A stretch of DNA of 63,202 nucleotides, the filler included, from Perkinsus olseni (taxonomy: Eukaryota), in the NCBI GenBank assembly GCA_013115125.1. It is 15 parts of 15 records of this genome, joined end to end, with 100 filler letters (N's around TTAATTAATTAA, not from the genome) between each part and the next. Parts side by side here need not be neighbours in the genome. Positions count along the whole stretch, not along the records: positions 17,096 to 21,239 come from JABANN010001311.1; 14 more parts are not named here. One strand, given 5' to 3'. This document shows, piece after piece, positions 1 through 63,202 of the stretch. The first letter of the stretch is position 1, and each line of letters opens with the position of its first letter. The translations under genes were made by a program, and so were the position numbers. The notes below the pieces were generated by a model that saw nothing but the letters and a program-made list of their open reading frames with translations, did not search any database and was not told the DNA's origin.

Positions 1-150
1 CCTACTCAACAACAACAACAACCTCCCGTACGGGTTTCACAACAGAGTCGACCTACTCAACAACAACAACAACCTCCCGTACGGGTTTCACAACAGAGTC
101 GACCTACTCAACAACAACAACAACAACCTCCCGTACGGGTTTCACAACAG
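1..150 (+). repeat. About 3 tandem copies of a ~51-bp coding repeat (PTQQQQQPPVRVSQQSR) containing a CAA microsatellite
   Basis: cctact(caa)n cctcccgtacgggtttcacaacag at 1, 52 and 103. Confidence 0.95.
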
Positions 151-963
151 GTTCGGCCAGTCTACGAAGCTTCTTCATGTGGATGGGGAGAACAGCCGAG
201 GTGGAGTGTCCCTAGGTCGCCTACCCTGGGAGAAGAGCAGAAGTGGACTGTTCCTAGGTATCCTTCCCCTCTGAAGATAGGCGATGTTACAGACCTGACC
301 CCAAGTGAGATTGCTGTGCATCGGACCGACACAGGAGTTGAAATTCTCCGCCGTGGCAGACTGTGGAGGATATCGTCCTACCCCGAGTACGCTCGAGGGG
401 AGATACCGCCCTGGCGAGGCCTCGAAATGGCTCTTGATGATGGCCGAAGGCGATTCGAGAATGGAAAGATCACGATGCGCATTACTGAGCTAGAGAGAAT
501 TCTGAGCATAGGTTTGACCGAGTGTGATAACGAGGGGTGCTTATGCCGATCGAAGTACCCTGGGGTGGTATAAGAGATGACCGGAAACAAGTGCCCTAAT
601 TCTACTGGTTTCAGCAGCTCAGGAAAGCATTGGGACCGTGGACGTCTTGTTCAGGAGACTGCCTATCAGATGAAGGTTGGTGACGTAGTGTCATTGCACC
701 TGCATACGGATGGGTCAGGGTTGTACTTCCGCGCTCTCGAACTCGTTGTGAATGGGCAGCTCTACCCGGCCACCCTGGAAGCCAAGAGGTGCGGGAGGCT
801 GATTCTGAAGGGGAGCGGCGCTTGGTCAGTGGCCCTACTCCTAGGAGTCGATCATATCACCACGCCTAAGCATTCGGACAACATCGTCGAGGAAGTGACG
901 ACACCCAGTACCATGCCATCAGACGAAGCTAGAAAACTGCCCATGAGGGACTCGTGGAACTGA
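1..963 (+). pseudogene. 5'-partial frame-1 ORF of unknown function with one in-frame TAA (571-573)
   Basis: The Q-rich repeats, ORF 316-573 and ORF 577-963 share frame 1 and are separated by a single stop; no recognisable domain. Confidence 0.35.
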
Positions 964-2524
964 GTCAGTTGAACTGACTAGGGCTCCGGGTCTGATTTTT
1001 TCTATCGTTCTCGGGGACTCAAGTCAGAGGGAGCGAGCAAGTTGATTATGTCATCATTAGCAACAATCTCATCAGATTTTATACGTTGTTTGTTGTTCTT
1101 TTTGTCAGTGTTAGGCGTGTCAGTGCGATCATCATGAGATCAGTGATCAGAGAGTACTGTATGAGTGAATGTTAAGTATCCTTTCTTATCATTGCATGTC
1201 GCTGCTGCGTGAGAGTATATTCTTGTTACAGTGGTGAGATATAAGGCACTTATAAGGTTGGTGCCAAGGATGCGTCTGTGATAGGAAACTGCAGATAAGG
1301 AGCTAACGGGCCCGACGTAGAAACTCAGCTACTCGTAACGGCGGGCGAGGCATCACTACCTGCTCAGCTACCCACAGGATACGCCATCAGCTGCACTTAC
1401 TAGTCATTACACGTCTTAGACGTTGTTTCAGAGTTGCGAATGCGCCAACCTTCAAGAGATCGTCCGTCGACTACGAAGGGTGGCGACGAGGTCCGGCAGA
1501 GCTGCTATCATTTTCAAGAATGTTTGTCCCCTATTTTTACGAATCGCACTAGTAGCACATTTCGGCGTACTCACAACCATCATGCTCAGGCGTGCGTGTT
1601 GGGAGCGTGGAATATCACCCTACAACCTGACACCCCAGTCTATTGGCTCAAGTGTCCGGACCTCAAACAGTACCTCGTGAAGTTCCGAGTGCTTGCACGG
1701 CATGAGTTCGCAAAGAGACTCAGTGAGTGTTCTGTCGTATCGAGAAATGATTTTCACTCTTTCCACACGTCCGTTCCACCAGTTATCAAGGCCGCTCCTG
1801 CTTGCACTATACCACAATAAAGATGTTCCCAATCCGTCTTTTCGAAATCGTCACTTGTCTCAGAAACCGGTGTTCTACTGCATTCGTCGTCAGAGTCTGC
1901 AGGAGTGCGAGGACTCGCTGTATGGGTGGAGTCGACGGGCTCTTCAGGTCGAGTGTACCGGTTAGGGGGGCGAGACCTCACCTGCAAGCCGCTCAGTAAG
2001 TGGGCTTTTTCCATCTGTGGGTTATACATGCGCTTTTTCAGAGACATCTGTCTGTCTCTCCGAGTCAGGGGTGCTGGATGAGCAATGGGAGATACTCATA
2101 CAAGGGAATAAAGGAGTTGCTTTTCTCGATGACCGGAAGGTAGAGGCCCTCCCCAGACTCACATTTTTGCTGGAGTTCGACTCACAATACCGCTATGGCG
2201 GTGGATCCACATCCATTTCAAAACCGCAGATATGATGACCTCACTAAGGTACGGATCACTTTTCAAACGAGCGTCAACTCTGGAGCGATCGGCTTTTTTA
2301 ACACGTCCGGAGACCCGTCTTTGGACGTGGACTTTAATTCTGTGACAATCACTTGTGTCGAGCATGGGGCACGCCCCCTCCTCCCGAACTATCATAACAG
2401 TCGAGGGGAAGGTGAGTGTAAAATGTCCGTGCGGTAGAATAACAGCTATACGACTGCTTCGATGTTGAATGTAGAGGCAGCGTTGATCACGATATAGCAT
2501 TCATGCGAGGCCGTTAGATGGGTT

Positions 2525-2710
2525 GTAAGTCATCAGATCGTTGATAATGAGGGAGCTGCCCGGGAGGCCGCCTGTAAATATAACGCGATTATGGTATTGT
2601 GAGATTGTTCTTTCGTGATTTCTCAATATCGTGTCGTATATCCCACTGTGAGCTGCGTTGTCCCTGTAGCGCTAGATGTCATTGATATTACTAGTTTGTA
2701 ATTGAGACTG
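2525..2710 (+). repeat. Dispersed LTR-like repeat (other copies at ~33212-33317 + and ~55085-55240 -)
   Basis: Shared core tgt(g/c)agctgcgttgtc..agcgctagat.t.attgatat.acta..ttg.aattg; the 33212 copy directly precedes a gag ORF. Confidence 0.6.
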
Positions 2711-3485
2711 CGTGATTGCCGATATTCAATGCTAGTACAGGTTCGGAGTCTTCGTGTTTACGTGCGTTGGGAATGGATTCGGCGCCAGGCATCATTGAAT
2801 CATCTCCGTACGAGACCGCGATGATGCATTTTAGCTTCGGAACTGCGTGGTTGTTGATGTCATTGGTGGTCAGGCGATCGCCGGGGGAAGATTCGAGAAC
2901 GAAGGTAGAAAGGGTTAAGGTAACTCCTACCAACTTGCTTTGTGGCTTCCAAGACTCACATCCTCAGGCAAGGCCAGTGAGCTCTTCATTACTGCGTTTG
3001 TGATCGCTGCGGACTCACATTTTGGATGACTCAGTAAAACAACATGTGCAGAGACTGAAGCGATCAAAGGTGTCTCAGCGGTTCCGTACCAAGCGCGTTG
3101 CCTTAAATAGTCTTGGCCAAAGTTCGGCGCACAGTGGTCCGGAGGACCCCCCTGATTTTCACTCGTCCCTCCCTTCTTTCTCCCCAGTCTTTGTATTACT
3201 TACAACTCTGACAGGCTTCGAACGGCTGCTGGTAATTTCTCTACTCCCTACTACGCTATCCATCACCCACGAAAAACGCACTTACAGCAGGAATCAACAT
3301 TGTGTGGGGTAGGAGGTGAATGGTCAATTGGTCAATCGATCAGGAGATGTAAAAAACAATTTTTTGGTTTTCATATCAATTGCGGATCAATAAATCAATT
3401 AACCAGTCAACGAGTGATTGATTTCTCGCCTCCCAATGACGAAAACGTCCCGGCAATCGAGGAGGTTCACGAACTGCTCCTGGAT

Positions 3486-3559
3486 GCCCGATTAGTTCAG
3501 CTGGATAGAATGTCTGCCTACGGAGCAGATGGTCGTAGGTTCGAATCCTGCATCAGGTA
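3486..3559 (+). tRNA. trnR: tRNA-Arg(ACG), array copy 1
   Basis: Cloverleaf; anticodon arm TCTGC-CT ACG GA-GCAGA; T-loop GGTTCGAATCC; no encoded CCA. Confidence 0.93.
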
Positions 3560-3604
3560 GGGTTTCAGCTCTGGACGACATTGCGATAACCCTCGAAAGT
3601 ATAA

Positions 3605-3686
3605 CGACACCTGGGGGATTCGAACCCTCGCGGGCATAGCCCAACGGCTTAGCAGGCCGCCGCCTTAACCACTCGGCCAAAGTGTC
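3605..3686 (-). tRNA. trnS: tRNA-Ser(GCT), array copy 1
   Basis: GACACTTTGGCCGAGTGGTTAAGGCG; anticodon arm GCGGC-CT GCT AA-GCCGT; long variable arm GGGCTATGCCC; T-loop TTCGAAT. Confidence 0.93.
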
Positions 3687-3735
3687 TCATACAACTGCCG
3701 CTGCTCTTCGGTTGGTTCACGAACTGCTCCTGGAT

Positions 3736-3809
3736 GCCCGATTGGTTCAGCTGGATAGCATGTCTGCTTACGGAGCAGATGGTCGTAGGTTCGAATCCTG
3801 CATCAGGTA
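3736..3809 (+). tRNA. trnR: tRNA-Arg(ACG), array copy 2 (variant with a D-stem mismatch)
   Basis: As copy 1 with 3 substitutions; 250 bp downstream. Confidence 0.85.
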
Positions 3810-3854
3810 GGGTTTCAGCTCTGGACGACATTGCGATAACCCTCGAAAGTATAA

Positions 3855-3936
3855 CGACACCTGGAGGATTCGAACCCTCGCGGGCATAGCCCAACGGCTT
3901 AGCAGGCCGCCGCCTTAACCACTCGGCCAAAGTGTC
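3855..3936 (-). tRNA. trnS: tRNA-Ser(GCT), array copy 2
   Basis: As copy 1 with one T-stem substitution. Confidence 0.9.
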
Positions 3937-3985
3937 TCATACAACTGCCGCTGCTCTTCGGTTGGTTCACGAACTGCTCCTGGAT

Positions 3986-4059
3986 GCCCGATTGGTTCAG
4001 CTGGATAGCATGTCTGCTTACGGAGCAGATGGTCGTAGGTTCGAATCCTGCATCAGGTA
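3986..4059 (+). tRNA. trnR: tRNA-Arg(ACG), array copy 3 (same variant as copy 2)
   Basis: Matches copy 2. Confidence 0.85.
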
Positions 4060-4104
4060 GGGTTTCAGCTCTGGACGACATTGCGATAACCCTCGAAAGT
4101 ATAA

Positions 4105-4186
4105 CGACACCTGGAGGATTCGAACCCTCGCGGGCATAGCCCAACGGCTTAGCAGGCCGCCGCCTTAACCACTCGGCCAAAGTGTC
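4105..4186 (-). tRNA. trnS: tRNA-Ser(GCT), array copy 3
   Basis: Matches copy 2; the array runs into the contig end. Confidence 0.9.
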
Positions 4187-4188
4187 TC

Positions 4189-4288
4189 NNNNNNNNNNNN
4201 NNNNNNNNNNNNNNNNNNNNNNNNNNNNNNNNTTAATTAATTAANNNNNNNNNNNNNNNNNNNNNNNNNNNNNNNNNNNNNNNNNNNN
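4189..4288. other. Artificial contig linker (N-run + TTAATTAATTAA + N-run). Also at 8472-8571, 12748-12847, 16996-17095, 21240-21339, 25478-25577, 29706-29805, 33928-34027, 38143-38242, 42342-42441, 46526-46625, 50703-50802, 54871-54970, 59037-59136
   Basis: Same 100-nt spacer with stops in all frames; intervening contig lengths fall from 4188 to 4066 nt. Confidence 0.98.
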
Positions 4289-4360
4289 GCTTCAAACACG
4301 CAATATGGCATGAATTAGACTGATTTTAGTGATTTGCATATCGAATTGGAACACCCTGTA
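4289..4360. mobile_element. Probable Tc1/mariner-type terminal inverted repeat end with TA target
   Basis: ...ttggaacaccctg|TA, i.e. TA|CAGGGTGTTCCAA on the minus strand, a typical Tc1/mariner terminus; the partner end is not in the contig. Confidence 0.5.
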
Positions 4361-5511
4361 TATCGAATCGATATTATCGATCTGTGAAAGAAGCCCGCTA
4401 GAAATGAGCACATCGGTGAAGGTCAAACCGAGCCGTTCCTGGTGGTGGACTAAAGACTCGCACGCACGTCAGCGCGATTCCTTTTATCAGATGAAGGAAT
4501 CGCGCTGACGTGCGTGAGTCTCAGAGTCTGAGACCGAGGACGGGCCGGCGATCGGTCATAACCGGAAGCAAGGGTCTGCAGAGAGATTTCGAGGTGTGAT
4601 TTCATCCAGACTAAAATGGTTGCGTAGAGATGCACGCTGAGCGGAGACACTCCGAGCCCTCGCTGAGTGTCCTGACGTCGTCAGGCTGACGAGCTACAGT
4701 AACTCGTAACTTAACACCCAGTAACTGGGCGTAATTGCGGCCTTTTGATAAGCGATGTCAGGCTTGTGTAAACTGACTTGCGACTCCTCAGAGGCTCCCG
4801 GAGTCGACCCGGGAGCCTGGAGGCTGCCCTTCCAGGGCTCGACTCCAGGCGCGCCTCCGGTACCCGGTCGAACCACAGGCGGGTCCGAGATTTCGGCTAG
4901 GTGAAACCCTGGTCTAGGTATGGACTTGATATCTTCCTGAATAGCCGTAGTGGTCACCTGGTGACCTCACCAGAAGTTGAGTTAGTCTAACGAAACTTAC
5001 TGAAGCGACTGAGGATCATTCCACGGCTGAGCATAGGCTAGAGCCTCCAGCCCGGAGGGGAATTGCGGGGCTTCAGTGAAGGCTCGAGAGAATGAGGGGA
5101 TCTGTAACGCTCGTGAGTATACCTCCATAGACAAGTCCCCACGGTACCCACTGAATCAGAGGCTCATCTGAGATGGTTGCGAGTAACAACCCGACAACCC
5201 GCATGACCCAGGCTACTAGTAGTAGCTCACTACCTCGTCGCGACCTCTACCCAGAAAATCCAAGCAGTCGATCCTCGAACCGTTATCGTTCGTCACTTAA
5301 CAGTCCTCACCAGGAGATCCGGCTAGCATAACTTGTAAATCGACTGAGTCGGGCCCCCTCCCGGGCAGAAGAACGCTGGCAGCAACTTGACAATGCCAAG
5401 GTGGCATGAAGACAATGATAATTGAGTAACGACAACCTACATTTTGGACGATTAAAGCCAGAAACTCCGATGCTCAGCCATCATGTGTAGCCCCCGCGGC
5501 TCAAAGTTTGA

Positions 5512-6329
5512 GTGGAAGGTCCCACCCAGGAAGTTTTTTTTGTTAATGGCTCAGAGGTGACTTTATTTGAGCACACATGCAAATTCGCCTTCGATGTCGG
5601 AGAGATTTCCATTGACTTCGGCCTGACCGCTGATTACAAATCCCCGTCGTCGAAGATTGAGCCTCACGCTGGTCTCGGCCTCAGATCTAGCGGGATGTCC
5701 ACAGGCAGCCCCAAGACGCTAATCGACCAGATGGTGTCGAAGAAGGTCATTGACACTGACGCTTTCTCCTTACACCTCGCCACAGAGGAGCATGCAGCTG
5801 GAAAACTTATTCTCGGTGGTGACGACCCGGACTCGTACCAAGAACCCATGAGGTTTGCGCTGGTCGTTGACACTACTTATGTGACCCTCACAGGATTCAA
5901 CATCGGCGGAGACGCTTACCCCAGGGTCCAAGTTGAAAGTCGAGCTTATCCGGACACGGGAGCCGACGTTATCGCAGTACCCGGGTTAAAGAGTTCTTGG
6001 TCCCTGTGGTTTATTCCATCGCTACCCGCGGTAAGGAGCGAGTAGCAATGAAACGCAAAGACGGATGGTACACAATCGCATGCGCCGATCGCCAGTATCT
6101 TCCTGACGTGACATTCTTGCTGAAGGGAGTGGATGGATTTGACGTTCCCTTGGTTATTACGCCCGACGCCTACGTTGAGCCTAAGCCGAAACCTGGTGGA
6201 AAAGACTGCATTCTGCTAGTTGACGACGACCCCGATAACGAGTGGACCATAGGGCATCCGGCTCTCCTTGGGAAGTATTTCTCTTTCCGTTGGGGTGAGA
6301 AGAAGATCGGTATCGCCGAATTGAAATGA
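5512..6329 (+). pseudogene. Pepsin-like (A1) aspartic protease, C-terminal part, frameshifted near 6000
   Basis: AGLGL, AFSLHL, GKLILGGDD, second catalytic YPDTGA, LPDVTF, C..L, WTIGHPAL..YFSF....KIGIA; first DTG not seen. Confidence 0.85.
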
Positions 6330-6333
6330 AGTG

Positions 6334-6888
6334 TGTCGACCCTAATCAGTGATCAGCTCAATATTTTGGATGATCGCTCCGAGCGATTCGCTCGAGGGCT
6401 TCGCGGCCCTACGATGGGGTCGTCATTAGACTGTTTGGAACAGTCTGTCTCTTTCGGCACACAGTGTGCCTGCCTGCTCCTGAGGGGCATGCGTATTTCG
6501 TTCTTTGCTAGCCAACTCAGTGTCTGGATCGTAGAATGCCCGGAATGGGAATATGCCTTCGCATATTCTTACCAGACTTATTAAGGGCAGATAGACTTCG
6601 TTAAACGGAGGATTGAGGACCCAAAAGAGTACAAGTGATTTGTGTGACGCGGCCAATACTTATCCGTGATGTTAACTAACGAAGTTCGTATTATTACGGT
6701 TACCGTAGTATGGCATCGTTCGGTATGAACTGGTGATCTTTCGCTGGCAGCAGGCGTTTCGGATTTTGGTCTCTTTGGTCACTTTAGGCCCTGTGTCTCT
6801 TTAGGCTAAGTCACTCTGGTGCACGAGTGTGAGCCTAGCTTCCTTATTTACTATTAGGTGTGATTGGCTGAGAATAGCTATCCTTACA
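6334..6888 (+). repeat. Putative solo LTR (TGT...ACA), homologous to 7400-7985
   Basis: 6573-6790 aligns by eye with 7682-7905 (cagacttatt..aacggaggat.gaggaccc..gtgacgcg.ccaat..gtgatgtt..acgaagttcgtatt); no TSD found and boundaries tentative. Confidence 0.45.
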
Positions 6889-7399
6889 CCATTGGTTGTA
6901 GTTGCGCTGTTTCGGCATTAGCTATACTCTCTACACAGTCGAACGCATACTTTCTGCGCCTTGAAGAAGCCTTTGGTTGGGAGTCAATACAGGCACGGAA
7001 GGGCCGTAACGGAGATTGAGGACCCCAGCGTAGGGTGTACGAATTTGGACATTGTCAATCAGTATAAGTCAGGCGAAAAATGAGGGGAAATCGCAAAATG
7101 ATCAAATAAGCCTAAAATTTGGACGTTACGGTTTAACACAAGTGGACCGAGTGTTTATCTGCCACCACCTCCCCCCGCACGCATGACTGACAGTTATATC
7201 GAACGACGGTAGTACTTTGGCAGTGTCTCTATCAGAAACCGAGCGCGAGGTAGCACAAACCTTTTACAGGGAGGGTAAACTTGTCATTGTGGGTTTGCGC
7301 TATGCATCAGTGCATGATGGTTATCATATCGTGGGCTGCGACTTGTGTAACTAGTTCCTGCTAGGTGCGTAGCTCTCCCACAGGCACCGTCTTCTAATC

Positions 7400-7985
7400 T
7401 GTAACAGATTATTTCGCCACTAATTATCATGCTTCAGTTCTGGCTTATCAGACGAGTTGTCTGCCCGTCGTATACAGTACTTACGTCCAAGTCGGAAGAC
7501 CTTGCGATCGATTCGGTTTCCACCATGCGAACCCGGTTCGCATTCGATTCGGTTCGCCGAACCGATGCAAATTACAATCGATCAGTAGGGCTTAGCTCAG
7601 ACGAGTGCGATGTGGCGCATGCGGTTCAATAGGGATTCGTGACATTACTGCTTGATCCGCTACTCTCTGTATATTGACTATCAGACTTATTGGGAAATAG
7701 TCATTTTTGTAGAACGGAGGATCGAGGACCCACAAGAACACGAGTAATTTCTGTGACGCGACCAATCCATATCGGTGATGTTTACTACGAAGTTCGTATT
7801 TATACGGTATTGCTCGGTCTGCTATATGTTGTGAATTACACGTTGTCGTCCTTACTGGACGTAAGGTGTTTCGGATCTTGGTGATCATTTTCGTCACTTT
7901 CGCTCGATATGGAGAATACTCCAATCAAACGAGACGATAACATGGGTGTTGGGTTTCATTGGAGTCAGTCAATAAGTGACTGACA
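7400..7985 (+). repeat. Putative 5' LTR (TGTAAC...TGACA) followed by GTCATC and an ATG at 7993
   Basis: TG..CA ends; homology to 6573-6790; downstream GTCATC also follows the verified LTR at 55788. Confidence 0.45.
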
Positions 7986-8681
7986 GTCATCAATGACGTC
8001 TAGTTCCGAGGATCCTAGTAGGAAGCGAAGAATTGTGTGGCAACAATTGCTGCCTATCTTGACCCCAGCTCACGTTATGCGATTGAACTTATCATTGAAG
8101 CAAGCCTTCTCTCCCCAGGGGATCATCCCGAAGGGCCATCAACGAAGAAGCGAGGGGATTCTCCAGAAGACACCGATAACAATGGTTTCTATACGACATG
8201 CTTACACTGGTCTCCAGCAACTGGGTTGCAGTCTGAGTACTACGCGGAAGGGGATCTGCGACATCAAACTGGAAATTGCCTACCGGTTCCTGCTATGATT
8301 AGGACTTGCTAGGAAAGCACTCCACCAGTTTCCAGAGCGAATTTCGCTCGAATTTCGGCAACGTTTCGCTCGGCGAAACGCTGCCAGCATTAATACTTCT
8401 GTAGCGGGCCGTGTGAACCCCGCTGGGAGCTGAGGTCCAATGAAGGGCTGAGGCTCAAGATCTTCACCACTNNNNNNNNNNNNNNNNNNNNNNNNNNNNN
8501 NNNNNNNNNNNNNNNTTAATTAATTAANNNNNNNNNNNNNNNNNNNNNNNNNNNNNNNNNNNNNNNNNNNNAGTCGGTGAAACGGTTACTCCTGTACCTC
8601 TTCTACCCTACCACTGGTTGCGTTACTGGGTTCATTTCTGCACAATCATCCGAGAAGAAGCTTTGAGACCAACGACTTACT

Positions 8682-11600
8682 ATGAACCCAGCAAGCAAGA
8701 CTCCGCAAGATCCTAAGAAGTCTCCTCAGGATGTGTCGAGTCCGAGTGACCCACCGGTGTGGGCATGGGAGCTCAAACATGATATTGATGAGATGAAGGA
8801 AATGGGATCCAAGGTGGATTCTTTGGCTAACGCTTTGGAAGAGATCAAATTGTTTATGACTACGAGTATGAGTGCATCATCCATTAAGACCGATACTGCT
8901 ACTAGATATGATAATAAGAGTGGTAATGTTGATATTGATACTAAGCAGAAGCAGTCGGGTACTGGTTCAGGGTCTGATAAAGTGATAGATGAGAACCACC
9001 ACTCTGATGATACTGTGGTGTCGGTGAGTTCTCAAGACTTACATTCCGTCGGCGTTGATGTTACTAAGGCCTCTAAACGTGCTAAGGCTATGGGCACTAT
9101 TGAAGGTGGACCATATCAAGGAACCACTGATCAGAGGGGATTTGTGGCTTTCAGGAGAATGATATTAGATACTCCCGAGGTCGAGTTTGGGCCTTCTACT
9201 GAGCAGCAGTGGGCCTTTGTGTTCTTTTATATTACAGCTAATGTGACGGTTCCCATTAAGAAGCTCATTACTAATACTTGTAGGAAGAATGGGGATACCA
9301 CGTTTAAGGAGAGGTTGACTACGGCTTGGTCGGTGCTGAAATCTTACAGCGACCTGTCTGATGAACTTTCACTTACTACCAGGTGGGAGTCTCTATCATG
9401 CAGTGACCCTAAGGGGTTAGAACAGTTCATTGCCGACTTGGAATGCATCCGTGATCAGCTAGCTTTCCAGCGTGGGTCAGAGCTATCCGATGTAGAGCTA
9501 CGTGGCCGCTTATATGGCGGACTCCCGATCGGATCTCAAAGATATATTGATGGTCTACCGAAGGGTTCATGTGCCACTTATGATATGATGGTTGAGGAGG
9601 CTAAGAAGTGGAGTCGGTTGTCAGTTAAGTATGATGACAGTAAGTCTAGTGTGGCTAAACCGAAGCTTACACCTAAGACTGCAGCACCTAAGAAGTCTCC
9701 GGCTCCCAAGAAGACTGCCACTAACGTGGAGTTGAATGGGGTTGAGACGGTGACTGCACGTGATAGTGGTGGAGATGCACCTCGGCGAGTCTTCGTGAAT
9801 GGTATTCCAACATGGTGGTCCTTCATTGATATGAAAGCTTTCGTCCAGCAGGTGTTATCTGCTGAGTGTAAGGTCTATGTGAAGATGCTACCGAGTAGAG
9901 GGAATGGCGTCCTCTCGTTTGGGTCTAGTACTGATGCCAAACGTTTTATCGATGTGATTACTAACTCCTCATTTGAGGGATGTGAGAAATTGAGAGCCCG
10001 TTTTGATAGGTATGAACGATTCTCCTCAGATGGGAAGCCTCGATTTGGTAATGATCGTCCTCTTCGAACTTCCATGGTTTCTACTCAAGTTAATACTGTT
10101 AGTACTAATGTTGAGGAGGGTACTGAAGCTCCTTCTCAAGTCGATGTCTCTAATCATGAATGCAATAATGGCATTTTGGATAGGGGTGATGTTACTGGCA
10201 GTGTGACAATTGACAGGGTACCAGGCGATAGTGACCATCCAAAGCACGGAGCTCAAGTTTTGACTCGAACAACTACCGGTTTACCGTGCCTACGTGTGAA
10301 GGTTGGGAATGAACATCTTGTTCTTGACGCTATGCTTGATTCAGGGGCTACGGATGTTTTCCTTTCATCCAAGTGCTTTGATGAGTTGGTTCGTGCTGAT
10401 CCCTCACTGGTGTTAGGTTCGTGTTCACAAACTGTTAAAATGGTGAACGGTACGGGCTGCTTGCTCCGTGGTGTGGTGCGGGGTGTTCTCCTACAACCTC
10501 TTGGTGGTCAGCGAAGCCGTGTTGATGCTTATGTTTTGAGTTCATGTAACCATGACATGATATTGCCACGAGGAGTTCTTGGACGTTGCCTATGGATGAT
10601 GAATGAGGATGGTAAGGATGTGATCATCTTTGGTGAGAAGGCCGAGAAAGTGCTGCAAGATGCTATCCCTTCTACAAGCGTTCCCACTTCTGAAGGGTCG
10701 CATGTTGTAGAAGTAAATGGTGCTGAGATGGTGTCGAACCCATTATCAATTCTTGATAATGGGGGAGGTTCTTCGCCTGAGAGGGTCTCGGTCTCTATAC
10801 CATGGAAGTCCGATGCTAGACCGAGTCAGAATTTTCCTGCGATCCGGCGGCGGATGCAACGTGTCTTGGCACGACTTTCTGAAGATTCTGCGAAGTTGGA
10901 TGCTTATCAGAAGGCTGTGAAGGAGTTGTTGGCTTCCGGGGCAGTCGAGGTTATGAAAGGTGACGATGATCCAGAGGAGTTTGCTCTCTTCTATACTGCG
11001 GTGACTCCGGTTATAGATGAGTCTAGGGTGAGCACGAGATGCCGGTTGTGCCTTGATGCGCGACCTTTAAATACTTTCACCAAGCTGCAAGGTCTTGAAG
11101 ACCCGTCTGTGATACCAAGACGCCTTGACTTGTATGCTTCGATACTGCGATGGCGGTGTATGCGTCGTGTGAGCTGTGAAGACCTCAGCAAGGCCTTTTG
11201 GCAGGTTGAGGTCCAGAGCGGCGATAGAAGGTTCCTGGGAATGGTGTTGGGACCAAATTTGGTGGTTCGGTGGGTTCGAGTTCCTTTCGGGTGTGGTTGG
11301 AGTCCGTGGGCCTTATCTTATGGTATCCAAGTTGCGATGAATGATGTTACGAATGCTGATGCTCGTTCCAGTTTGGACTACTATGTTGATGATCTGTGTA
11401 TATCGGCCTCTAATGAGGCTGACGTTGAGCGAAGCCGGTCCTTCATTATTCCTGCCTTGGCGGCTCGTGGTTTCATGACGAACCCTCAAAAAAGGGCCCA
11501 TAATTTGGGTACTGACTCATCTGTTATAGGCGTGGGTGCCTTGATACATGATGTTTCGGTGTCTAATGTACATGCCTGGCTTGGATACCGTTGGTTGGTT

Positions 11601-12747
11601 GATGATGTTACTGATGTGATGGATATCAAGTTGCCGAATTTCAAGTTGCCTACTATACTGACGATGAGTGTATTGCGGTCTACCGCGGCGAGGTTGTTCG
11701 ATCCTCTTGGATTGTGGGGTGAAGTGACACTTGAGCTTCGTCTGCTTCTACGTGGACTTCATAATGAGGGTTTTGGAGTACGACGCGGGGGTATTGTCAC
11801 TAAAGATACACTCACCGGTGAAGCTGAGGCGAAGGCTCGTTCTTGTATCAGGGATTGTGATGAATACCTTCGATCCAATCGCTATGTTCCTCCCCGGTAT
11901 GTAGATATGAGTGATATAGTCTGCTTTTGTGATGCTAGTGATGTGGCGATTGCTACTGATTGTCGCAGTCGTGATCAAGGGCAGAGAATAATGAGCCGAC
12001 TCAGCACTCATGCCGGTGGTACTATTCCACGCCGTGAGTTGGAGGCAATTAGAGTTGGGATTTTGGGCGTCCATCAGTTGTCGAGTGCTCTTGGCCCGCG
12101 AGTTCCTCTCCGTAGATGTGTGATTGTAAGTGATTCCCTTGTTTCTCTGTATCGTATTCGTCATGTACTTCTTTTTAAGGACAGTTCCAGGTCGAAACTT
12201 GATAAGATTGGTAAGCCAGAACAGCGTCGTTTGATCCACATTTATGATCTTGTTCGTTGCATTCTGACTGAAAATGAGGATCTCTGTTTGGACTTTCGTC
12301 ACATTTCCTCAGCCCAAAATTTGGCTGATCGGTTGACTCGCCCAAGCTCTCTGGTTGGTAATGACGATCGTGATTGGCAAGTGACTTCTGATGTCCTTAA
12401 TGGCGATTCGATGATGCACTTCGAAGTCTCATTGGATGATGTACACGATGATGGTTGTCGTTTCAATATTCAAGGTGATGACGTTGATGATTGCTGGGAG
12501 TCATGTTCGCCTACTTCTTTGCCTGCCTGTAATGTTGTCACTATTGATGAAAGTTCATCGTGGTTCTGTGAGTTCAAGAAAAGAGTTCAAGTGGCTCAAA
12601 GTGGAGACCCTGAGTGTGTTCATCTTGCTACGTTGTTGCGGGCTAACTCTTCATGTTCTCAGTCTCGGTTTTATCGTCTTGATGAAGAGACCGGTATGCT
12701 ATTGGTGCGAGAATTCAAGAATGATAATCCCGATTGCTGGGTTGCTA
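8682..12747 (+). CDS. gag-pol: LTR retrotransposon Gag-Pol polyprotein (Gag, RRM-like domain, protease, RT, RNase H), BEL/Pao-like; 3'-truncated by contig end
   Basis: Single uninterrupted ORF; protease LDSGA; RT RLCLDAR, DLSKAFWQV, RVPFG, YVDD; Pao-type LFDPLG, FCDAS, TIPRRELEA, SDS, NLAD. Confidence 0.93.
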
Positions 12748-15113
12748 NNNNNNNNNNNNNNNNNNNNNNNNNNNNNNNNNNNNNNNNNNNNTTAATTAAT
12801 TAANNNNNNNNNNNNNNNNNNNNNNNNNNNNNNNNNNNNNNNNNNNNCCATCTGCTTCCTACGGGCTAAGAAGCACTCCTTTAAGAATGCTTCATGAGGC
12901 AAAAATCACCCGATAAACCCCTAAAGAAGCTCAAGAAGCTTTAACTTGTTTCAAAAGACGATTTTTATCGAGCCTTGCAGCTTAAGAAGCTTAACCTCCT
13001 CAAGAGGAGGTTATGGGGGGATTTTTCGACCTCCGAGCCGAAATTTCGACATCGCGACGCTCTTCGCCACGCTCCCGACTTAGCAATGATTCAATATCCA
13101 CTTAAACTTGCTTCCTCCTTCAACCTTAAACCTTCTTTCCCAGTTCAATGAAGTTCAACGCCTCAATAAATTCACGCGGTTTCCAACGCGGGTTCAATTC
13201 CTAGCCAGGACACCTATTTTTTGATGAATTTTATGGCTTGAGAAGCTCAATAAGGCTTCTTAAGGTATAAGAAGTCAGCCTTAGAGAAGGAAAATCTTTT
13301 GAAACAGGCTGTGCTTCTTGAACAATTTCTTATAAGAGGTTCTTATACTTCAAGAAGTGCCTCTTTGAGGAGACTTTTGAAATAGGCCCCAGTTCTCCTC
13401 TTATTGATTGTTGCTCTAAATTCAAGACCTTAGTTTGCTCGAGACTCGAGTCATAAACCAAGTTAGAGAGCGCATCAGCTCCCCCGAAGACTGATGATAA
13501 CATTGGGCATTGTTGTTCATTGATATCGTTGAGAAGCATCGGCTAAGCCTCGTCCAAGAGTGTCAGACTGAGACTACTACAGCGACCCCCCCTAGTCCCC
13601 CTTCACCAGGTCCGATGACGCTCTCCCTTCAATGACGTTTACGAGGCCCCAACCGTAGACACTGGACCTCGAACTCCTCCGCCTAGCCTACCTTCATCGC
13701 AATCAGAAAGTGGTCGTTGGAGACCGTCATATTGAACAAGATCTCTTAACAAGAATCGTTCACAGTGGTTACGATGGAGGTTCAAGTTCGGTGGTTCGGT
13801 GGTTCAAGTTGGAACTGCGTAGGGCGGTCTGAGCTCCGAGAGAATACTCATCCCAGTTCTGTTGAAGTTGTTAGTAGAGCCCCGTGCATATGGAAAAGTG
13901 ATCAGTCTTTTAACGAGTTAGCTATTCTCGTTGTGGCCCCTCTTCATATATCGGCTCTTTCAACTGGAAGGCTTCCAGCCTATCGTGTTCGTCAATCGTA
14001 GTCTGGCTCTTATATCGTTAGTGCTCGGTCGACTCTCCTAGCGAACTCACCATCGTTGTTTTACCAGATGTTGAGTCGAAAAATCGACCCTAGAAGCTAC
14101 GACGTTTGTATTTGTGTGTCACGAAAGTTACCAGTATACAGTATGCCGAGAGACCGAAGGGTCTTCAGCTGTGGTGAATCGAACTTTCATCGCCAGGCAT
14201 CTGTTCTGACGCCCATTGACATTGTATTATACATGGCTTTGAAAACGTGTCAGTGTTAGCTGCGTAGCTACTAGCTAGACGCTGTGTAAGTCTGTAAAAG
14301 ACTGAATATTAAGTAAGAGCTTCTTACTAAGAAGATTATCCTGTGGTGTTCTCTGGGTTATTATCCGTGTATTCCTCTGAGGTATTTATTGCTCTTTGGA
14401 TACGATCGGGTTTAAATTGTGTACATCACTCGGTTATTGATAAGGATCATCGGTCACAAGAACTGGTTATTGTGTTGATTAGTCATGGTTACTGATAATG
14501 GGCGTAGCTCTGAGTCACCCGCAGATGGGACTCGAACTGTCAACAATAACACAGTGCGTGCTTCCGGCTCCCAACACAGGGACCAGAGTGGAATCGGAGC
14601 AGCAAGCTTTGCGCCCCCAGCTTGAGCTAGAGCATCCACGAGCAGGGAAAAACATCGAAGCAAGTGAAACATTACTAGCGGATGGTAGTAACGCTCGGCC
14701 CAGCCCTCCGCTTCCTGGACATGGAGGTAACCTACTGGTTACGCATCCACTATTCACGCTCTCTATCTCTGCTCTATGGAAATTTCGGGATTTGTGCTCG
14801 TCACCTAGACGGCTCTTGCTCCAAGATGATGATGGCTCGGCCGGAATTAGCTCGCCCACTGCGGCGGGCGACACCTCCCTCCTTCGTGCAGTATCTTCCC
14901 CCTACTATGCACAGGTTCGGCCTCAGCCGAGATGGCCTTTCCAGCAAAAGCAAACACCAGCCTCGATGATGCTCTCACTCACCGTAGAAGTTGATCACCC
15001 CAATGTCCCCTCGTCACTTTATCGTTGGAGTTTTGCCTGCCATTGCTTCGCTTTCGAGTCAACTTTTAGGTTAAGCGAACGGAGGGATTGCCCCCCGCTA
15101 TTTCTATTATGTA

Positions 15114-15744
15114 AGACGGATCGGCAAATGGAATTCATCGCGCTGCATGTCCTCATACCCTCAGCCCTACCCACCGTCCCAAAATTTCTCACTCTTCTCC
15201 TCTAAAGAGTTCGCCTTCCCGAAAGACCACGATTACAATGTCACGAAGTGTTTCTACTTTGATAAAACAAGGGACACTAAAGTGGGCATTTACGTCGGAG
15301 CCAAGAACGTCTACTCATCCTACATCGGGTGCCCCGAGACTAACGTCTGGAATGCTTTTTACGGATCGTAGGCCATTCACAACGTGGAGTAGATGCAGCG
15401 TTGGAAGGTCGCTGCCCATACTTTAGAATCTAAAGTTTAGATACACTCCTGGGCGAGAGCTTGTCAGCTTTAATCTCAAGAAAAGCTTCTACAGTCGGAA
15501 TAGCCGCCCACGTGATTGTGACATCTCTCTCTGGGACCCGACCAGGGGTTTGAACCAGTCCCCATTCCTCAAGGAGAAAAACAGATTGTACTCTGTTGTT
15601 GATAGAGGGGAAGACGAGGTTAGCCAGTACAGAGAAGAACTCTGCTCGGCTGTGATTAGGGCCGTCGAGGAACAAATGGGTCCTTTCATCAGTTTATGTG
15701 ATAAGTACTATCACCTCTTGAAGTATATCAGATATTGGGAATGA
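15114..15744 (+). CDS. Probable multi-exon or degraded hypothetical protein gene
   Basis: Consecutive protein-like segments (KCFYFDKTRDTKVGIYVG...; RAVEEQMGPFISLCDKYY) in shifting frames; no domain recognised. Confidence 0.3.
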
Positions 15745-15992
15745 CGAGAAAGAGAAACGCCCTCATTATTTACAAAGCGAGTGAACGAGAGTTCTGATTG
15801 GTTACTAGTGTGATGTTACATCACTGATGTATCCTGATCGGTACTCAGTCGATTGCCGATATTTCCGAATTTCCAAAGCGCTGGAAGAATATGCTGTAGT
15901 TGTTATTGATGATGATGACGATGACGATGCTGGAGTTGTCGTGTCGAGCCACACAGATGTTGTGTTAAAGTCGTAAGGAGTTGTCGGTACCT

Positions 15993-16995
15993 TGTAGTTG
16001 TGCAAGTGCACAACTATGGCTCCTAAGCCTAGCCTGACGCTAGTTGATGACTTTATCAGTGTTATTATTGGCAGAATCTCAGGATTCCACTTAACCATTG
16101 ACTTGAGTTCCCTAATGGTCAACATGGTGGAGAACCCGTCGCCCGCTTCCTCGATGAACTCTATCGGTTTGCAGATTGCCCAAGCTTTTGGTGTAGAGAA
16201 CGAGAAAGTTTACCTTTTACGATATGTTACTGATGAAGAATTTGCTGAGAAGTGCGAAGAGATGCTCACTGATGAGAAGATGACTGAAGCTGATATACTA
16301 GCTTGGTGCGATTATATGGAGAGTATTGAAGATAATCGACCCCAATTGTATCGTTCTACCCACGTTTCCATCAAGGATGTGCGCGATAAGATGGGCTCCC
16401 AAGAAAGACCTGCTGGTGACGCTACTACTAATACTACTACAGTTGCTGCTGCTCCTACTATTTTGGGTTCGACTCCGTTAACTGCGACAATTGACGGCAA
16501 GATCGACTCCAAACAGGTTATCTCTACTGCCAAGTACTGTAGTGCCGATGTGTCCGAGGATAGTACACTTAGAGTGCCCCGGTTGTCTGATTTCTTTGTT
16601 GAAGTCGGCACTGTATGCTCGAGCAGTATTATGATGTCGGATGTGGAGACTGCTTTGATCGCCGTTGATTCATTTTTTAAAGTATGCCACTGTAGGGATA
16701 AGCTGTCGTTGACGTCTGTGTCTCGCTTTTACTGTCTCCGTTCTGATAGTACTGCCATGCTGAAAGGTGTTAAGCAAAGTGAGTCTTCTATAAGCGGTTA
16801 TAATTCTTCTAGCGGCTTCTATCGATTGTATCGAAGCGTTTTTTACTTTTTGAAGCGAAAGAAACGTCCTAAGATGTTACTATTACTTTCTCTGCCTGCT
16901 TTCGTCTCTTAGGGGAAGGAGATGTAGTTGTGCAAGTGCACAACTATGGCTCCTAAGCCTAGCCTGACGCTAGTTGATGACTTTATCAGTGTTAT
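15993..16995 (+). mobile_element. Small internally deleted LTR retroelement: 5' LTR 15993-16124, PBS 16125-16138, gag remnant, PPT ~16911-16922, 3' LTR from 16923 to contig end
   Basis: Identical 73-nt direct repeat starting TGT at 15993 and 16923; LTR ends CA then TGGTGGAGAACCCG (tRNA-Ala-type 3' complement); aggggaaggaga before the second LTR. Confidence 0.85.
16124..16912 (+). CDS. Truncated Gag-like protein of the small LTR element
   Basis: ORF starting MVENPSP between PBS and PPT; Gag identity inferred from position. Confidence 0.55.
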   Translation: MVENPSPASSMNSIGLQIAQAFGVENEKVYLLRYVTDEEFAEKCEEMLTDEKMTEADILAWCDYMESIEDNRPQLYRSTHVSIKDVRDKMGSQERPAGDATTNTTTVAAAPTILGSTPLTATIDGKIDSKQVISTAKYCSADVSEDSTLRVPRLSDFFVEVGTVCSSSIMMSDVETALIAVDSFFKVCHCRDKLSLTSVSRFYCLRSDSTAMLKGVKQSESSISGYNSSSGFYRLYRSVFYFLKRKKRPKMLLLLSLPAFVS

Positions 16996-17101
16996 NNNNN
17001 NNNNNNNNNNNNNNNNNNNNNNNNNNNNNNNNNNNNNNNTTAATTAATTAANNNNNNNNNNNNNNNNNNNNNNNNNNNNNNNNNNNNNNNNNNNNCGTCT
17101 A

Positions 17102-17900
17102 GTGGTATCATGGTTGGCGCGAGCAGTCCATGTCCACAACTCTATCTCTCATTCGGTCAGTCATCGCAGTCCCGCTTCTCTCTTCTTCGGTAATTCATTG
17201 CTATGGAATTCGGTTAACGAAGCCAAGCAGAAGGATGTTCTCAACAACAATGATAAGCTTAACAGGTTAACTCTCTCTGTTGGTGACATGGTGTTGGAGA
17301 AGGTTAAGTACTCTGCCTTTCCACAAACAACTCCACTCTTTGGAGCCAAGCGTTTCGTGGTATCGAAGATACTCTCTCCATCACGGATAGAGATCATTTC
17401 CCTCGACGCGAACAACGAAGCTAAGGTTGTTCATCCGTCTCAAGTTCGTCTACTCCCCCCAAGTGCAGATATAGATGATGATGATGATACGGTAGCAAGA
17501 AAGAAGACTAATAAGAGCTGTAATACTATTGATGTTCCTTGTTATCAGTATGATCTCAATGATGATACTATATCTGACCACCATTCATCTTCTAGTTCAG
17601 ACTCTTCTATGGTTGAGAGTATGAGCTTTACCAGTCTCGATAGTATAGAAGATGAACCCCCCCACTCTCCGTCGTTCGTCCCGTATTCCAAAGCCAGTCG
17701 TTAGATTAGATCCGTCTAATTATCCCTGATTTTTTGAGAGGGGGGCATGTAAAGGGGACAATTATTGTGTACCACTAAGATCTGCTTTATCGATCATTCA
17801 GCGTAGCGTAGCTATGTAACACTATTGATCCGTCTAGGATTAGATAAGTACATCACTTCCTACCAGACCACCAAGGTTGAGTTGGCTCCAATCTACAACA
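17102..17900 (+). mobile_element. 3' end of an LTR retrotransposon: integrase C-terminus (17102-17704), PPT (17736-17745), 3' LTR from 17748 (end ~17900 tentative)
   Basis: W...A...HNS..H....SPA.LFFG and LSVGDMVL integrase-tail motifs; gagagggggg then TGTAAA. Confidence 0.8.
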
Positions 17901-18368
17901 TGATAGATGCAAGGCCGAGTTAAAGAAAGCGCTGTCGAGCTTGGTGGAAGCGCTTCTCGTCGGACTCTTTCAGGGATGATCAAGAGTGCGAAACGTTGCA
18001 TGAAGAGGCCAGCCTGCTGCCGGCGTTGCGTTGTTGACTCGTTTAGGAGCCATAGCCTAGGAATACAGTGTACTGACCATAGCCATGGCGGACTGACCAC
18101 GGTCGCTGTTCAAAATAGTTCAAAAATACACGAGCAGTCCAACTTTCACTCGTAAAAGCTTCGTACTAACGGAGAAAGCTCACTTTTTGCGAATTGCATA
18201 TCAAAAGCGAACGCACTGTAGACTACTGTCGGTGGAATACACTGGACGCTCGAAAGGCCACTAAGGCCTACGCCATGATGATCGATACACTTTGGGCAAG
18301 TGGGCCTGGACTGGGCGTTGTCGATTAGTCCACTCTGCTGTTTTCTCAGTGAGAAATAACCACCGGCG

Positions 18369-19269
18369 GTGGTTATTGATTTCGGTAAAAACCCCACTAC
18401 TGGTCGTTCAGTGATGATGAGATGTTCTCGATTGGCCTTTGGCCTTTCAATAAGGCCAGCAGGCTTGGAGTCCTCTCTCGATAGATTATTCGAAATCTTA
18501 AGATCATTTCATCCTTCTGTTACTTGCATTCGTATCATGGATGACATAGTAGCTATAGGATTATCTGACGACCTAGTTAAGTTCGAGAAGGATTTACTAT
18601 ACATTCTTGACCTTTGCGGCTTTGATGTGCCACCCAATAAGATGAACTTATGGAGTGGTGATTCGTGGTCTCGTTGGCTTGGCCGTGATTGGATATGGAA
18701 CGGCTCTCAGCTACTGGTAAAAGTTCCCAACATCGACTACAAGCCCATCGCAACCAAACGTCAAGCCTTCTCAAGGGCTGGTAAATATCTGCGGTTGTGC
18801 GAGTCAGTTCCTGAAGTACAAGCACGAGGTCATGCCGACATAGTCCGTACACTATCAGGTCAAGAAGCTGAAGACTGGGATGTACCTTTGTCTACCTCCA
18901 CCACAAGGTGAATCAACATCTAGAGGCAGCCGCCACCGCATGGAACTTCATCCCACGGTGGGATTCCCACCTGAGGTTCCACTCTATTCATCAACTGAGA
19001 AGATGTTAATATCTCATGATGCCTCGAAGGATGCTTATGCTTCCGTACGTTATGACTGCACTTATTGTCAAACTATTGTGTTAGGAGCTCAATCTCACCT
19101 CTTTCCTAACACAGCTATCGCTTGGCATGCGAATAGACGGGAGCTTTATTGCATTGCATCTTCTTTGATGTCTTTACTACATTTATTGGACAATGGTTAC
19201 TATCCCGTCTTATCGCAGTTAACTATCATCATGATAGTGTGGATGAATGACAATTATCGCATATCCTGA
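18369..19269 (+). pseudogene. pol: Degraded RT-RNase H fragment of another LTR element
   Basis: RLAFGL, RIMDD, WLG, SHDASKDAY, WHANRRELY; frame change near 18900. Confidence 0.8.
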
Positions 19270-19418
19270 ATCGCTTCGCTCCGCTCTCAAGAGCGCAGTT
19301 TCATAGTCGTTTTACTTCTCAAAGATACTCCTCTCCTGGAGAGGCAAGGATCGCCGACGACGTCGGCGATCTCAAGGATATCGTTGATCCAACGGCGGAG
19401 GCCAGCAAAAGCGCAGTC

Positions 19419-21206
19419 TTGAACAGAGCCGTATCCATGAAGCTACACAAGTCTGGTGGCTGCAGCGGTATTTGGGATGTCGATTTTGACTTACTCCTGA
19501 AGGCCACCTCCGTACAAACCAACAATGCATGCAACGACTTCCCACTTGATTTGGTGTCCGGGCTCCACATTTCCAAGCTGATTCTCTCCATGATCGAAGC
19601 ATGGGAGCAACTAAGGGAAACTGATCACGGACTGAGTCGTGAAGAGGTATGCGACATCGAGGAGGCCATCAACCTCGTATCATCGAGCTATCCAGCTCGC
19701 CTTCGGAATGGTTCGAAGTTTGATGCTCCCAAAAGCCTACGAGGCCTGAAACCGAAGGATGCTTTCGATTTGGTCCTCCTGGCTCAGTCGATGGCCAGCG
19801 GTTCAAGAGAGGCTAATGTGATACCTAAGACGGCTGCTCAGACGCTGAATGGCTTCGTGGAAATCTTCGATAAGCTGCCGAGAGAGCAACGCAACGTCAC
19901 TAGTCTTCTAGAGACGTTCAAGCGTCTTACCGGTAACTTCGGGGTTGACAAGACTAACATTCAGTACTTGAAGGCCATACTAGATCCATCGAAGGGACAC
20001 GTGAGCAGGCGAGTTCTGGACGAAATCCTCGTGCACGAATCGCGGCTGAAGCTATTCGAGAAGAAGAGCAATTTGCTATCGACCTCTTTCTCATGGCCTG
20101 TTCTGGGTGTGATTTTCCGTCATAACTGGTTCAGGAGCCTCAACAGCAAGGAGTTTGACTTGAATCAGAAAGGTATCGGTATGATAACCTACGTTAACAG
20201 CTTCTTCGAGCCGGGAAACCCTGCGGGAATGGATGGCCATCGTATGATAGGAGAAGAATCCCTTCTGAGGGATGATGACGGAAGGCCCTACGATTATGAC
20301 AGCCTGAGGGAAGAGATGCTGAGCGTGCTAGTGGAGGCCATCGCAAAGTCCAGCGCTGCAAGGAGTAGCCGCCAACAGAAGATGGTTAATCGCCGAGATG
20401 TCCTTCACATGAAGTTCACTGTCGTGGTCTGGTACATCTTCAAAGCTCACCCGTCTTACTACGAGGCCGCGGAGAAAATTCCGTCTGCGAGTGCTATCAG
20501 TCTTCATCGCTCTTACTTTTCTAGAGCGTCGGCTGTCGATGTAGTCTTCAGTACTTTCGCCCCTTCCTTCGCCGAAGGCCTCCAGTGCGATGCTTGTAAC
20601 AGTCCAACCTTCGAAGGACTGAATCCTAGCGAGGTGATGATGGCGCCAAAAAATGTCATGAGGGCTATTGCTACTTTGAAAGACGAAGAGCAACGTAAGA
20701 AGGAGAAACTACAAGAAGAAGAGGAAGATGCTCAGCGGAGAATCAAGTTGGCCAAGATCGAGGAGGCCGAGCGGCAGCGTCAGGCAGCGGATAAGGAGCT
20801 GGAGAAGATGCGCTTGGAGCAAACCAATCTCAATCTCAGTAGGTTTGCTCTCATACAGAAGCAAGCCGTCAGGTTAGCTACCGAGGCTTTACGCGAGAGT
20901 CAGAAGAAGTGTATGGCCTACAAGTCCCAAGTCGAGAGTGATCTCACGGACGCGTCAAATGAGATGCTCGACACCAGAGTGTTGATCTTGGACTACACCG
21001 GTTCAAACACAAAGCACAATGAAGGCCCTACAGCGTCTACGGGAGTCTCTCTGCAAGCGAGCTGCGCTAGCACGCCTATGACGTTACTGAGCGGCGGCTG
21101 GGTAGAGAAGGCCGCACCGTACATGAGAGCCGTGCTACAAGGAAGGCCACCTGATGTCATCTATATCGACCTAGCAACACTCGCAGCTGAGCTGCTAGAA
21201 GTGTAA
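19419..21206 (+). CDS. 595-aa hypothetical protein with a coiled-coil region; C-terminus replaced by an inserted repeat at 21171
   Basis: Long ORF with an E/K/R/Q-rich helical stretch; final residues LATLAAELLEV come from the repeat also seen at 47270-47338 and 50633-50702. Confidence 0.7.
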   Translation: MNRAVSMKLHKSGGCSGIWDVDFDLLLKATSVQTNNACNDFPLDLVSGLHISKLILSMIEAWEQLRETDHGLSREEVCDIEEAINLVSSSYPARLRNGSKFDAPKSLRGLKPKDAFDLVLLAQSMASGSREANVIPKTAAQTLNGFVEIFDKLPREQRNVTSLLETFKRLTGNFGVDKTNIQYLKAILDPSKGHVSRRVLDEILVHESRLKLFEKKSNLLSTSFSWPVLGVIFRHNWFRSLNSKEFDLNQKGIGMITYVNSFFEPGNPAGMDGHRMIGEESLLRDDDGRPYDYDSLREEMLSVLVEAIAKSSAARSSRQQKMVNRRDVLHMKFTVVVWYIFKAHPSYYEAAEKIPSASAISLHRSYFSRASAVDVVFSTFAPSFAEGLQCDACNSPTFEGLNPSEVMMAPKNVMRAIATLKDEEQRKKEKLQEEEEDAQRRIKLAKIEEAERQRQAADKELEKMRLEQTNLNLSRFALIQKQAVRLATEALRESQKKCMAYKSQVESDLTDASNEMLDTRVLILDYTGSNTKHNEGPTASTGVSLQASCASTPMTLLSGGWVEKAAPYMRAVLQGRPPDVIYIDLATLAAELLEV

Positions 21207-21239
21207 CACAAGATCCGGAGATATTGGGCTGCGATGGAG
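21171..21239 (-). mobile_element. Terminus of an unclassified mobile element (hairpin + CTAG), copy A
   Basis: Identical over 69 nt to 50633-50701; diverged copy at ~47270-47338. Confidence 0.8.
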
Positions 21240-21349
21240 NNNNNNNNNNNNNNNNNNNNNNNNNNNNNNNNNNNNNNNNNNNNTTAATTAATTAANNNNN
21301 NNNNNNNNNNNNNNNNNNNNNNNNNNNNNNNNNNNNNNNTTTCTCCTTC

Positions 21350-21400
21350 TTTAGATTTTCGCCCTCTTGCTTAGATTTTCGCCCTTTCGCTTAGATTTTC
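21350..21400 (+). repeat. 20-bp tandem repeat (ttagattttcgccct...), ~2.5 copies
   Basis: Direct reading. Confidence 0.8.
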
Positions 21401-23602
21401 ACCGTCTACCTGGGGATACTCTGATTCCGTTTCGAATGCTAATTCTACAGCAAGGGTGCATTATAATCTAGTCGATTCTACTGATCCTTGGGATCTGAGT
21501 CTTATATAGGAGCCCGGGTGTGTGTGAGTTTATAGTCCGATGCCTATTCCGGGGAAAAATGTTGAAGGCAACACTTTTGTTCACGATGTCAAAACTTTTT
21601 TAGCCCGTGCCTCTTTTTTGTACCTCTTGCCCCAAATTTGTTCTCCCGCTGACAAATTTAGGGCGCCCGAAAAAAAATCCTATTCCGGCTTAGGAACCCC
21701 GGGGATCCGAGCCCCGACTGAGCCGAAATTTCGAATGCCCACCTCAGATTCTAAGATCACATCGCTTGCCACCATGGTATTATTCCACCAGTCAAATCTA
21801 TATATAAACATTATACACCTACACACTGTATTATACAATGTGTGCTACACATTGTGATCTAAGCTAGATCTTAGATCAGCAGATCAAGACTATGGATAGA
21901 TGTAGATCAATGATCTACATCTATCTAGACTCTAGATTCTAGAGTCTTGGACACACATCACAATCTGGATCACTTCGAATAAGCGTTCGTATCTACAATG
22001 CTGAATAATGCAGTAGAATGGTATGATACCCCTGGTATCAATGTTCCCGCAACATGGTGCGACTGTAAACTGTTATTAGAAAACATTCAATTGCCTCTGG
22101 CCCCTCTGGAGGCGTTTGAGAGATCAAACCTTGAATTGCAAGCTGCAGTGTGCCAAGCAGTGTGCCCGTCGTCGCAGCGCTGCAAATTGCAGCGCAAATT
22201 CAATCTTTCAATGCAACGCAGCAGGGAACCAATTCCATGGGCTCTCAGAAGCGTTGGATGCTGTCGATATAGTTTACTCCCACCAGACTTCCAAATTCGA
22301 ACTTCATCAGCCACTGAGGTGGCGTCATTTGCCTCCAAAAACCATTTTTCGACATTTTTTGGAAAGTTTCGGAAATTTCGAGAAAATTTCCTAGAAAGTT
22401 TCCGGGAAATTTTCCGCCGTTTTCGGGGCGTGTTTTCGGACACCCTGGTCGATTTTATAAGCCAATTGGATCACCGTTCAGCAGAGTTGCAGGTGAGCTT
22501 GTGAGTCACAAGTTGTGATCGCCTCCGATCACAGTCGAACCCGTCCGAGTCCTATTCCCACCTAGGACTGGCGTTCTGTGAATCGCGCCGTTGGCGGCGT
22601 TCAAGTCGAGCCTGCTCAGAGGAACCTATGCCTTTCTTCAGTGGTCCGCCCTTGCGCATTACCTGCTGCATATGTGGAGTCGGATAACTCAACATACGGT
22701 TGGTCCCAGGCTTTGAATTATTCATACGCAGTTCGTGATTAATACTGTTCAATTGACTAAACGCAGTAGCATCGTATGCGAGGGAGATGTATTAAATACG
22801 GAACCGTCGGAAAGCACTGCGACCTAAGTCCAGCTCGGCCCCAGCAAAATGTGCGCACCACTAAGACCTGCGACGTTACTCCACTGAGTCAATGACACTG
22901 ACGTAAACGAATAAGGACCTAAGCCTGGGACGTTCATAAAGAATATCTGGTCGATAATGATGATTGAGGGAATATTACATCATGAGGCACAGCAATTCGT
23001 GACGACAGAATTTCTCAGTGGAAATTTCATTCAAGAACCACCTTTGGACAACAGGGTCATTCCAACAGGGCCAGATACACTGATGGAAAAGCTCAGAAAC
23101 ATCCGCGATAGATGCTGCTGGGGCGAGTGAAACTCTCATCGGCAATGGCAGCCGTGGACGTCGCAATGACATTGATAAGGGCACTCCTCGCATCCGCCAA
23201 AATCGAAGTTGAAAGTGTCCAAGACGGCCTCGTCTTTGATACCCAAGATGGCAACAAGGGTAGCAGCGAGTATCAGGATAGGGGAACGCATTGATGGAAA
23301 AGGTAGGAGTTGTTGTTACTCTGAAGTAAGTATGTGGTGAGCGCCGTTATCGTGATACCAGAAGGAGTGAGGCTGAGGTACAACAGACTTGCGACCGTGC
23401 TCGAGGGATGAAGAAACTGATCTCATTCGTTGCGGGGAACCAATATTTACAATACTATTGTAACAATAGCGTGACGAGGAACGCACAAGACTGCGAAGAC
23501 GATTGGACACACAAGAGAGCAGAAGCACACAGGGAGCGAGAGTATGTGGCAACCTTCGTCCAAGGTCCTTGGGACTGATGGTAGTGCCATCATGGTACAC
23601 AG

Positions 23603-23857
23603 TACTCAGTACAGCGTGGGGGTTTTTTTTGGGGGGGGCCCCCGGAAAATTCCCCCGGGGGGTGGGGTAAAACCCCCCCCCGGGGGGGCCAAATAGGGGA
23701 AAAGGGGGGGAGTTGGGGGGGGGNNNNNNNNNNCTCACCCCCGCGCCCCCTGGGCCCGGGCTCACTTCGCCCCCAACCACACCGCACCATAAACCCGCAC
23801 ACCGGTAAAAAAGTCCGGGGCCCCCCCCCAAAAAAACCCCCCACGCTGTACTGAGTA
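23603..23857. mobile_element. MITE-like inverted repeat flanked by TA, with a low-quality homopolymeric interior and gap
   Basis: TActcagtacagcgtgggg ... ccccacgctgtactgagTA. Confidence 0.5.
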
Positions 23858-24927
23858 ACAGCCCCGCCGCGGGGCTCAAGAATGAGGAAACTGGCCTCAT
23901 TGTGGGGTTGTGAGGAACGTGTCTTCAACAGGGTGACGAAAAATGCACACGATTGAAGAGAAGAGTGGCCGGGCAAAGGGAAAAAGCGCACAGGGAAGTC
24001 TCTGCCAACAGTGGGACTGATGGTACGCAGCAGCAACTGAGTAGCTGCCACGGTGGTGCATGCCCTCCCGACTCGGGACTCCCGACTCGGGAGTCCCGAG
24101 TGAGTCCGTGATGTACGTGGACTCAATCCCGACAGAGGACACCGCGAGTACTTGAGCCTCATGTCATGAGGCGTTGAGAGGATAACCAATCCCAGCCAAA
24201 CAGTCGTGTAAGCTCCAAGAGGCACACAGAAAGTGGCGAACTGATCCAGAATTAAAGAAGGGCCTTCTTCAGGGCCTTCTTAGAAGGCTTACTCTAGTGG
24301 TTACTTACCCGGCTCCCTTCCACCCCGGCGTTGGGGCGCGGGCCAGAGGACCGCGCAAAGAGCGCCGGGTCCTCGGCCAATGGGACGCGGCCACCTCTCA
24401 ACAACAGGGAGGCAGCCGCACCACATCGCCAGGGTGGGCGGGAGGCTCTTTAGAAGATAAAATTAAACTAACTCAACGCGAATGTACCTCACTCATTCCG
24501 AACTCATTCCGAACTCAGGAGGCTCGACTGGTGGTTGATGATTCGAATCAGAGTATGGCCTAGTCGGTAAGCATGCGGATCCTGATTCCGATCAGCGACT
24601 GCACCCTCGCAATCAGGATCCGCGTACCCACCCCGGGCGAAAAGAACCTGGATGGAGTAGTATTTATAGCGCTGATGGACACGCTGAAGCTAAGCTGAGT
24701 GGCGGATGATAAGACGATGGCAGATGAAAGATTGAATTCCATATGGCAAAACCCGGGTGTTGTGTTCCCAATCAGTCAGTCTCTTTACAACGGACCCTGC
24801 CCGATCATCGGGCCCCGATGTATGAGCTGGATGAAATTGCACTGGATGGACTGCCCACGCAGTTTTCACGGTATGAGCATGACACTCGAGGAATATCATA
24901 AGAGCCTTTTAGGGTTGGGAGGTAAAC

Positions 24928-25477
24928 TTGACTTTCCTTTTCAACACACAGTTTTCTGTCAGCCCGATACTATGGTTGGCGTATATGTCACCTTTAATAT
25001 CATACTTGTGGGATGGAACAGTGGATGGGGCATTATTTCGAACCTTCTGCTTGGCCGATGATGTCTGCATCACGATGTCGGTCAATACTAAGGAGTTGAA
25101 CTCGAAACTTGATTTGCTCCAGAAACAGTTAGATGGAGCGCATGGTTTCTTCTCGTCGTCTTCGATCAAGCTTAATGCATCGAAATCTGCACTCGTTGTC
25201 TTCTCCACAAACTCTAACATTCGTAATATGGATGTTAAATTGCACATTGGTGGCGAAGAAGTCCCAAGAGTTGCAGATCAGCGTATGTTGGGGTTATACG
25301 TGGACGAAGGGCTCACATATGCTAAACATTGTGACATATGGAGAAGTCGTGTTTTCTCCCGAATTCGCATTCTTAATCATGTATCAACTAGATCTTGGGG
25401 TACCAGCTTCAGAAGCACTCGACAAATAGCTGACCAATTTATAATGTCTAGTGCTCTATATGCTATACCGGGATTCT
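24928..25477 (+). mobile_element. Non-LTR (LINE) reverse transcriptase fragment, possibly I/Ingi-like
   Basis: SPILW..Y, LADD, LNASKS, MLGL.VD..LT...H, and SWG motif. Confidence 0.85.
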
Positions 25478-27024
25478 NNNNNNNNNNNNNNNNNNNNNNN
25501 NNNNNNNNNNNNNNNNNNNNNTTAATTAATTAANNNNNNNNNNNNNNNNNNNNNNNNNNNNNNNNNNNNNNNNNNNNGTCCTCGAAGATAACTTGGGAAC
25601 GAAGTACACGGGACGAACACTCAGTATCACCGAACGTCTGCCAGTACTCGTTCCACTCGTGGTTGACGAAGTCCTCCGGGGCAACCGCTGTAGGAGGCTG
25701 ACGCAACCAACCGCATCCTTCTCGCTCCGATCCTCTCAAACAAATAGAGTCCCAAGTACGAGACTTCGGGACAAAAGGTGAAGGCTTAGTCCACCCAGGA
25801 TGTCTAAGTCCAGAACGAGCGATAGCACTATCGATATCCCAATCGAAGTGGGGTTTTGGTTGCTGTGGAGGAAGGGTAGAACATTTAAAGCTGAGGTGAG
25901 TGCGAAAATGTGAGGTGAATGCGTAACGATGAGGTCTAGCTGGTGGAATGAGGTATGGGCGGTAGTGCGAGGTGTCCCTTAAATAATGTTTGTCAGATAA
26001 GTATTCCGAGGTTACCCTCTATTCTGAGGTGGTGTTTTTCCCCTGAGCCAGAGTCTCCGAAGAGTGCCGAAATGCCACAGAGCGATCATAGTCCCGTCAA
26101 TTGAACTGAGCGAAACTCACCATTGTTGAAACAGAGAAACGACATGAGCCCACCGTTCTATCAGTTGAAAGTATCAACTAACAGTTGACCACTATGCTCA
26201 TGTGATAGTGTAGTCAATTCAGATTAAGTTACAGCGCGATACTCAGGCCGCACAGAGGCACTGATTCACAGTAAGTCATTAAAATCTTCCCAGGAGGCGC
26301 TCGAAGATGACTCAACAGTTTCCGGACCGTTCGCGTCAGCGGGAGAGGACGCGAGCGTGATCCGCCTTGCAACCCGACGGTCTCGCTCATCCTCTGCCAC
26401 TCTCTCAGGAAAGACGTCCATTGACGAGCTTGAAGTTGGAAGCGGAACAACGACAGTGCTTGCGACTGATCCACTGAACGTTTCCCAGTTCTCAACCGAG
26501 TCTTGGGATGAGAAAGTTTCCCAGTTTTCACGAGTGTATTGTGATGAATATCTTTCACCGGTCTCAACCGAAGTGGACGGCACCTCCTCCACTGCTGCTC
26601 TGCCAGCGTCATCTCCCCCTTCGACAGTGACTGGTCCCTCTTCGCTGAATGATTCCCACTCCGTCTCGCTCGTCGAATCTGACACAGAAACCTGACAAAA
26701 CCCAGTAATACTTCGCTTCTTCGGTTACCTCTCGCGGAATTCGTTTCATCAATAACCGCATCACTGAAACTTTCCCAACCGGCATCGGAGCCCTCCGATT
26801 CGGAAGGACTGTCACGCTCTTCTCTGTCATTCCGTGGCATTGACGGTGAAGACTGTTCATGAGATGAAGATGCAGGGACGGATACTCCGGAGTAGGTACG
26901 CTCCAAAGGGCCTCGCTTCTTGGTGGATCTTCGCCCACGACGTATGGTGGGCAGTTTGTGTTGCCCAGGAGCGAACCTTGAATAGTAGAATCTCCAACGA
27001 GACTTAGATCCGTTCGTGCCCACG

Positions 27025-28200
27025 TTACCTTAGCTTAGTTTTAACAGCGACTTCTGCACAATAGCCATGCTTACACAGTGACCAGTCCCTATTCTCCTTA
27101 CACGTGCACGATACGTCAACATCCTGTGTATTGCAGGAGAATACGGTCACCAAATGATAACAGTAAAATCGCTGTAGGATATCATGCACTCGTAGCTGAT
27201 CAGGATCTGATAGGGGCGCTTTTATACATTTATTCGCTGCGGATTCTGGTGTAAAGAGCGATTGTCCAGGACAAACCGGACGACCTGGAAAACCATATTC
27301 CCGCCATATTACCCTCGCCGAATTCACCCAGTAGGGCAGCGTCGAGATACTGGTTAATACGAGTGGCTGCGAACGACGTAGCCCCCGAACTCCCAAAATT
27401 GTGCCCAGTAAACAGGAAACACCGCGTTTCCTCCGAGATGTCAATTCTGCTGGATACCAGATTAGTTACCTTGAGAGCGCATGGATCAAGAACACTTTTC
27501 AGGTAATCCTTAGGTTGTCAGATAAGTTTACCTCGCTGAAATCTTTCCGACCAAAGATATCTGTTCCCTGCTGCTGCATCTCTGGGTGATACTCTCGCAT
27601 GATTACAGGTGCTGGCCTGCTGATGAAGCATTGTGGGCTCGATTTCTTCATAGATCTCATTATCTATACAAAATACCATTCAGCCAGTGGGTTTGTCTGT
27701 GCTAATGGCTTTGGGGCCCACAGCCTGGGCCAAACCCCTTGGCCTACCAGGATGGCTTCTCTCACGAACATACCAACATCGAAGCTTTCGCCATCGAGCG
27801 CCTTGGACATGATCGAGTTCACAGCCTCTACGATATTGTTCACCACCTGAGTAGCATTGCACAGCTAATCTCTCCGAGCAAATCGGAGATTCACGACTTC
27901 ACCTGGTTTCCTCGCAATCCCTCTGCAGTTATGGCTATGTTCGGATATCCGTAGCGATCAGTATTCAAGGTGGCTTCAAGATATTGCCCGGCATCGGCGG
28001 AAGCGGCACGTGCCTCATCCACTAAGGCGTCTGCTAGGAGATGGTAGAGGTCATCGTTGGTTGAGATGTGAAGGGGGAATATGCAACGCTCGACCTGGAT
28101 GGCATATCAGCGTCAAGATATGAAACGGCATCTCGCGAGCGGACGAGCGGAGTTGGCGGCCGATTCCGCGCAGATTTCAGCGGATGCGCTGAACTATGTA
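27025..28200 (-). mobile_element. Mutator/MULE-like transposase remnant with SWIM zinc finger (introns or frameshifts)
   Basis: VNNIVEAVNS (cf. MULE TNNxxExxN) at ~27840; SCTCKENRDWSLCKH SWIM motif at ~27065-27115; ttggcga/tcgccaa subterminal-type repeats at 28215-28315. Confidence 0.7.
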
Positions 28201-29805
28201 CGGCGTGCCGACCAACTTGGCGAAATCCCGTAAAATCCTGGCCGTATCACGCATATCGCCAAGTTGCTTAAATTTTGTAGAAACAAGGAATCGCCAAAGT
28301 TGGTGAGTTGGCGAAACCTGGTGCTCCGGTAGGGCCTGCGGTTGGTGCTGCGCACCGCGCTCTCTCTAGGAAGGGCTTCCAACCTAACTTTTATGAATAT
28401 GCTGACGACCGCTCCGCTGCACGCAGTGACATAGCGGACTGAGCTATGTGTATGCGTGCCGCAGCTGCGGATTACTCCCAAATCATTGGATTATGAGTAT
28501 AAGTTATTTGATGATATCCCATTCGTAGTTAGTATCACTCTCATTTCCTAACGGTTAACTCCGTAGTCGATGACGCCCTTGAGTTAACACTGGGAATACT
28601 CGACCTTGAGCCACGAGACATCGCAGGCCGAGGTGCGCCACACCTATGCTCAAACTTGGAGCGAGGCTTCCGGCAAAACAATCGGCTACCCACAACTCTG
28701 ACGGGTCGGGACGGGACGCTCGTGTCGGGCTATCCCACATATAACTATCAGTCCACGTCGGGACGCTCGGCTCTGTTGAATGGGGTCCATTGTTAAGGGC
28801 GCGTTTCACGGCCGCTAAGAGAGTCGTCCTCTTTCACCTCCCGTAGGCTTAGCTCGTCATCGAGGTGTGGAAGTGTTAACACAAGACTAAACCCAACTTA
28901 CCGGACGCGACAATTAGCCAGCTGGAGATGACTTACTGGCGGTGAAATCAGGCCTCCTTCGACGCCCCTGCCGAGTCGTCGTGAGTATCAGGTAACCTGA
29001 CTCAGGTTCCTATGTCGTTCGAGTGACTGCCACTCAGTGACGAATCGACCGCATCGATCAACACGTCGAATGCGAGTAGTGATATACACTCGCAATACAG
29101 CTTTCTCATAGACACGCAGATTGTGCACTCTGCATTGCAAAATACATCTCATAGAACGGGGGTGATAAGTCGGGCTTACTATGATTGTGTGCCACGTTTT
29201 GACTGTTAATAACCGCGTCCGTTTTTTCACGAACGTTACACAGGAACGTTGCCTCGAGCCGTACACGGTACGGCGTAGCGACACAACGGAGAAATGTAAT
29301 CGACACTGTGCCGAGGTGTATTCTGTGGCTTTCTCAGACACGGCAGTCATAGTGGAGCTGGCACGCCGTGCGCAATGTAAAATATCAGCAAAAAGGACTA
29401 GGAAGCAGATGAACCTTTTATCACAAAAGCAACCAAGAGCAAGGGTAAAATATGTAGATAATAGTGGCAAATAGATAGATCGTAGTAGACGTGAGCACAG
29501 GTCCTTTAAGATCATTTTAAAGATGGGAATAGGATGGTTTAGTTGCACAATGAGCCATGCAGAGCCATGCAATTAGGTTGCAGTGTCTGACGGATATGAA
29601 TAGAGGGTCCGGAAACCGAATGCGAGTTATTAAAGAGCAGGAATCATTGCAAAGGATTTGACGTTCTTAACCTCAGAATAGCATGGGTTACCAGATTAAA
29701 GCGACNNNNNNNNNNNNNNNNNNNNNNNNNNNNNNNNNNNNNNNNNNNNTTAATTAATTAANNNNNNNNNNNNNNNNNNNNNNNNNNNNNNNNNNNNNNN
29801 NNNNN

Positions 29806-30070
29806 GGCTGAAACTGTACCGCTGGATACTGTACGAGTCGTCAGTGTATGGCCCAAGACTGTACGTGTGGAAACTGTATGGATCAGGCTTGTACGAGTGT
29901 AATTTCTACGAGTTGTCACTGTACTGAACGATCCTCACCGGCCAGTTCATCTTGTTGCAGTTAGTACAGTGTCGTTTCGTACCGTGTCGAACCGTTCAGT
30001 TGCCGCAGGTACAGTTGCAACCGATACAGTGTCGGATCGTACAGTTGCTTCAGGTACAGGTACGGTATAT
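29806..30070. repeat. GTAC-rich subterminal repeats: an element right end finishing ..gatcctcacc at 29939, then oppositely oriented units
   Basis: ttctacgagttg..actgtac..gatcctc(a/g)cc matches the right end of the MITE at 58445-58814. Confidence 0.7.
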
Positions 30071-30370
30071 AGAAAGCAAAATAACCTCAGGGAAATTCAC
30101 TAGACACCAGTTAAACGCAGAAGTAATTGTGAGAAGCGTGGGTAACATTGAGTTGTTGTGGACGAGCCGCCCGTTCAATCTTGAGAGCCGATGACCCGGT
30201 TGGCCGAACATGGCGGTCTCAAACAACATTGGACGGGGACCCCAGGGGAGCAGCGTGCGAGTCAAGTGTTTTGATTTCATCTGCAGCACGCGGTCTGTCG
30301 GCAGTTTTGTGCGCAGTCATTCTTTTTTTCTTCAGGACGGGCGATAAATGCGGCACCGTACAGCTTCTTC

Positions 30371-31433
30371 TTGACTGCCGCAGAAAGGCATGGTATCAGT
30401 ACACTTCACCGCCTCGGTCACTCTACTCGGGCGATTAGCCAGCTCATCGGGCGAAGCCAGAGTTTGGTGTCGCGGGTCTGTCGAAGTCAGTCTACTCGTC
30501 GAGGAGCGCAGAAAGCCAGAGCCCGACGGAACAGTACATTAGGCCGTCCACACATTCTCTCTGAGAGGGAGCGGCGAGCACTGTTGAGATTGCTTAATGC
30601 GGCCAAACATCGGCAGCCACATATCACCGCAAAAGCCTTCTACAACTGCATCAATGCACCGATATCGTACGACACTTTTCTGCGGCTCGTCAGAAGCAGC
30701 TCCTGGAAATGCCGGAAGAGAGTCCGCCGAGTTTGCCCAAACACGCGATAAAGCGGCCCGACTAAAATAAGCACGTGATATTCTGAAGCGGTGCGGCGGG
30801 AAGCGGTCCGAAGTGCTAAAATTCTTTCGTCACGGTGTTGGCTTATATCTTGATGGTGTATCGATAGGCTTCGACGAGCATGGTACCCGGGCCAGTGCCC
30901 GAGAACGAACCTGGACGCATCCAACGCTGGCTGCTGATACATTCAGAAGCTGCTTTTCATGCAGCTGTAAGGTGAAGATCGTGGCGATGACTCGATACGG
31001 CCAGCAATCGGATATCGTGAAGATTAGGGATAGTTCTGCAGCATCGTATTGCGGAGTGTTGCAGCGGGATGCTATTCCGAGGTTGCAGGAAAGATGCAGG
31101 GAAAACCACGATAACCGAAAGGTTATCATCGCGGATAATTTCGCGAGTCAAAAGACAAAAGCCTGTATGCAGGCTTTGGAGAGGGCAGGATGCAAATATG
31201 CTGCGTATCCGGTACGCAGCCCTGACATCAACCCGATTGAAAATGCGTTCAGTGTATTGAAAGGCCGCCCTCGTGCCGAAGCGACGGCTAGCCATCCGTG
31301 TACAACGGAAGCCGACTTTATTGAGCCAGTCCGCCGAATCTTCCGGTCTATTGATACCAACAGCTTAATAAGTACGATGCCGAGAAGACTACAGGCCCTC
31401 CAGGCTACTCGTGGCGGTCTAATCGACTACTAG
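30371..31433 (+). pseudogene. Tc1/IS630-family DD34E transposase, disrupted near 30750-30810
   Basis: N-terminal HTH (GHSTRAISQLIGRSQSLVSR), GRP..LS; catalytic IADN to SPDINPIEN with exactly 34 residues between D and E. Confidence 0.92.
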
Positions 31434-32436
31434 CCTTTGGTAACCCACCCGTTGCAATCTCTGGTCCATCACACATGGCGTGTATTTGTCTCTTAGGTTC
31501 TTATTCCGCCAGCTCGTCGGCTGTCTCGTTCCGCCAGCTTATTCTGTGCCTACGACGCAGCTTGTCGGGGTAGCAGATGTCCCCAAAGATTGACGCTTAT
31601 CGTCTTTAAAGGGTGTCATAGCACGAGGTACGTCAGGTCTTCCATCGGATGTGCTGTCCAAACTCTTTCAGCATTTCAGGCCTTTCTCCTCAGTCACTCG
31701 GACTCGTGACCCATCGTGTTACTCTATTCCGTGAATGGCGTCCTATCGGTGTTATCTCTCGATACAGCGTAAATATAGGTACCCAACTACCATCAATCGC
31801 TGTGGATGAGAAGTACTCTGTATGTTTCTAAGATAAATTGTTGCGTTTTATTTGTTATAGTAATATAGCAGGGGGTCGATAAGAGCCGTGTGATATACTT
31901 CCCGAGTGCAGCTCTCTCATCAATTGGAGGGCAGTGTGTTTCATGATCAGCGAATTGTATAAACGCTTCCGCAACGCAAAATGGACCTATTTTTCCTTCT
32001 TGCTGTTTGCACTCATCGACCCGTGAAGGGATTGTACGCCCAGACCGTTTCGCCCGAATTGATCAATTGATCGATCGAACAACTGAAAATCTGTAGAATA
32101 TAAAAATATATCCATATAATAATTAGCTGATCATTCGATCAAAATATCAGATTTTTCGTCGCAATGGAGTATCTCGACATCGAAGCGGTCGCCTCTTCAC
32201 CGAGTCAGCCGCCAAGCGGCGCTGCGGGGCCGGAAGATACTGCATCCATTGAGAACTTCATAATTCCGGACAGTAGCCAGGTTACCATTTTTTCTAGTCG
32301 GGAAGCACGCACACGTGCTAGAGACGTACGCATCCTGCGAAGTGTCAGACTCAGCAATATGGCTCATCTGGCTTCAATATCCCAAATGATGCTCCGTTGC
32401 GAGCGTCACCGCACTACTCTTGCTTCTATCTAATAA

Positions 32437-33210
32437 ATGGTCTCACCCATGCGATGGCAGTGAATCACTGCTGGCAGCAGCAGCCGCAGCAATCCGCTGC
32501 GGCCAGAACTGGATTTGACCAAAGCAGACTTCGGCAAGGTCATTCGAGAAGCCTTCAAAGAGCATGACGTGCCCTTACTTTACTTTTGCGTCGCCAGCGA
32601 AAAGCATTCCGACTCCAACACTCACTATCACGCCGCAACCAGATCTTCTCGTTGGCACCGCTGCAGAAGAATAGCGCGCTGGTTGTTGCGCCACCGTGTT
32701 GCCGTCAGCTTCAAGGCTTTCAAATCATATCTCGCCTCGTACAAATACTGCGTCAAAAGAGATGTTGCTCCCTCCTTGAGCGAGGGTCATCCGCCGTATC
32801 CCTCGGAACCTGTACAGCGGGAGCTGCGCATCGTCGGCGAGAAACAGGAAGCTGGTGAAGCTTGCAAAATCCGTCGCCTGAGCGATATTGCGGGGTGGGT
32901 GGTGAGCAGAAAACTGAAGACGGAGCGGGAGTTTCTGGCCGCGGCCAGCAAAGAAAAGAACCTGAAGAGCTTTATTCTGGATCACCGAGATACACCGGGT
33001 ACTATGCTCAAGAGGATATGGGGGATGGAGTCCGCGGAGCCTGATCTGATAGGAGCATCCAAATCGAGGATGCAAATTTTGGAGGAGACAGCCGATTCCA
33101 GTGTATGTGCGTGCAACGGCGTCACCTCCAGTGATATCGAGACTATTCTGACCAGGAATGAAGTGCCGGTCCACTCATTCGTTCGCGCCATCAGGCGCAC
33201 GCCTCGGCGG
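32437..33210 (+). pseudogene. rep: HUH (Y1) rolling-circle Rep endonuclease, CRESS-virus/Replitron-like; in-frame TGA at 32461 and 3' truncation by an LTR-like repeat
   Basis: Motif I remnant WQ*ITA; motif II CVASEKHSDSNTHYHAA; motif III YKYCVK. Confidence 0.85.
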
Positions 33211-33317
33211 CTGTCAGCTATGTTGTCTCTCTAGCGCTAGATATTATTGATATTACTACTTTGTAATTGTAAGCTTTCGAGACTGAGTAACATCCACTTC
33301 AAACAGTACGGTTATCT

Positions 33318-33927
33318 ATGTCAAACTCAAACCAGAGCAGTGTTCTCACTGGGCAGACTACTAACAATATGGGGGCTGTGCCGAGAAGTGACGCCTCTGG
33401 TTTGAATCCTGGTACTGGCATGTCGGGGTCTGGTTTGGTTAGCGGTGCAACGTCCAGTGAACTGCAAAGTTTGGCTTCTTATATGGGTATCAGCTTGGAC
33501 CTAGTCGATCAGTTGCGTATGACCGATTTAGATAGTGTCCATGCCCAGGACGCCAATATTAGTTGGGCGGATAAGCTAACGCACCGACGTGCACTCGAGC
33601 AGGTTTTGTGGGCAAAGTCGGCTGGCTGCAAGAAGGTTGCTGCTACTACTGCAAAGAGCAGCGAAAATGTGGATGTCTCCAAGCTTATTTCCCGTGCTAA
33701 GGATGCCGGGAAAGTTAGCGGAGGTATTTTTAAGGGGTCTCAGGATACGAGATCGGTTGCTGTGTTCTTAGATGAGGTTGACTCCATGGATGAGTATGCT
33801 TGTGGCTCTGATGCCTACAAGTATTTCTACCTACGGGCCAGTCTTGATGAAGACATACGTGGTTATGTTAATAAGGAAGTGAAGGCTAAGATCAACAAGG
33901 AAGGTGTGACTGCTGAGAATTGGCAGC
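33318..33927 (+). CDS. gag: LTR retrotransposon Gag N-terminus, related to the 8682 Gag; truncated by contig end
   Basis: RAKDAGKVSGGIFKGSQDTRSVAVF vs RAKAMGTIEGGPYQGTTDQRGFVAF; preceded by an LTR-like repeat. Confidence 0.75.
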
Positions 33928-34644
33928 NNNNNNNNNNNNNNNNNNNNNNNNNNNNNNNNNNNNNNNNNNNNTTAATTAATTAANNNNNNNNNNNNNNNNN
34001 NNNNNNNNNNNNNNNNNNNNNNNNNNNGTGCACACAATATAACACAGCATCTCTCCGCGCCGGTTTTAACCTAGATAAACTACTCGTTTATCCGCTGAAG
34101 GAAAGCCAAAGAACGAACGAGACGCGCAATTCTGAGAGCCAGAACCACCACCCATCAGCATGGAACCCCACTATTTCATGCCCAACACGACCCCGAGCGT
34201 GATACTGCAAACACAACACTCATGGTCGATACAAGAACAGCGCAGGATTGCGAACATCCAGCAGATCGACGAGCTATCGACTTAGACAAGTTGGCCTTCC
34301 AGCTCGCTGAGGCAGAAAGCACGAAGACGTTGGGGGAGATCACCGACGGTAGGCGAAGGCCTCAGCGTGTAACTGGGCCAACCTCGAAAAGGGCAACTCA
34401 CCATGCGGTTTGGGGTCACGACCCGAGCTCACCCATATCCGCAAGCTGCTCGACGAGGCGACGGATAAGCTTTTCGAGCTCGAGCTCAGCACGAAGCTTT
34501 CCCACTAAGTCGGCCTCAGCCGAGAAGAACAAGGGCAGAGCCAGGAGATATGGAAGAGAGTTGGGCCGTGGGTGAATACCGAAGCGGCAATTTGCTGGGA
34601 GCAGAAACGCCTGCAGGCTGCAGGCTGCAGCGGATGGTTGTGTT

Positions 34645-35686
34645 ATGCAGGTCGGCCTCCTTCGGGCCATGCTCCTGGCGACCCAGGAATTGGACGAGGA
34701 GGAAGATGTAGCCCTGCTGGACGAGATACTGCAGCACGGTGGTGTGAACATCGGTATCGAGTCGCCAGTCCACGAAAGTGGCTGGTGGCCTATTACGTCG
34801 GAGAGTCACGAGCCTGAGAATAATGAAAACCTTAGTCACTTCGCAAGCGACTCTCGGCGGAACTATAGCTCCGCCGAGCTGCTGGAGGAGAGTTTGATGG
34901 AGTACTACAACAGCGAAGTCACTAAGGGGTTTATGGAAGACCTGCCATCTCTGCCTCCAGGGGATATCGTGTCGCGTATTGCTGCAATTGAGAAGAAAAA
35001 TGGAGGAGTACGAGTGATCGACGATCTGAGAAGAAGTGGAGTGAATGCTCGAGTTTGCACGGAGGAAACAATTCAGTTGCCGGGGACATCCACGACTGCT
35101 CTTATTCTCCAGAGGATTCGCGATGTGATGACAACGGGCCCGGAACATAGTTGGGGAGATGTAGTCTGTATCGAAACAGAGTGCCTTTCGGCACATACCC
35201 ATCCAGCCCGCTAATAGAAAATACTGCGTCAACTGCATAAATACTCCCTCGGGTTCAAGGTTGGTAGCCCATAAACGGCTACCCTTTGGCCTTCGGAGCT
35301 CACCGCGGCCCTGGGTGAGGCCTTGCGCGTCGGAAGCGAGGCTCGCCAACCCATATTCGCTCAGTGCGACAATCGCGCAGAAGGCCTTCAGCTCTACATC
35401 GACGACCGCAATTACTTCTGCTCGCGGGTGCATGCTGCTCGTCATTTAGTTGGGTTCCTTCTCTTGGATGCGGTACTCGGCATACAGGACTCTTACGAGA
35501 AGATACGGGTGTCGGAGTTCCCGGACCGGGAATCCCGGTGATCTTGGGCCCCAAGACTTGGGATTTCAGTGGGACCTGTGCGATAACACGGTCGGTATAG
35601 CCAAGGGGAAAGCGGAGGCTATTGTAAGCGATATCGAGCGAATCCTAGCGGCTGCTAGCGAGCAGTCAAAGGTTACCTCATCGTAA
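34645..35686 (+). pseudogene. Frameshifted reverse transcriptase, DIRS/Ngaro-like
   Basis: IEKKNGGVRVIDDLRRSGVN, RLPFGLRSSP..W, LYIDD, DLGFQWDL across three frames. Confidence 0.7.
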
Positions 35687-38434
35687 GAGCCGAACCATTA
35701 TTGCGGCCCTAAGGGCATTTCCGGCCGTCTGCCCCGTGTAAACTCCACTGAAGTGCCAAAATCACGGGTTTAACTTCCGACAGATAGTGTGAGGCACAGC
35801 ATGCGAATATGGCCTCGAAAATCCGTGTACGAGTCCTACACATAGGTATCTATAATCGGTTTTTTTCTTGGAGCGCTTTGATTTTCGGCGGCATCGTGTG
35901 CCGCTCGGAGAGAAGGTCCGGAGAGTGTGGTAAGGATGGGCCCCATCCGATGGGGAGATGTCTAACGATGGTGAACAGTTCACCGTAAACTTGATTTACC
36001 AACTCAACCGCAATAACGGTGTGACACTATCGTGAGACATGGACAGCACCAATGCCTCGACCATTGATCGGATAACAAGCATTCGAGCATTGAGTGCTAT
36101 CCCCTTCCCACACTCCCGTACCGTGGGTTTTTATTGTGCGAAAAACGTCATGTAGCTGTTCCTGCGGCGCAGGGCCTGCGTGTTCCTGTACTATCGATGA
36201 TCGTTAGAGCTAGGAACCTTTGCTCGCATAAATTCTGCAAACAGAAGTTACTTGGACGTCCAGTATCTCTTTGCGACCAAAGATTTAACTTCTTACCAAA
36301 GTTTGTCACACGTAGTGTGAGGATGGAGCCGTCGTTACGCTGCTGATGGAGAAATCAACGGATGATAGATCACCACTCGATGAGATCTCCGGTCCGAGAT
36401 CTTCTCGTCTCCGCTCAGGCGATGGTATGTCCGCTGGGACTCATTCGACCATGGGCCGCGCTCCCGCCAGATCGAGCCCGCACTTCCACGCCCGAGCTGC
36501 TCGGACCGAGCACCACAAAACGCGTAGCTATGTCTGGGCTCCTTGGAGTATGGACACCTTGCTACTAGGGTAATGGGTCACAGCGCTTCTAGCTATCGTA
36601 ATGTGTGTATCGGTAGCTCAGGAGGTCTTTCATTATCCTGCGCTGCTCGTGCTCGGACCTTGATCTTTCAAACGCTCGCACGGAACCATGGGCTCTTAAA
36701 ACGAGGTCAAGCTCCGCGTTCCGGAACGGCTGAGAAGCGCCAGTTGCAAGGGGTGTATGATTGTCCGTATAAGGGATCTGTGATTGCTCCTTATCTTTGT
36801 AAGCCTGTTGAAGATTTCTTCGAAGGAGGTGGAATATCAACTCAACACGGATGATATCCGATTATGTAGGAATATAAGCGAGAATAGCTGAGAATATATC
36901 AACAGGAAAACCACAGCTTAGCTCAATAGTGGGACAGCAGAAACGGGACGGCAAATTGTGTGGAATATGATATTGCAGAGGGTCCAAGAATTGCTCGTGT
37001 GGATTCCATATACGGGTCCATTGACGGGACGCACCTCTTGATGAGGTTGTCGAGGCAGATAGATCCGTCTCATCCCCGACGTGCCTTGCTGATGAGGCAC
37101 GTCGCAGATGGTCTGTACGAGCAATGCCGCCGAGATCTGGAGCTACTCCGTCGAGCCCGGGTCTCGGCCGGCCTGCCACCGCAGCCCACGAAGAGCGAGT
37201 TGGGAAAATACGTGCGCACTTCGATCTCTGGGGTACCAGAGACCGTGAAGGGGTAGCTTAAAGTTACTAGCTTTGAATGAGACTCTTTGTTGCTAGCTCT
37301 GTGCCGGTCCGGCTTCATAGGTTCCTAGCTGTGATCAAGACTCATCCACAGAATGACGAGACCGCCTTGTCGTTGCTCCGATCTGGATATGCCGACGAGC
37401 AACTACAAGCCTTAACTCCAGGGGATATCGGATACTCCATGATAAGCTTCAAGCTTAAAGCTTGGGCTTCCTCAGATGCTCTAAACAGCAATGCATCAAT
37501 ATTCTCAATCATTGCTTGGACGATGATCGATCTCCATACGTGATCCTCAAGAAGACCAGATATCGATCAACCGACTGCGAGTTATCAGAATTCCGATCAA
37601 GCAGGGGTACAGCGAGATGTGAAACGCTGCATAGTTCAGCGGAGAGGATGACGGTCCCTATAACCAACCTGGGGAAGCTCGTCTACACGGTTAGACTCGC
37701 ATGGTTATTGTCACGCTATATTAGGTGTAATCTGTCGAATACTGGTATCAAAACTCCCCCAGAGTTCATCTCTCCGAGAGAAGCGGAGATGAGCGGAACT
37801 GGTTCTGAGTTCCCCGGCTGGTCAAACGCTGCTGAGACAACACCTGACGACCAGCTGCCTTTCGTAGGATTCGAATATGCGGCTGTAAACACAGGTGGAG
37901 ACCCAATCATTCCAGCATCGACGCTGGAAAATCAGACTGCAAATTGCTCTGGGGTTTTACTAATTTGCTCTGGGGTATTACTAAGTAGGTCTTGAAATGG
38001 TGTAGACGGTCTCTCAGCACTCCAAGGGGCTTTGATGTGTGCCTCGGTGAAAGTAACAGGAGAAAGAAAATCTGTACTATCTGTTCGAAGCTTTGGCAAA
38101 GTACTGATAATGGCGTACCACATCGGTTCATTGGGCGCGGAGNNNNNNNNNNNNNNNNNNNNNNNNNNNNNNNNNNNNNNNNNNNNTTAATTAATTAANN
38201 NNNNNNNNNNNNNNNNNNNNNNNNNNNNNNNNNNNNNNNNNNCTACATCTTTTGGGTCATTAGGGGGTTCCTCCGCGGCAAATACGGACCTACTTGCCGT
38301 CGGAGGGGAGGGGTTGAGCAGCTGATCAATCGGCGAATCGACCGACGCCTCTGGCCTGGGGGAGCCGGGGAGGGACGACGGGGATGATGAAGTCCGAGCG
38401 ACCATAGCAGCAAAAACAAAGTTGAACTAAACAG

Positions 38435-38590
38435 TGTCAATCTTGGACCCGACATATTATGGGTGTGACATTCTTGAATTCTCATTGTCAATCTTGCATC
38501 CACAGATATCACATTTGACATTCTTGGATTCTCATTGTCATTCTCGGATTCAACAATGTCATTCTTGTCTGCTCACGTGTCAAACTTGCA
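38435..38590 (+). repeat. Degenerate ~20-bp tandem units (tgtcattcttggattctcat)
   Basis: Direct reading. Confidence 0.6.
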
Positions 38591-39002
38591 CGGGAAATGG
38601 TGTAGTAATCAATCCGTTGGGTGATTGTCGAGTTCGGTATAGTCGGTCTAGCTTCGCATACTCCGAGTGAGCATCACTCCCACTCTACTTTGAGGCGCTA
38701 GACCATATGAGATAGCAACTTTGCGATTGCGCTGTTTTCGATGCGGCCGGTAGAGAGACGGGCGCGTGGCGCGCGCCCATTAGCTATCGATTGCCTGTCG
38801 GTGACGCTTATCCATTTACGCTAACTCGGGCAGTGCGCGCTTTCTATTTTCGACTTTAACGTCGAACGAGCTCATCGTAGCCTCACGGGGAGCCCACTTT
38901 TCTGCCACGTATGAGATCGGTTTCCCTCGATAACAGTCGATGAGTATTGTCGTGAGACAGTTCAAGGTATTTGTCATCACCCTCTGTATTGAAGAGTCTG
39001 TA

Positions 39003-40098
39003 ATGCACGAAACCTCGTCCGCTTCACTCCTACTGCTGCTGTGCTCCCTTGCCATCATCTCTGTCGCCTATGGCCAAGTATTGAGGTTTCCTACGCAGTA
39101 TACCTATCAACCGGCATATGGATATGGTCTTTTCGGCCAACTCGGAAGTTGATTATCAAAATCTTACTGTTGCGGTCGATACTGGTACATCACTGACCTT
39201 CCTTGTGTGGGACAAGTGGCACGACGACCATTCCCATTGTGTCGACTTTCCGGTATCGCGCTATCGATGCCCAGAGTCTTGTTTACCCTATGGTGTCTCG
39301 AGATTCACATACAGAGACGATTATAGCGTCCTTCTTTTTCCCAACACTGTACGGCAAATTGTGAGCCCGAGGCACGAGATTAATGGTCTGCTCCAAATCG
39401 GGTTGGATGTCGGATACGAAGCGCCTGAGGGCTTGAGACCGTCACACACTATTGGACTTGGTGGTGGTGGTGATCGTCAACGTTACCCATCCCTCATGAG
39501 CCAACTCGAACTTGTTTTGGGCCCCTCTTCCTTCGCACTGTACCTGAACAAGCCGGTTTGCGACCACATAGATGGAGAACTCATCATTGGGGGTGGTGAT
39601 TCTAACCTGTATACGCCGCCGCTGACTTTCGTCCCGCTAAGCCTCCAAGACGTTCCTGTGGTGCCGGTTGCTCACTTGAAGATTGGTAACTCGTTTGAAC
39701 GTCCCATCGATGGCTTTGCTATCATCGATACGGGTGCCCAAGACATGCTCGTACCTGAACCCCACCGTGATGTTCTTCGCGAACGCATTCTTACCGAGAT
39801 TGCCATTCGTAGCGGCACTGAAGCTGGCTCGAACTATATCCCTACCTTGGACCTCACGATATTCGACTGCTTTTTTATGAGGTTTCTGCCGCCCATAGAG
39901 ATCGGCTTGGGCAAGCTGGGAGAAGCGCCCACAACTCTTACCAACTATGCCCGAAAAGTGGATGGCACTTGCTTTCTCGCCATTAAAGGTGCCGCTGACA
40001 ACCGCTGGACTCTGCCAGCGTTCATCATCCCCGGCAATTACTTTGAGTTCCAACCATCCGAAGGTCGACTCGGGGTCGCTAAGCTCCGCGATTGGTGA
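39003..40098 (+). pseudogene. Secreted pepsin-like aspartic protease with a single +1 frameshift near 39144
   Basis: Signal peptide LLLLLCSLAIISVAYG in one frame; VAVDTGT, IGLG, FALYL, GELIIGG, AIIDTGA, LPPIEI, GRLGVAKL in the next. Confidence 0.9.
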
Positions 40099-42443
40099 AG
40101 AAAGGGAAGGACTCCGGGTTGAACGCTTCGTAGCTAATTGTTGAACTTTTTCATCGCTGAGTATGCCCACGTGCTACTGTGCGCACGCGTGACTCGGTTG
40201 GGCCGATGAATGGGCGATCTACTCCACCACGCAGAGTTGCATCTTGTGCAACTCCTGCGAGAGGAGACTTGTACCAGTTGTCATATCTTCTCCGATAACG
40301 TTTGTTGTTCGTTGTTAGTCCATCGCTCGAGTGCACTATAGTGACAACCATCTCTGCTGCTTACTTACCAGTGGTAAGTTACCACCAGTATTTCATGTCA
40401 TCATGCGCTTTGCACTAGTACTTCTGGTCAGTACTAGTCAGCTGCTAGACTACCATCGCTGCACTTACCTTTACTGCTACTGTGTATCATTAGTCTCAGA
40501 TAACGTTTTGAACTCATCCTGCGCCTTGTACTCGCGTGTATGAGTACACGTTGTAGATTGAGCTGTTCTAGCGTTGGATCGGCTATAGCGCCGCTATAGC
40601 GTCTCATTAACGATCAACCCCCTCGAGGCCGATTTTTGTCTTTCTTTGAGCCCTGTCTCAAACAAGGCTTTTTCAAAAAAAGCCACACTGAACTGAGTTA
40701 CTGTGAACATGCAATATTTCAGAATTGATAGTCATTGGGCCTATGACTTAGGGAATGCACGGAACTTAGGACCAAACATTTAGGTCTAGGTCTCTAAGAT
40801 CCTATGAGCTTAGGTGGGTTTCACAGGTTCTAGGAGCTCCTCAAGGCGCTTCTGAATGTTAGAAGCTCGAAAACGTTAAGTCGTAGTGCAGCGTCTTGGG
40901 GTTATTCGAGACGATTCGAGACGGTAAAACTCGGGTATTGCATCCTCAATCAGTCAGTCTCCAATCAAAGAGACGAACTCGCGCTTTACGAACTCAGAGC
41001 TCACTGGCATTATACGTGGGATACAATGTATCTGATACACATAGAGCTGATGCGGCGGTCAACGATCGGCATTGGGGGCTTCGTTGCAGATGGAGTACCG
41101 ATATCTAGATATAGACATCAATACAATGTGTTGGGGAATTGGGGGCATTGGGGATATGTCTAATGCAGCGAATAATAAGACAACCCGAATGTGTACAATG
41201 ACGCATGAATATGACCTTTCGGTGCTCTTCCTGCAAGGTGCGCAGGAGGAGAAGTTCACTCTTGGACATATTCGTAGCCACCGGATTGCACGTACGGTAC
41301 GGTACTACGTACTACCGTACTACGGTCCGTACCAATTTGTTGTCGGGCCTTCGCTATCGTTGGTGTGGCTCTACCAGCCGACGGATCCCGGATTACAGCG
41401 GTGAGCCACATTCCGCAGAAGGAGCATGAACAGTGTTCGTGTGCGTGTTCGTCGAACACGTACGAACGAAGTACTGCTCACGGATGGCTAAAGGGGACAG
41501 TGTCCCCTTTAGCGGGAGCGATTTCGGAGCTCCCTAACTTTTCGTACCCGGGTAGTACGCACAGTCCAGGTACGAAAGGCCGCACGCGAGCGTCCAACCA
41601 CCAGACGATGACTAGCGACTTGAAAGGTCATGCCAGAATGGCCGGTAGTGCCGTTCTCAAACGTTCATGAACAGACGTTTTCCGCCTTCAATTGGCCACA
41701 CCCTGAGTGACCGATCAGAGATATGAGGGATCTGCAGACACCCAGGTCCCAGAGTCTCTCACATCATCTAATTGGATGAGCTCTCCTTCACAAAGAACTT
41801 CCGTCCCAGCAACAACCTCCATTGAACTGCTCGATCAGCAAGTCGAAGAAGTTCCAGTAGGATGGCAAAGTTTCCGTATGCTCCTGGGTCTCACAAGTGC
41901 CCTCTGGCTCATTCCTCAGCATAGACCGATGGACGCACGCCGACGACGACCCGATGCTGTTGTTGGATCAGTGGCGGGCTCCAGGCCACCATGTGATGAG
42001 CAATCTCTTGCCACACAAGCCCATCCTTGCCATCGCATCCCAAAGTTTTCCCTGCTGGCGATAAAAGATGTTCGCTCATCATCATCAGCACAACCACAAC
42101 CCCACTCATATGCCCTTCAGCCTGAATCAGGCTTCGTTGCAGCAGAGAGCACCTTGAGCTTAGACGGCGCCAAAGATATTTGCCGTGGGACAGGGCCGTT
42201 CAAACAACTGCCTAGAGTCCTCTCGGACACTCGGCAGGAGACCGCATGATAAAGGCAATTCGAGCAGGTTTAAAGCATCGTTGCACACGATCGCACATTC
42301 ACCCGCCGTCGATGTCCCTGAAGCTGCTGTCCCATGCACAGNNNNNNNNNNNNNNNNNNNNNNNNNNNNNNNNNNNNNNNNNNNNTTAATTAATTAANNN
42401 NNNNNNNNNNNNNNNNNNNNNNNNNNNNNNNNNNNNNNNNNCA

Positions 42444-43154
42444 TTGGGATGTCCCTGGGACGATCGCGTGGATGACGATATTCTTCATATGATTCACCCG
42501 GGACCTCTCGATGCTAACAATGCCTTTAGCAATCTGACGCGCTGTTTTTCGGGCCTACAAGATGTGGCCGATTATTTGTATACGGTTCTCACCTCCAATC
42601 ACGAGTCTTTCAGCGGCCAGCCAGTTCTATGGACTAGTATTAATAACGGCCAATGGTCGGTGCTTTTCACGAGGCTCTTTGCACCACCGACGCCTGGGAG
42701 ATTCGGGATGTTGAGGGAGAACTACGCTTGGGTGACTGGTAGCACCCTTCGTGGGGATGCGTGCGAGGCTCTGGTGAGCTACGTCTTACCCGAATTGCAC
42801 GATTACTGTAGTATGTTTATGGCACTCATTGCTATCGTGCGGGTTATACATGGGAGAGAATTCCCCTCCGGTATTGAGCGGTTCCTCAGAGCGGCAGCGG
42901 ATCCATCGCGACCCGAGAGGCTTCGTCGTTTGAAGGACCCGGCGAAAGGTGAACTGGGCACTCACCTTGAGGCCTGGCAATGCAATCTCCGAGCGGTGGC
43001 TAGGCTCTTCGACGCGGGTGAGATCCAAGAACCCCATAGCGGCTGGTTTAGGCTGCTCAACAGAGCCTTCACCAGCCAGGGGGCTGCACTGGATGAGCAG
43101 TCTGCTCCATCAATGACGGCGGGCGATCCTCGAAGGCGGCCCATGAGGCGTTGA
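42444..43154 (+). CDS. 5'-partial hypothetical protein
   Basis: 236-codon ORF running from the contig edge; no domain recognised. Confidence 0.45.
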   Translation: MGCPWDDRVDDDILHMIHPGPLDANNAFSNLTRCFSGLQDVADYLYTVLTSNHESFSGQPVLWTSINNGQWSVLFTRLFAPPTPGRFGMLRENYAWVTGSTLRGDACEALVSYVLPELHDYCSMFMALIAIVRVIHGREFPSGIERFLRAAADPSRPERLRRLKDPAKGELGTHLEAWQCNLRAVARLFDAGEIQEPHSGWFRLLNRAFTSQGAALDEQSAPSMTAGDPRRRPMRR

Positions 43155-43171
43155 TCCAATCACCCCGCCAG

Positions 43172-43359
43172 GAGGCACGTGGAATCCCCTCGCACTGGGC
43201 TGCCCTCAGTAGGGCGTGACCCAGTGCAGTGGGGCTCTTCCACTGCCTCAGGCGTGGATCACGGATCTCCATTCGAGCCTTAAGGCAGGTGGAATCCCCT
43301 TGCACTGGGCTGCCCTCAGTAGGGCGTGACCCAGTGTGATGGGGCTCTTCCATTGCCTC
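43172..43359 (+). repeat. Two tandem copies (110-bp period) of a ~78-nt long hairpin, separated by a smaller hairpin
   Basis: Stems gaggca/tgcctc, gtggaa/ttccac, cccc/gggg, gcactggg/cccagtgc, gccct/agggc. Confidence 0.9.
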
Positions 43360-43550
43360 CTTGGCTATTGTATGGTCGCACTTTGTAGTATGTGTTGATT
43401 CCGTAATAGTGACACGTGTCTAGTTGTCAATTATCATGCTCAGTTGCACTGTCTATACTAGAGGTTGACCACGCTCGCTGCTGTGCACATACCATCCACA
43501 TGCTCAACACCCGTCACAAAACTCTCTCAGATTGAAGGGCCACACATAAC

Positions 43551-43635
43551 AAATTATTAAGCCCTTAAGCCCTCTCGGGGCAAATAATTGCCCCTTCGGG
43601 GCAATTATTTAGCCCCTTGACTAGGGCTAAATAAT
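43551..43635. repeat. Cluster of three interlocking palindromes (AATTATT / GCCC-GGGC units)
   Basis: aataattgccccttcggggcaattatt; attatttagccc-cttgacta-gggctaaataat; aattatt..gccc..gggcaaataatt. Confidence 0.9.
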
Positions 43636-43640
43636 GAGCC

Positions 43641-43685
43641 ACTAGCGCCTGAAGCTAGCGCCTTAGACCGCTCGGCCAAACTGTC
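43641..43685 (-). tRNA. trnL: tRNA-Leu(CAG) 5' half only, truncated at the start of the variable arm
   Basis: GACAGTTTGGCCGAGCGGTCTAAGGCG-CTAGC-TT CAG GC-GCTAG-T; no T-arm or 3' acceptor strand follows. Confidence 0.85.
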
Positions 43686-46600
43686 GTTAAGATCTCCACC
43701 AAAGAAATGGCTACGACCTCTTCGGTGGACCTCTTTGACTCCCTCGACGACCCGTGTAGCCCCAATGATGTGAGATATCATATTTCGAATAAGTGGTTAA
43801 ATCTCGACACATTCCGTATGCCATCGGTCTATTGCACACTTAATCGCGTCACGCCGGCCCGGCAGTACCAGCATCCGAGGCGAATCGATCAGCCAAAACG
43901 ATCAAGCGCTCTAACACAGCCTTATCGTTGCTGCTCCTCCCATCCGACAAGCCCTCGAACAATTCTTCCTAAATACGCAATCAGCAAGGACTCGTCGGTC
44001 GGAGAACCGATAAGAATCACTCGAACTAAAAAGGCAAAGCTTCTTGGGCGTCGCGAGAGAGAGCTGCGGTCGAGCGTTTCCTTTATTGGTCACTAAACAG
44101 GGTATCGGACTCTGCCCTCAGCAGTACCAACTCTTGCTCGAGAATCGTCCAGTTAGCAAATGGCTGTGCCCGCTGGGGACACTTCGCCACGGAGGCGCAC
44201 TTGTCGGCGAAGCTCCTGGCGGAGTGACTATGTCAAAAAATCTTTGGACGTCTGTGTTCCCCGGGCTCACCACACCACAGCATATCCTAGAACTACACAG
44301 ATTAGCAGGATCGCGTCAAGCATGAGAAGGGAAGAGTGAGCCCTGCCCAAGAAAACTATTCGACGTTGCGCCAGCTCTCCCTATAGTAGTAGAAAGCCCT
44401 CAATCTCTAAAAACCAGACCCCACAGCGTAGCGGTCAAGAGTTACCCGTTGACATAGGAGACGGCGGGTGCTCAGTCGTCGGCGTCCTCCTCCTCCCACA
44501 ACTCCGCGACTCATCATTCACCACTTCGCAACTCAACAAATCTCACGTCCTCGAGACCTCAGTGTTCGCTTATCTATGAGTGAGCGTCACGTCTCCCTGG
44601 CATGCATATAGCAGTAGTAAGGAGCTAAAATCAATTAATAATTCCTCCCGGACGGCGAGCTCCATCATGAGCTCGCAAAGATGGCCAGCGTGCATTGGTA
44701 CGTGTTCAACCTCTGACATGGAAGGCACGGTGAAATATCCCGGAAAAAGGAGATTCTCGTCACTAAACTCACAGCTTAGAGAGCCCCTTGATCCCTAAAT
44801 AGAACCAGGCAGTCAGAACTCCACCCACAGCCGTCAGTGCCATTGCAGCCATCGGCAAAGGTCGTGTCAACATTCCTGACTCTGGCTTCTTCATCACTCT
44901 GAAAATAACCAACTCTAGGGGGCATGCACCGCTATAGTCACACGTAAACTCAATACTGAAGGCGATCAACGACAGAAGGAACCGAGCCAGAGGCTCCGAA
45001 ATTCCGCATACCTAGCAGCACGGACAGTGGAAGCCTTCTTCTGCGGCACGGCAGATTTCCTCTTCTGCCTCTTCGATATCGGAGCAGTCTCGAAGGGCGT
45101 CACGCTTAATGATCTCTTAGACCCCACGGGATGATGACTGAGTAAAGTGGCCATCAAAGCTAGCCGATCGGATTTCTCTCACTCAGCAGCTTCACTCTCA
45201 GCAGGCGGAGACAAGCCCGTCGGCTTGCGCATACCAAATGACTTGGCACGCTTTCGAGTGACCGGTGTAGGAGGGGGAGGAGCAGGGATCCACAGAAAGA
45301 AGAGAACAAGTAATGACGATCACGTGAGCTGTAACTACCTCTCCCGCTGGTTCAGACTTCCGTGTTTCTCTTTTATTCTTCCTCTTCTCGGCTGAGACCG
45401 CCTAACACAAAGTCTTGTAAACAGTACAGAGCATCCAACGGAATCGCTCTGCACCAGGGAGGATACGGATGACGAGCGGTCCTGCATCGGTGCTGATGCA
45501 CGATCACCTTCCCCGTCGAGAATACCGATTGTTCGCTGATATGATGGTTGAGTCCGGGCTTATTACTTTCGCGATATCTTTCTCGTTCACGGTTTTGGCA
45601 AGGGTTTTAGGAGGCTTGGACTTCGCAGAAGCAACCGTAGTCTTCCTCGGAGTGGCCTTGGGGGTGGCGGACTTGGGAGGTGGGGACTGAATGGAGGATG
45701 CCTGCCGAAGGACGAACGCCAACCGAGAGCAGCAGCAACCCTTTTGAACAGAATGCGCGGTAGTAACAAAGCGGTGATCTGTTCTCATGCCTTCACCTTC
45801 TTCGTCGGCTTTCTCGATCGGGATCGGGGGGTGGTCGTTCTGCCCTCGCTCGTCTTTCGCCCCTTGAGAGGGTCGAGTTAGACCATCATCAACTCGCGCA
45901 GAAACTGACCTTCGCCAGCACTGTCGTCTCGGCATCTCTCTCCTCCGATTTCTTCGGTTTCGCACTACGTGAACGACTGCGAGTAGTACCTGTGTACGGG
46001 AGGCGTCTTCCAACACTCACTCAGCATGCTCGCCTGTCGGGGGGTCCTCAAAACGCATTTCCAAAGGCTCCCGGCTCCGGAGTCTAGCAGAGGATCTTGG
46101 CCTAGGACTCGCTTCCCTTGTAGTCTTCGCCATGCTTCTATAATATCAACTAAACGTCCCAACTTAAGGTGCTACCTCCTCAGCCCTGGCTACCCAACGA
46201 AGCTCTCGCGACTCAGTGGTCAAACTGAGTAGTAGTGGAATGGAACCGGTCTGAGCCCCTTAACGATACTGCACGAATAATCACCTTCTCTATCGGGGAA
46301 CTACTTCCAACGAGATGAAACGGTCTGGCGTGCGCGAGGCCCGCTACGTTAATCAATGGGCGTTAGATTTTTATTTAGATCGCGATGAAGTTGTAATGCC
46401 GATCACGGCAAGCCACAATCCGCGGAGTAGGCGAATGCCAGTGGCACCTGTTCATGAACAGCGGATCGAGCGTGCGAGAGTAGCGAGTGTGAAATCGCAG
46501 AGAAGGAGGATGCGCACCGTAAAGANNNNNNNNNNNNNNNNNNNNNNNNNNNNNNNNNNNNNNNNNNNNTTAATTAATTAANNNNNNNNNNNNNNNNNNN

Positions 46601-47269
46601 NNNNNNNNNNNNNNNNNNNNNNNNNCACTTGTGATAAGTCTGTTACGGTTTACTTATCGCTAAGCAAGTCACGCGTCTAAGTTCATTCACGCGCAGCATC
46701 ACTCACTGTCAGGTACGATTAGTACGAAACGTGACCCAAGTACGTAGGCAATACGCTACTGGTGGAGTCACAAGATACTGTGTCGCATATTTTCGCTTAT
46801 CGGTTTGCTCGGGAAGATGGGCATGCCATGTTTGCCAGTACGAATGGAGCCCAGCGATTGAGTTTCTTTAACTTTGCAAGCCGGCGACAGTTCTCAACCA
46901 CGAAGTCACAATGTCGACAGTGCCGGCCGCCGGGCCGGGGCGCCCGCCGCAGGCGGGGGCCGGCCCCCGCCACGCACCACCCGCAGCACTCGGCCGGGGG
47001 AGCGCGNNNNNNNNNNCACCCGTCATAACGTCCCTCCCCTATTGCCTTTTTGTCTTTTGGGGGCCCGGCTTGTGAACCCTTGGGCTGGGGGCCCGGGGCC
47101 GCACACATCTCCTCTCGCATCTGCATCGCGCGTTCATCGCCCTCTGTTCTTTTGCCTATGCCTGACCGCCCTCGCATATATCTCTCACGTCCAGAACCTA
47201 GTAACATGTTCTATTATGCTGTGGTTTGCTCACGGTGTATGGCCTAAGCGTAGCGTCCGTTGAAACGAT

Positions 47270-47338
47270 CTCCATCACATCTGAGTACCTCCTGATCTTA
47301 CGTTGCACGTCTAGCGGCTCAGCTGCGAGTGTTGCTAG
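47270..47338 (+). mobile_element. Hairpin + CTAG element terminus, copy B (diverged); the element probably extends left toward 46626
   Basis: Reverse complement ctagcaacactcgcagctgagccgctagacgtgcaacgtaagatc..gatggag matches copies A and C. Confidence 0.75.
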
Positions 47339-50300
47339 GTCGAAGGCCGCTAGTTGGTCACATTGCGGAGTCTCCTTGATGTAGCGCTCACGTAGATCAG
47401 CCTGTTTTTGACGCCAGGCTTCTACGTATTCCTCTACGCTCGACCGCATACGCTCTTGATAATCGGATAGAACTGGTAACAGACCTCGAGCGAAGGGTAG
47501 ATATTCGGCGTTGAGGTAGCGGGAGTCTAATTTATCGTAATCGATGGTAGATGGAGGCGCATCACCAGGTAGCCTCCCACCGTAGCTATAGTGTAGATAA
47601 CTTGGGCTCATGTAGGTCCAATGCTTAGGACTGCAATTATAGATACGGATGGCTAACATAAGGTTATATAGTTGCTCCATAGCATCCTCACTAGATCCGC
47701 TGATGGTGCGAGCAGTCTCTGTTAGATCACGATGTGCCCTCTCCCAAAAGGAGAGATGGGCTGAATAGCCAGGTAGGCAATACAACCGACACCGATGTTT
47801 AGCCATCATAGATATCACTGCCTTAGATAATATCGATCCATGAGCTTTGTCGCACAGGGCTACACTTGGCGGCCCATGTTCGCAGAATATAGAGTGGATC
47901 GCAGCAGCGATAGTAGGTCCTTTGCAGTTGCGTAGTGGTCTAGATGCGATAAAGCCGCTCACAGCATCTTGGCAGACTAGAGCATAATAATCCTTAGACG
48001 GGTCGAGTAGATAGGTATTCTCGCCATGAGAGTCTCCACCTCGATTCCGTGTAGATGCTCTTCCGTAGGGACCTAGGATATCAATCCCAACTAGTTGCCA
48101 TAGCTGCGTAACAACCATATCCTGGACCGCATTGTTAGCATATCGAATGGCTTTAGATGCCCTCGCCTTGAGACACAGAGTACAACTAGATGTCGTTTTA
48201 GATATGATCTTGGACAAGCCACGGCCCATGAATCGTCTCTGCAGGTAGAGACGTAGCTTCCGTCTCCCTGGGTGCGATAGAATATAGTGGTAGATCGCGC
48301 AGAGGAGGCTGCATACTAGGCGCGCATACCTTGATACGCCCAGATAGATCATACCATCGGCATCATCATCTTCACGTGAGGGCCCTTCATACCACGGTCG
48401 CTGCCTTATGATCCCGTTAGGATCTAGGTGACAGTGGTGCTCCATTCGATTGAAGGTAGTAGTTCTCATCCCTACTGACCCTCTAGGAACGTGTCCTGAT
48501 AGATAATCTCGGAACTTAGCAAGATCTTCGTCTTCAGACTGACAGCGTCTGAGGCAGGTATTTAGATCGTCGTTGAACTCGATGTTGTCCTGCAGAGAGC
48601 TTAGATCCGCATCGCTCCCTCTAGAAGTATCGATATGTCTTGCAAGTCTTCTTAATTCGTCCTTCATCTCAGCCGTCAGGTCTGTCTTGTCGATATCAGG
48701 GATATCTAGACCATCACAGTTGATAAGATGACATCCTCCACATAGATTGGGATCAGTCGTCTCACTCGGCGAAGGACATTTAGTACACCGGATCAATGAT
48801 CCGGGATCATAGCCATAGATTTTTGGCTAGGGTCATGATTTCCTAGCTCAGGCTGTTTGCCCTGACCGCGGCCCGCGTTCACGACAGTGCTAGTGGTCGT
48901 CGTAGATGTAGACTCACAGCCTAGGATAGTAGATCCAGTGGTAGAGGTAGATGACCATGAAGTTTTAGGTGCAAGCACAGCGAAGCACCCCGCGTTACCA
49001 ATAGTGCAGTCATGGTCTAGACTCGATGCTGCCGAACGGCAGCACCCCGCGTTACTGGTGTTAGTGGGTTCCGTTGGAGGAGCCCACCCCGCGTCGTTCA
49101 TAGATGACGCAATAGAGCAGTAGACTTCCCCATCGATCTTGAAGTCTCTCTCCTCGTCGGGTACATCATGAGGGTCAATGACCCTGGGTCATAGATGACT
49201 TTCGACGAGTCGATGGCCTCAGGTAGCTTAGTACCATCGAATATCCGTCCCATAGAGTAACGTGATATAGAATCAGCTGGATTGCAACCAGATGGTATGT
49301 GCCTAACTGTAGCGTTTAGTTGAGCACATAGATCACGTACAGCTTGTAGGCGACGTTTCTCAGGGCTAGGTAGCCGTTCGTCGTTAGCTGGCCGCCTAAG
49401 GCGATAGACGGTTAGCTCGGAATCGATGGCAACAACCAGGGGATAGATGGGCACTTCTGGACTCAGATTATTGACAGGGGCTTGGTTCTTCCCATAGACA
49501 GTAGTTATGGGTAGATACGCCGATAGAGTCCTCACCCATAGTAGACCACGATGGAGTGCGTCTAGCTCTTTCCTGGGAATAGACCAGGATAGATTTGCAG
49601 TAACGTAGAGGCCTCCTTTAGCAGAGAGCCGGACATCAGGATGAGACTTGAGTCGTAGATCAGCTCCCCAGGCATCTTTAGATGCGTCGGTGCTGAGGAT
49701 CAACTCGCTGTCATAAGGTAGATACCGTGGAGTAGATACCATCGTACAGATTCGAGTCGACTCACGAGTCCATCGAACAACATGTTGTTGTAGTTGATGA
49801 GAGATAGTCACATCCCACTCCTTGGTCTCTTGGCAAATGCTCCTCCAGATAGACCTGCCGAGGATATCATGCTCGATGAGCAGGCCAAGAGGATCATATA
49901 GAGAAGCCAAGGCGCTACTGGCAGAGCGCTTGGTCATAGATGTAGGTCCCAAGGGTTCTAGGCTGGGATCAGCAGACATAGTTGGGTAGAGACCGTCATT
50001 CGAAGGCAGATAGTCGTACCCTAATAGATGCCCGCGTTTCTCGATCCCCCCTTCGAGCTGAGATAGCCAGTTCTCAAATTTCTTGAGATCTTCAGCCGGT
50101 AGGTCATGCCCCTTGAGGACGTAGGATACGAAGCCATAGTTGCGTTGAGCTTCCGCAACCGAGGACCCTAGAACGTAGATGTCGTCCACGAACTTCAACA
50201 TCTTTATGCCGCTAGGTATCGGAGGACCGTTACATAGGTACTCGAAGGCCTTGTCAGAGGGGTAGAGTAGACAATCCTTAATCTTAGCGGCTTCTATAAC

Positions 50301-50632
50301 AGATAGATCTAACTCGACGGCGTTGCCATCGGTCTCACGCACTAGTTGCGTCAGATGGTAGATCTCGTCGGTGGCGTCGTCCACAGTGCTGTCCAGCATA
50401 TTAGGTGCTGATCTAGTTCCGAACCCTACGCGGGCCCATAGAACTGTAAAGGGTCCTATACAAGTGTATCCGACATAGGGGATATCACTGTAGTTAGATT
50501 GCATCCTACAGAATGCTTTACTTAGATCTCCAGCAACGAAATATTCAGATGATCGTAGCAGGAGTAGGGTACCGTGTAGGTTATTTTGAGGATGGCCGCC
50601 TCTCAGGGAGAATAGATTGGCCTCTCGATAAT
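47339..50632 (-). mobile_element. pol: BEL/Pao-like LTR retrotransposon pol (RT-RNase H 49098-50632, integrase to 47339), frameshifted; both ends cut by CTAG-element termini
   Basis: LDYR..N, DLSKAF, RVGFG, FVDD, LASLYDPLG, STDAS, SIPRKELDA, NPAD; integrase H..H..C..C, GIDILGPY, CD, FWER.H. Confidence 0.92.
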
Positions 50633-50702
50633 CTAGCAACACTCGCAGCTGAGCTGCTAGAAGTGTAACACAAGATCCGGAGATATTGGGCTGCGATGGA
50701 GA
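50633..50702 (-). mobile_element. Hairpin + CTAG element terminus, copy C
   Basis: Identical to 21171-21239; ends the contig. Confidence 0.8.
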
Positions 50703-52217
50703 NNNNNNNNNNNNNNNNNNNNNNNNNNNNNNNNNNNNNNNNNNNNTTAATTAATTAANNNNNNNNNNNNNNNNNNNNNNNNNNNNNNNNNNNNNNNNNN
50801 NNGTGAATATCTACGCATTACTGCTATCCCGATTGCCTCTCTCTCCCAATCTCCTGTGCACAGGCGGCTTCACAACAGGGAAGAATCATCTCGACGAGGC
50901 TGTGGTTGAATAATGCTTTGAGCAATAACAGAATGCCCCTGCACGAACAGTAGCCGGACTGTCCACGACCGAAGCCTTCCAAACTCACCCGGCACAAAAC
51001 TTTGTGTTGTATTACCATTCACTGTCGCTGGACAATATACTGGTAATCATCACCGGCATGTGCGAGAAGCTCCGACGAACGCCGACTAGAACCACAGAAG
51101 GAACCCGAAAGTTTCGACCTTGTCCAGAAACAAATGAGCTACCGCGGGAGCTCGCTGATGTTACTCGTATTTTCATGCTATACGATTCAGCCTCGGGTTC
51201 CGGTTGGGTTGGTGAACAGCCATTTGTCCAGTTCGAACGTTTTATAGAGATACGCGGTTTCTATTCAAAATTTAGCAAGAAGGCGCCTACTTATCAATTA
51301 TTGTGTAGTCATTGCTGGTTTCGACAAGCGTAGAAAGATATACACCAGTGTCATAACGCGTCGAACACAACAGCACTGACATAGAGTGTGCATGAGACCT
51401 TCATTACTAGGAGTAGGCATGCCGGAAGGAACATTGTGAATTCGATGGATGAATGATGATCACCTTGGCCAATAACAAAAGCAGCAATAACAGTAGTCAG
51501 TTTCATCAGAAGGATCTGTGCCGGCAGACGTGCGGTCCTCGGGTGTGGACGAGAGTCGGATTTGATACCCAGAAGACTCTTCCGCGGCTGGATCGTCAGT
51601 ATGCTGGTGGTAGACTGCCATGGGCGGCTGTGGGCTGAGAGTACGCTGAGACAGACCAAGGCGTGCATCAGTCAGCGGCGTATTCACGACGTAGGGGCAT
51701 ACCTTCCCGAACTCTACTTCTCGGCCCATCGATGCGCTACCGACGACCGTTGGGTTCTGCTACAAGCGTAGACAGGTTAGTGGCGAACTTCAGGTTTTCA
51801 CCCCTACTTTACGAGCAGATCCTGCAAGCTGTGGGTGACTGAGCCAGGGGTGTTGCAAGATGTCCAAACAGAGTGGCCTTCTCCGAGGATCAATCGATAG
51901 GCATCGTCCTGACAGACCACCTCTGAGATTTTGCGGCAAAGTTCACACGACGGACGAAGAGAATTTTTATCAATGCAACGTTGAAGACGCTGTCAAAGAA
52001 GACGGGACTGAGAAAAAATCGTGGACACGGTGGAATGGTCTAGTTGGTTATGACGACTGCCTAACACGCAGTAGGTCCCGAGTTCGATTCTCGGTTCCAG
52101 TAATATTTTCTTTTGTGAATAGCCAGTTAACACACGTTTTGCTCGAGGACTGATAATGCGGATTACACGGGGCGAGTCGCTCCTACAAGTGGCGACATGA
52201 TCTGTAATACACCCGCA

Positions 52218-53562
52218 TTAGGAATGGAAGCCAGTAACAGAATATGTACCGTTCGTCTTAGCAAGGGCCCCTTGCGGCAGACTTAGCTGCGAGTGGAAGC
52301 ATAGTCGCAGAGAGCCGAAGAGCCAACTAATCAACTCACGTATTAGATCGATAGCATCCTGATCCTTTATTTCTTGACTTAGTTTGGGCTCGGGGAACTC
52401 GCCATCTTTGCCCGGCCTCTCCGCGCACTCAGGTGGGCTCCCAACGAGCATCTGTGGCGAGAGGAGGTGGAAGGAGGGGATAGTCGTCATGTCGCTCGAG
52501 CAGCCCTCCTTAGGATCTGCTTTACCTCATGCAAAATCATGCCGAGGCCCCAAACGTCGGTCTTCTTCGTTTGCCGCGGTTCTGCCATGCACTGCATCTG
52601 CTGTAACTGGGGAGCGGCTCGAGCTGTATTCGAATTGGAGCGCAGTTCGAAAGCCTCACCACTTCGGGAGCCATGTACGACACGGTTCCGCACAGAGTCT
52701 TCAGTGAGCCCTGATATGTTACGAAACTGCGCCAGCTAATCGGCATTGATTCCGCACTCACCCACTCCTGGCATTTAGCTGTGCCAAAGTCGAGCAAGTA
52801 GATTGTCGGAAACTTCATGTCGCCTCGAGGCTCGACCTGCGCAACTAGATGATCACTTCTGTAGAACTGGTCATCACCACAACTTACGATCATGATATTG
52901 CCGGGTTTCAAGTCCCGGTGTACTATCCGATGGCTGTGGATGTGCCTGTTTGTAACAACAACGGAGGTTGTTCAGTACTAAGTTGCTCATGAGTGGCGTT
53001 AACAAGCCATCTTCTGGTAACAATCACTGAGCCGGCTAGCGATCAGGGAGACATCTCGGGACCACGAGACGCAGCTCACCTCACTGCCTTAACCAGTTGA
53101 CGGAATACATGCTTCACTCTGAAAAGCATTATCATTTGAGGTTGCAGAGGCCCTCGTCGCTCTCACATGACCGCTTCCTCGACGCTGTAGTTGGAAGGAG
53201 CCTCCCGATTCAGCCAAGAGGACAGGTCCTCACCTTCTACGTAGTCCAGTACCAGAAAGGTGTCGCCATTATCTGAACACAAGTTGGCGAACTGCGGGCA
53301 GGACTCCCACCGCCCTCTCACTGTCTTACATATATACGAGCCGTGCATGTCCACAACATTAGGATGAGGACGCTTGTGCGCCATCACATCAACCTCCGCC
53401 CGAGTCAGCTCACTGTCGCCATTCAGCCGTTTCAGTGCGTATCTTATTCACCGTAAGGTCGAAGACCAACACAGGGCTGACAGCACAGACTCTTTGCCCG
53501 TGTCCTTATGCACGGCCTTGTATACCGCCCCTCCACCGCCTTGACCGAGCTGTTCAATAACC
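52218..53562 (-). CDS. Ser/Thr protein kinase (CAMK-like), multi-exon with short introns; boundaries approximate
   Basis: LGQGGGGAVYKA, YALK, E.DVM..HPNVV, LVLDYVEG, IVHRDLKPGN, LDFG, CGT.SYMAPE, DVWGLGMILHE in order, split by ~50-60 nt GT-AG introns. Confidence 0.92.
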
Positions 53563-55909
53563 TGAACATTCAACGTGGCTTCGACGGAGGAAACCTGCTA
53601 CGCAACAGGTGTACCTCGAAGTCCTCGTGAGCGAAGGCAGGGGCGACTTCGTCTCCCCGATCCTCTCTATCAGAATCCTCAATCACTGGGAATATCGTGG
53701 AGCTCGGACTCTGGTTCTACCAAGGAGAAGTGTGCTAGCCAACTGGCTCGCGCACACCGTAACAGATTGGCCTTTAGTCAGGCAAAGCTGACAGCGTGTC
53801 ATGCCAACGGAGACAGTAAGACGACACAACCCCGATTGGCAGGATGCAGATTATACTCACCGAGCCAACCGCCGCGTCGACAAACCCTGGTTTACGGGTA
53901 TTGAGAAGGCGCAGTGTTATCACTAGTCTTTGACACATTAACGTATCACTTGTGACCTACCGACACAGCAGCCACGTTTTCTGTCTCAGCGTCATTCTCA
54001 ACGTCCATGAACATGTTCATGCACACCGCCTTGAGTAGCTGTCCAGAAGCTGATGACTCCGTCCCCAGCGAGGCGGGCTTGCGAATCTGTAAAATGGTCG
54101 GGGTCGTATATCAGGCCATCTCCAATCTCACTAGCGAATCTCCCCTGGGTTGCGCCCTCTCTCGGCCTTTTCCCTCCTGAGAGAAGCACGTGCGAGTTGT
54201 TGTTAAACTTGCAGCGTAAGTCCACTAGAACCGACCACCTGTTGCATGGGTGATCCCGTCGATACGGAAGCTCCTGTCGCACATTGCCCACTCATCAGCG
54301 ACGAGGTCTGACCGGGAGAACAGTAAAAGGAGGAATAATCAATATTGTGTTTTCTCAATACGGAATTCATACCATCTCTCTCCCATCTCTCCGGAAATGT
54401 TTTCAGCAGTCTTTCGAACGACCCCACCTCTAGTGGTTGCCGCGTATCGGCTGTGCTCGCTACTGTATGACGGCCGATTGGGGCTTCCTGCGTCGCCAAC
54501 GCCGCCTTGCCGTGGATGGTTATGTTCACTGACCCTGCCTCGGTTAGCATACGGTCCATTCACAGGGGCAATGATAAGCCGGGAAAATAACTCGATGGCA
54601 TGCGTGAATTCCGTTCAATCACTAGAGACCACGGCGCCCAGGCTAGAATGTCACTTGACCACGCCCACGAGAGAAACCATTCACTCCGGCTCATCATGGC
54701 CAGGAGCCACGGGACTGATACCCAACTCAATGATGTTCGTAGCAGGACCGAACCTCATGCGTATCCCGCTCGACGTGTCAGCCGTTGGTGGAGCAGTAGT
54801 GTTGTGACCCCATGGTTGGTGAACCCGACATACTAGACGTAGAATTGATAAAACCTTATATGTTTGTATANNNNNNNNNNNNNNNNNNNNNNNNNNNNNN
54901 NNNNNNNNNNNNNNTTAATTAATTAANNNNNNNNNNNNNNNNNNNNNNNNNNNNNNNNNNNNNNNNNNNNGAGTCTACAGGATGGTTAACCCCGGTGACT
55001 TCACTACTCCAGCGGCTCAAGCTGGTGGCGTGAGCGACACAGTGTCTCGTCTGGAGCACACCGGAGCGAGGCGCATCAGACATAGATAACCACACTATTT
55101 GAAGTGGATTTAACACAGTCTCAAAACTTACAATTGCAAGGTAGTGATATCAATAATATCTAGCGCTAGGGAGACAACGCAGCTGACAATGGGACACACG
55201 ACACAGTATTGAGAAATCGCAAGACAACAAGCCGCCATTCTATTGACCCTGTCTGCGATTCCATCGCCATCAGTATGCCTCCTTGGCACAGCAAGGGCTT
55301 CTTCGATGCTGACCGGTTTGCAGGAGAGGTTAGACGATATTTTTCGGACATCAGGGAGATAGATTTCTCGGCCCTTCACTGGGATCGAGTTGTGTCACTG
55401 ACACACCTGTTCTGGACAAGGGTCTGCGTGCAAGGCTTTACGCAAGTTGCAGGAAGACTGAAGTCCCACTCTACCGCTGAAGTGTATTCGCTATAAGTTT
55501 GATCGATCGAAAATATATGTATTATAGTGATCTGATGTTATCTGATTTCTTTCAGTTTCAAGTTATTCAAGGTTTCAAGTTTCGGTTCGGTTTGAGGATC
55601 GATTTCTATCGACCTTTGGCTGTCCTATTCATCTCCATCCTCTGTTATTGGTATCGATCGACAGTAACCAAACACCCTAATAACCGGCTAGTGCCACATA
55701 TCGTATTACTAAGTTAGCTGTTATACAAAGGAGCTGGAGTCGAGTTGGCTTATCTATTTAAAGCAGAGAGATATCGGTTTTGGTACAGTCATCCGAGAAA
55801 GACTGACTATCCACGTCGTGGATGCCAATGATCCGTTGTTGGTGGGAGGCTCCGACCTCGCCCAAGCGATGGTGAGTGAACGGTCGCAGGAAGATTGTCG
55901 AGAAGGAGG

Positions 55910-56220
55910 GTCCTCGTCGGAGGATAGCTGCAGTTCGGCAGAATGTCATGCTCTGAGTGTTGAGAACGGCGTCTTTGATGAGAGCCTTTGGGCTGGAACC
56001 CCAGTAGGGGAGAAACTATCGAGTCGACAACATCAAGGACGGGTTGCTCTACGCTCTGGGGAGCATTGTCAAGAGTCCTCGTCGGAGGATAGCTGCAGTT
56101 CGGCAGAATGTCATGCTCTGAGTGTTGAGAACGGCGTCTTTGATGAGAGCCTTTGGGCTGGTACCCCAGTAGGGGAGAGACTATCGAGTCAACATCAAGG
56201 ACGGGTTGCTTTACGCTCGA
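55910..56220 (+). repeat. 165-bp tandem duplication inside the LTR element
   Basis: gtcctcgtcggaggatagctgcag... at 55910 and 56075. Confidence 0.9.
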
Positions 56221-56244
56221 GACAGCAATGTCGAGACTGAGAAT

Positions 56245-56525
56245 ATCGATAAGGTTAAGAGCTTCGAGAGCATCATTGACATCGACAAGGCTAAGAGCTT
56301 CGAGAGTACCATTGACATCGACAAGGTTAAGAGCTTCGAGAGTACCATTGACATCGACAAGGTTAAGAGCTTCGAGAGTACCATTGACATCGACAAGGTT
56401 AAGAGCTTCGAGAGCACCATTGACATCGACAAGGTTAAGGGCTTCGAGAGCACCATTGATATCGACAAGGTTAAGAGCCTTGAGAGCACCATTGAGATCG
56501 ACCAGGTTAAGAGCTTCAAGAGCGC
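56245..56525 (+). repeat. 36-bp coding minisatellite, ~8 copies (IDKVKSFESTID)
   Basis: atcgacaaggttaagagcttcgagagtaccattgac repeated. Confidence 0.95.
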
Positions 56526-57811
56526 CTTCCAAGAGGACGGACCTGCTAGTAATATCGGGGTTGAGAATATCGAAACCAGAGCAGGAATCGAATCCGTCAA
56601 GAATCGAAAGGCCGGTGAGGAACTCCACTCGAGGCTGCCTGTTCAATATCCGGCGAACGGACTCCCGACGGTGGCGGTTCGACTGCAAGATCAGGTTACC
56701 AGTGTCGCGCTCCTAGACTCGGGCGCTACTGATGCCTTTGTCTCGGCTTACATCGTAAACTCGTCACGGTGGAAAGTGGTATTGCCTAAGTGGGTATTAA
56801 GAAGTTGTGCCCGGGTGAAGCCAGGGACGTCCGACACCGGTGACTACCTACTGTTCAGTGGCGATAAGACAACCCCTCATGGGGGAGGGCCGGAGACGGG
56901 CGACGTAGCCATCCACACCGCGGAAGAAGCGGGTATTGGAGCAGATGGAAGAGGTTAGTAAAGCTCCTCGTAAGAAGCTTTAGGGGGAGTGTTCTGGACA
57001 AGGGTCTGCGTGCAAGGCTTTACGCAAGTTGCAGGAAGACTGAAGTCCCACTCTACCGCTGAAGTGTATTCGCTATAAGTTTGATCGATCGAAGATATAT
57101 GTATTATAGTGATCTGATGTTATCTGATATCTTCCAGTTTCAAGTTATTCAAGGTTTCAAGTTTCGCTTCGGTTTGAGGATCGATTTGTATCGACCTTTG
57201 GCTGTACTGTCTTATTCATCTCCGCCTACTGTTATTGGTATCGATCGACAGTAACCAAACACCCTACTAACCGGCTAGTACCGCATATCGTATTACTAAG
57301 TTAGCTGGTATACAAAGGAGCTGGAGTGGAGTTGGCTTATCTAGTTATAGCAGAGAGATATCGATTTTGGTACACACCTTTTCTGTGTCACTGACACAGT
57401 GTCAGTGACAGAAAAGGTGTCTAGCAAGTTGAAGAACTTGGTGAAGGCTGGTGCGAAAAGCCCTGGACGAAAGAAGCGGAGTTAGAGCATGATTGGATGA
57501 AACGGCTTAGATGAGAATCATGTACGTAAGACCCGTGGACGAAAGAGGTGTGTATTAACGACTTGCGTAAAAAATTTTCTCTGCCGCCTCTACTTGACTA
57601 TTTATCTCCTCCCTGTAATGCTGGGGCTGTACATAGGATCGAACACGTGAACTTTGGAATGATAACCCGTTACCTTAACCTCCATACCACTTACACTACT
57701 AAACAAAGACTCACAGAGTGGCGCAAAAAACTCGCTCTCTATAGACATATTTTTTCCTTCGCTCCGCCATTGCTCTCAGCGCGCGGCCCAAAAAATGCGA
57801 CTCAACCAGCA

Positions 57812-58045
57812 TAGTGTACGAGTCGTGCTGGTGTACGAGTTGACGGTGTACAAGTTATATGTGTATGAGTTTTACGTGTATGAGTTTCATGTGTACGAGT
57901 GTTATGTGTACGAGTTTCAAGCCCAGTTTCAAGTGTACGGGATGACGGTGTATGGATTTAAGGGGTGAACGAGCATTCAGTGTACGAGTCGTGTACGAAA
58001 TGAAAGTGTACGAGTTTTGGTGTACGAGTCGTGATACAACCTACC
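57812..58045 (+). repeat. ~16-bp GTGTACGAGT tandem units, probably transposon subterminal repeats
   Basis: Direct reading; ends ..gatacaacctacc. Confidence 0.75.
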
Positions 58046-58444
58046 TTGCAAAGGTACTTTCCCTCTGACCCGTTGATATTTGACCGCCACGGGGTCCTCG
58101 ATATTCTCGTCTGATGTGGACACTGCAGCTGCTTCCGAAATGTAAGAGAAGAGCAGATAAGGGTCTAAACTTGTTATGCCGAACTCAGTTGATCACAGCG
58201 AGAATCCCTCTCATCGTGTGAGAGAATTATCCCCTCTGACTTGATGATTTTCGTCCGGCATCGCGTCGTCCTCGGTATTGTCCACTGGTGTTGAGACTGC
58301 GTCCTCTTCATGCTCGTCGACATCCGCGAACACTTCCAGTCTGCCATCAGCAGAACCTGCGGACAATTGAATTGTCACAATTCATCTGAAATGGAACAAT
58401 TGCACAAAGGGTGTTCCGGCGTCGAGCGGAGAGCACAGGCTAGG

Positions 58445-58814
58445 GGTGAGTATCACATCGTACAGTGTCAACTGGTACAGTTCTCAACTAGTGCGCAGCT
58501 AAAGTGGTACAATATTCACATTTCCACTAGCGCAGTTAACAGCGCGGATTATTCTTGTAGATGAGAAATGTTTACGCCGCGGCGCAAGATATGCTAAACG
58601 TCGGGCTTTACGATATGACACTGTACTGCTGGACACTGTAAGAGTCGACACTGTACGGAATAATACTGTACTAAGTGCAACAAGACGAAATGACACTGTA
58701 CGAAGACTGTACGACAAACTGTACGACTGGAAACTGTATGAGATTAAAGTGTACTTATTTTTGGTACACGAGCAGAATTTCTACGAGTTGCAACTGTACG
58801 ATATGATCCTCGCC
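58445..58814. mobile_element. MITE (~370 bp) with GTAC-rich TIRs, Mutator-like
   Basis: Left ggtgagtatcacatcgtacagtgtcaact vs right-end reverse complement ggcgaggatcatatcgtacagttgcaact; imperfect flanking duplication caggctag/caggcttg. Confidence 0.7.
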
Positions 58815-59267
58815 GCAGGCTTGCCTTCATTGAATAGTCGAGCGAGGGTCAGGCGGCCGCGCACATGACTAGGTTTCGCCGCACCTATTCGGCGGTAGCT
58901 GATCCCAGCCTAGCAGCCATGGACGCGACTTTTCGCGACCTTTTCTCGACCGGGAAAACTTTTCCCGATTTGCATCTTCTCGACCCAGATACAGTCCGAA
59001 GGGAGATTGGCGTCTTCGTCCGGTGTGAATCAATGCNNNNNNNNNNNNNNNNNNNNNNNNNNNNNNNNNNNNNNNNNNNNTTAATTAATTAANNNNNNNN
59101 NNNNNNNNNNNNNNNNNNNNNNNNNNNNNNNNNNNNTAGTAGTACAGGCTGGGGAGAAACGTCCGCTACCTGGCGCCAGCAAGTATTATGGTCTACTCCG
59201 GCCGCTCTCTAGTTGGGAGAGGAAGGATACCCCATCGCAACGTTGGGTCTACGAAATTCACTGGGAC

Positions 59268-62200
59268 ATGAATGACGAATCAGTGAAACCCCAGAGCTCT
59301 CATGACTACAGTGTAGATATGTTCGCGAATCTCAGTGCGACTCAGAAAGATCTGGCAGATAAGGAACTAAATAAGCTCATTAGATCTGGGTTTTGGTGGA
59401 CTGAAGGTTGCACGGATCCTCCGCTGAAGCTGTCGGATGCCACTATCATCCCGGATGATATAGTGTCATTTCCGCTGTCACAAGGCCAGCATAAGAGCAC
59501 GAAAGTGCGCTTATGTAGTGATGCTCGCCAGCTGAATGATAGAATTTGGAAAGCGAGTTATCGTGGAATGCCTGTGAGTGATTGTCTGAATACCATCCGA
59601 GGGAATTATCAGCCCGGAAGTTCCATATATTTTATTGATCTTGAAAAAGCTTTTTATAAGATCCGGCTGGGTTCGAACCGGGTTCTCCGGATTACCAGCA
59701 ATGGCCGCCACTATTACACCAATTGTGTTATATTTGGAGTCTCATTTGGTCCGAGCTCTCTCAGCGGCAAGGTTGTTCTCCTACTGAATGCTGTCCTCTC
59801 AGTACTCCTCGGCAGAGAGGTTCGATTATCGAGCGTCGAAGATGCCTCGAACTATTTTTCCGACGTTGTTATCGTAGTCTTTTACGATGATATCTGCATA
59901 ATGGGGAACCCGACTAAGTGCCGGACTATTATCGGCTTGCTGTGCTACATTGCAGGGCTAGTTGGCGACGCCTTCCCTGAAGAGAAGCGCGAAGAAATAC
60001 TGTGTAACGCAACACCAAAACGGCATCTTGGCGTTCTCTGGTCGAAAGATGCTGACGATACACTCATCCTCTCGTGTATCCCAATTGACGAGGACAGCAA
60101 GTTTGCCCCAGAGACCGTCTCAAGACGCGTCGTTTTTTCGTTAGCGGGTCACAGGTTTGATCCACTGAAAGTCCATCCTATCGCAAGAGTAGTTGCTGAT
60201 AGGATGAGGAGATGGGCTGGTCGCTCGGAGGGTGGAAACTGTCGTGCTGCGTGGAATCGCAAATGGCAATTGTCACCCAAACAAATGGGAGTCTTACAAT
60301 GCCTACTGACTCTAGCGAACGAGGATATGACTGGCCATTGCCGTCACACAAGCTTCCCGCCTTTTTTCACCTCAGTGGTAGCATACACGGATGCATGTGG
60401 TTCCGGCTTCGGATACTCAATTCACTTGACGAATTCCGAGTATTCAGTCGAAGATCACTCCACGTGGGTACTGCTGGAGGAGACGGCTGATGAATATAGC
60501 GACAAGGAGCGCTCTTGGCATATCAATAGGAAGGAATGCTATCCAATGCTCTGCGTCTTACGGCGTATCCTTTACTGGGTTGGCCTCCTTCGGAGGAAGA
60601 TACACACCATACGCGTCTATACTGACAACTCCAGTGCTTTATCCTGGGCGATGGACAAGCCATTGAAGCCCAGGCTGATAGAGCATGTTGAGCTCGAGAG
60701 GATGATTAATAGCATGCGCGCTACTGTTGACTCTCTTAAAAGTGACTATGATTGTGCTGTCTCCTTCTCACACATCCAGGGAGTATCCAACAAGAGAGCT
60801 GACTATTTGAGTCGAGCTCTCGCATCAATTCCGCAATTAGACCCTCTCGGAAACGCAGCTCCAAAGGAAAAACTGCGGAAGACGAAGGAAGTTGTCTTGG
60901 TCGTTGCATCTCCTTGTGGTGAGCTCGCGGTCTCGGATGGTGTTCACGAGCACTATCGCGGTTTGAGTCGTACTCCTTTGATGGAAGTGCAAACTCACTG
61001 CGACTCAACACCTCCGAATGACGAGTACGTATGTGTTATTGCTGGGTCGCTTGATAACCCTGCCCAACCCATCGAGGTAGACTACGATGCACTCGAAGGT
61101 GTAGCAGACATGTCAGAATCTGAATTGGTACAACACGTTAGTGAGGCACTTCAAGACTCAAAGTACACAAGGGAAAAAACAATATTTGGTATCAGCCTCT
61201 ATGATATCCTTATCAGCCTAGGAGGAGTATCGCGAGGCGAGTGTGACCACGATATTTCCCCAGCAGCCGAAGCCTTTGTCGAAGGAGGGGCCCATGGGAA
61301 ATACCTGAAGTGGGATGTGGAGGCTAAAGTGCTAATGGTATGCGACCCACTTGAGTCCAATCCTACATGGAGAATATATCTCCCTTCAAAGCGCGCACGC
61401 CAATGGGTGATATACAGGTATCATGATCACACTCTCCTCTCCTTGCATCGTAGCCTCCAAAGAGTTCTCCATGCTGTCCGAGACCCACCTCAGGGGCCCG
61501 CTTTTTGGTGGGATGGTATGACCAAAGACATTTCGCATATGATACGTGCCTGCAAAGTCTGTCAATTGAACAAACACCACGACATCATCAATCAAGCTCC
61601 GCTGGTATTTCGACGTTGGCAGAAAAGATTCCAGAAGATTCAACTCGATTTTGCAGGACCCTTTCAGCTTTCGGGCCAAAATGATGTGACTCCTTGGGAA
61701 ACGGAATACCTTTGCCTGATGATATGTGAATGTACCCATATGAGTTTGGCGATACCAACTAAGTCGACTACAGCGCGGGACGTGATGGGAGCCCTGTTGA
61801 TATGGTTTGGCACATATGGAGTTCCTGAATCTATCCAACTGGATGCCTGCCCGGCCCATGATTCTGCGACTCTTCGTCAGTTCACCTCGTCATGGGGGGC
61901 GGAGATAATTCTGGGTATTCCGAGGCGACCTGAATCGCAGGGATTGATCGAGCGTCTAATAAGGGACGTTAAAACTGCGATCAGGATTGGCACCAAATGT
62001 GGTGATGCGACACTGCCCTGGTGGGTATGTGCATTCAGCGCAATAACCGTCCATAATTCCTCACCTATCCGCGATGGTCTGGAGTGCACGCCAGCAATGC
62101 TAGCCCACTCTCGAGATCAATTGATTACTCACGAGGCTTCCGAAGTCGATGCTGTACAAACTGAAGCTGATATTGATCGACTTCAGCAGAGGAACTATGA

Positions 62201-62879
62201 ATACTTATCGGCTCTTCTGCAGAACTATACCTGCTCCCGAGCAGACGTGGCCCTCCAAAAAGAGGTGAGGAGCATCACTGATAATGTACCTAAGCACATG
62301 TTTGAGCCCGGGGATGCGATTAAGATCACCCGAATGGTCAATGGCAAGCGCCAAGTAATTGGGCCACACGTCATATCTCACCGTCATCCGACGAATGCCT
62401 TACTTTTCTATGTTGTTGGTTTTGACAAACCTTTCTCGGTGTGTCAACTGCTCCCTTTTTACTCCAGCGAGGATCGCGATGCTCTTGACTATGCAACTCT
62501 TCCAACGCGAGTAGCGACTGCTGTCATTGGCAAAACTGAAATGCCTAATGGGATCAAGCTTAATTCGCTGAAGAAAAACGAGCACTGGATCGTTTACAAA
62601 GAGCTTGATGATTCTGCAGGGCCTGAACCCCTTCTGATGATCTATGCAGCTCGATTCTTATCGATCGACGCCAGTTCAGAAACATTGACAATTCAGGGCC
62701 TCGATCACAATGTTAGAAATAATTCGTGGGTCTTACCACCCAAGAACGAAAGGCCACTAGCAGTGAAGACCATTCCCCTCGAGTCCGTGATAGGAAGTGC
62801 AGGGTTCCGCCCTACTTGCAGAGGGACTGTACCTCAAGCGATACGCCTTTGGTTCGCTGATCAAGGCTGTGAAGTTTGA
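59268..62879 (+). CDS. pol: LTR retrotransposon Pol (RT, RNase H, integrase), intact ORF, 5'-partial
   Basis: RLCSDARQLN, IDLEKAF, IFG, FYDD, FDPL, YTDA, WHINRKE, TDN, NKRADYLSR; integrase H..H..C..C, LDFAGPF, QLD, QGLIER. Confidence 0.95.
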   Translation: MNDESVKPQSSHDYSVDMFANLSATQKDLADKELNKLIRSGFWWTEGCTDPPLKLSDATIIPDDIVSFPLSQGQHKSTKVRLCSDARQLNDRIWKASYRGMPVSDCLNTIRGNYQPGSSIYFIDLEKAFYKIRLGSNRVLRITSNGRHYYTNCVIFGVSFGPSSLSGKVVLLLNAVLSVLLGREVRLSSVEDASNYFSDVVIVVFYDDICIMGNPTKCRTIIGLLCYIAGLVGDAFPEEKREEILCNATPKRHLGVLWSKDADDTLILSCIPIDEDSKFAPETVSRRVVFSLAGHRFDPLKVHPIARVVADRMRRWAGRSEGGNCRAAWNRKWQLSPKQMGVLQCLLTLANEDMTGHCRHTSFPPFFTSVVAYTDACGSGFGYSIHLTNSEYSVEDHSTWVLLEETADEYSDKERSWHINRKECYPMLCVLRRILYWVGLLRRKIHTIRVYTDNSSALSWAMDKPLKPRLIEHVELERMINSMRATVDSLKSDYDCAVSFSHIQGVSNKRADYLSRALASIPQLDPLGNAAPKEKLRKTKEVVLVVASPCGELAVSDGVHEHYRGLSRTPLMEVQTHCDSTPPNDEYVCVIAGSLDNPAQPIEVDYDALEGVADMSESELVQHVSEALQDSKYTREKTIFGISLYDILISLGGVSRGECDHDISPAAEAFVEGGAHGKYLKWDVEAKVLMVCDPLESNPTWRIYLPSKRARQWVIYRYHDHTLLSLHRSLQRVLHAVRDPPQGPAFWWDGMTKDISHMIRACKVCQLNKHHDIINQAPLVFRRWQKRFQKIQLDFAGPFQLSGQNDVTPWETEYLCLMICECTHMSLAIPTKSTTARDVMGALLIWFGTYGVPESIQLDACPAHDSATLRQFTSSWGAEIILGIPRRPESQGLIERLIRDVKTAIRIGTKCGDATLPWWVCAFSAITVHNSSPIRDGLECTPAMLAHSRDQLITHEASEVDAVQTEADIDRLQQRNYEYLSALLQNYTCSRADVALQKEVRSITDNVPKHMFEPGDAIKITRMVNGKRQVIGPHVISHRHPTNALLFYVVGFDKPFSVCQLLPFYSSEDRDALDYATLPTRVATAVIGKTEMPNGIKLNSLKKNEHWIVYKELDDSAGPEPLLMIYAARFLSIDASSETLTIQGLDHNVRNNSWVLPPKNERPLAVKTIPLESVIGSAGFRPTCRGTVPQAIRLWFADQGCEV

Positions 62880-62923
62880 ATTATCCTGACATTTCTTTTC
62901 TTTCTTTCCTTAGTGTGTTCGCT

Positions 62924-63202
62924 GGGGGGGCGTGTTAGATACTCGCTCGCACCCATCAGTATTCCTGCAATATGTGTGAAGTGTGATTGTGTGAAACGGC
63001 TGTCCCTTGTTCATTGTCGGTGGGACAGGGGTAGTTCAGGGTCTTTTGCTTACTTCCCTTCTCTCTATCCGGGGAGTTGAGTTCATATGTCTATCAATGA
63101 GGAGGTTGACTATGGTGACGATCTCTCTGACATCTACTCGGACGACAGGCGAGACTATGACAGTTCTGACTCAGAACGTATCAGTGACACTCCTTCCTTT
63201 CA
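62924..63202 (+). repeat. PPT (G7, 62924-62930) and probable 3' LTR starting TGTTAG at 62933
   Basis: Poly-G immediately upstream of TGT, just after the pol stop. Confidence 0.65.

Follow-up and report, generated by a model that had tools for sequence, protein, structure and literature searches.

Two groups of Helitron-like elements have been defined, HLE1 with a 5' TC and insertion at A|T, and HLE2 with inverted repeats and insertion at T|T (PMC11417382, PMC5148889; here and below, PMC numbers stand for the available parts of those texts). A preference for the tetranucleotide target TNAT has been documented for FoHeli1/2, and self-insertion of FoHeli has been discussed (PMC5148889, PMC3627910). 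A reversed orientation of RepHel has been reported for some HLE2 elements (PMC3627910, PMC5148889). As for GIY-YIG nucleases, the available account of HELIANO gives one captured domain, which belongs to an HLE2 family inserting at T|T, and the available part of PMC6431247 contains no Helitron with GIY-YIG.

We analysed a window of 63,202 nucleotides from Perkinsus olseni (assembly GCA_013115125.1), which consists of 15 contigs of ~4.1 kb each with N spacers between them. Perkinsus is a parasite of shellfish. The original prediction, made from this window alone, was that one mobile terminus, with a hairpin and CTAG, recurs at three unrelated sites. We report that its 69-mer is the 3' (termination) end of a non-coding mobile element of ~1.1 kb, here called the 69-mer family. 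Elsewhere in the window, tandem repeats occur at one contig end with a period of 250 bp (3464-4188) and within an open reading frame (ORF) with a period of 36 bp (56245-56523).

Element ends, junctions and target

Self-BLAST of the window confirmed that the same end lies at 21171 and 50633, with 69/69 nt identity between 21171-21239 (copy A) and 50633-50701 (copy C), and in diverged form in an inverted copy of 83-84% identity with its terminus at 47338 (copy B). Copies A and C both stop at the ends of their contigs. Copy A (21171..21239, minus strand) is the last 69 nt of the element, with its 3' end at 21171 and the remainder beyond the contig end, and copy C (50633..50702, minus strand) is the last 70 nt, identical to A. 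Copy B (46626..47338, plus strand) is the 3' part of a diverged subfamily and resembles a further locus, L031, at 95.5% over the last 246 nt and 84.7% over 157 nt more; it is poorly resolved around an N10 gap, and its 5' limit is uncertain. Read toward the junction, the sequence is as first described: GCAGC-TCA-GCTGC (stem GCGGC in copy B), 8 nt and CTAG, with G, G and A as the next bases (GT, GT and AT in copies A, B and C). In copy A the hairpin, with a 5-bp stem and a 3-nt loop, occupies 21183..21195 (minus strand), ending 12 nt before the terminus, and the element-derived CTAG occupies 21171..21174 (minus strand). The corresponding features of copy B are a hairpin with one G-T pair (47314..47326, plus strand), and the terminal CTAG (47335..47338, plus strand). 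The 5-bp stem is present in the minimum-energy fold of most end variants and is kept across subfamilies with a different loop, but it was no more stable than shuffled sequence in five of five end variants (z -0.85 to +0.40).

The sites differ in what they interrupt. Copies B and C sit in the pol of one Bel/Pao LTR retrotransposon (47339..50632, minus strand; RT/RNase H region and integrase; Pfam Peptidase_A17 1e-13, Integrase_H2C2 3.5e-6), which therefore carries two independent insertions in opposite orientations: copy B in the integrase ORF with the junction CTAG^GT, and copy C in the reverse-transcriptase ORF with CTAG^AT. Copy A adjoins a host half-target (21169..21170, minus strand; GT on the element strand) within an ORF (19251-21170) of no known family, without a match in Pfam or Atlas. 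Its cysteine cluster and junction motif recall KDZ-type transposases, to which we presume a resemblance. CTAG does fit the interrupted frames, as had been noted, but this is weak evidence alone: two of the three frames have no in-frame stop, and CTN GAT reads Leu-Asp whatever N may be.

Searched against the genome assembly (3,353 contigs, 39.9 Mb), the 69-mer gave 40 matches (the best 40 of 41 candidates), 31 at 99-100% identity and nine at 78-90%, a recurrence far beyond chance. Nearly all of them lie at contig ends, with flanks unrelated to each other, so the assembler accounts for the length of 69 nt, but the boundary itself is biological. Two interior contigs begin at CTAG and extend for ~1,050 nt, a third gives the other end, and contig overlap yields a full length of ~1,126 bp. 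A second and more numerous subfamily was found through its ends, and a sister copy is complete at 1,024 bp with both junctions within one contig. The interior has no shared long reading frame and no codon pattern: mismatches fall evenly on the three positions (64/70/75), and most indels have lengths that are not divisible by 3; given these frames, mismatches and indels, a coding role for the interior is rejected. Terminal or asymmetric inverted repeats were likewise sought and rejected, there being no exact inverted match of at least 6 nt between the terminal 60-70 nt in four of four end pairs.

Other non-coding DNA follows the same layout. At least four more families (L165/C1135, L065 103-1126, L067 and L070) obey this end rule and have a GC-rich hairpin motif close to their 5' end, and some of them are stacked head to tail with the 69-mer family. 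Contig C1135 (L165) represents a sister family without a blastn match to the 69-mer family, and by eye it holds tRNA-like fragments. Loci L010 and L075 each record an independent insertion of the 69-mer family, oppositely oriented, in its own 3' region, both at CTNG^GT. Sixteen loci are short contigs with two 69-mer-family ends 0.6-4 kb apart, which clustered insertion or an effect of contig breaks may explain.

The target was read from the junctions, whose counts refer to collected loci and not to all copies (the best 40 per search, of 41, 53 and 64 candidates). At the hairpin end, CTAG was present in 82 of 82 unique junctions; the next base was G in 37, A in 35, T in 10 and C in none, and the second base was T in all 82 (vs 25% background, p ~2e-50). 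The other end starts with GTG in 46/46 unique junctions, preceded by CTTG (13), CTAG (13), CTCG (10), CTGG (9) or CCAG (1), that is by CTNG in 45 of the 46. This word makes up 1.6% of the window tetramers, and these 46 flanks showed no base preference beyond it. Host letters can be told by their variation, which affects N on the 5' side and D on the 3' side; this makes the empty site CTNG^DT, which is the target of the element (D being A, G or T). Because CTAG is invariant at the hairpin end while the host letters vary, it belongs to the element, and the original reading of CTAG as a target or microhomology has to be replaced. The cut position is ambiguous by one base: that G is invariant, and the cut could be one base earlier. 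Insertion takes place in one fixed orientation, and the joined ends of the element, CTAG^GT, would by their sequence mimic the target hexamer.

Empty sites and recent movement

Four sequencing runs (X1, X3, X7 and X8) were mapped over 47020-50702. Insertions B and C are both present in X1 and X3 and missing from X7 and X8. At B, contigs from the latter two runs leave the window sequence with a single CTAG kept and other letters following; at C, their match breaks off with the initial C, which is what a different following letter would produce. A search by translation for the sequence on the far side of site C gave no convincing partner. A low-depth joint between 47340 and 50629 in X7/X8 is read as mis-mapping between two similar ends. 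Polymorphic insertions, together with the 31 end copies at 99-100% identity, indicate recent movement. Read depth in the last bin reached 169,116 in X1 and 86,355 in X3, compared with 912 in X7 and 1,181 in X8 (flanks 84-187); depth is not copy number, and these values hint at a lineage-specific burst.

Comparison of flanks among the collected sequences reduced 137 flanks to 13 rows, one of which was a false pattern match. Paralogous empty sites fitting the rule were seen for L133 (vs L149), L010 (vs four family members), L075 (vs L115) and the end on contig C27 (vs its own duplicate), and in two cases a left and a right flank could be paired on a single unbroken paralog, with no duplication. 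The hexamer is not kept at three paralogous sites that have diverged (84-93% identity). Empty sites also carry CNAG words other than CTAG. A duplicated CTAG target is thus rejected on empty alleles, paired flanks and junction counts alike: with the other end found, filled and empty sites could be compared for the duplication that had been envisaged, and there is none.

Taken together, the genome copies, the second end and the empty alleles establish the terminus as mobile, and from the junctions its integration looks to be of the HUH type, as was first proposed. The alternatives named as refuting this proposal do not fit: a canonical A|T Helitron does not agree with a 5' flank ending in G (46/46) or with G or A after CTAG (72/82), and neither a TIR/DDE nor an LTR element agrees with the lack of inverted repeats and of target duplication.

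Candidate enzyme and rival explanations

We hold with good confidence that the 69-mer family is a non-autonomous rolling-circle element, recently mobile and strict in its choice of a self-mimicking target, and that its driver is most likely a clade of RepHel proteins that carry GIY-YIG. On the transferred strand the element would consist of GTG, a GC-rich hairpin 30-60 nt inside, non-coding DNA, the small hairpin, 8 nt and CTAG. By the logic of the junctions, and on the models for IS91 (PMC13181058) and Helraiser (PMC4778049), a Y2 HUH enzyme would nick the donor after the flanking CTNG. One strand would be peeled off as far as the element's own CTAG, and would be circularised, its ends meeting as CTAG^GT. 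Nicking with unchanged specificity would then pick CTNG^DT in the host, without duplication. The target site would be re-created at both junctions, which can account for the nesting seen in L010 and L075 and for the stacking, head to tail, with sister families.

Genes for RepHel in this genome gave six matches by Pfam and 21 by protein search, and have HUH and YxxxY motifs. PIF1 and a C-terminal GIY-YIG were found in three of four RepHel elements scanned, and in contig C3183 the RepHel-GIY gene is a single open frame of 2,746 aa. At E <= 1e-10 the Rep profile recovered 628 protein clusters, with members ranging from Perkinsus to hagfish, and its only match in PDB was Helraiser (7LCC), a weak one (E 0.066). 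The nearest public relatives of the RepHel proteins carry the name Perkinsus olseni, in keeping with a Perkinsus host. Indirect support suggests that this clade supplies the enzyme in trans and that its own ends obey the same rule. In an anchored alignment, four non-autonomous 5' ends, those of the C1135 family among them, served as queries and every CNAG site was scored; among the 5,153 control sites that form the null, with one true copy left out, the highest score was 42. Higher scores were reached on four of the ten RepHel contigs (C3148, 66; C2983, 56; C74, 48; C27, 47), and all four above-null sites end in CAC, though this was not demanded by the scan. An unrelated metagenome locus scored 43, and the scores of 47-48 (C27 and C74) are close to noise and need other support. 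For these two, the 5' end has CTNG at 6/6 junctions, and the DNA beside the C27 end is homologous to the DNA that precedes the OTU exon in the RepHel gene of C74. In C27 and C2983 the 5' end points toward an OTU-type exon 0.7-1.2 kb further downstream; in C27 that exon is not joined to a RepHel gene within the contig.

The ends on RepHel contigs have in common with the non-autonomous ends the pattern CTNG^GTG with a GC-rich hairpin 30-60 nt inside, a pattern which over all collected DNA retrieved 13 distinct sequences, 12 of them already known ends and one then confirmed. At the other end, a tandem protease-like family has one member broken up by the RepHel block of C1103. Homology to its paralog breaks off on the left following CTG, with the 5' part of the element deleted there, and resumes on the right immediately past CTAG^GT. 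Contig C2983 also stops at CTAG^GT, a single copy at a contig end. Both of these RepHel 3' ends have a weak fold (-1.7 and -2.3 kcal/mol), and extension of C3199 and C2983 to further copies gave self matches only. In C3148, the end most similar to that of the 69-mer family is placed beyond the RepHel-GIY gene, 1.2 kb downstream, in opposite orientation and at one junction, a layout that suggests a reversed gene orientation in a sub-clade. No RepHel element had ends closely similar to those of the 69-mer family, with which they share the short motif and the layout. When a profile of the 69-mer-family interior was run against the RepHel contigs, only weak matches came up, upstream of the genes in C74 (E 0.026) and C3183 (E 0.83); they are no more than a hint. 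A metagenome scan returned one locus among 60 candidates, a single copy with no definable ends.

Further arrangements were seen on the same contigs. In C3148 (L201-L202) a 5' end of the same type is followed head to tail by a 3' end of the C1135 family. The OTU-RepHel copy in C74 (L203) appears rearranged, with the 5' end inverted inside the Rep region and a 57-bp inverted duplication at the contig start. C27 (L140) carries at 3217-6813 a second and more divergent RepHel type in which no GIY-YIG was detected; tRNA-like fragments come next, and no ends were identified for this element.

The rolling-circle mechanism may be right and the mover another HUH enzyme, for example a helicase-less Y2 transposase of the IS91 type, with RepHel elements sharing or hosting such ends. 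The end and target logic is indeed closely that of IS91 (PMC13181058), the exact ends of the 69-mer family occur on no RepHel copy, and its 3' hairpin end is near none of the ten RepHel contigs. Yet ends of the same rule stand in element position on OTU/RepHel contigs, and the C1103 RepHel block ends at CTAG^GT, so we regard another HUH mover as unlikely.

Less probable again is a site-specific recombinase (tyrosine, Crypton/DIRS-like, or serine) with crossover in a 6-bp core, CTAGGT, common to the target. It would account for the 6-bp near-direct repeat over both junctions and the lack of duplication, and a circle is plausible. However, inverted repeats for a binding site are absent, and host and element switch at one point inside the hexamer, N being host-derived on one side and D on the other. 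Such a switch would suit a single-strand nick better than the whole-overlap exchange of tyrosine recombinases.

The original prediction had raised a possible link to the Rep at 32437, a CRESS-like Y1 Rep which, with its relatives, would move the element in Replitron style. It is an HUH enzyme within the window, has four relatives in the genome, and its full-length relatives combine the Y1 Rep with an SF3-type helicase. Neither element end, however, is on any of the five Rep contigs (blastn; anchored scan best 15-40, within the null), the Rep adjoins a Tc1/mariner-type DDE gene in three of the five, and Replitrons have no helicase and insert after RG (PMC10288648). With no common ends, the link is rejected and this mover is highly improbable; the evidence points to the RepHel-GIY clade, elsewhere in the genome. 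In those three contigs the Y1 Rep lies downstream of the DDE gene on the same strand (window 30275-33210, L092, L093 and L094), and in C394 the DDE and Rep genes are bracketed by two copies of a short element that has inverted ends. The DDE and Rep-helicase pair is possibly a composite element. The window copy of the Rep is apparently cut at ~33213 by an LTR-like repeat.

That the 69-mer is an assembly artefact, an overlap left where contigs break at a repeat, has a negligible probability: its length of 69-73 nt and its contig-end position do reflect the assembler, but the boundary, target rule, second end and empty alleles are independent of contig breaks, and the empty alleles refute it.

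Comparison with known systems

With its probable RepHel-GIY-YIG driver, the 69-mer family shares several features with HLE1 (Helraiser, PDB 7LCC): a 3' hairpin ~12 nt before the terminal CTAG, no duplication, no inverted repeats, and a candidate transposase composed of a Y2 Rep and a PIF1 helicase. The CTRR 3' end of HLE1 is matched by CTAG at 82/82 junctions, and the stem is present, albeit not beyond shuffles. Unlike HLE1, it has a 5' GTG (46/46) instead of TC, a target hexamer CTNG^DT instead of A|T, a GC-rich hairpin inside the 5' end, and a candidate RepHel that ends in GIY-YIG. With HLE2 (Helitron2, Helentrons, Fusarium FoHeli and proto-Helentron) it shares hairpins near both ends, and OTU and nuclease accessory domains occur in that group; it differs in having no asymmetric inverted repeats, no T|T and the ends GTG...CTAG, and its candidate nuclease is GIY-YIG and not AP-type. 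On our best reading, it therefore fits neither described Helitron group.

Elements outside the Helitrons resemble it in other respects. In the IS91 family (IS91, IS801 and IS1294) there is a target tetranucleotide at the initiating end (CTTG in IS91, CTNG here), a related tetranucleotide with a palindrome at the terminating end (CTCG in IS91, CTAG here), and no duplication (PMC13181058). The 69-mer family, in contrast, is eukaryotic, its target runs two bases past the cut (DT), and its candidate enzyme is a giant RepHel-GIY and not a helicase-less TnpA. Replitrons are also eukaryotic HUH transposons with short near-direct end repeats and oriented insertion, but Replitron-1 goes in after RG, its ends are fuzzy, its duplications vary, and its Rep is of the Y1 type with HUQ and no helicase (PMC10288648), whereas the target here is CTNG^DT and the ends are sharp. 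DDE and LTR elements differ in that no terminal inverted or long direct repeats with duplication occur here. A near-direct hexamer as in Crypton/DIRS elements is present, but the switch point lies inside it.

We found no description of GTG...CTAG ends in the literature within our scope, to which Repbase, subscription journals and supplements did not belong, and no ends or target rule for the RepHel-GIY-YIG clade in the literature searched. Ends and a target rule are now available for this large clade. Annotation tools seeking TC...CTRR or inverted repeats would miss the 69-mer family, and its recent, polymorphic movement means that specificity is open to study from existing sequence data. It may be that the clade constitutes a third Helitron-like group apart from HLE1 and HLE2, with GTG...CTAG ends and an IS91-style six-base target mimicking the circle junction, and with the window family as its recently amplifying non-autonomous passenger, a proposal to which we give about even weight. 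Described Helitrons choose A|T or T|T loosely, and a strict, oriented six-base target equal to the element's own circle junction would place the logic of IS91 in a eukaryote. By analogy with these systems, target choice appears to work like that of IS91, and the 3' end and likely enzyme like those of a Helitron.

Follow-up and report, generated by a model that had tools for sequence, protein, structure and literature searches.

A decayed Rep–transposase element in Perkinsus olseni and a model for a family of two-gene, LTR-like DNA elements

The window, that is, the whole 63,202-nucleotide stretch of Perkinsus olseni DNA analysed here, consists of small contigs of ~4.2 kb joined by N spacers with TTAATTAATTAA, and sequences facing each other across a spacer are therefore not genuine neighbours. 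Positions 30108–33201, on contig C348, are a decayed, 3′-truncated copy of a two-gene element of ~3.7–4.2 kb. The order of the element is a terminal unit (U), a Tc1-type DD34E transposase, a Rep fused to an SF3 helicase and a second U. The features of the window copy are:

30108..30283, no strand: left terminal unit U, 176 bp, with imperfect TIRs (CAG at both ends) and a central GC-rich stem; aligned with five other terminal units of the genome
30167..30238, no strand: origin-like stem, with arms at 30167–30183 and 30224–30238
30332..30733, plus strand: Tc1-type transposase, N-terminal HTH part (Pfam HTH_38, E 5.5e-8; 43% identity to the transposase of paralogue C394)
30747..31433, plus strand: Tc1-type transposase, catalytic part (Pfam DDE_3, E 9.6e-8; D 30852, D 31134, E 31239)
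32057..32090, no strand: GATC-rich palindromic cluster upstream of the Rep gene, common to paralogue C394 (blastn 82% over 34 nt)
32164..32292, plus strand: Rep N-terminal part, MEYLDIEA...QVTIF, matching the start of P0012 and P0015 and followed by an intron or small insertion
32424..32440, plus strand: true HUH motif I, FYLI..W, broken by a frame change (from comparison with P0008 and P0015)
32464..33201, plus strand: Rep main frame, with motifs II and III, a helical oligomerisation region and a conserved CxC (33106–33114); the SF3 core is missing
33211..33366, plus strand: unrelated LTR-like repeat truncating the element, 156 bp, with 9 other matches in the genome

The preliminary description of this DNA had reported a Rep in a protist, which is the correct host, and had missed the transposase (30332–31433) and the terminal unit (30108–30283) of the same element. 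The window U is flanked by AC on the outside and by CA on the inside. Within its stem, a putative origin, the arm at 30167–30183 has one mismatch to the family motif and the arm at 30224–30238 is of the CAACATTG-GGGG type. The transposase has a D–E spacing of 34 and is broken by a frame change near 30733–30747 and by an in-frame stop at 30768. The GATC-rich cluster is a putative promoter or Rep-binding site. In the Rep gene, the ATG at 32164 opens the upstream ORF (MEYLDIEA...SIENFI), and motif II (EKHSDSNTHYH, 32599–32631), motif III (read as YKYCVK, 32740–32757) and CACNG (33106–33120) are all present as previously described. The open frame runs from 32464 to 33231, and homology to a full-length relative stops at 33201, short of the start of the LTR-like repeat at 33211, which was already held to cut the element off. 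Beyond the repeat, an ORF without a Pfam match reaches the contig end and is gag-like, judged by its position only; at the other side, a GTACAG-rich dispersed repeat (29806–30060, 38 matches) adjoins the left end of the element. With a broken transposase, broken 5′ frames in Rep and no helicase, the window copy is dead.

What the Rep gene has lost can be read from P0015, a P. olseni protein of 492 amino acids that is identical to the window ORF at 221 of 235 positions (94%). P0015 begins with MEYLDIEA, has FYLITW as motif I and ends in an SF3 helicase with Walker A (GPSACGKS) and Walker B (VLDDF). From this comparison, the upstream ORF is the true N-terminus of the protein and the lost part is an SF3 helicase, as had been surmised, whereas ‘WQ*ITA’, earlier taken for a remnant of motif I, is an out-of-frame reading. 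The FYLI of the window stands at 32424–32435 in a different frame, and the frame breaks between there and 32497. The upstream ORF had also been proposed as a spliced first exon. Its place at the N-terminus stands, since it is joined to Rep in P. olseni gene models; the splicing is seen in paralogue C394, where contigs of runs X6 and X9 (from two studies) skip a 69-nt GT–AG intron in Rep that DNA run X3 keeps, indicating that transcripts of this paralogue are made and spliced. That X6 and X9 are RNA is a guess, whose one support is the spliced joint, and no RNA holder is on record for C394. The N-terminal part of Rep is predicted to be disordered (pLDDT <50 at residues 1–73 of P0015).

Over 152 aligned proteins, motifs I–III, the CxC, Walker A and B, an arginine finger and a C-terminal CxxC are near-invariant, with the HUH motifs I, II and III standing in Rep order; the conserved cysteines may bind zinc. 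The YxxK tyrosine (Y178) is found in 139 of 143 proteins and a second tyrosine six residues upstream (Y172) in 136 of 143, which is not the YxxxY spacing. The protein had been described as a single-tyrosine HUH Rep: it is a HUH Rep with a YxxK-type tyrosine and, by motif conservation, likely of the Y1 type, while the second tyrosine is conserved likewise.

A structure model of P0015 (pLDDT 83.8) was searched against 48,161 chains and matched both HUH and SF3 structures, in line with the fold comparison to viral Reps suggested earlier. The modelled helicase aligns with papillomavirus E1 (Z 16.8, r.m.s.d. 4.4, 252 residues aligned) and AAV2 Rep40 (Z 16.7, r.m.s.d. 4.4, 250 aligned), and residues 72–193 align with the vientovirus Rep nuclease (Z 10.5, r.m.s.d. 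3.2, 110 aligned) and with the nucleases of geminivirus (Z 9.6), nanovirus (9.1) and circovirus (9.0). The Reps of circovirus and geminivirus are less close to the helicase than papillomavirus E1 and AAV Rep are, and a second family member, P0023, gives the same fold picture. Identities in these structural matches are 10–19%, and those to viral Reps, solved or predicted, 10–17%. On these models, Rep forms a separate lineage in which the nuclease is CRESS-like and the helicase E1/NS1-like. Matches to PPV_E1_C occur in 8 of 43 family members and to Parvo_NS1, below the cut-off range, in 4 of 43; no Rep match reached the cut-off with Pfam alone. A PDB sequence search with P0008 returned nothing useful, and one with the family profile returned weak matches only, to AAV Rep, vientovirus Rep and E1.

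The window Rep finds five places in the P. olseni genome, and the C394 Rep gives eight rows on seven contigs. There are four close Rep copies (C348, which is the window copy, C394, C169 and C429), with ~40–50% identity between subfamilies. The U–transposase–Rep layout is found in C348, C394 and C429, with ~40% amino-acid identity in both genes; in these three of the four close copies the transposase lies upstream of Rep in the same direction (38–45% identical to that of the window by tblastx), and no transposase is present on the C169 contig. Like the window copy, the C394 transposase has HTH and DDE_3 domains with DD34E spacing. It finds the three Rep-linked copies strongly, together with two fragments (C2014 and C367), and no Perkinsus protein. 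Eleven other DDE_3 loci served as a control; neither a Rep nor the stem was seen in the DNA examined from them, although six of these loci are <1.1 kb. Paralogue C394 has a terminal unit at both ends (3503 bp apart), open frames and the spliced intron, so that copies with shared termini, as envisaged in the preliminary description, do exist in this genome. In P. olseni, the annotation has a run of three consecutive, identical Rep gene models and a further pair of neighbours, with no transposase model between consecutive ones, where a transposase may be absent or unannotated. A second Perkinsus Rep–SF3 subfamily, with ~24% identity, was seen in C2978 (L005:1360–2736), C861 (L018) and C2623 (L059). 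C861 and C2623 have degenerate HUH motifs within long open frames, C2623 holds several partial copies, and C2978 and C2623 gave no transposase match; this subfamily is possibly domesticated, and P. marinus has relatives of 687 and 839 amino acids.

A family profile built from 7 sequences retrieved 227 cluster representatives at E ≤ 1e-30 and 857 at 1e-10. Members with named hosts come from Acropora millepora, A. cervicornis, Porites lobata, P. olseni and P. marinus; several Rep gene models lie on one Acropora contig, and head-to-tail gene copies are found in named genomes. In a metagenome scan, 145 stretches matched, 116 were confirmed and the best 80 were kept. Among these best 80 of 116 Rep loci, a Tc1-like transposase accompanies Rep in 46 (other queries gave the same number) and in 38 of the 44 that have at least 1.5 kb outside Rep. 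Four of the six misses are contigs that end at most 850 bp from the Rep end; L122 and L140, with >2 kb downstream, are real misses. All 46 pairs are convergent, on opposite strands, with gene ends ~0.4–1.2 kb apart where both genes are in order. Orientation differs between hosts: it is convergent in 46 of 46 marine loci and co-directional in the three Perkinsus loci with both genes.

Of the 19 loci in which neither gene is interrupted, 18 have the DDE triad and 17 the spacing of 34, and the DD34E and HUH/SF3 motifs are intact across 25–60% identity. Distances between Reps correlate with those between transposases (rho 0.66, 0 of 2000 permutations), also after dereplication to 13 loci (rho 0.49, 48 of 2000 permutations). 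Two groups recur in both the Rep and the transposase trees, in which deep nodes are mostly unresolved and bootstrap is not settled. No third gene is shared among the 33 other ORFs of at least 150 amino acids in the best 80 of 116 loci: these ORFs are a 15-member cluster antisense to Rep, one flank seen twice (2 ORFs) and 16 singletons. The complete units (L073, L067, L075, L091 and C394) hold two genes only and no capsid or VP gene, so that the adjacent capsid gene considered in the preliminary description is absent from them. No relative was found in IMG/VR scans with three alignments or by tblastn against plasmids. Two loci have other arrangements: L085:1–2283 is a Rep-only contig with terminal-unit arms inverted at both ends (147 bp, 99%), and L087:228–4789 carries Rep and transposase inside a different 217-bp inverted repeat without the stem motif.

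The terminal unit is palindromic and consists of short TIRs around a conserved CAATGTTG...CAACATTG stem. It is 150–330 bp long overall and 175–205 bp long upstream of Perkinsus transposases, where its imperfect TIRs start with CAG. Contigs C2655 and C999 supply the host flanks of a C394-type insertion. The empty paralogous sites C786 and C2678 (82–89% identical) have GC once and the filled site has GC on each side, which demonstrates that 2 bp of target, GC, are duplicated. GC also stands on both sides of a solo U in C2547 and follows the right end in C169; exceptions are the AC at the outer flank of the window copy and, in C367, TA on the side away from the transposase. The C1526 unit has inner-type flanks on both sides. 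In marine-animal loci the duplicated dinucleotide is TA. L073, a complete insertion of 3962 bp, has two U copies of 265 bp that are 100% identical; its two outer ends are flanked by TA, as are those of L095. In both loci the U copies are directly repeated, with their loops oriented alike. TIRs were called at both ends for 21 of 28 stems, the other 7 having no TIR call. Ends that face the element genes are flanked by GA in 25, TA in 3 and GC in 1 of 29 cases, and ends that face away by TA in 10 and GA in 3 of 13, an asymmetry with a Fisher p of 4e-5 that is inflated by related copies among the flanks (six units are one family).

The stem motif is present in 34 of the best 80 of 116 metagenome loci, compared with 0 of 1600 shuffles. 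It is conserved from corals to Perkinsus, the arms being kept while the loops vary in length and sequence. There is no conserved nonanucleotide in the loops, and no nick site was located. Half-stems were inspected for a fixed break point as a nick mark; the rows listed proved to be stems whose partner arms are degenerate, or contig ends, except for C429, whose right unit ends inside a stem arm.

Reads give some indication of the form in which copies exist. Depth of run X3 over C394 is flat at ~2800–3250 in absolute terms. A 463-bp X3 contig passes unbroken from the interior through the TIR into U at a depth of 3248, where a doubled U should add about a third, and no X3 contig leaves by the outer end of the element. 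This pattern fits, and does not prove, one U per repeat, in circles or long arrays. An X3 joint that goes back 3503 was rejected as proof of a circle, as 70 of its 73 letters fit both sides and 3 discriminate. Terminal overlaps in contigs L067, L075, L091 and L144 are likewise not proof of a free circle, because an assembler may collapse two identical U copies. L098 and L114 are array-like, may be chimeric assemblies and were left out of the evidence.

We found no description of an element with a HUH–SF3 Rep and a Tc1 transposase in the literature outside Repbase, Dfam and subscription journals. The only precedent found for the pairing of Rep and transposase is the geminivirus-like transposon of Tuber melanosporum, in which, likewise in a eukaryotic genome, TIRs enclose transposase ORFs together with a Rep-like ORF. 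The accessible part of its report describes a single degraded family that combines two transposase ORFs with a geminivirus-like Rep, has TIRs of 37 bp and shows no obvious TSD, reports no terminal direct repeats, stem or mechanism, and does not mention Perkinsus (Liu et al. 2011, PMC3198968). Set against that description, the present element has a distinct Rep clade, a DD34E transposase, LTR-like palindromic ends, 2-bp TSDs and many intact families. DENSOV_HM (Hydra, Repbase 2008), as cited there, is a virus-like integrated element with a helicase at the base of papillomavirus E1 (PMC3198968). This cnidarian repeat resembles the Rep family studied here, which also matches PPV_E1_C, and on its description alone it may belong to the Rep–Tc1 family.

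The Replitron-like affinity first proposed was not borne out. As their report outlines them, Replitrons have a Y1 HUH Rep, no helicase, no DDE transposase, short repeats and mostly no TSD, and Helitrons have a Y2 Rep with an SF1B helicase (Craig 2023, PMC10288648). The present element shares with Replitrons a eukaryotic host, terminal direct repeats and a HUH Rep, here likely of the Y1 type, but its intact copies have an SF3 helicase, a DD34E transposase and 2-bp TSDs; the SF3 fold and the TSDs also set it apart from Helitrons (Y2 and SF1B, no TSD), as had been anticipated. A coupling of a replication module to an integrase or DDE transposase is known from Teratorn, Polintons and casposons, which, however, carry herpesvirus genes or a B-family polymerase and measure 10–180 kb, compared with 4 kb, HUH/SF3 and no capsid here; Teratorn is outlined as a herpesvirus–piggyBac fusion, with a model in which concatemers are cut between two transposon copies (PMC10175614). 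Capsid-bearing parvo-like contigs, as presented in PMC6085071, were set aside. With Tc1 elements (IS630–Tc1–mariner, DD34E) the element shares an HTH plus DD34E transposase, TIRs starting with CA and a 2-bp TSD (TA in animal loci), and differs from them by its two genes, four TIR ends in two direct-repeat units and GC target in Perkinsus; the second gene, Rep, is essential-looking. CRESS-DNA viruses and Parvoviridae likewise have a HUH nuclease fused to an SF3 helicase, a stem-loop and a spliced Rep, which occurs in some geminiviruses, whereas here there is no capsid, no conserved loop nonanucleotide, and a transposase of its own. The element belongs to none of the families tested and appears to be new as a described class, single members of which may already sit in repeat databases.

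That U and the two genes belong together as a single mobile element is, in our view, nearly certain. Where DNA carries two origins, HUH–SF3 Reps release unit circles from it; Tc1 transposases cut at TIRs that have been paired, with duplication of 2 bp. We propose that the element is a transposon without a capsid that is copied by rolling circle and pasted by its DDE transposase, a model that we regard as probable and in which free circles would be formed. Rep would nick the stem in one U and, together with a host polymerase, displace a strand until the corresponding site of the second U is reached; a circle of unit length, containing a single U, would thereby be set free. In such a circle both TIRs would be flanked by element bases (GA in animals). 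Driven by the SF3 helicase, rolling-circle amplification would then yield multimers, in which the transposase would pair the left TIR of a given U with the right TIR of a U further along, excise U–genes–U or a longer multimer at the outer TIRs and insert it at TA or GC. Integration would regenerate two identical LTR-like ends and would yield tandem arrays and solo U copies. The model would account for the identical terminal repeats, the TA/GA asymmetry, the arrays and the solo units.

Other explanations are possible. That Rep is a captured viral passenger in a composite Tc1 transposon, held between two MITE-like units and moved purely by cut-and-paste, with circles as assembly artefacts, is quite unlikely in our judgement. 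Every demonstrated insertion has the 2-bp TSD of typical Tc1 geometry, a solo U with its own TSD exists and circular contigs can indeed be artefacts; yet the HUH, tyrosine, Walker and cysteine motifs are near-invariant over the 152 proteins, the stem between the TIRs is kept from corals to Perkinsus, the X3 pattern fits one U per repeat, TA is mostly absent from the inner TIR ends, and two identical U copies are not produced by cut-and-paste alone. Least plausible, and refuted by recurrent pairing and target duplications, is the idea that an endogenised CRESS virus or Replitron merely happens to have an unrelated Tc1 as its neighbour. The HUH domain does resemble CRESS Reps and the genome has other DDE_3 transposases, but the 11 such loci in the control lack Rep and stem in the DNA examined (six <1.1 kb), the pairing in 46 of the best 80 of 116 loci has one orientation and Replitrons have no helicase.

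In another alternative, U might act like a parvoviral ITR, with linear hairpin-ended replication and integration of a linear duplex by the transposase. AAV Rep68 is the top Foldseek and VIA match of P0023, Atlas neighbours include NS1 clusters, the U arms in L085 are inverted around a lone Rep and U is palindromic, which makes a direct repeat also an inverted one. We nevertheless think this rolling-hairpin variant unlikely: the nuclease domain matches CRESS Reps best, the U copies in L073 and L095 are directly repeated and do not differ in loop orientation, and both X3 and the tandem gene models fit head-to-tail repeats. There is a similarly small chance that the element is an integrating virus or satellite that uses the Tc1 transposase as its integrase, with a capsid encoded on another segment or supplied by a helper, as in Teratorn. 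In its favour are the viral-type Rep fold and the very high depth in one run, and Teratorn, as outlined, is a virus–DDE fusion that passes through concatemers (PMC10175614). However, the best 80 of 116 loci share no third gene (the only multi-locus ORF cluster is antisense to Rep), the three IMG/VR scans gave no match and units of 3.7–4.2 kb leave no room. The preliminary description had offered an endogenised ssDNA virus or an undescribed Rep transposon; the absence of a capsid from complete units, the lack of IMG/VR relatives and the affinity of the helicase to papillomavirus E1 and AAV Rep speak against the former, and the latter is supported.

Three classes of eukaryotic DNA transposon are distinguished: cut-and-paste elements with DDE enzymes, rolling-circle elements with HUH enzymes, and self-synthesizing elements with a polymerase and an integrase. 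The element described here joins the DDE and HUH classes in one unit that is stable and ancient, occurs both in stony corals and in a parasite of shellfish, and has LTR-like ends and no reverse transcriptase. In a broader reading, to which we give an even chance, it represents a widespread, undescribed eukaryotic class of LTR-like, self-replicating DNA transposons that use no RNA: a distinct lineage of Rep, combining a CRESS-like nuclease with a papilloma/parvo-like helicase, would amplify episomes and multimers, a co-evolving Tc1 transposase would act as the integrase that rebuilds the terminal repeats, the Perkinsus transposase would have moved from TA to GC, and Rep may be able to act in trans on the stem in tRNA repeats and so amplify tRNA arrays of the host. 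It would in itself be unusual for a Tc1-type enzyme to duplicate GC in place of TA. As a capsid-less relative of HUH–SF3 replicons near papillomavirus E1 and parvovirus NS1, the element bears on the origin of those viral replication proteins, and it would recast many ‘endogenous densovirus/CRESS’ annotations in marine invertebrates.

The CAATGTTG...CAACATTG stem was also observed inside host repeat units without TIRs or transposase (C3142:1–1694 (L153), C999, C786, C383, C2678 and C1465), with a pattern count of 10 versus 1 for the control. In C3142 it lies inside a 1484-bp tandem unit with tRNA-Ala and tRNA-Glu genes, and Rep might amplify such tRNA arrays in trans. GC-flanked insertions were seen near tRNA or tRNA-like sequences in C2547 (L152:1446–1634) and at the C2655/C999 junction; a tRNA-His lies 30 bp from the C2547 solo unit, and a target bias towards tRNA surroundings is possible. 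The left flank of the C394-type insertion holds an ORF for an OTU-like cysteine protease (L058:671–1920, C2655; weak Pfam hit). Elsewhere in the window, an ORF at 19251–21206 has no Pfam match, LTR retrotransposon polyproteins (BEL/Pao-type and other) and an aspartyl protease occur at 8667–12803, 47198–50750, 59085–62879 and 39085–40098, and short tandem arrays of 51, 250 and 36 bp lie at 1–156, 3464–4213 and 56209–56558.
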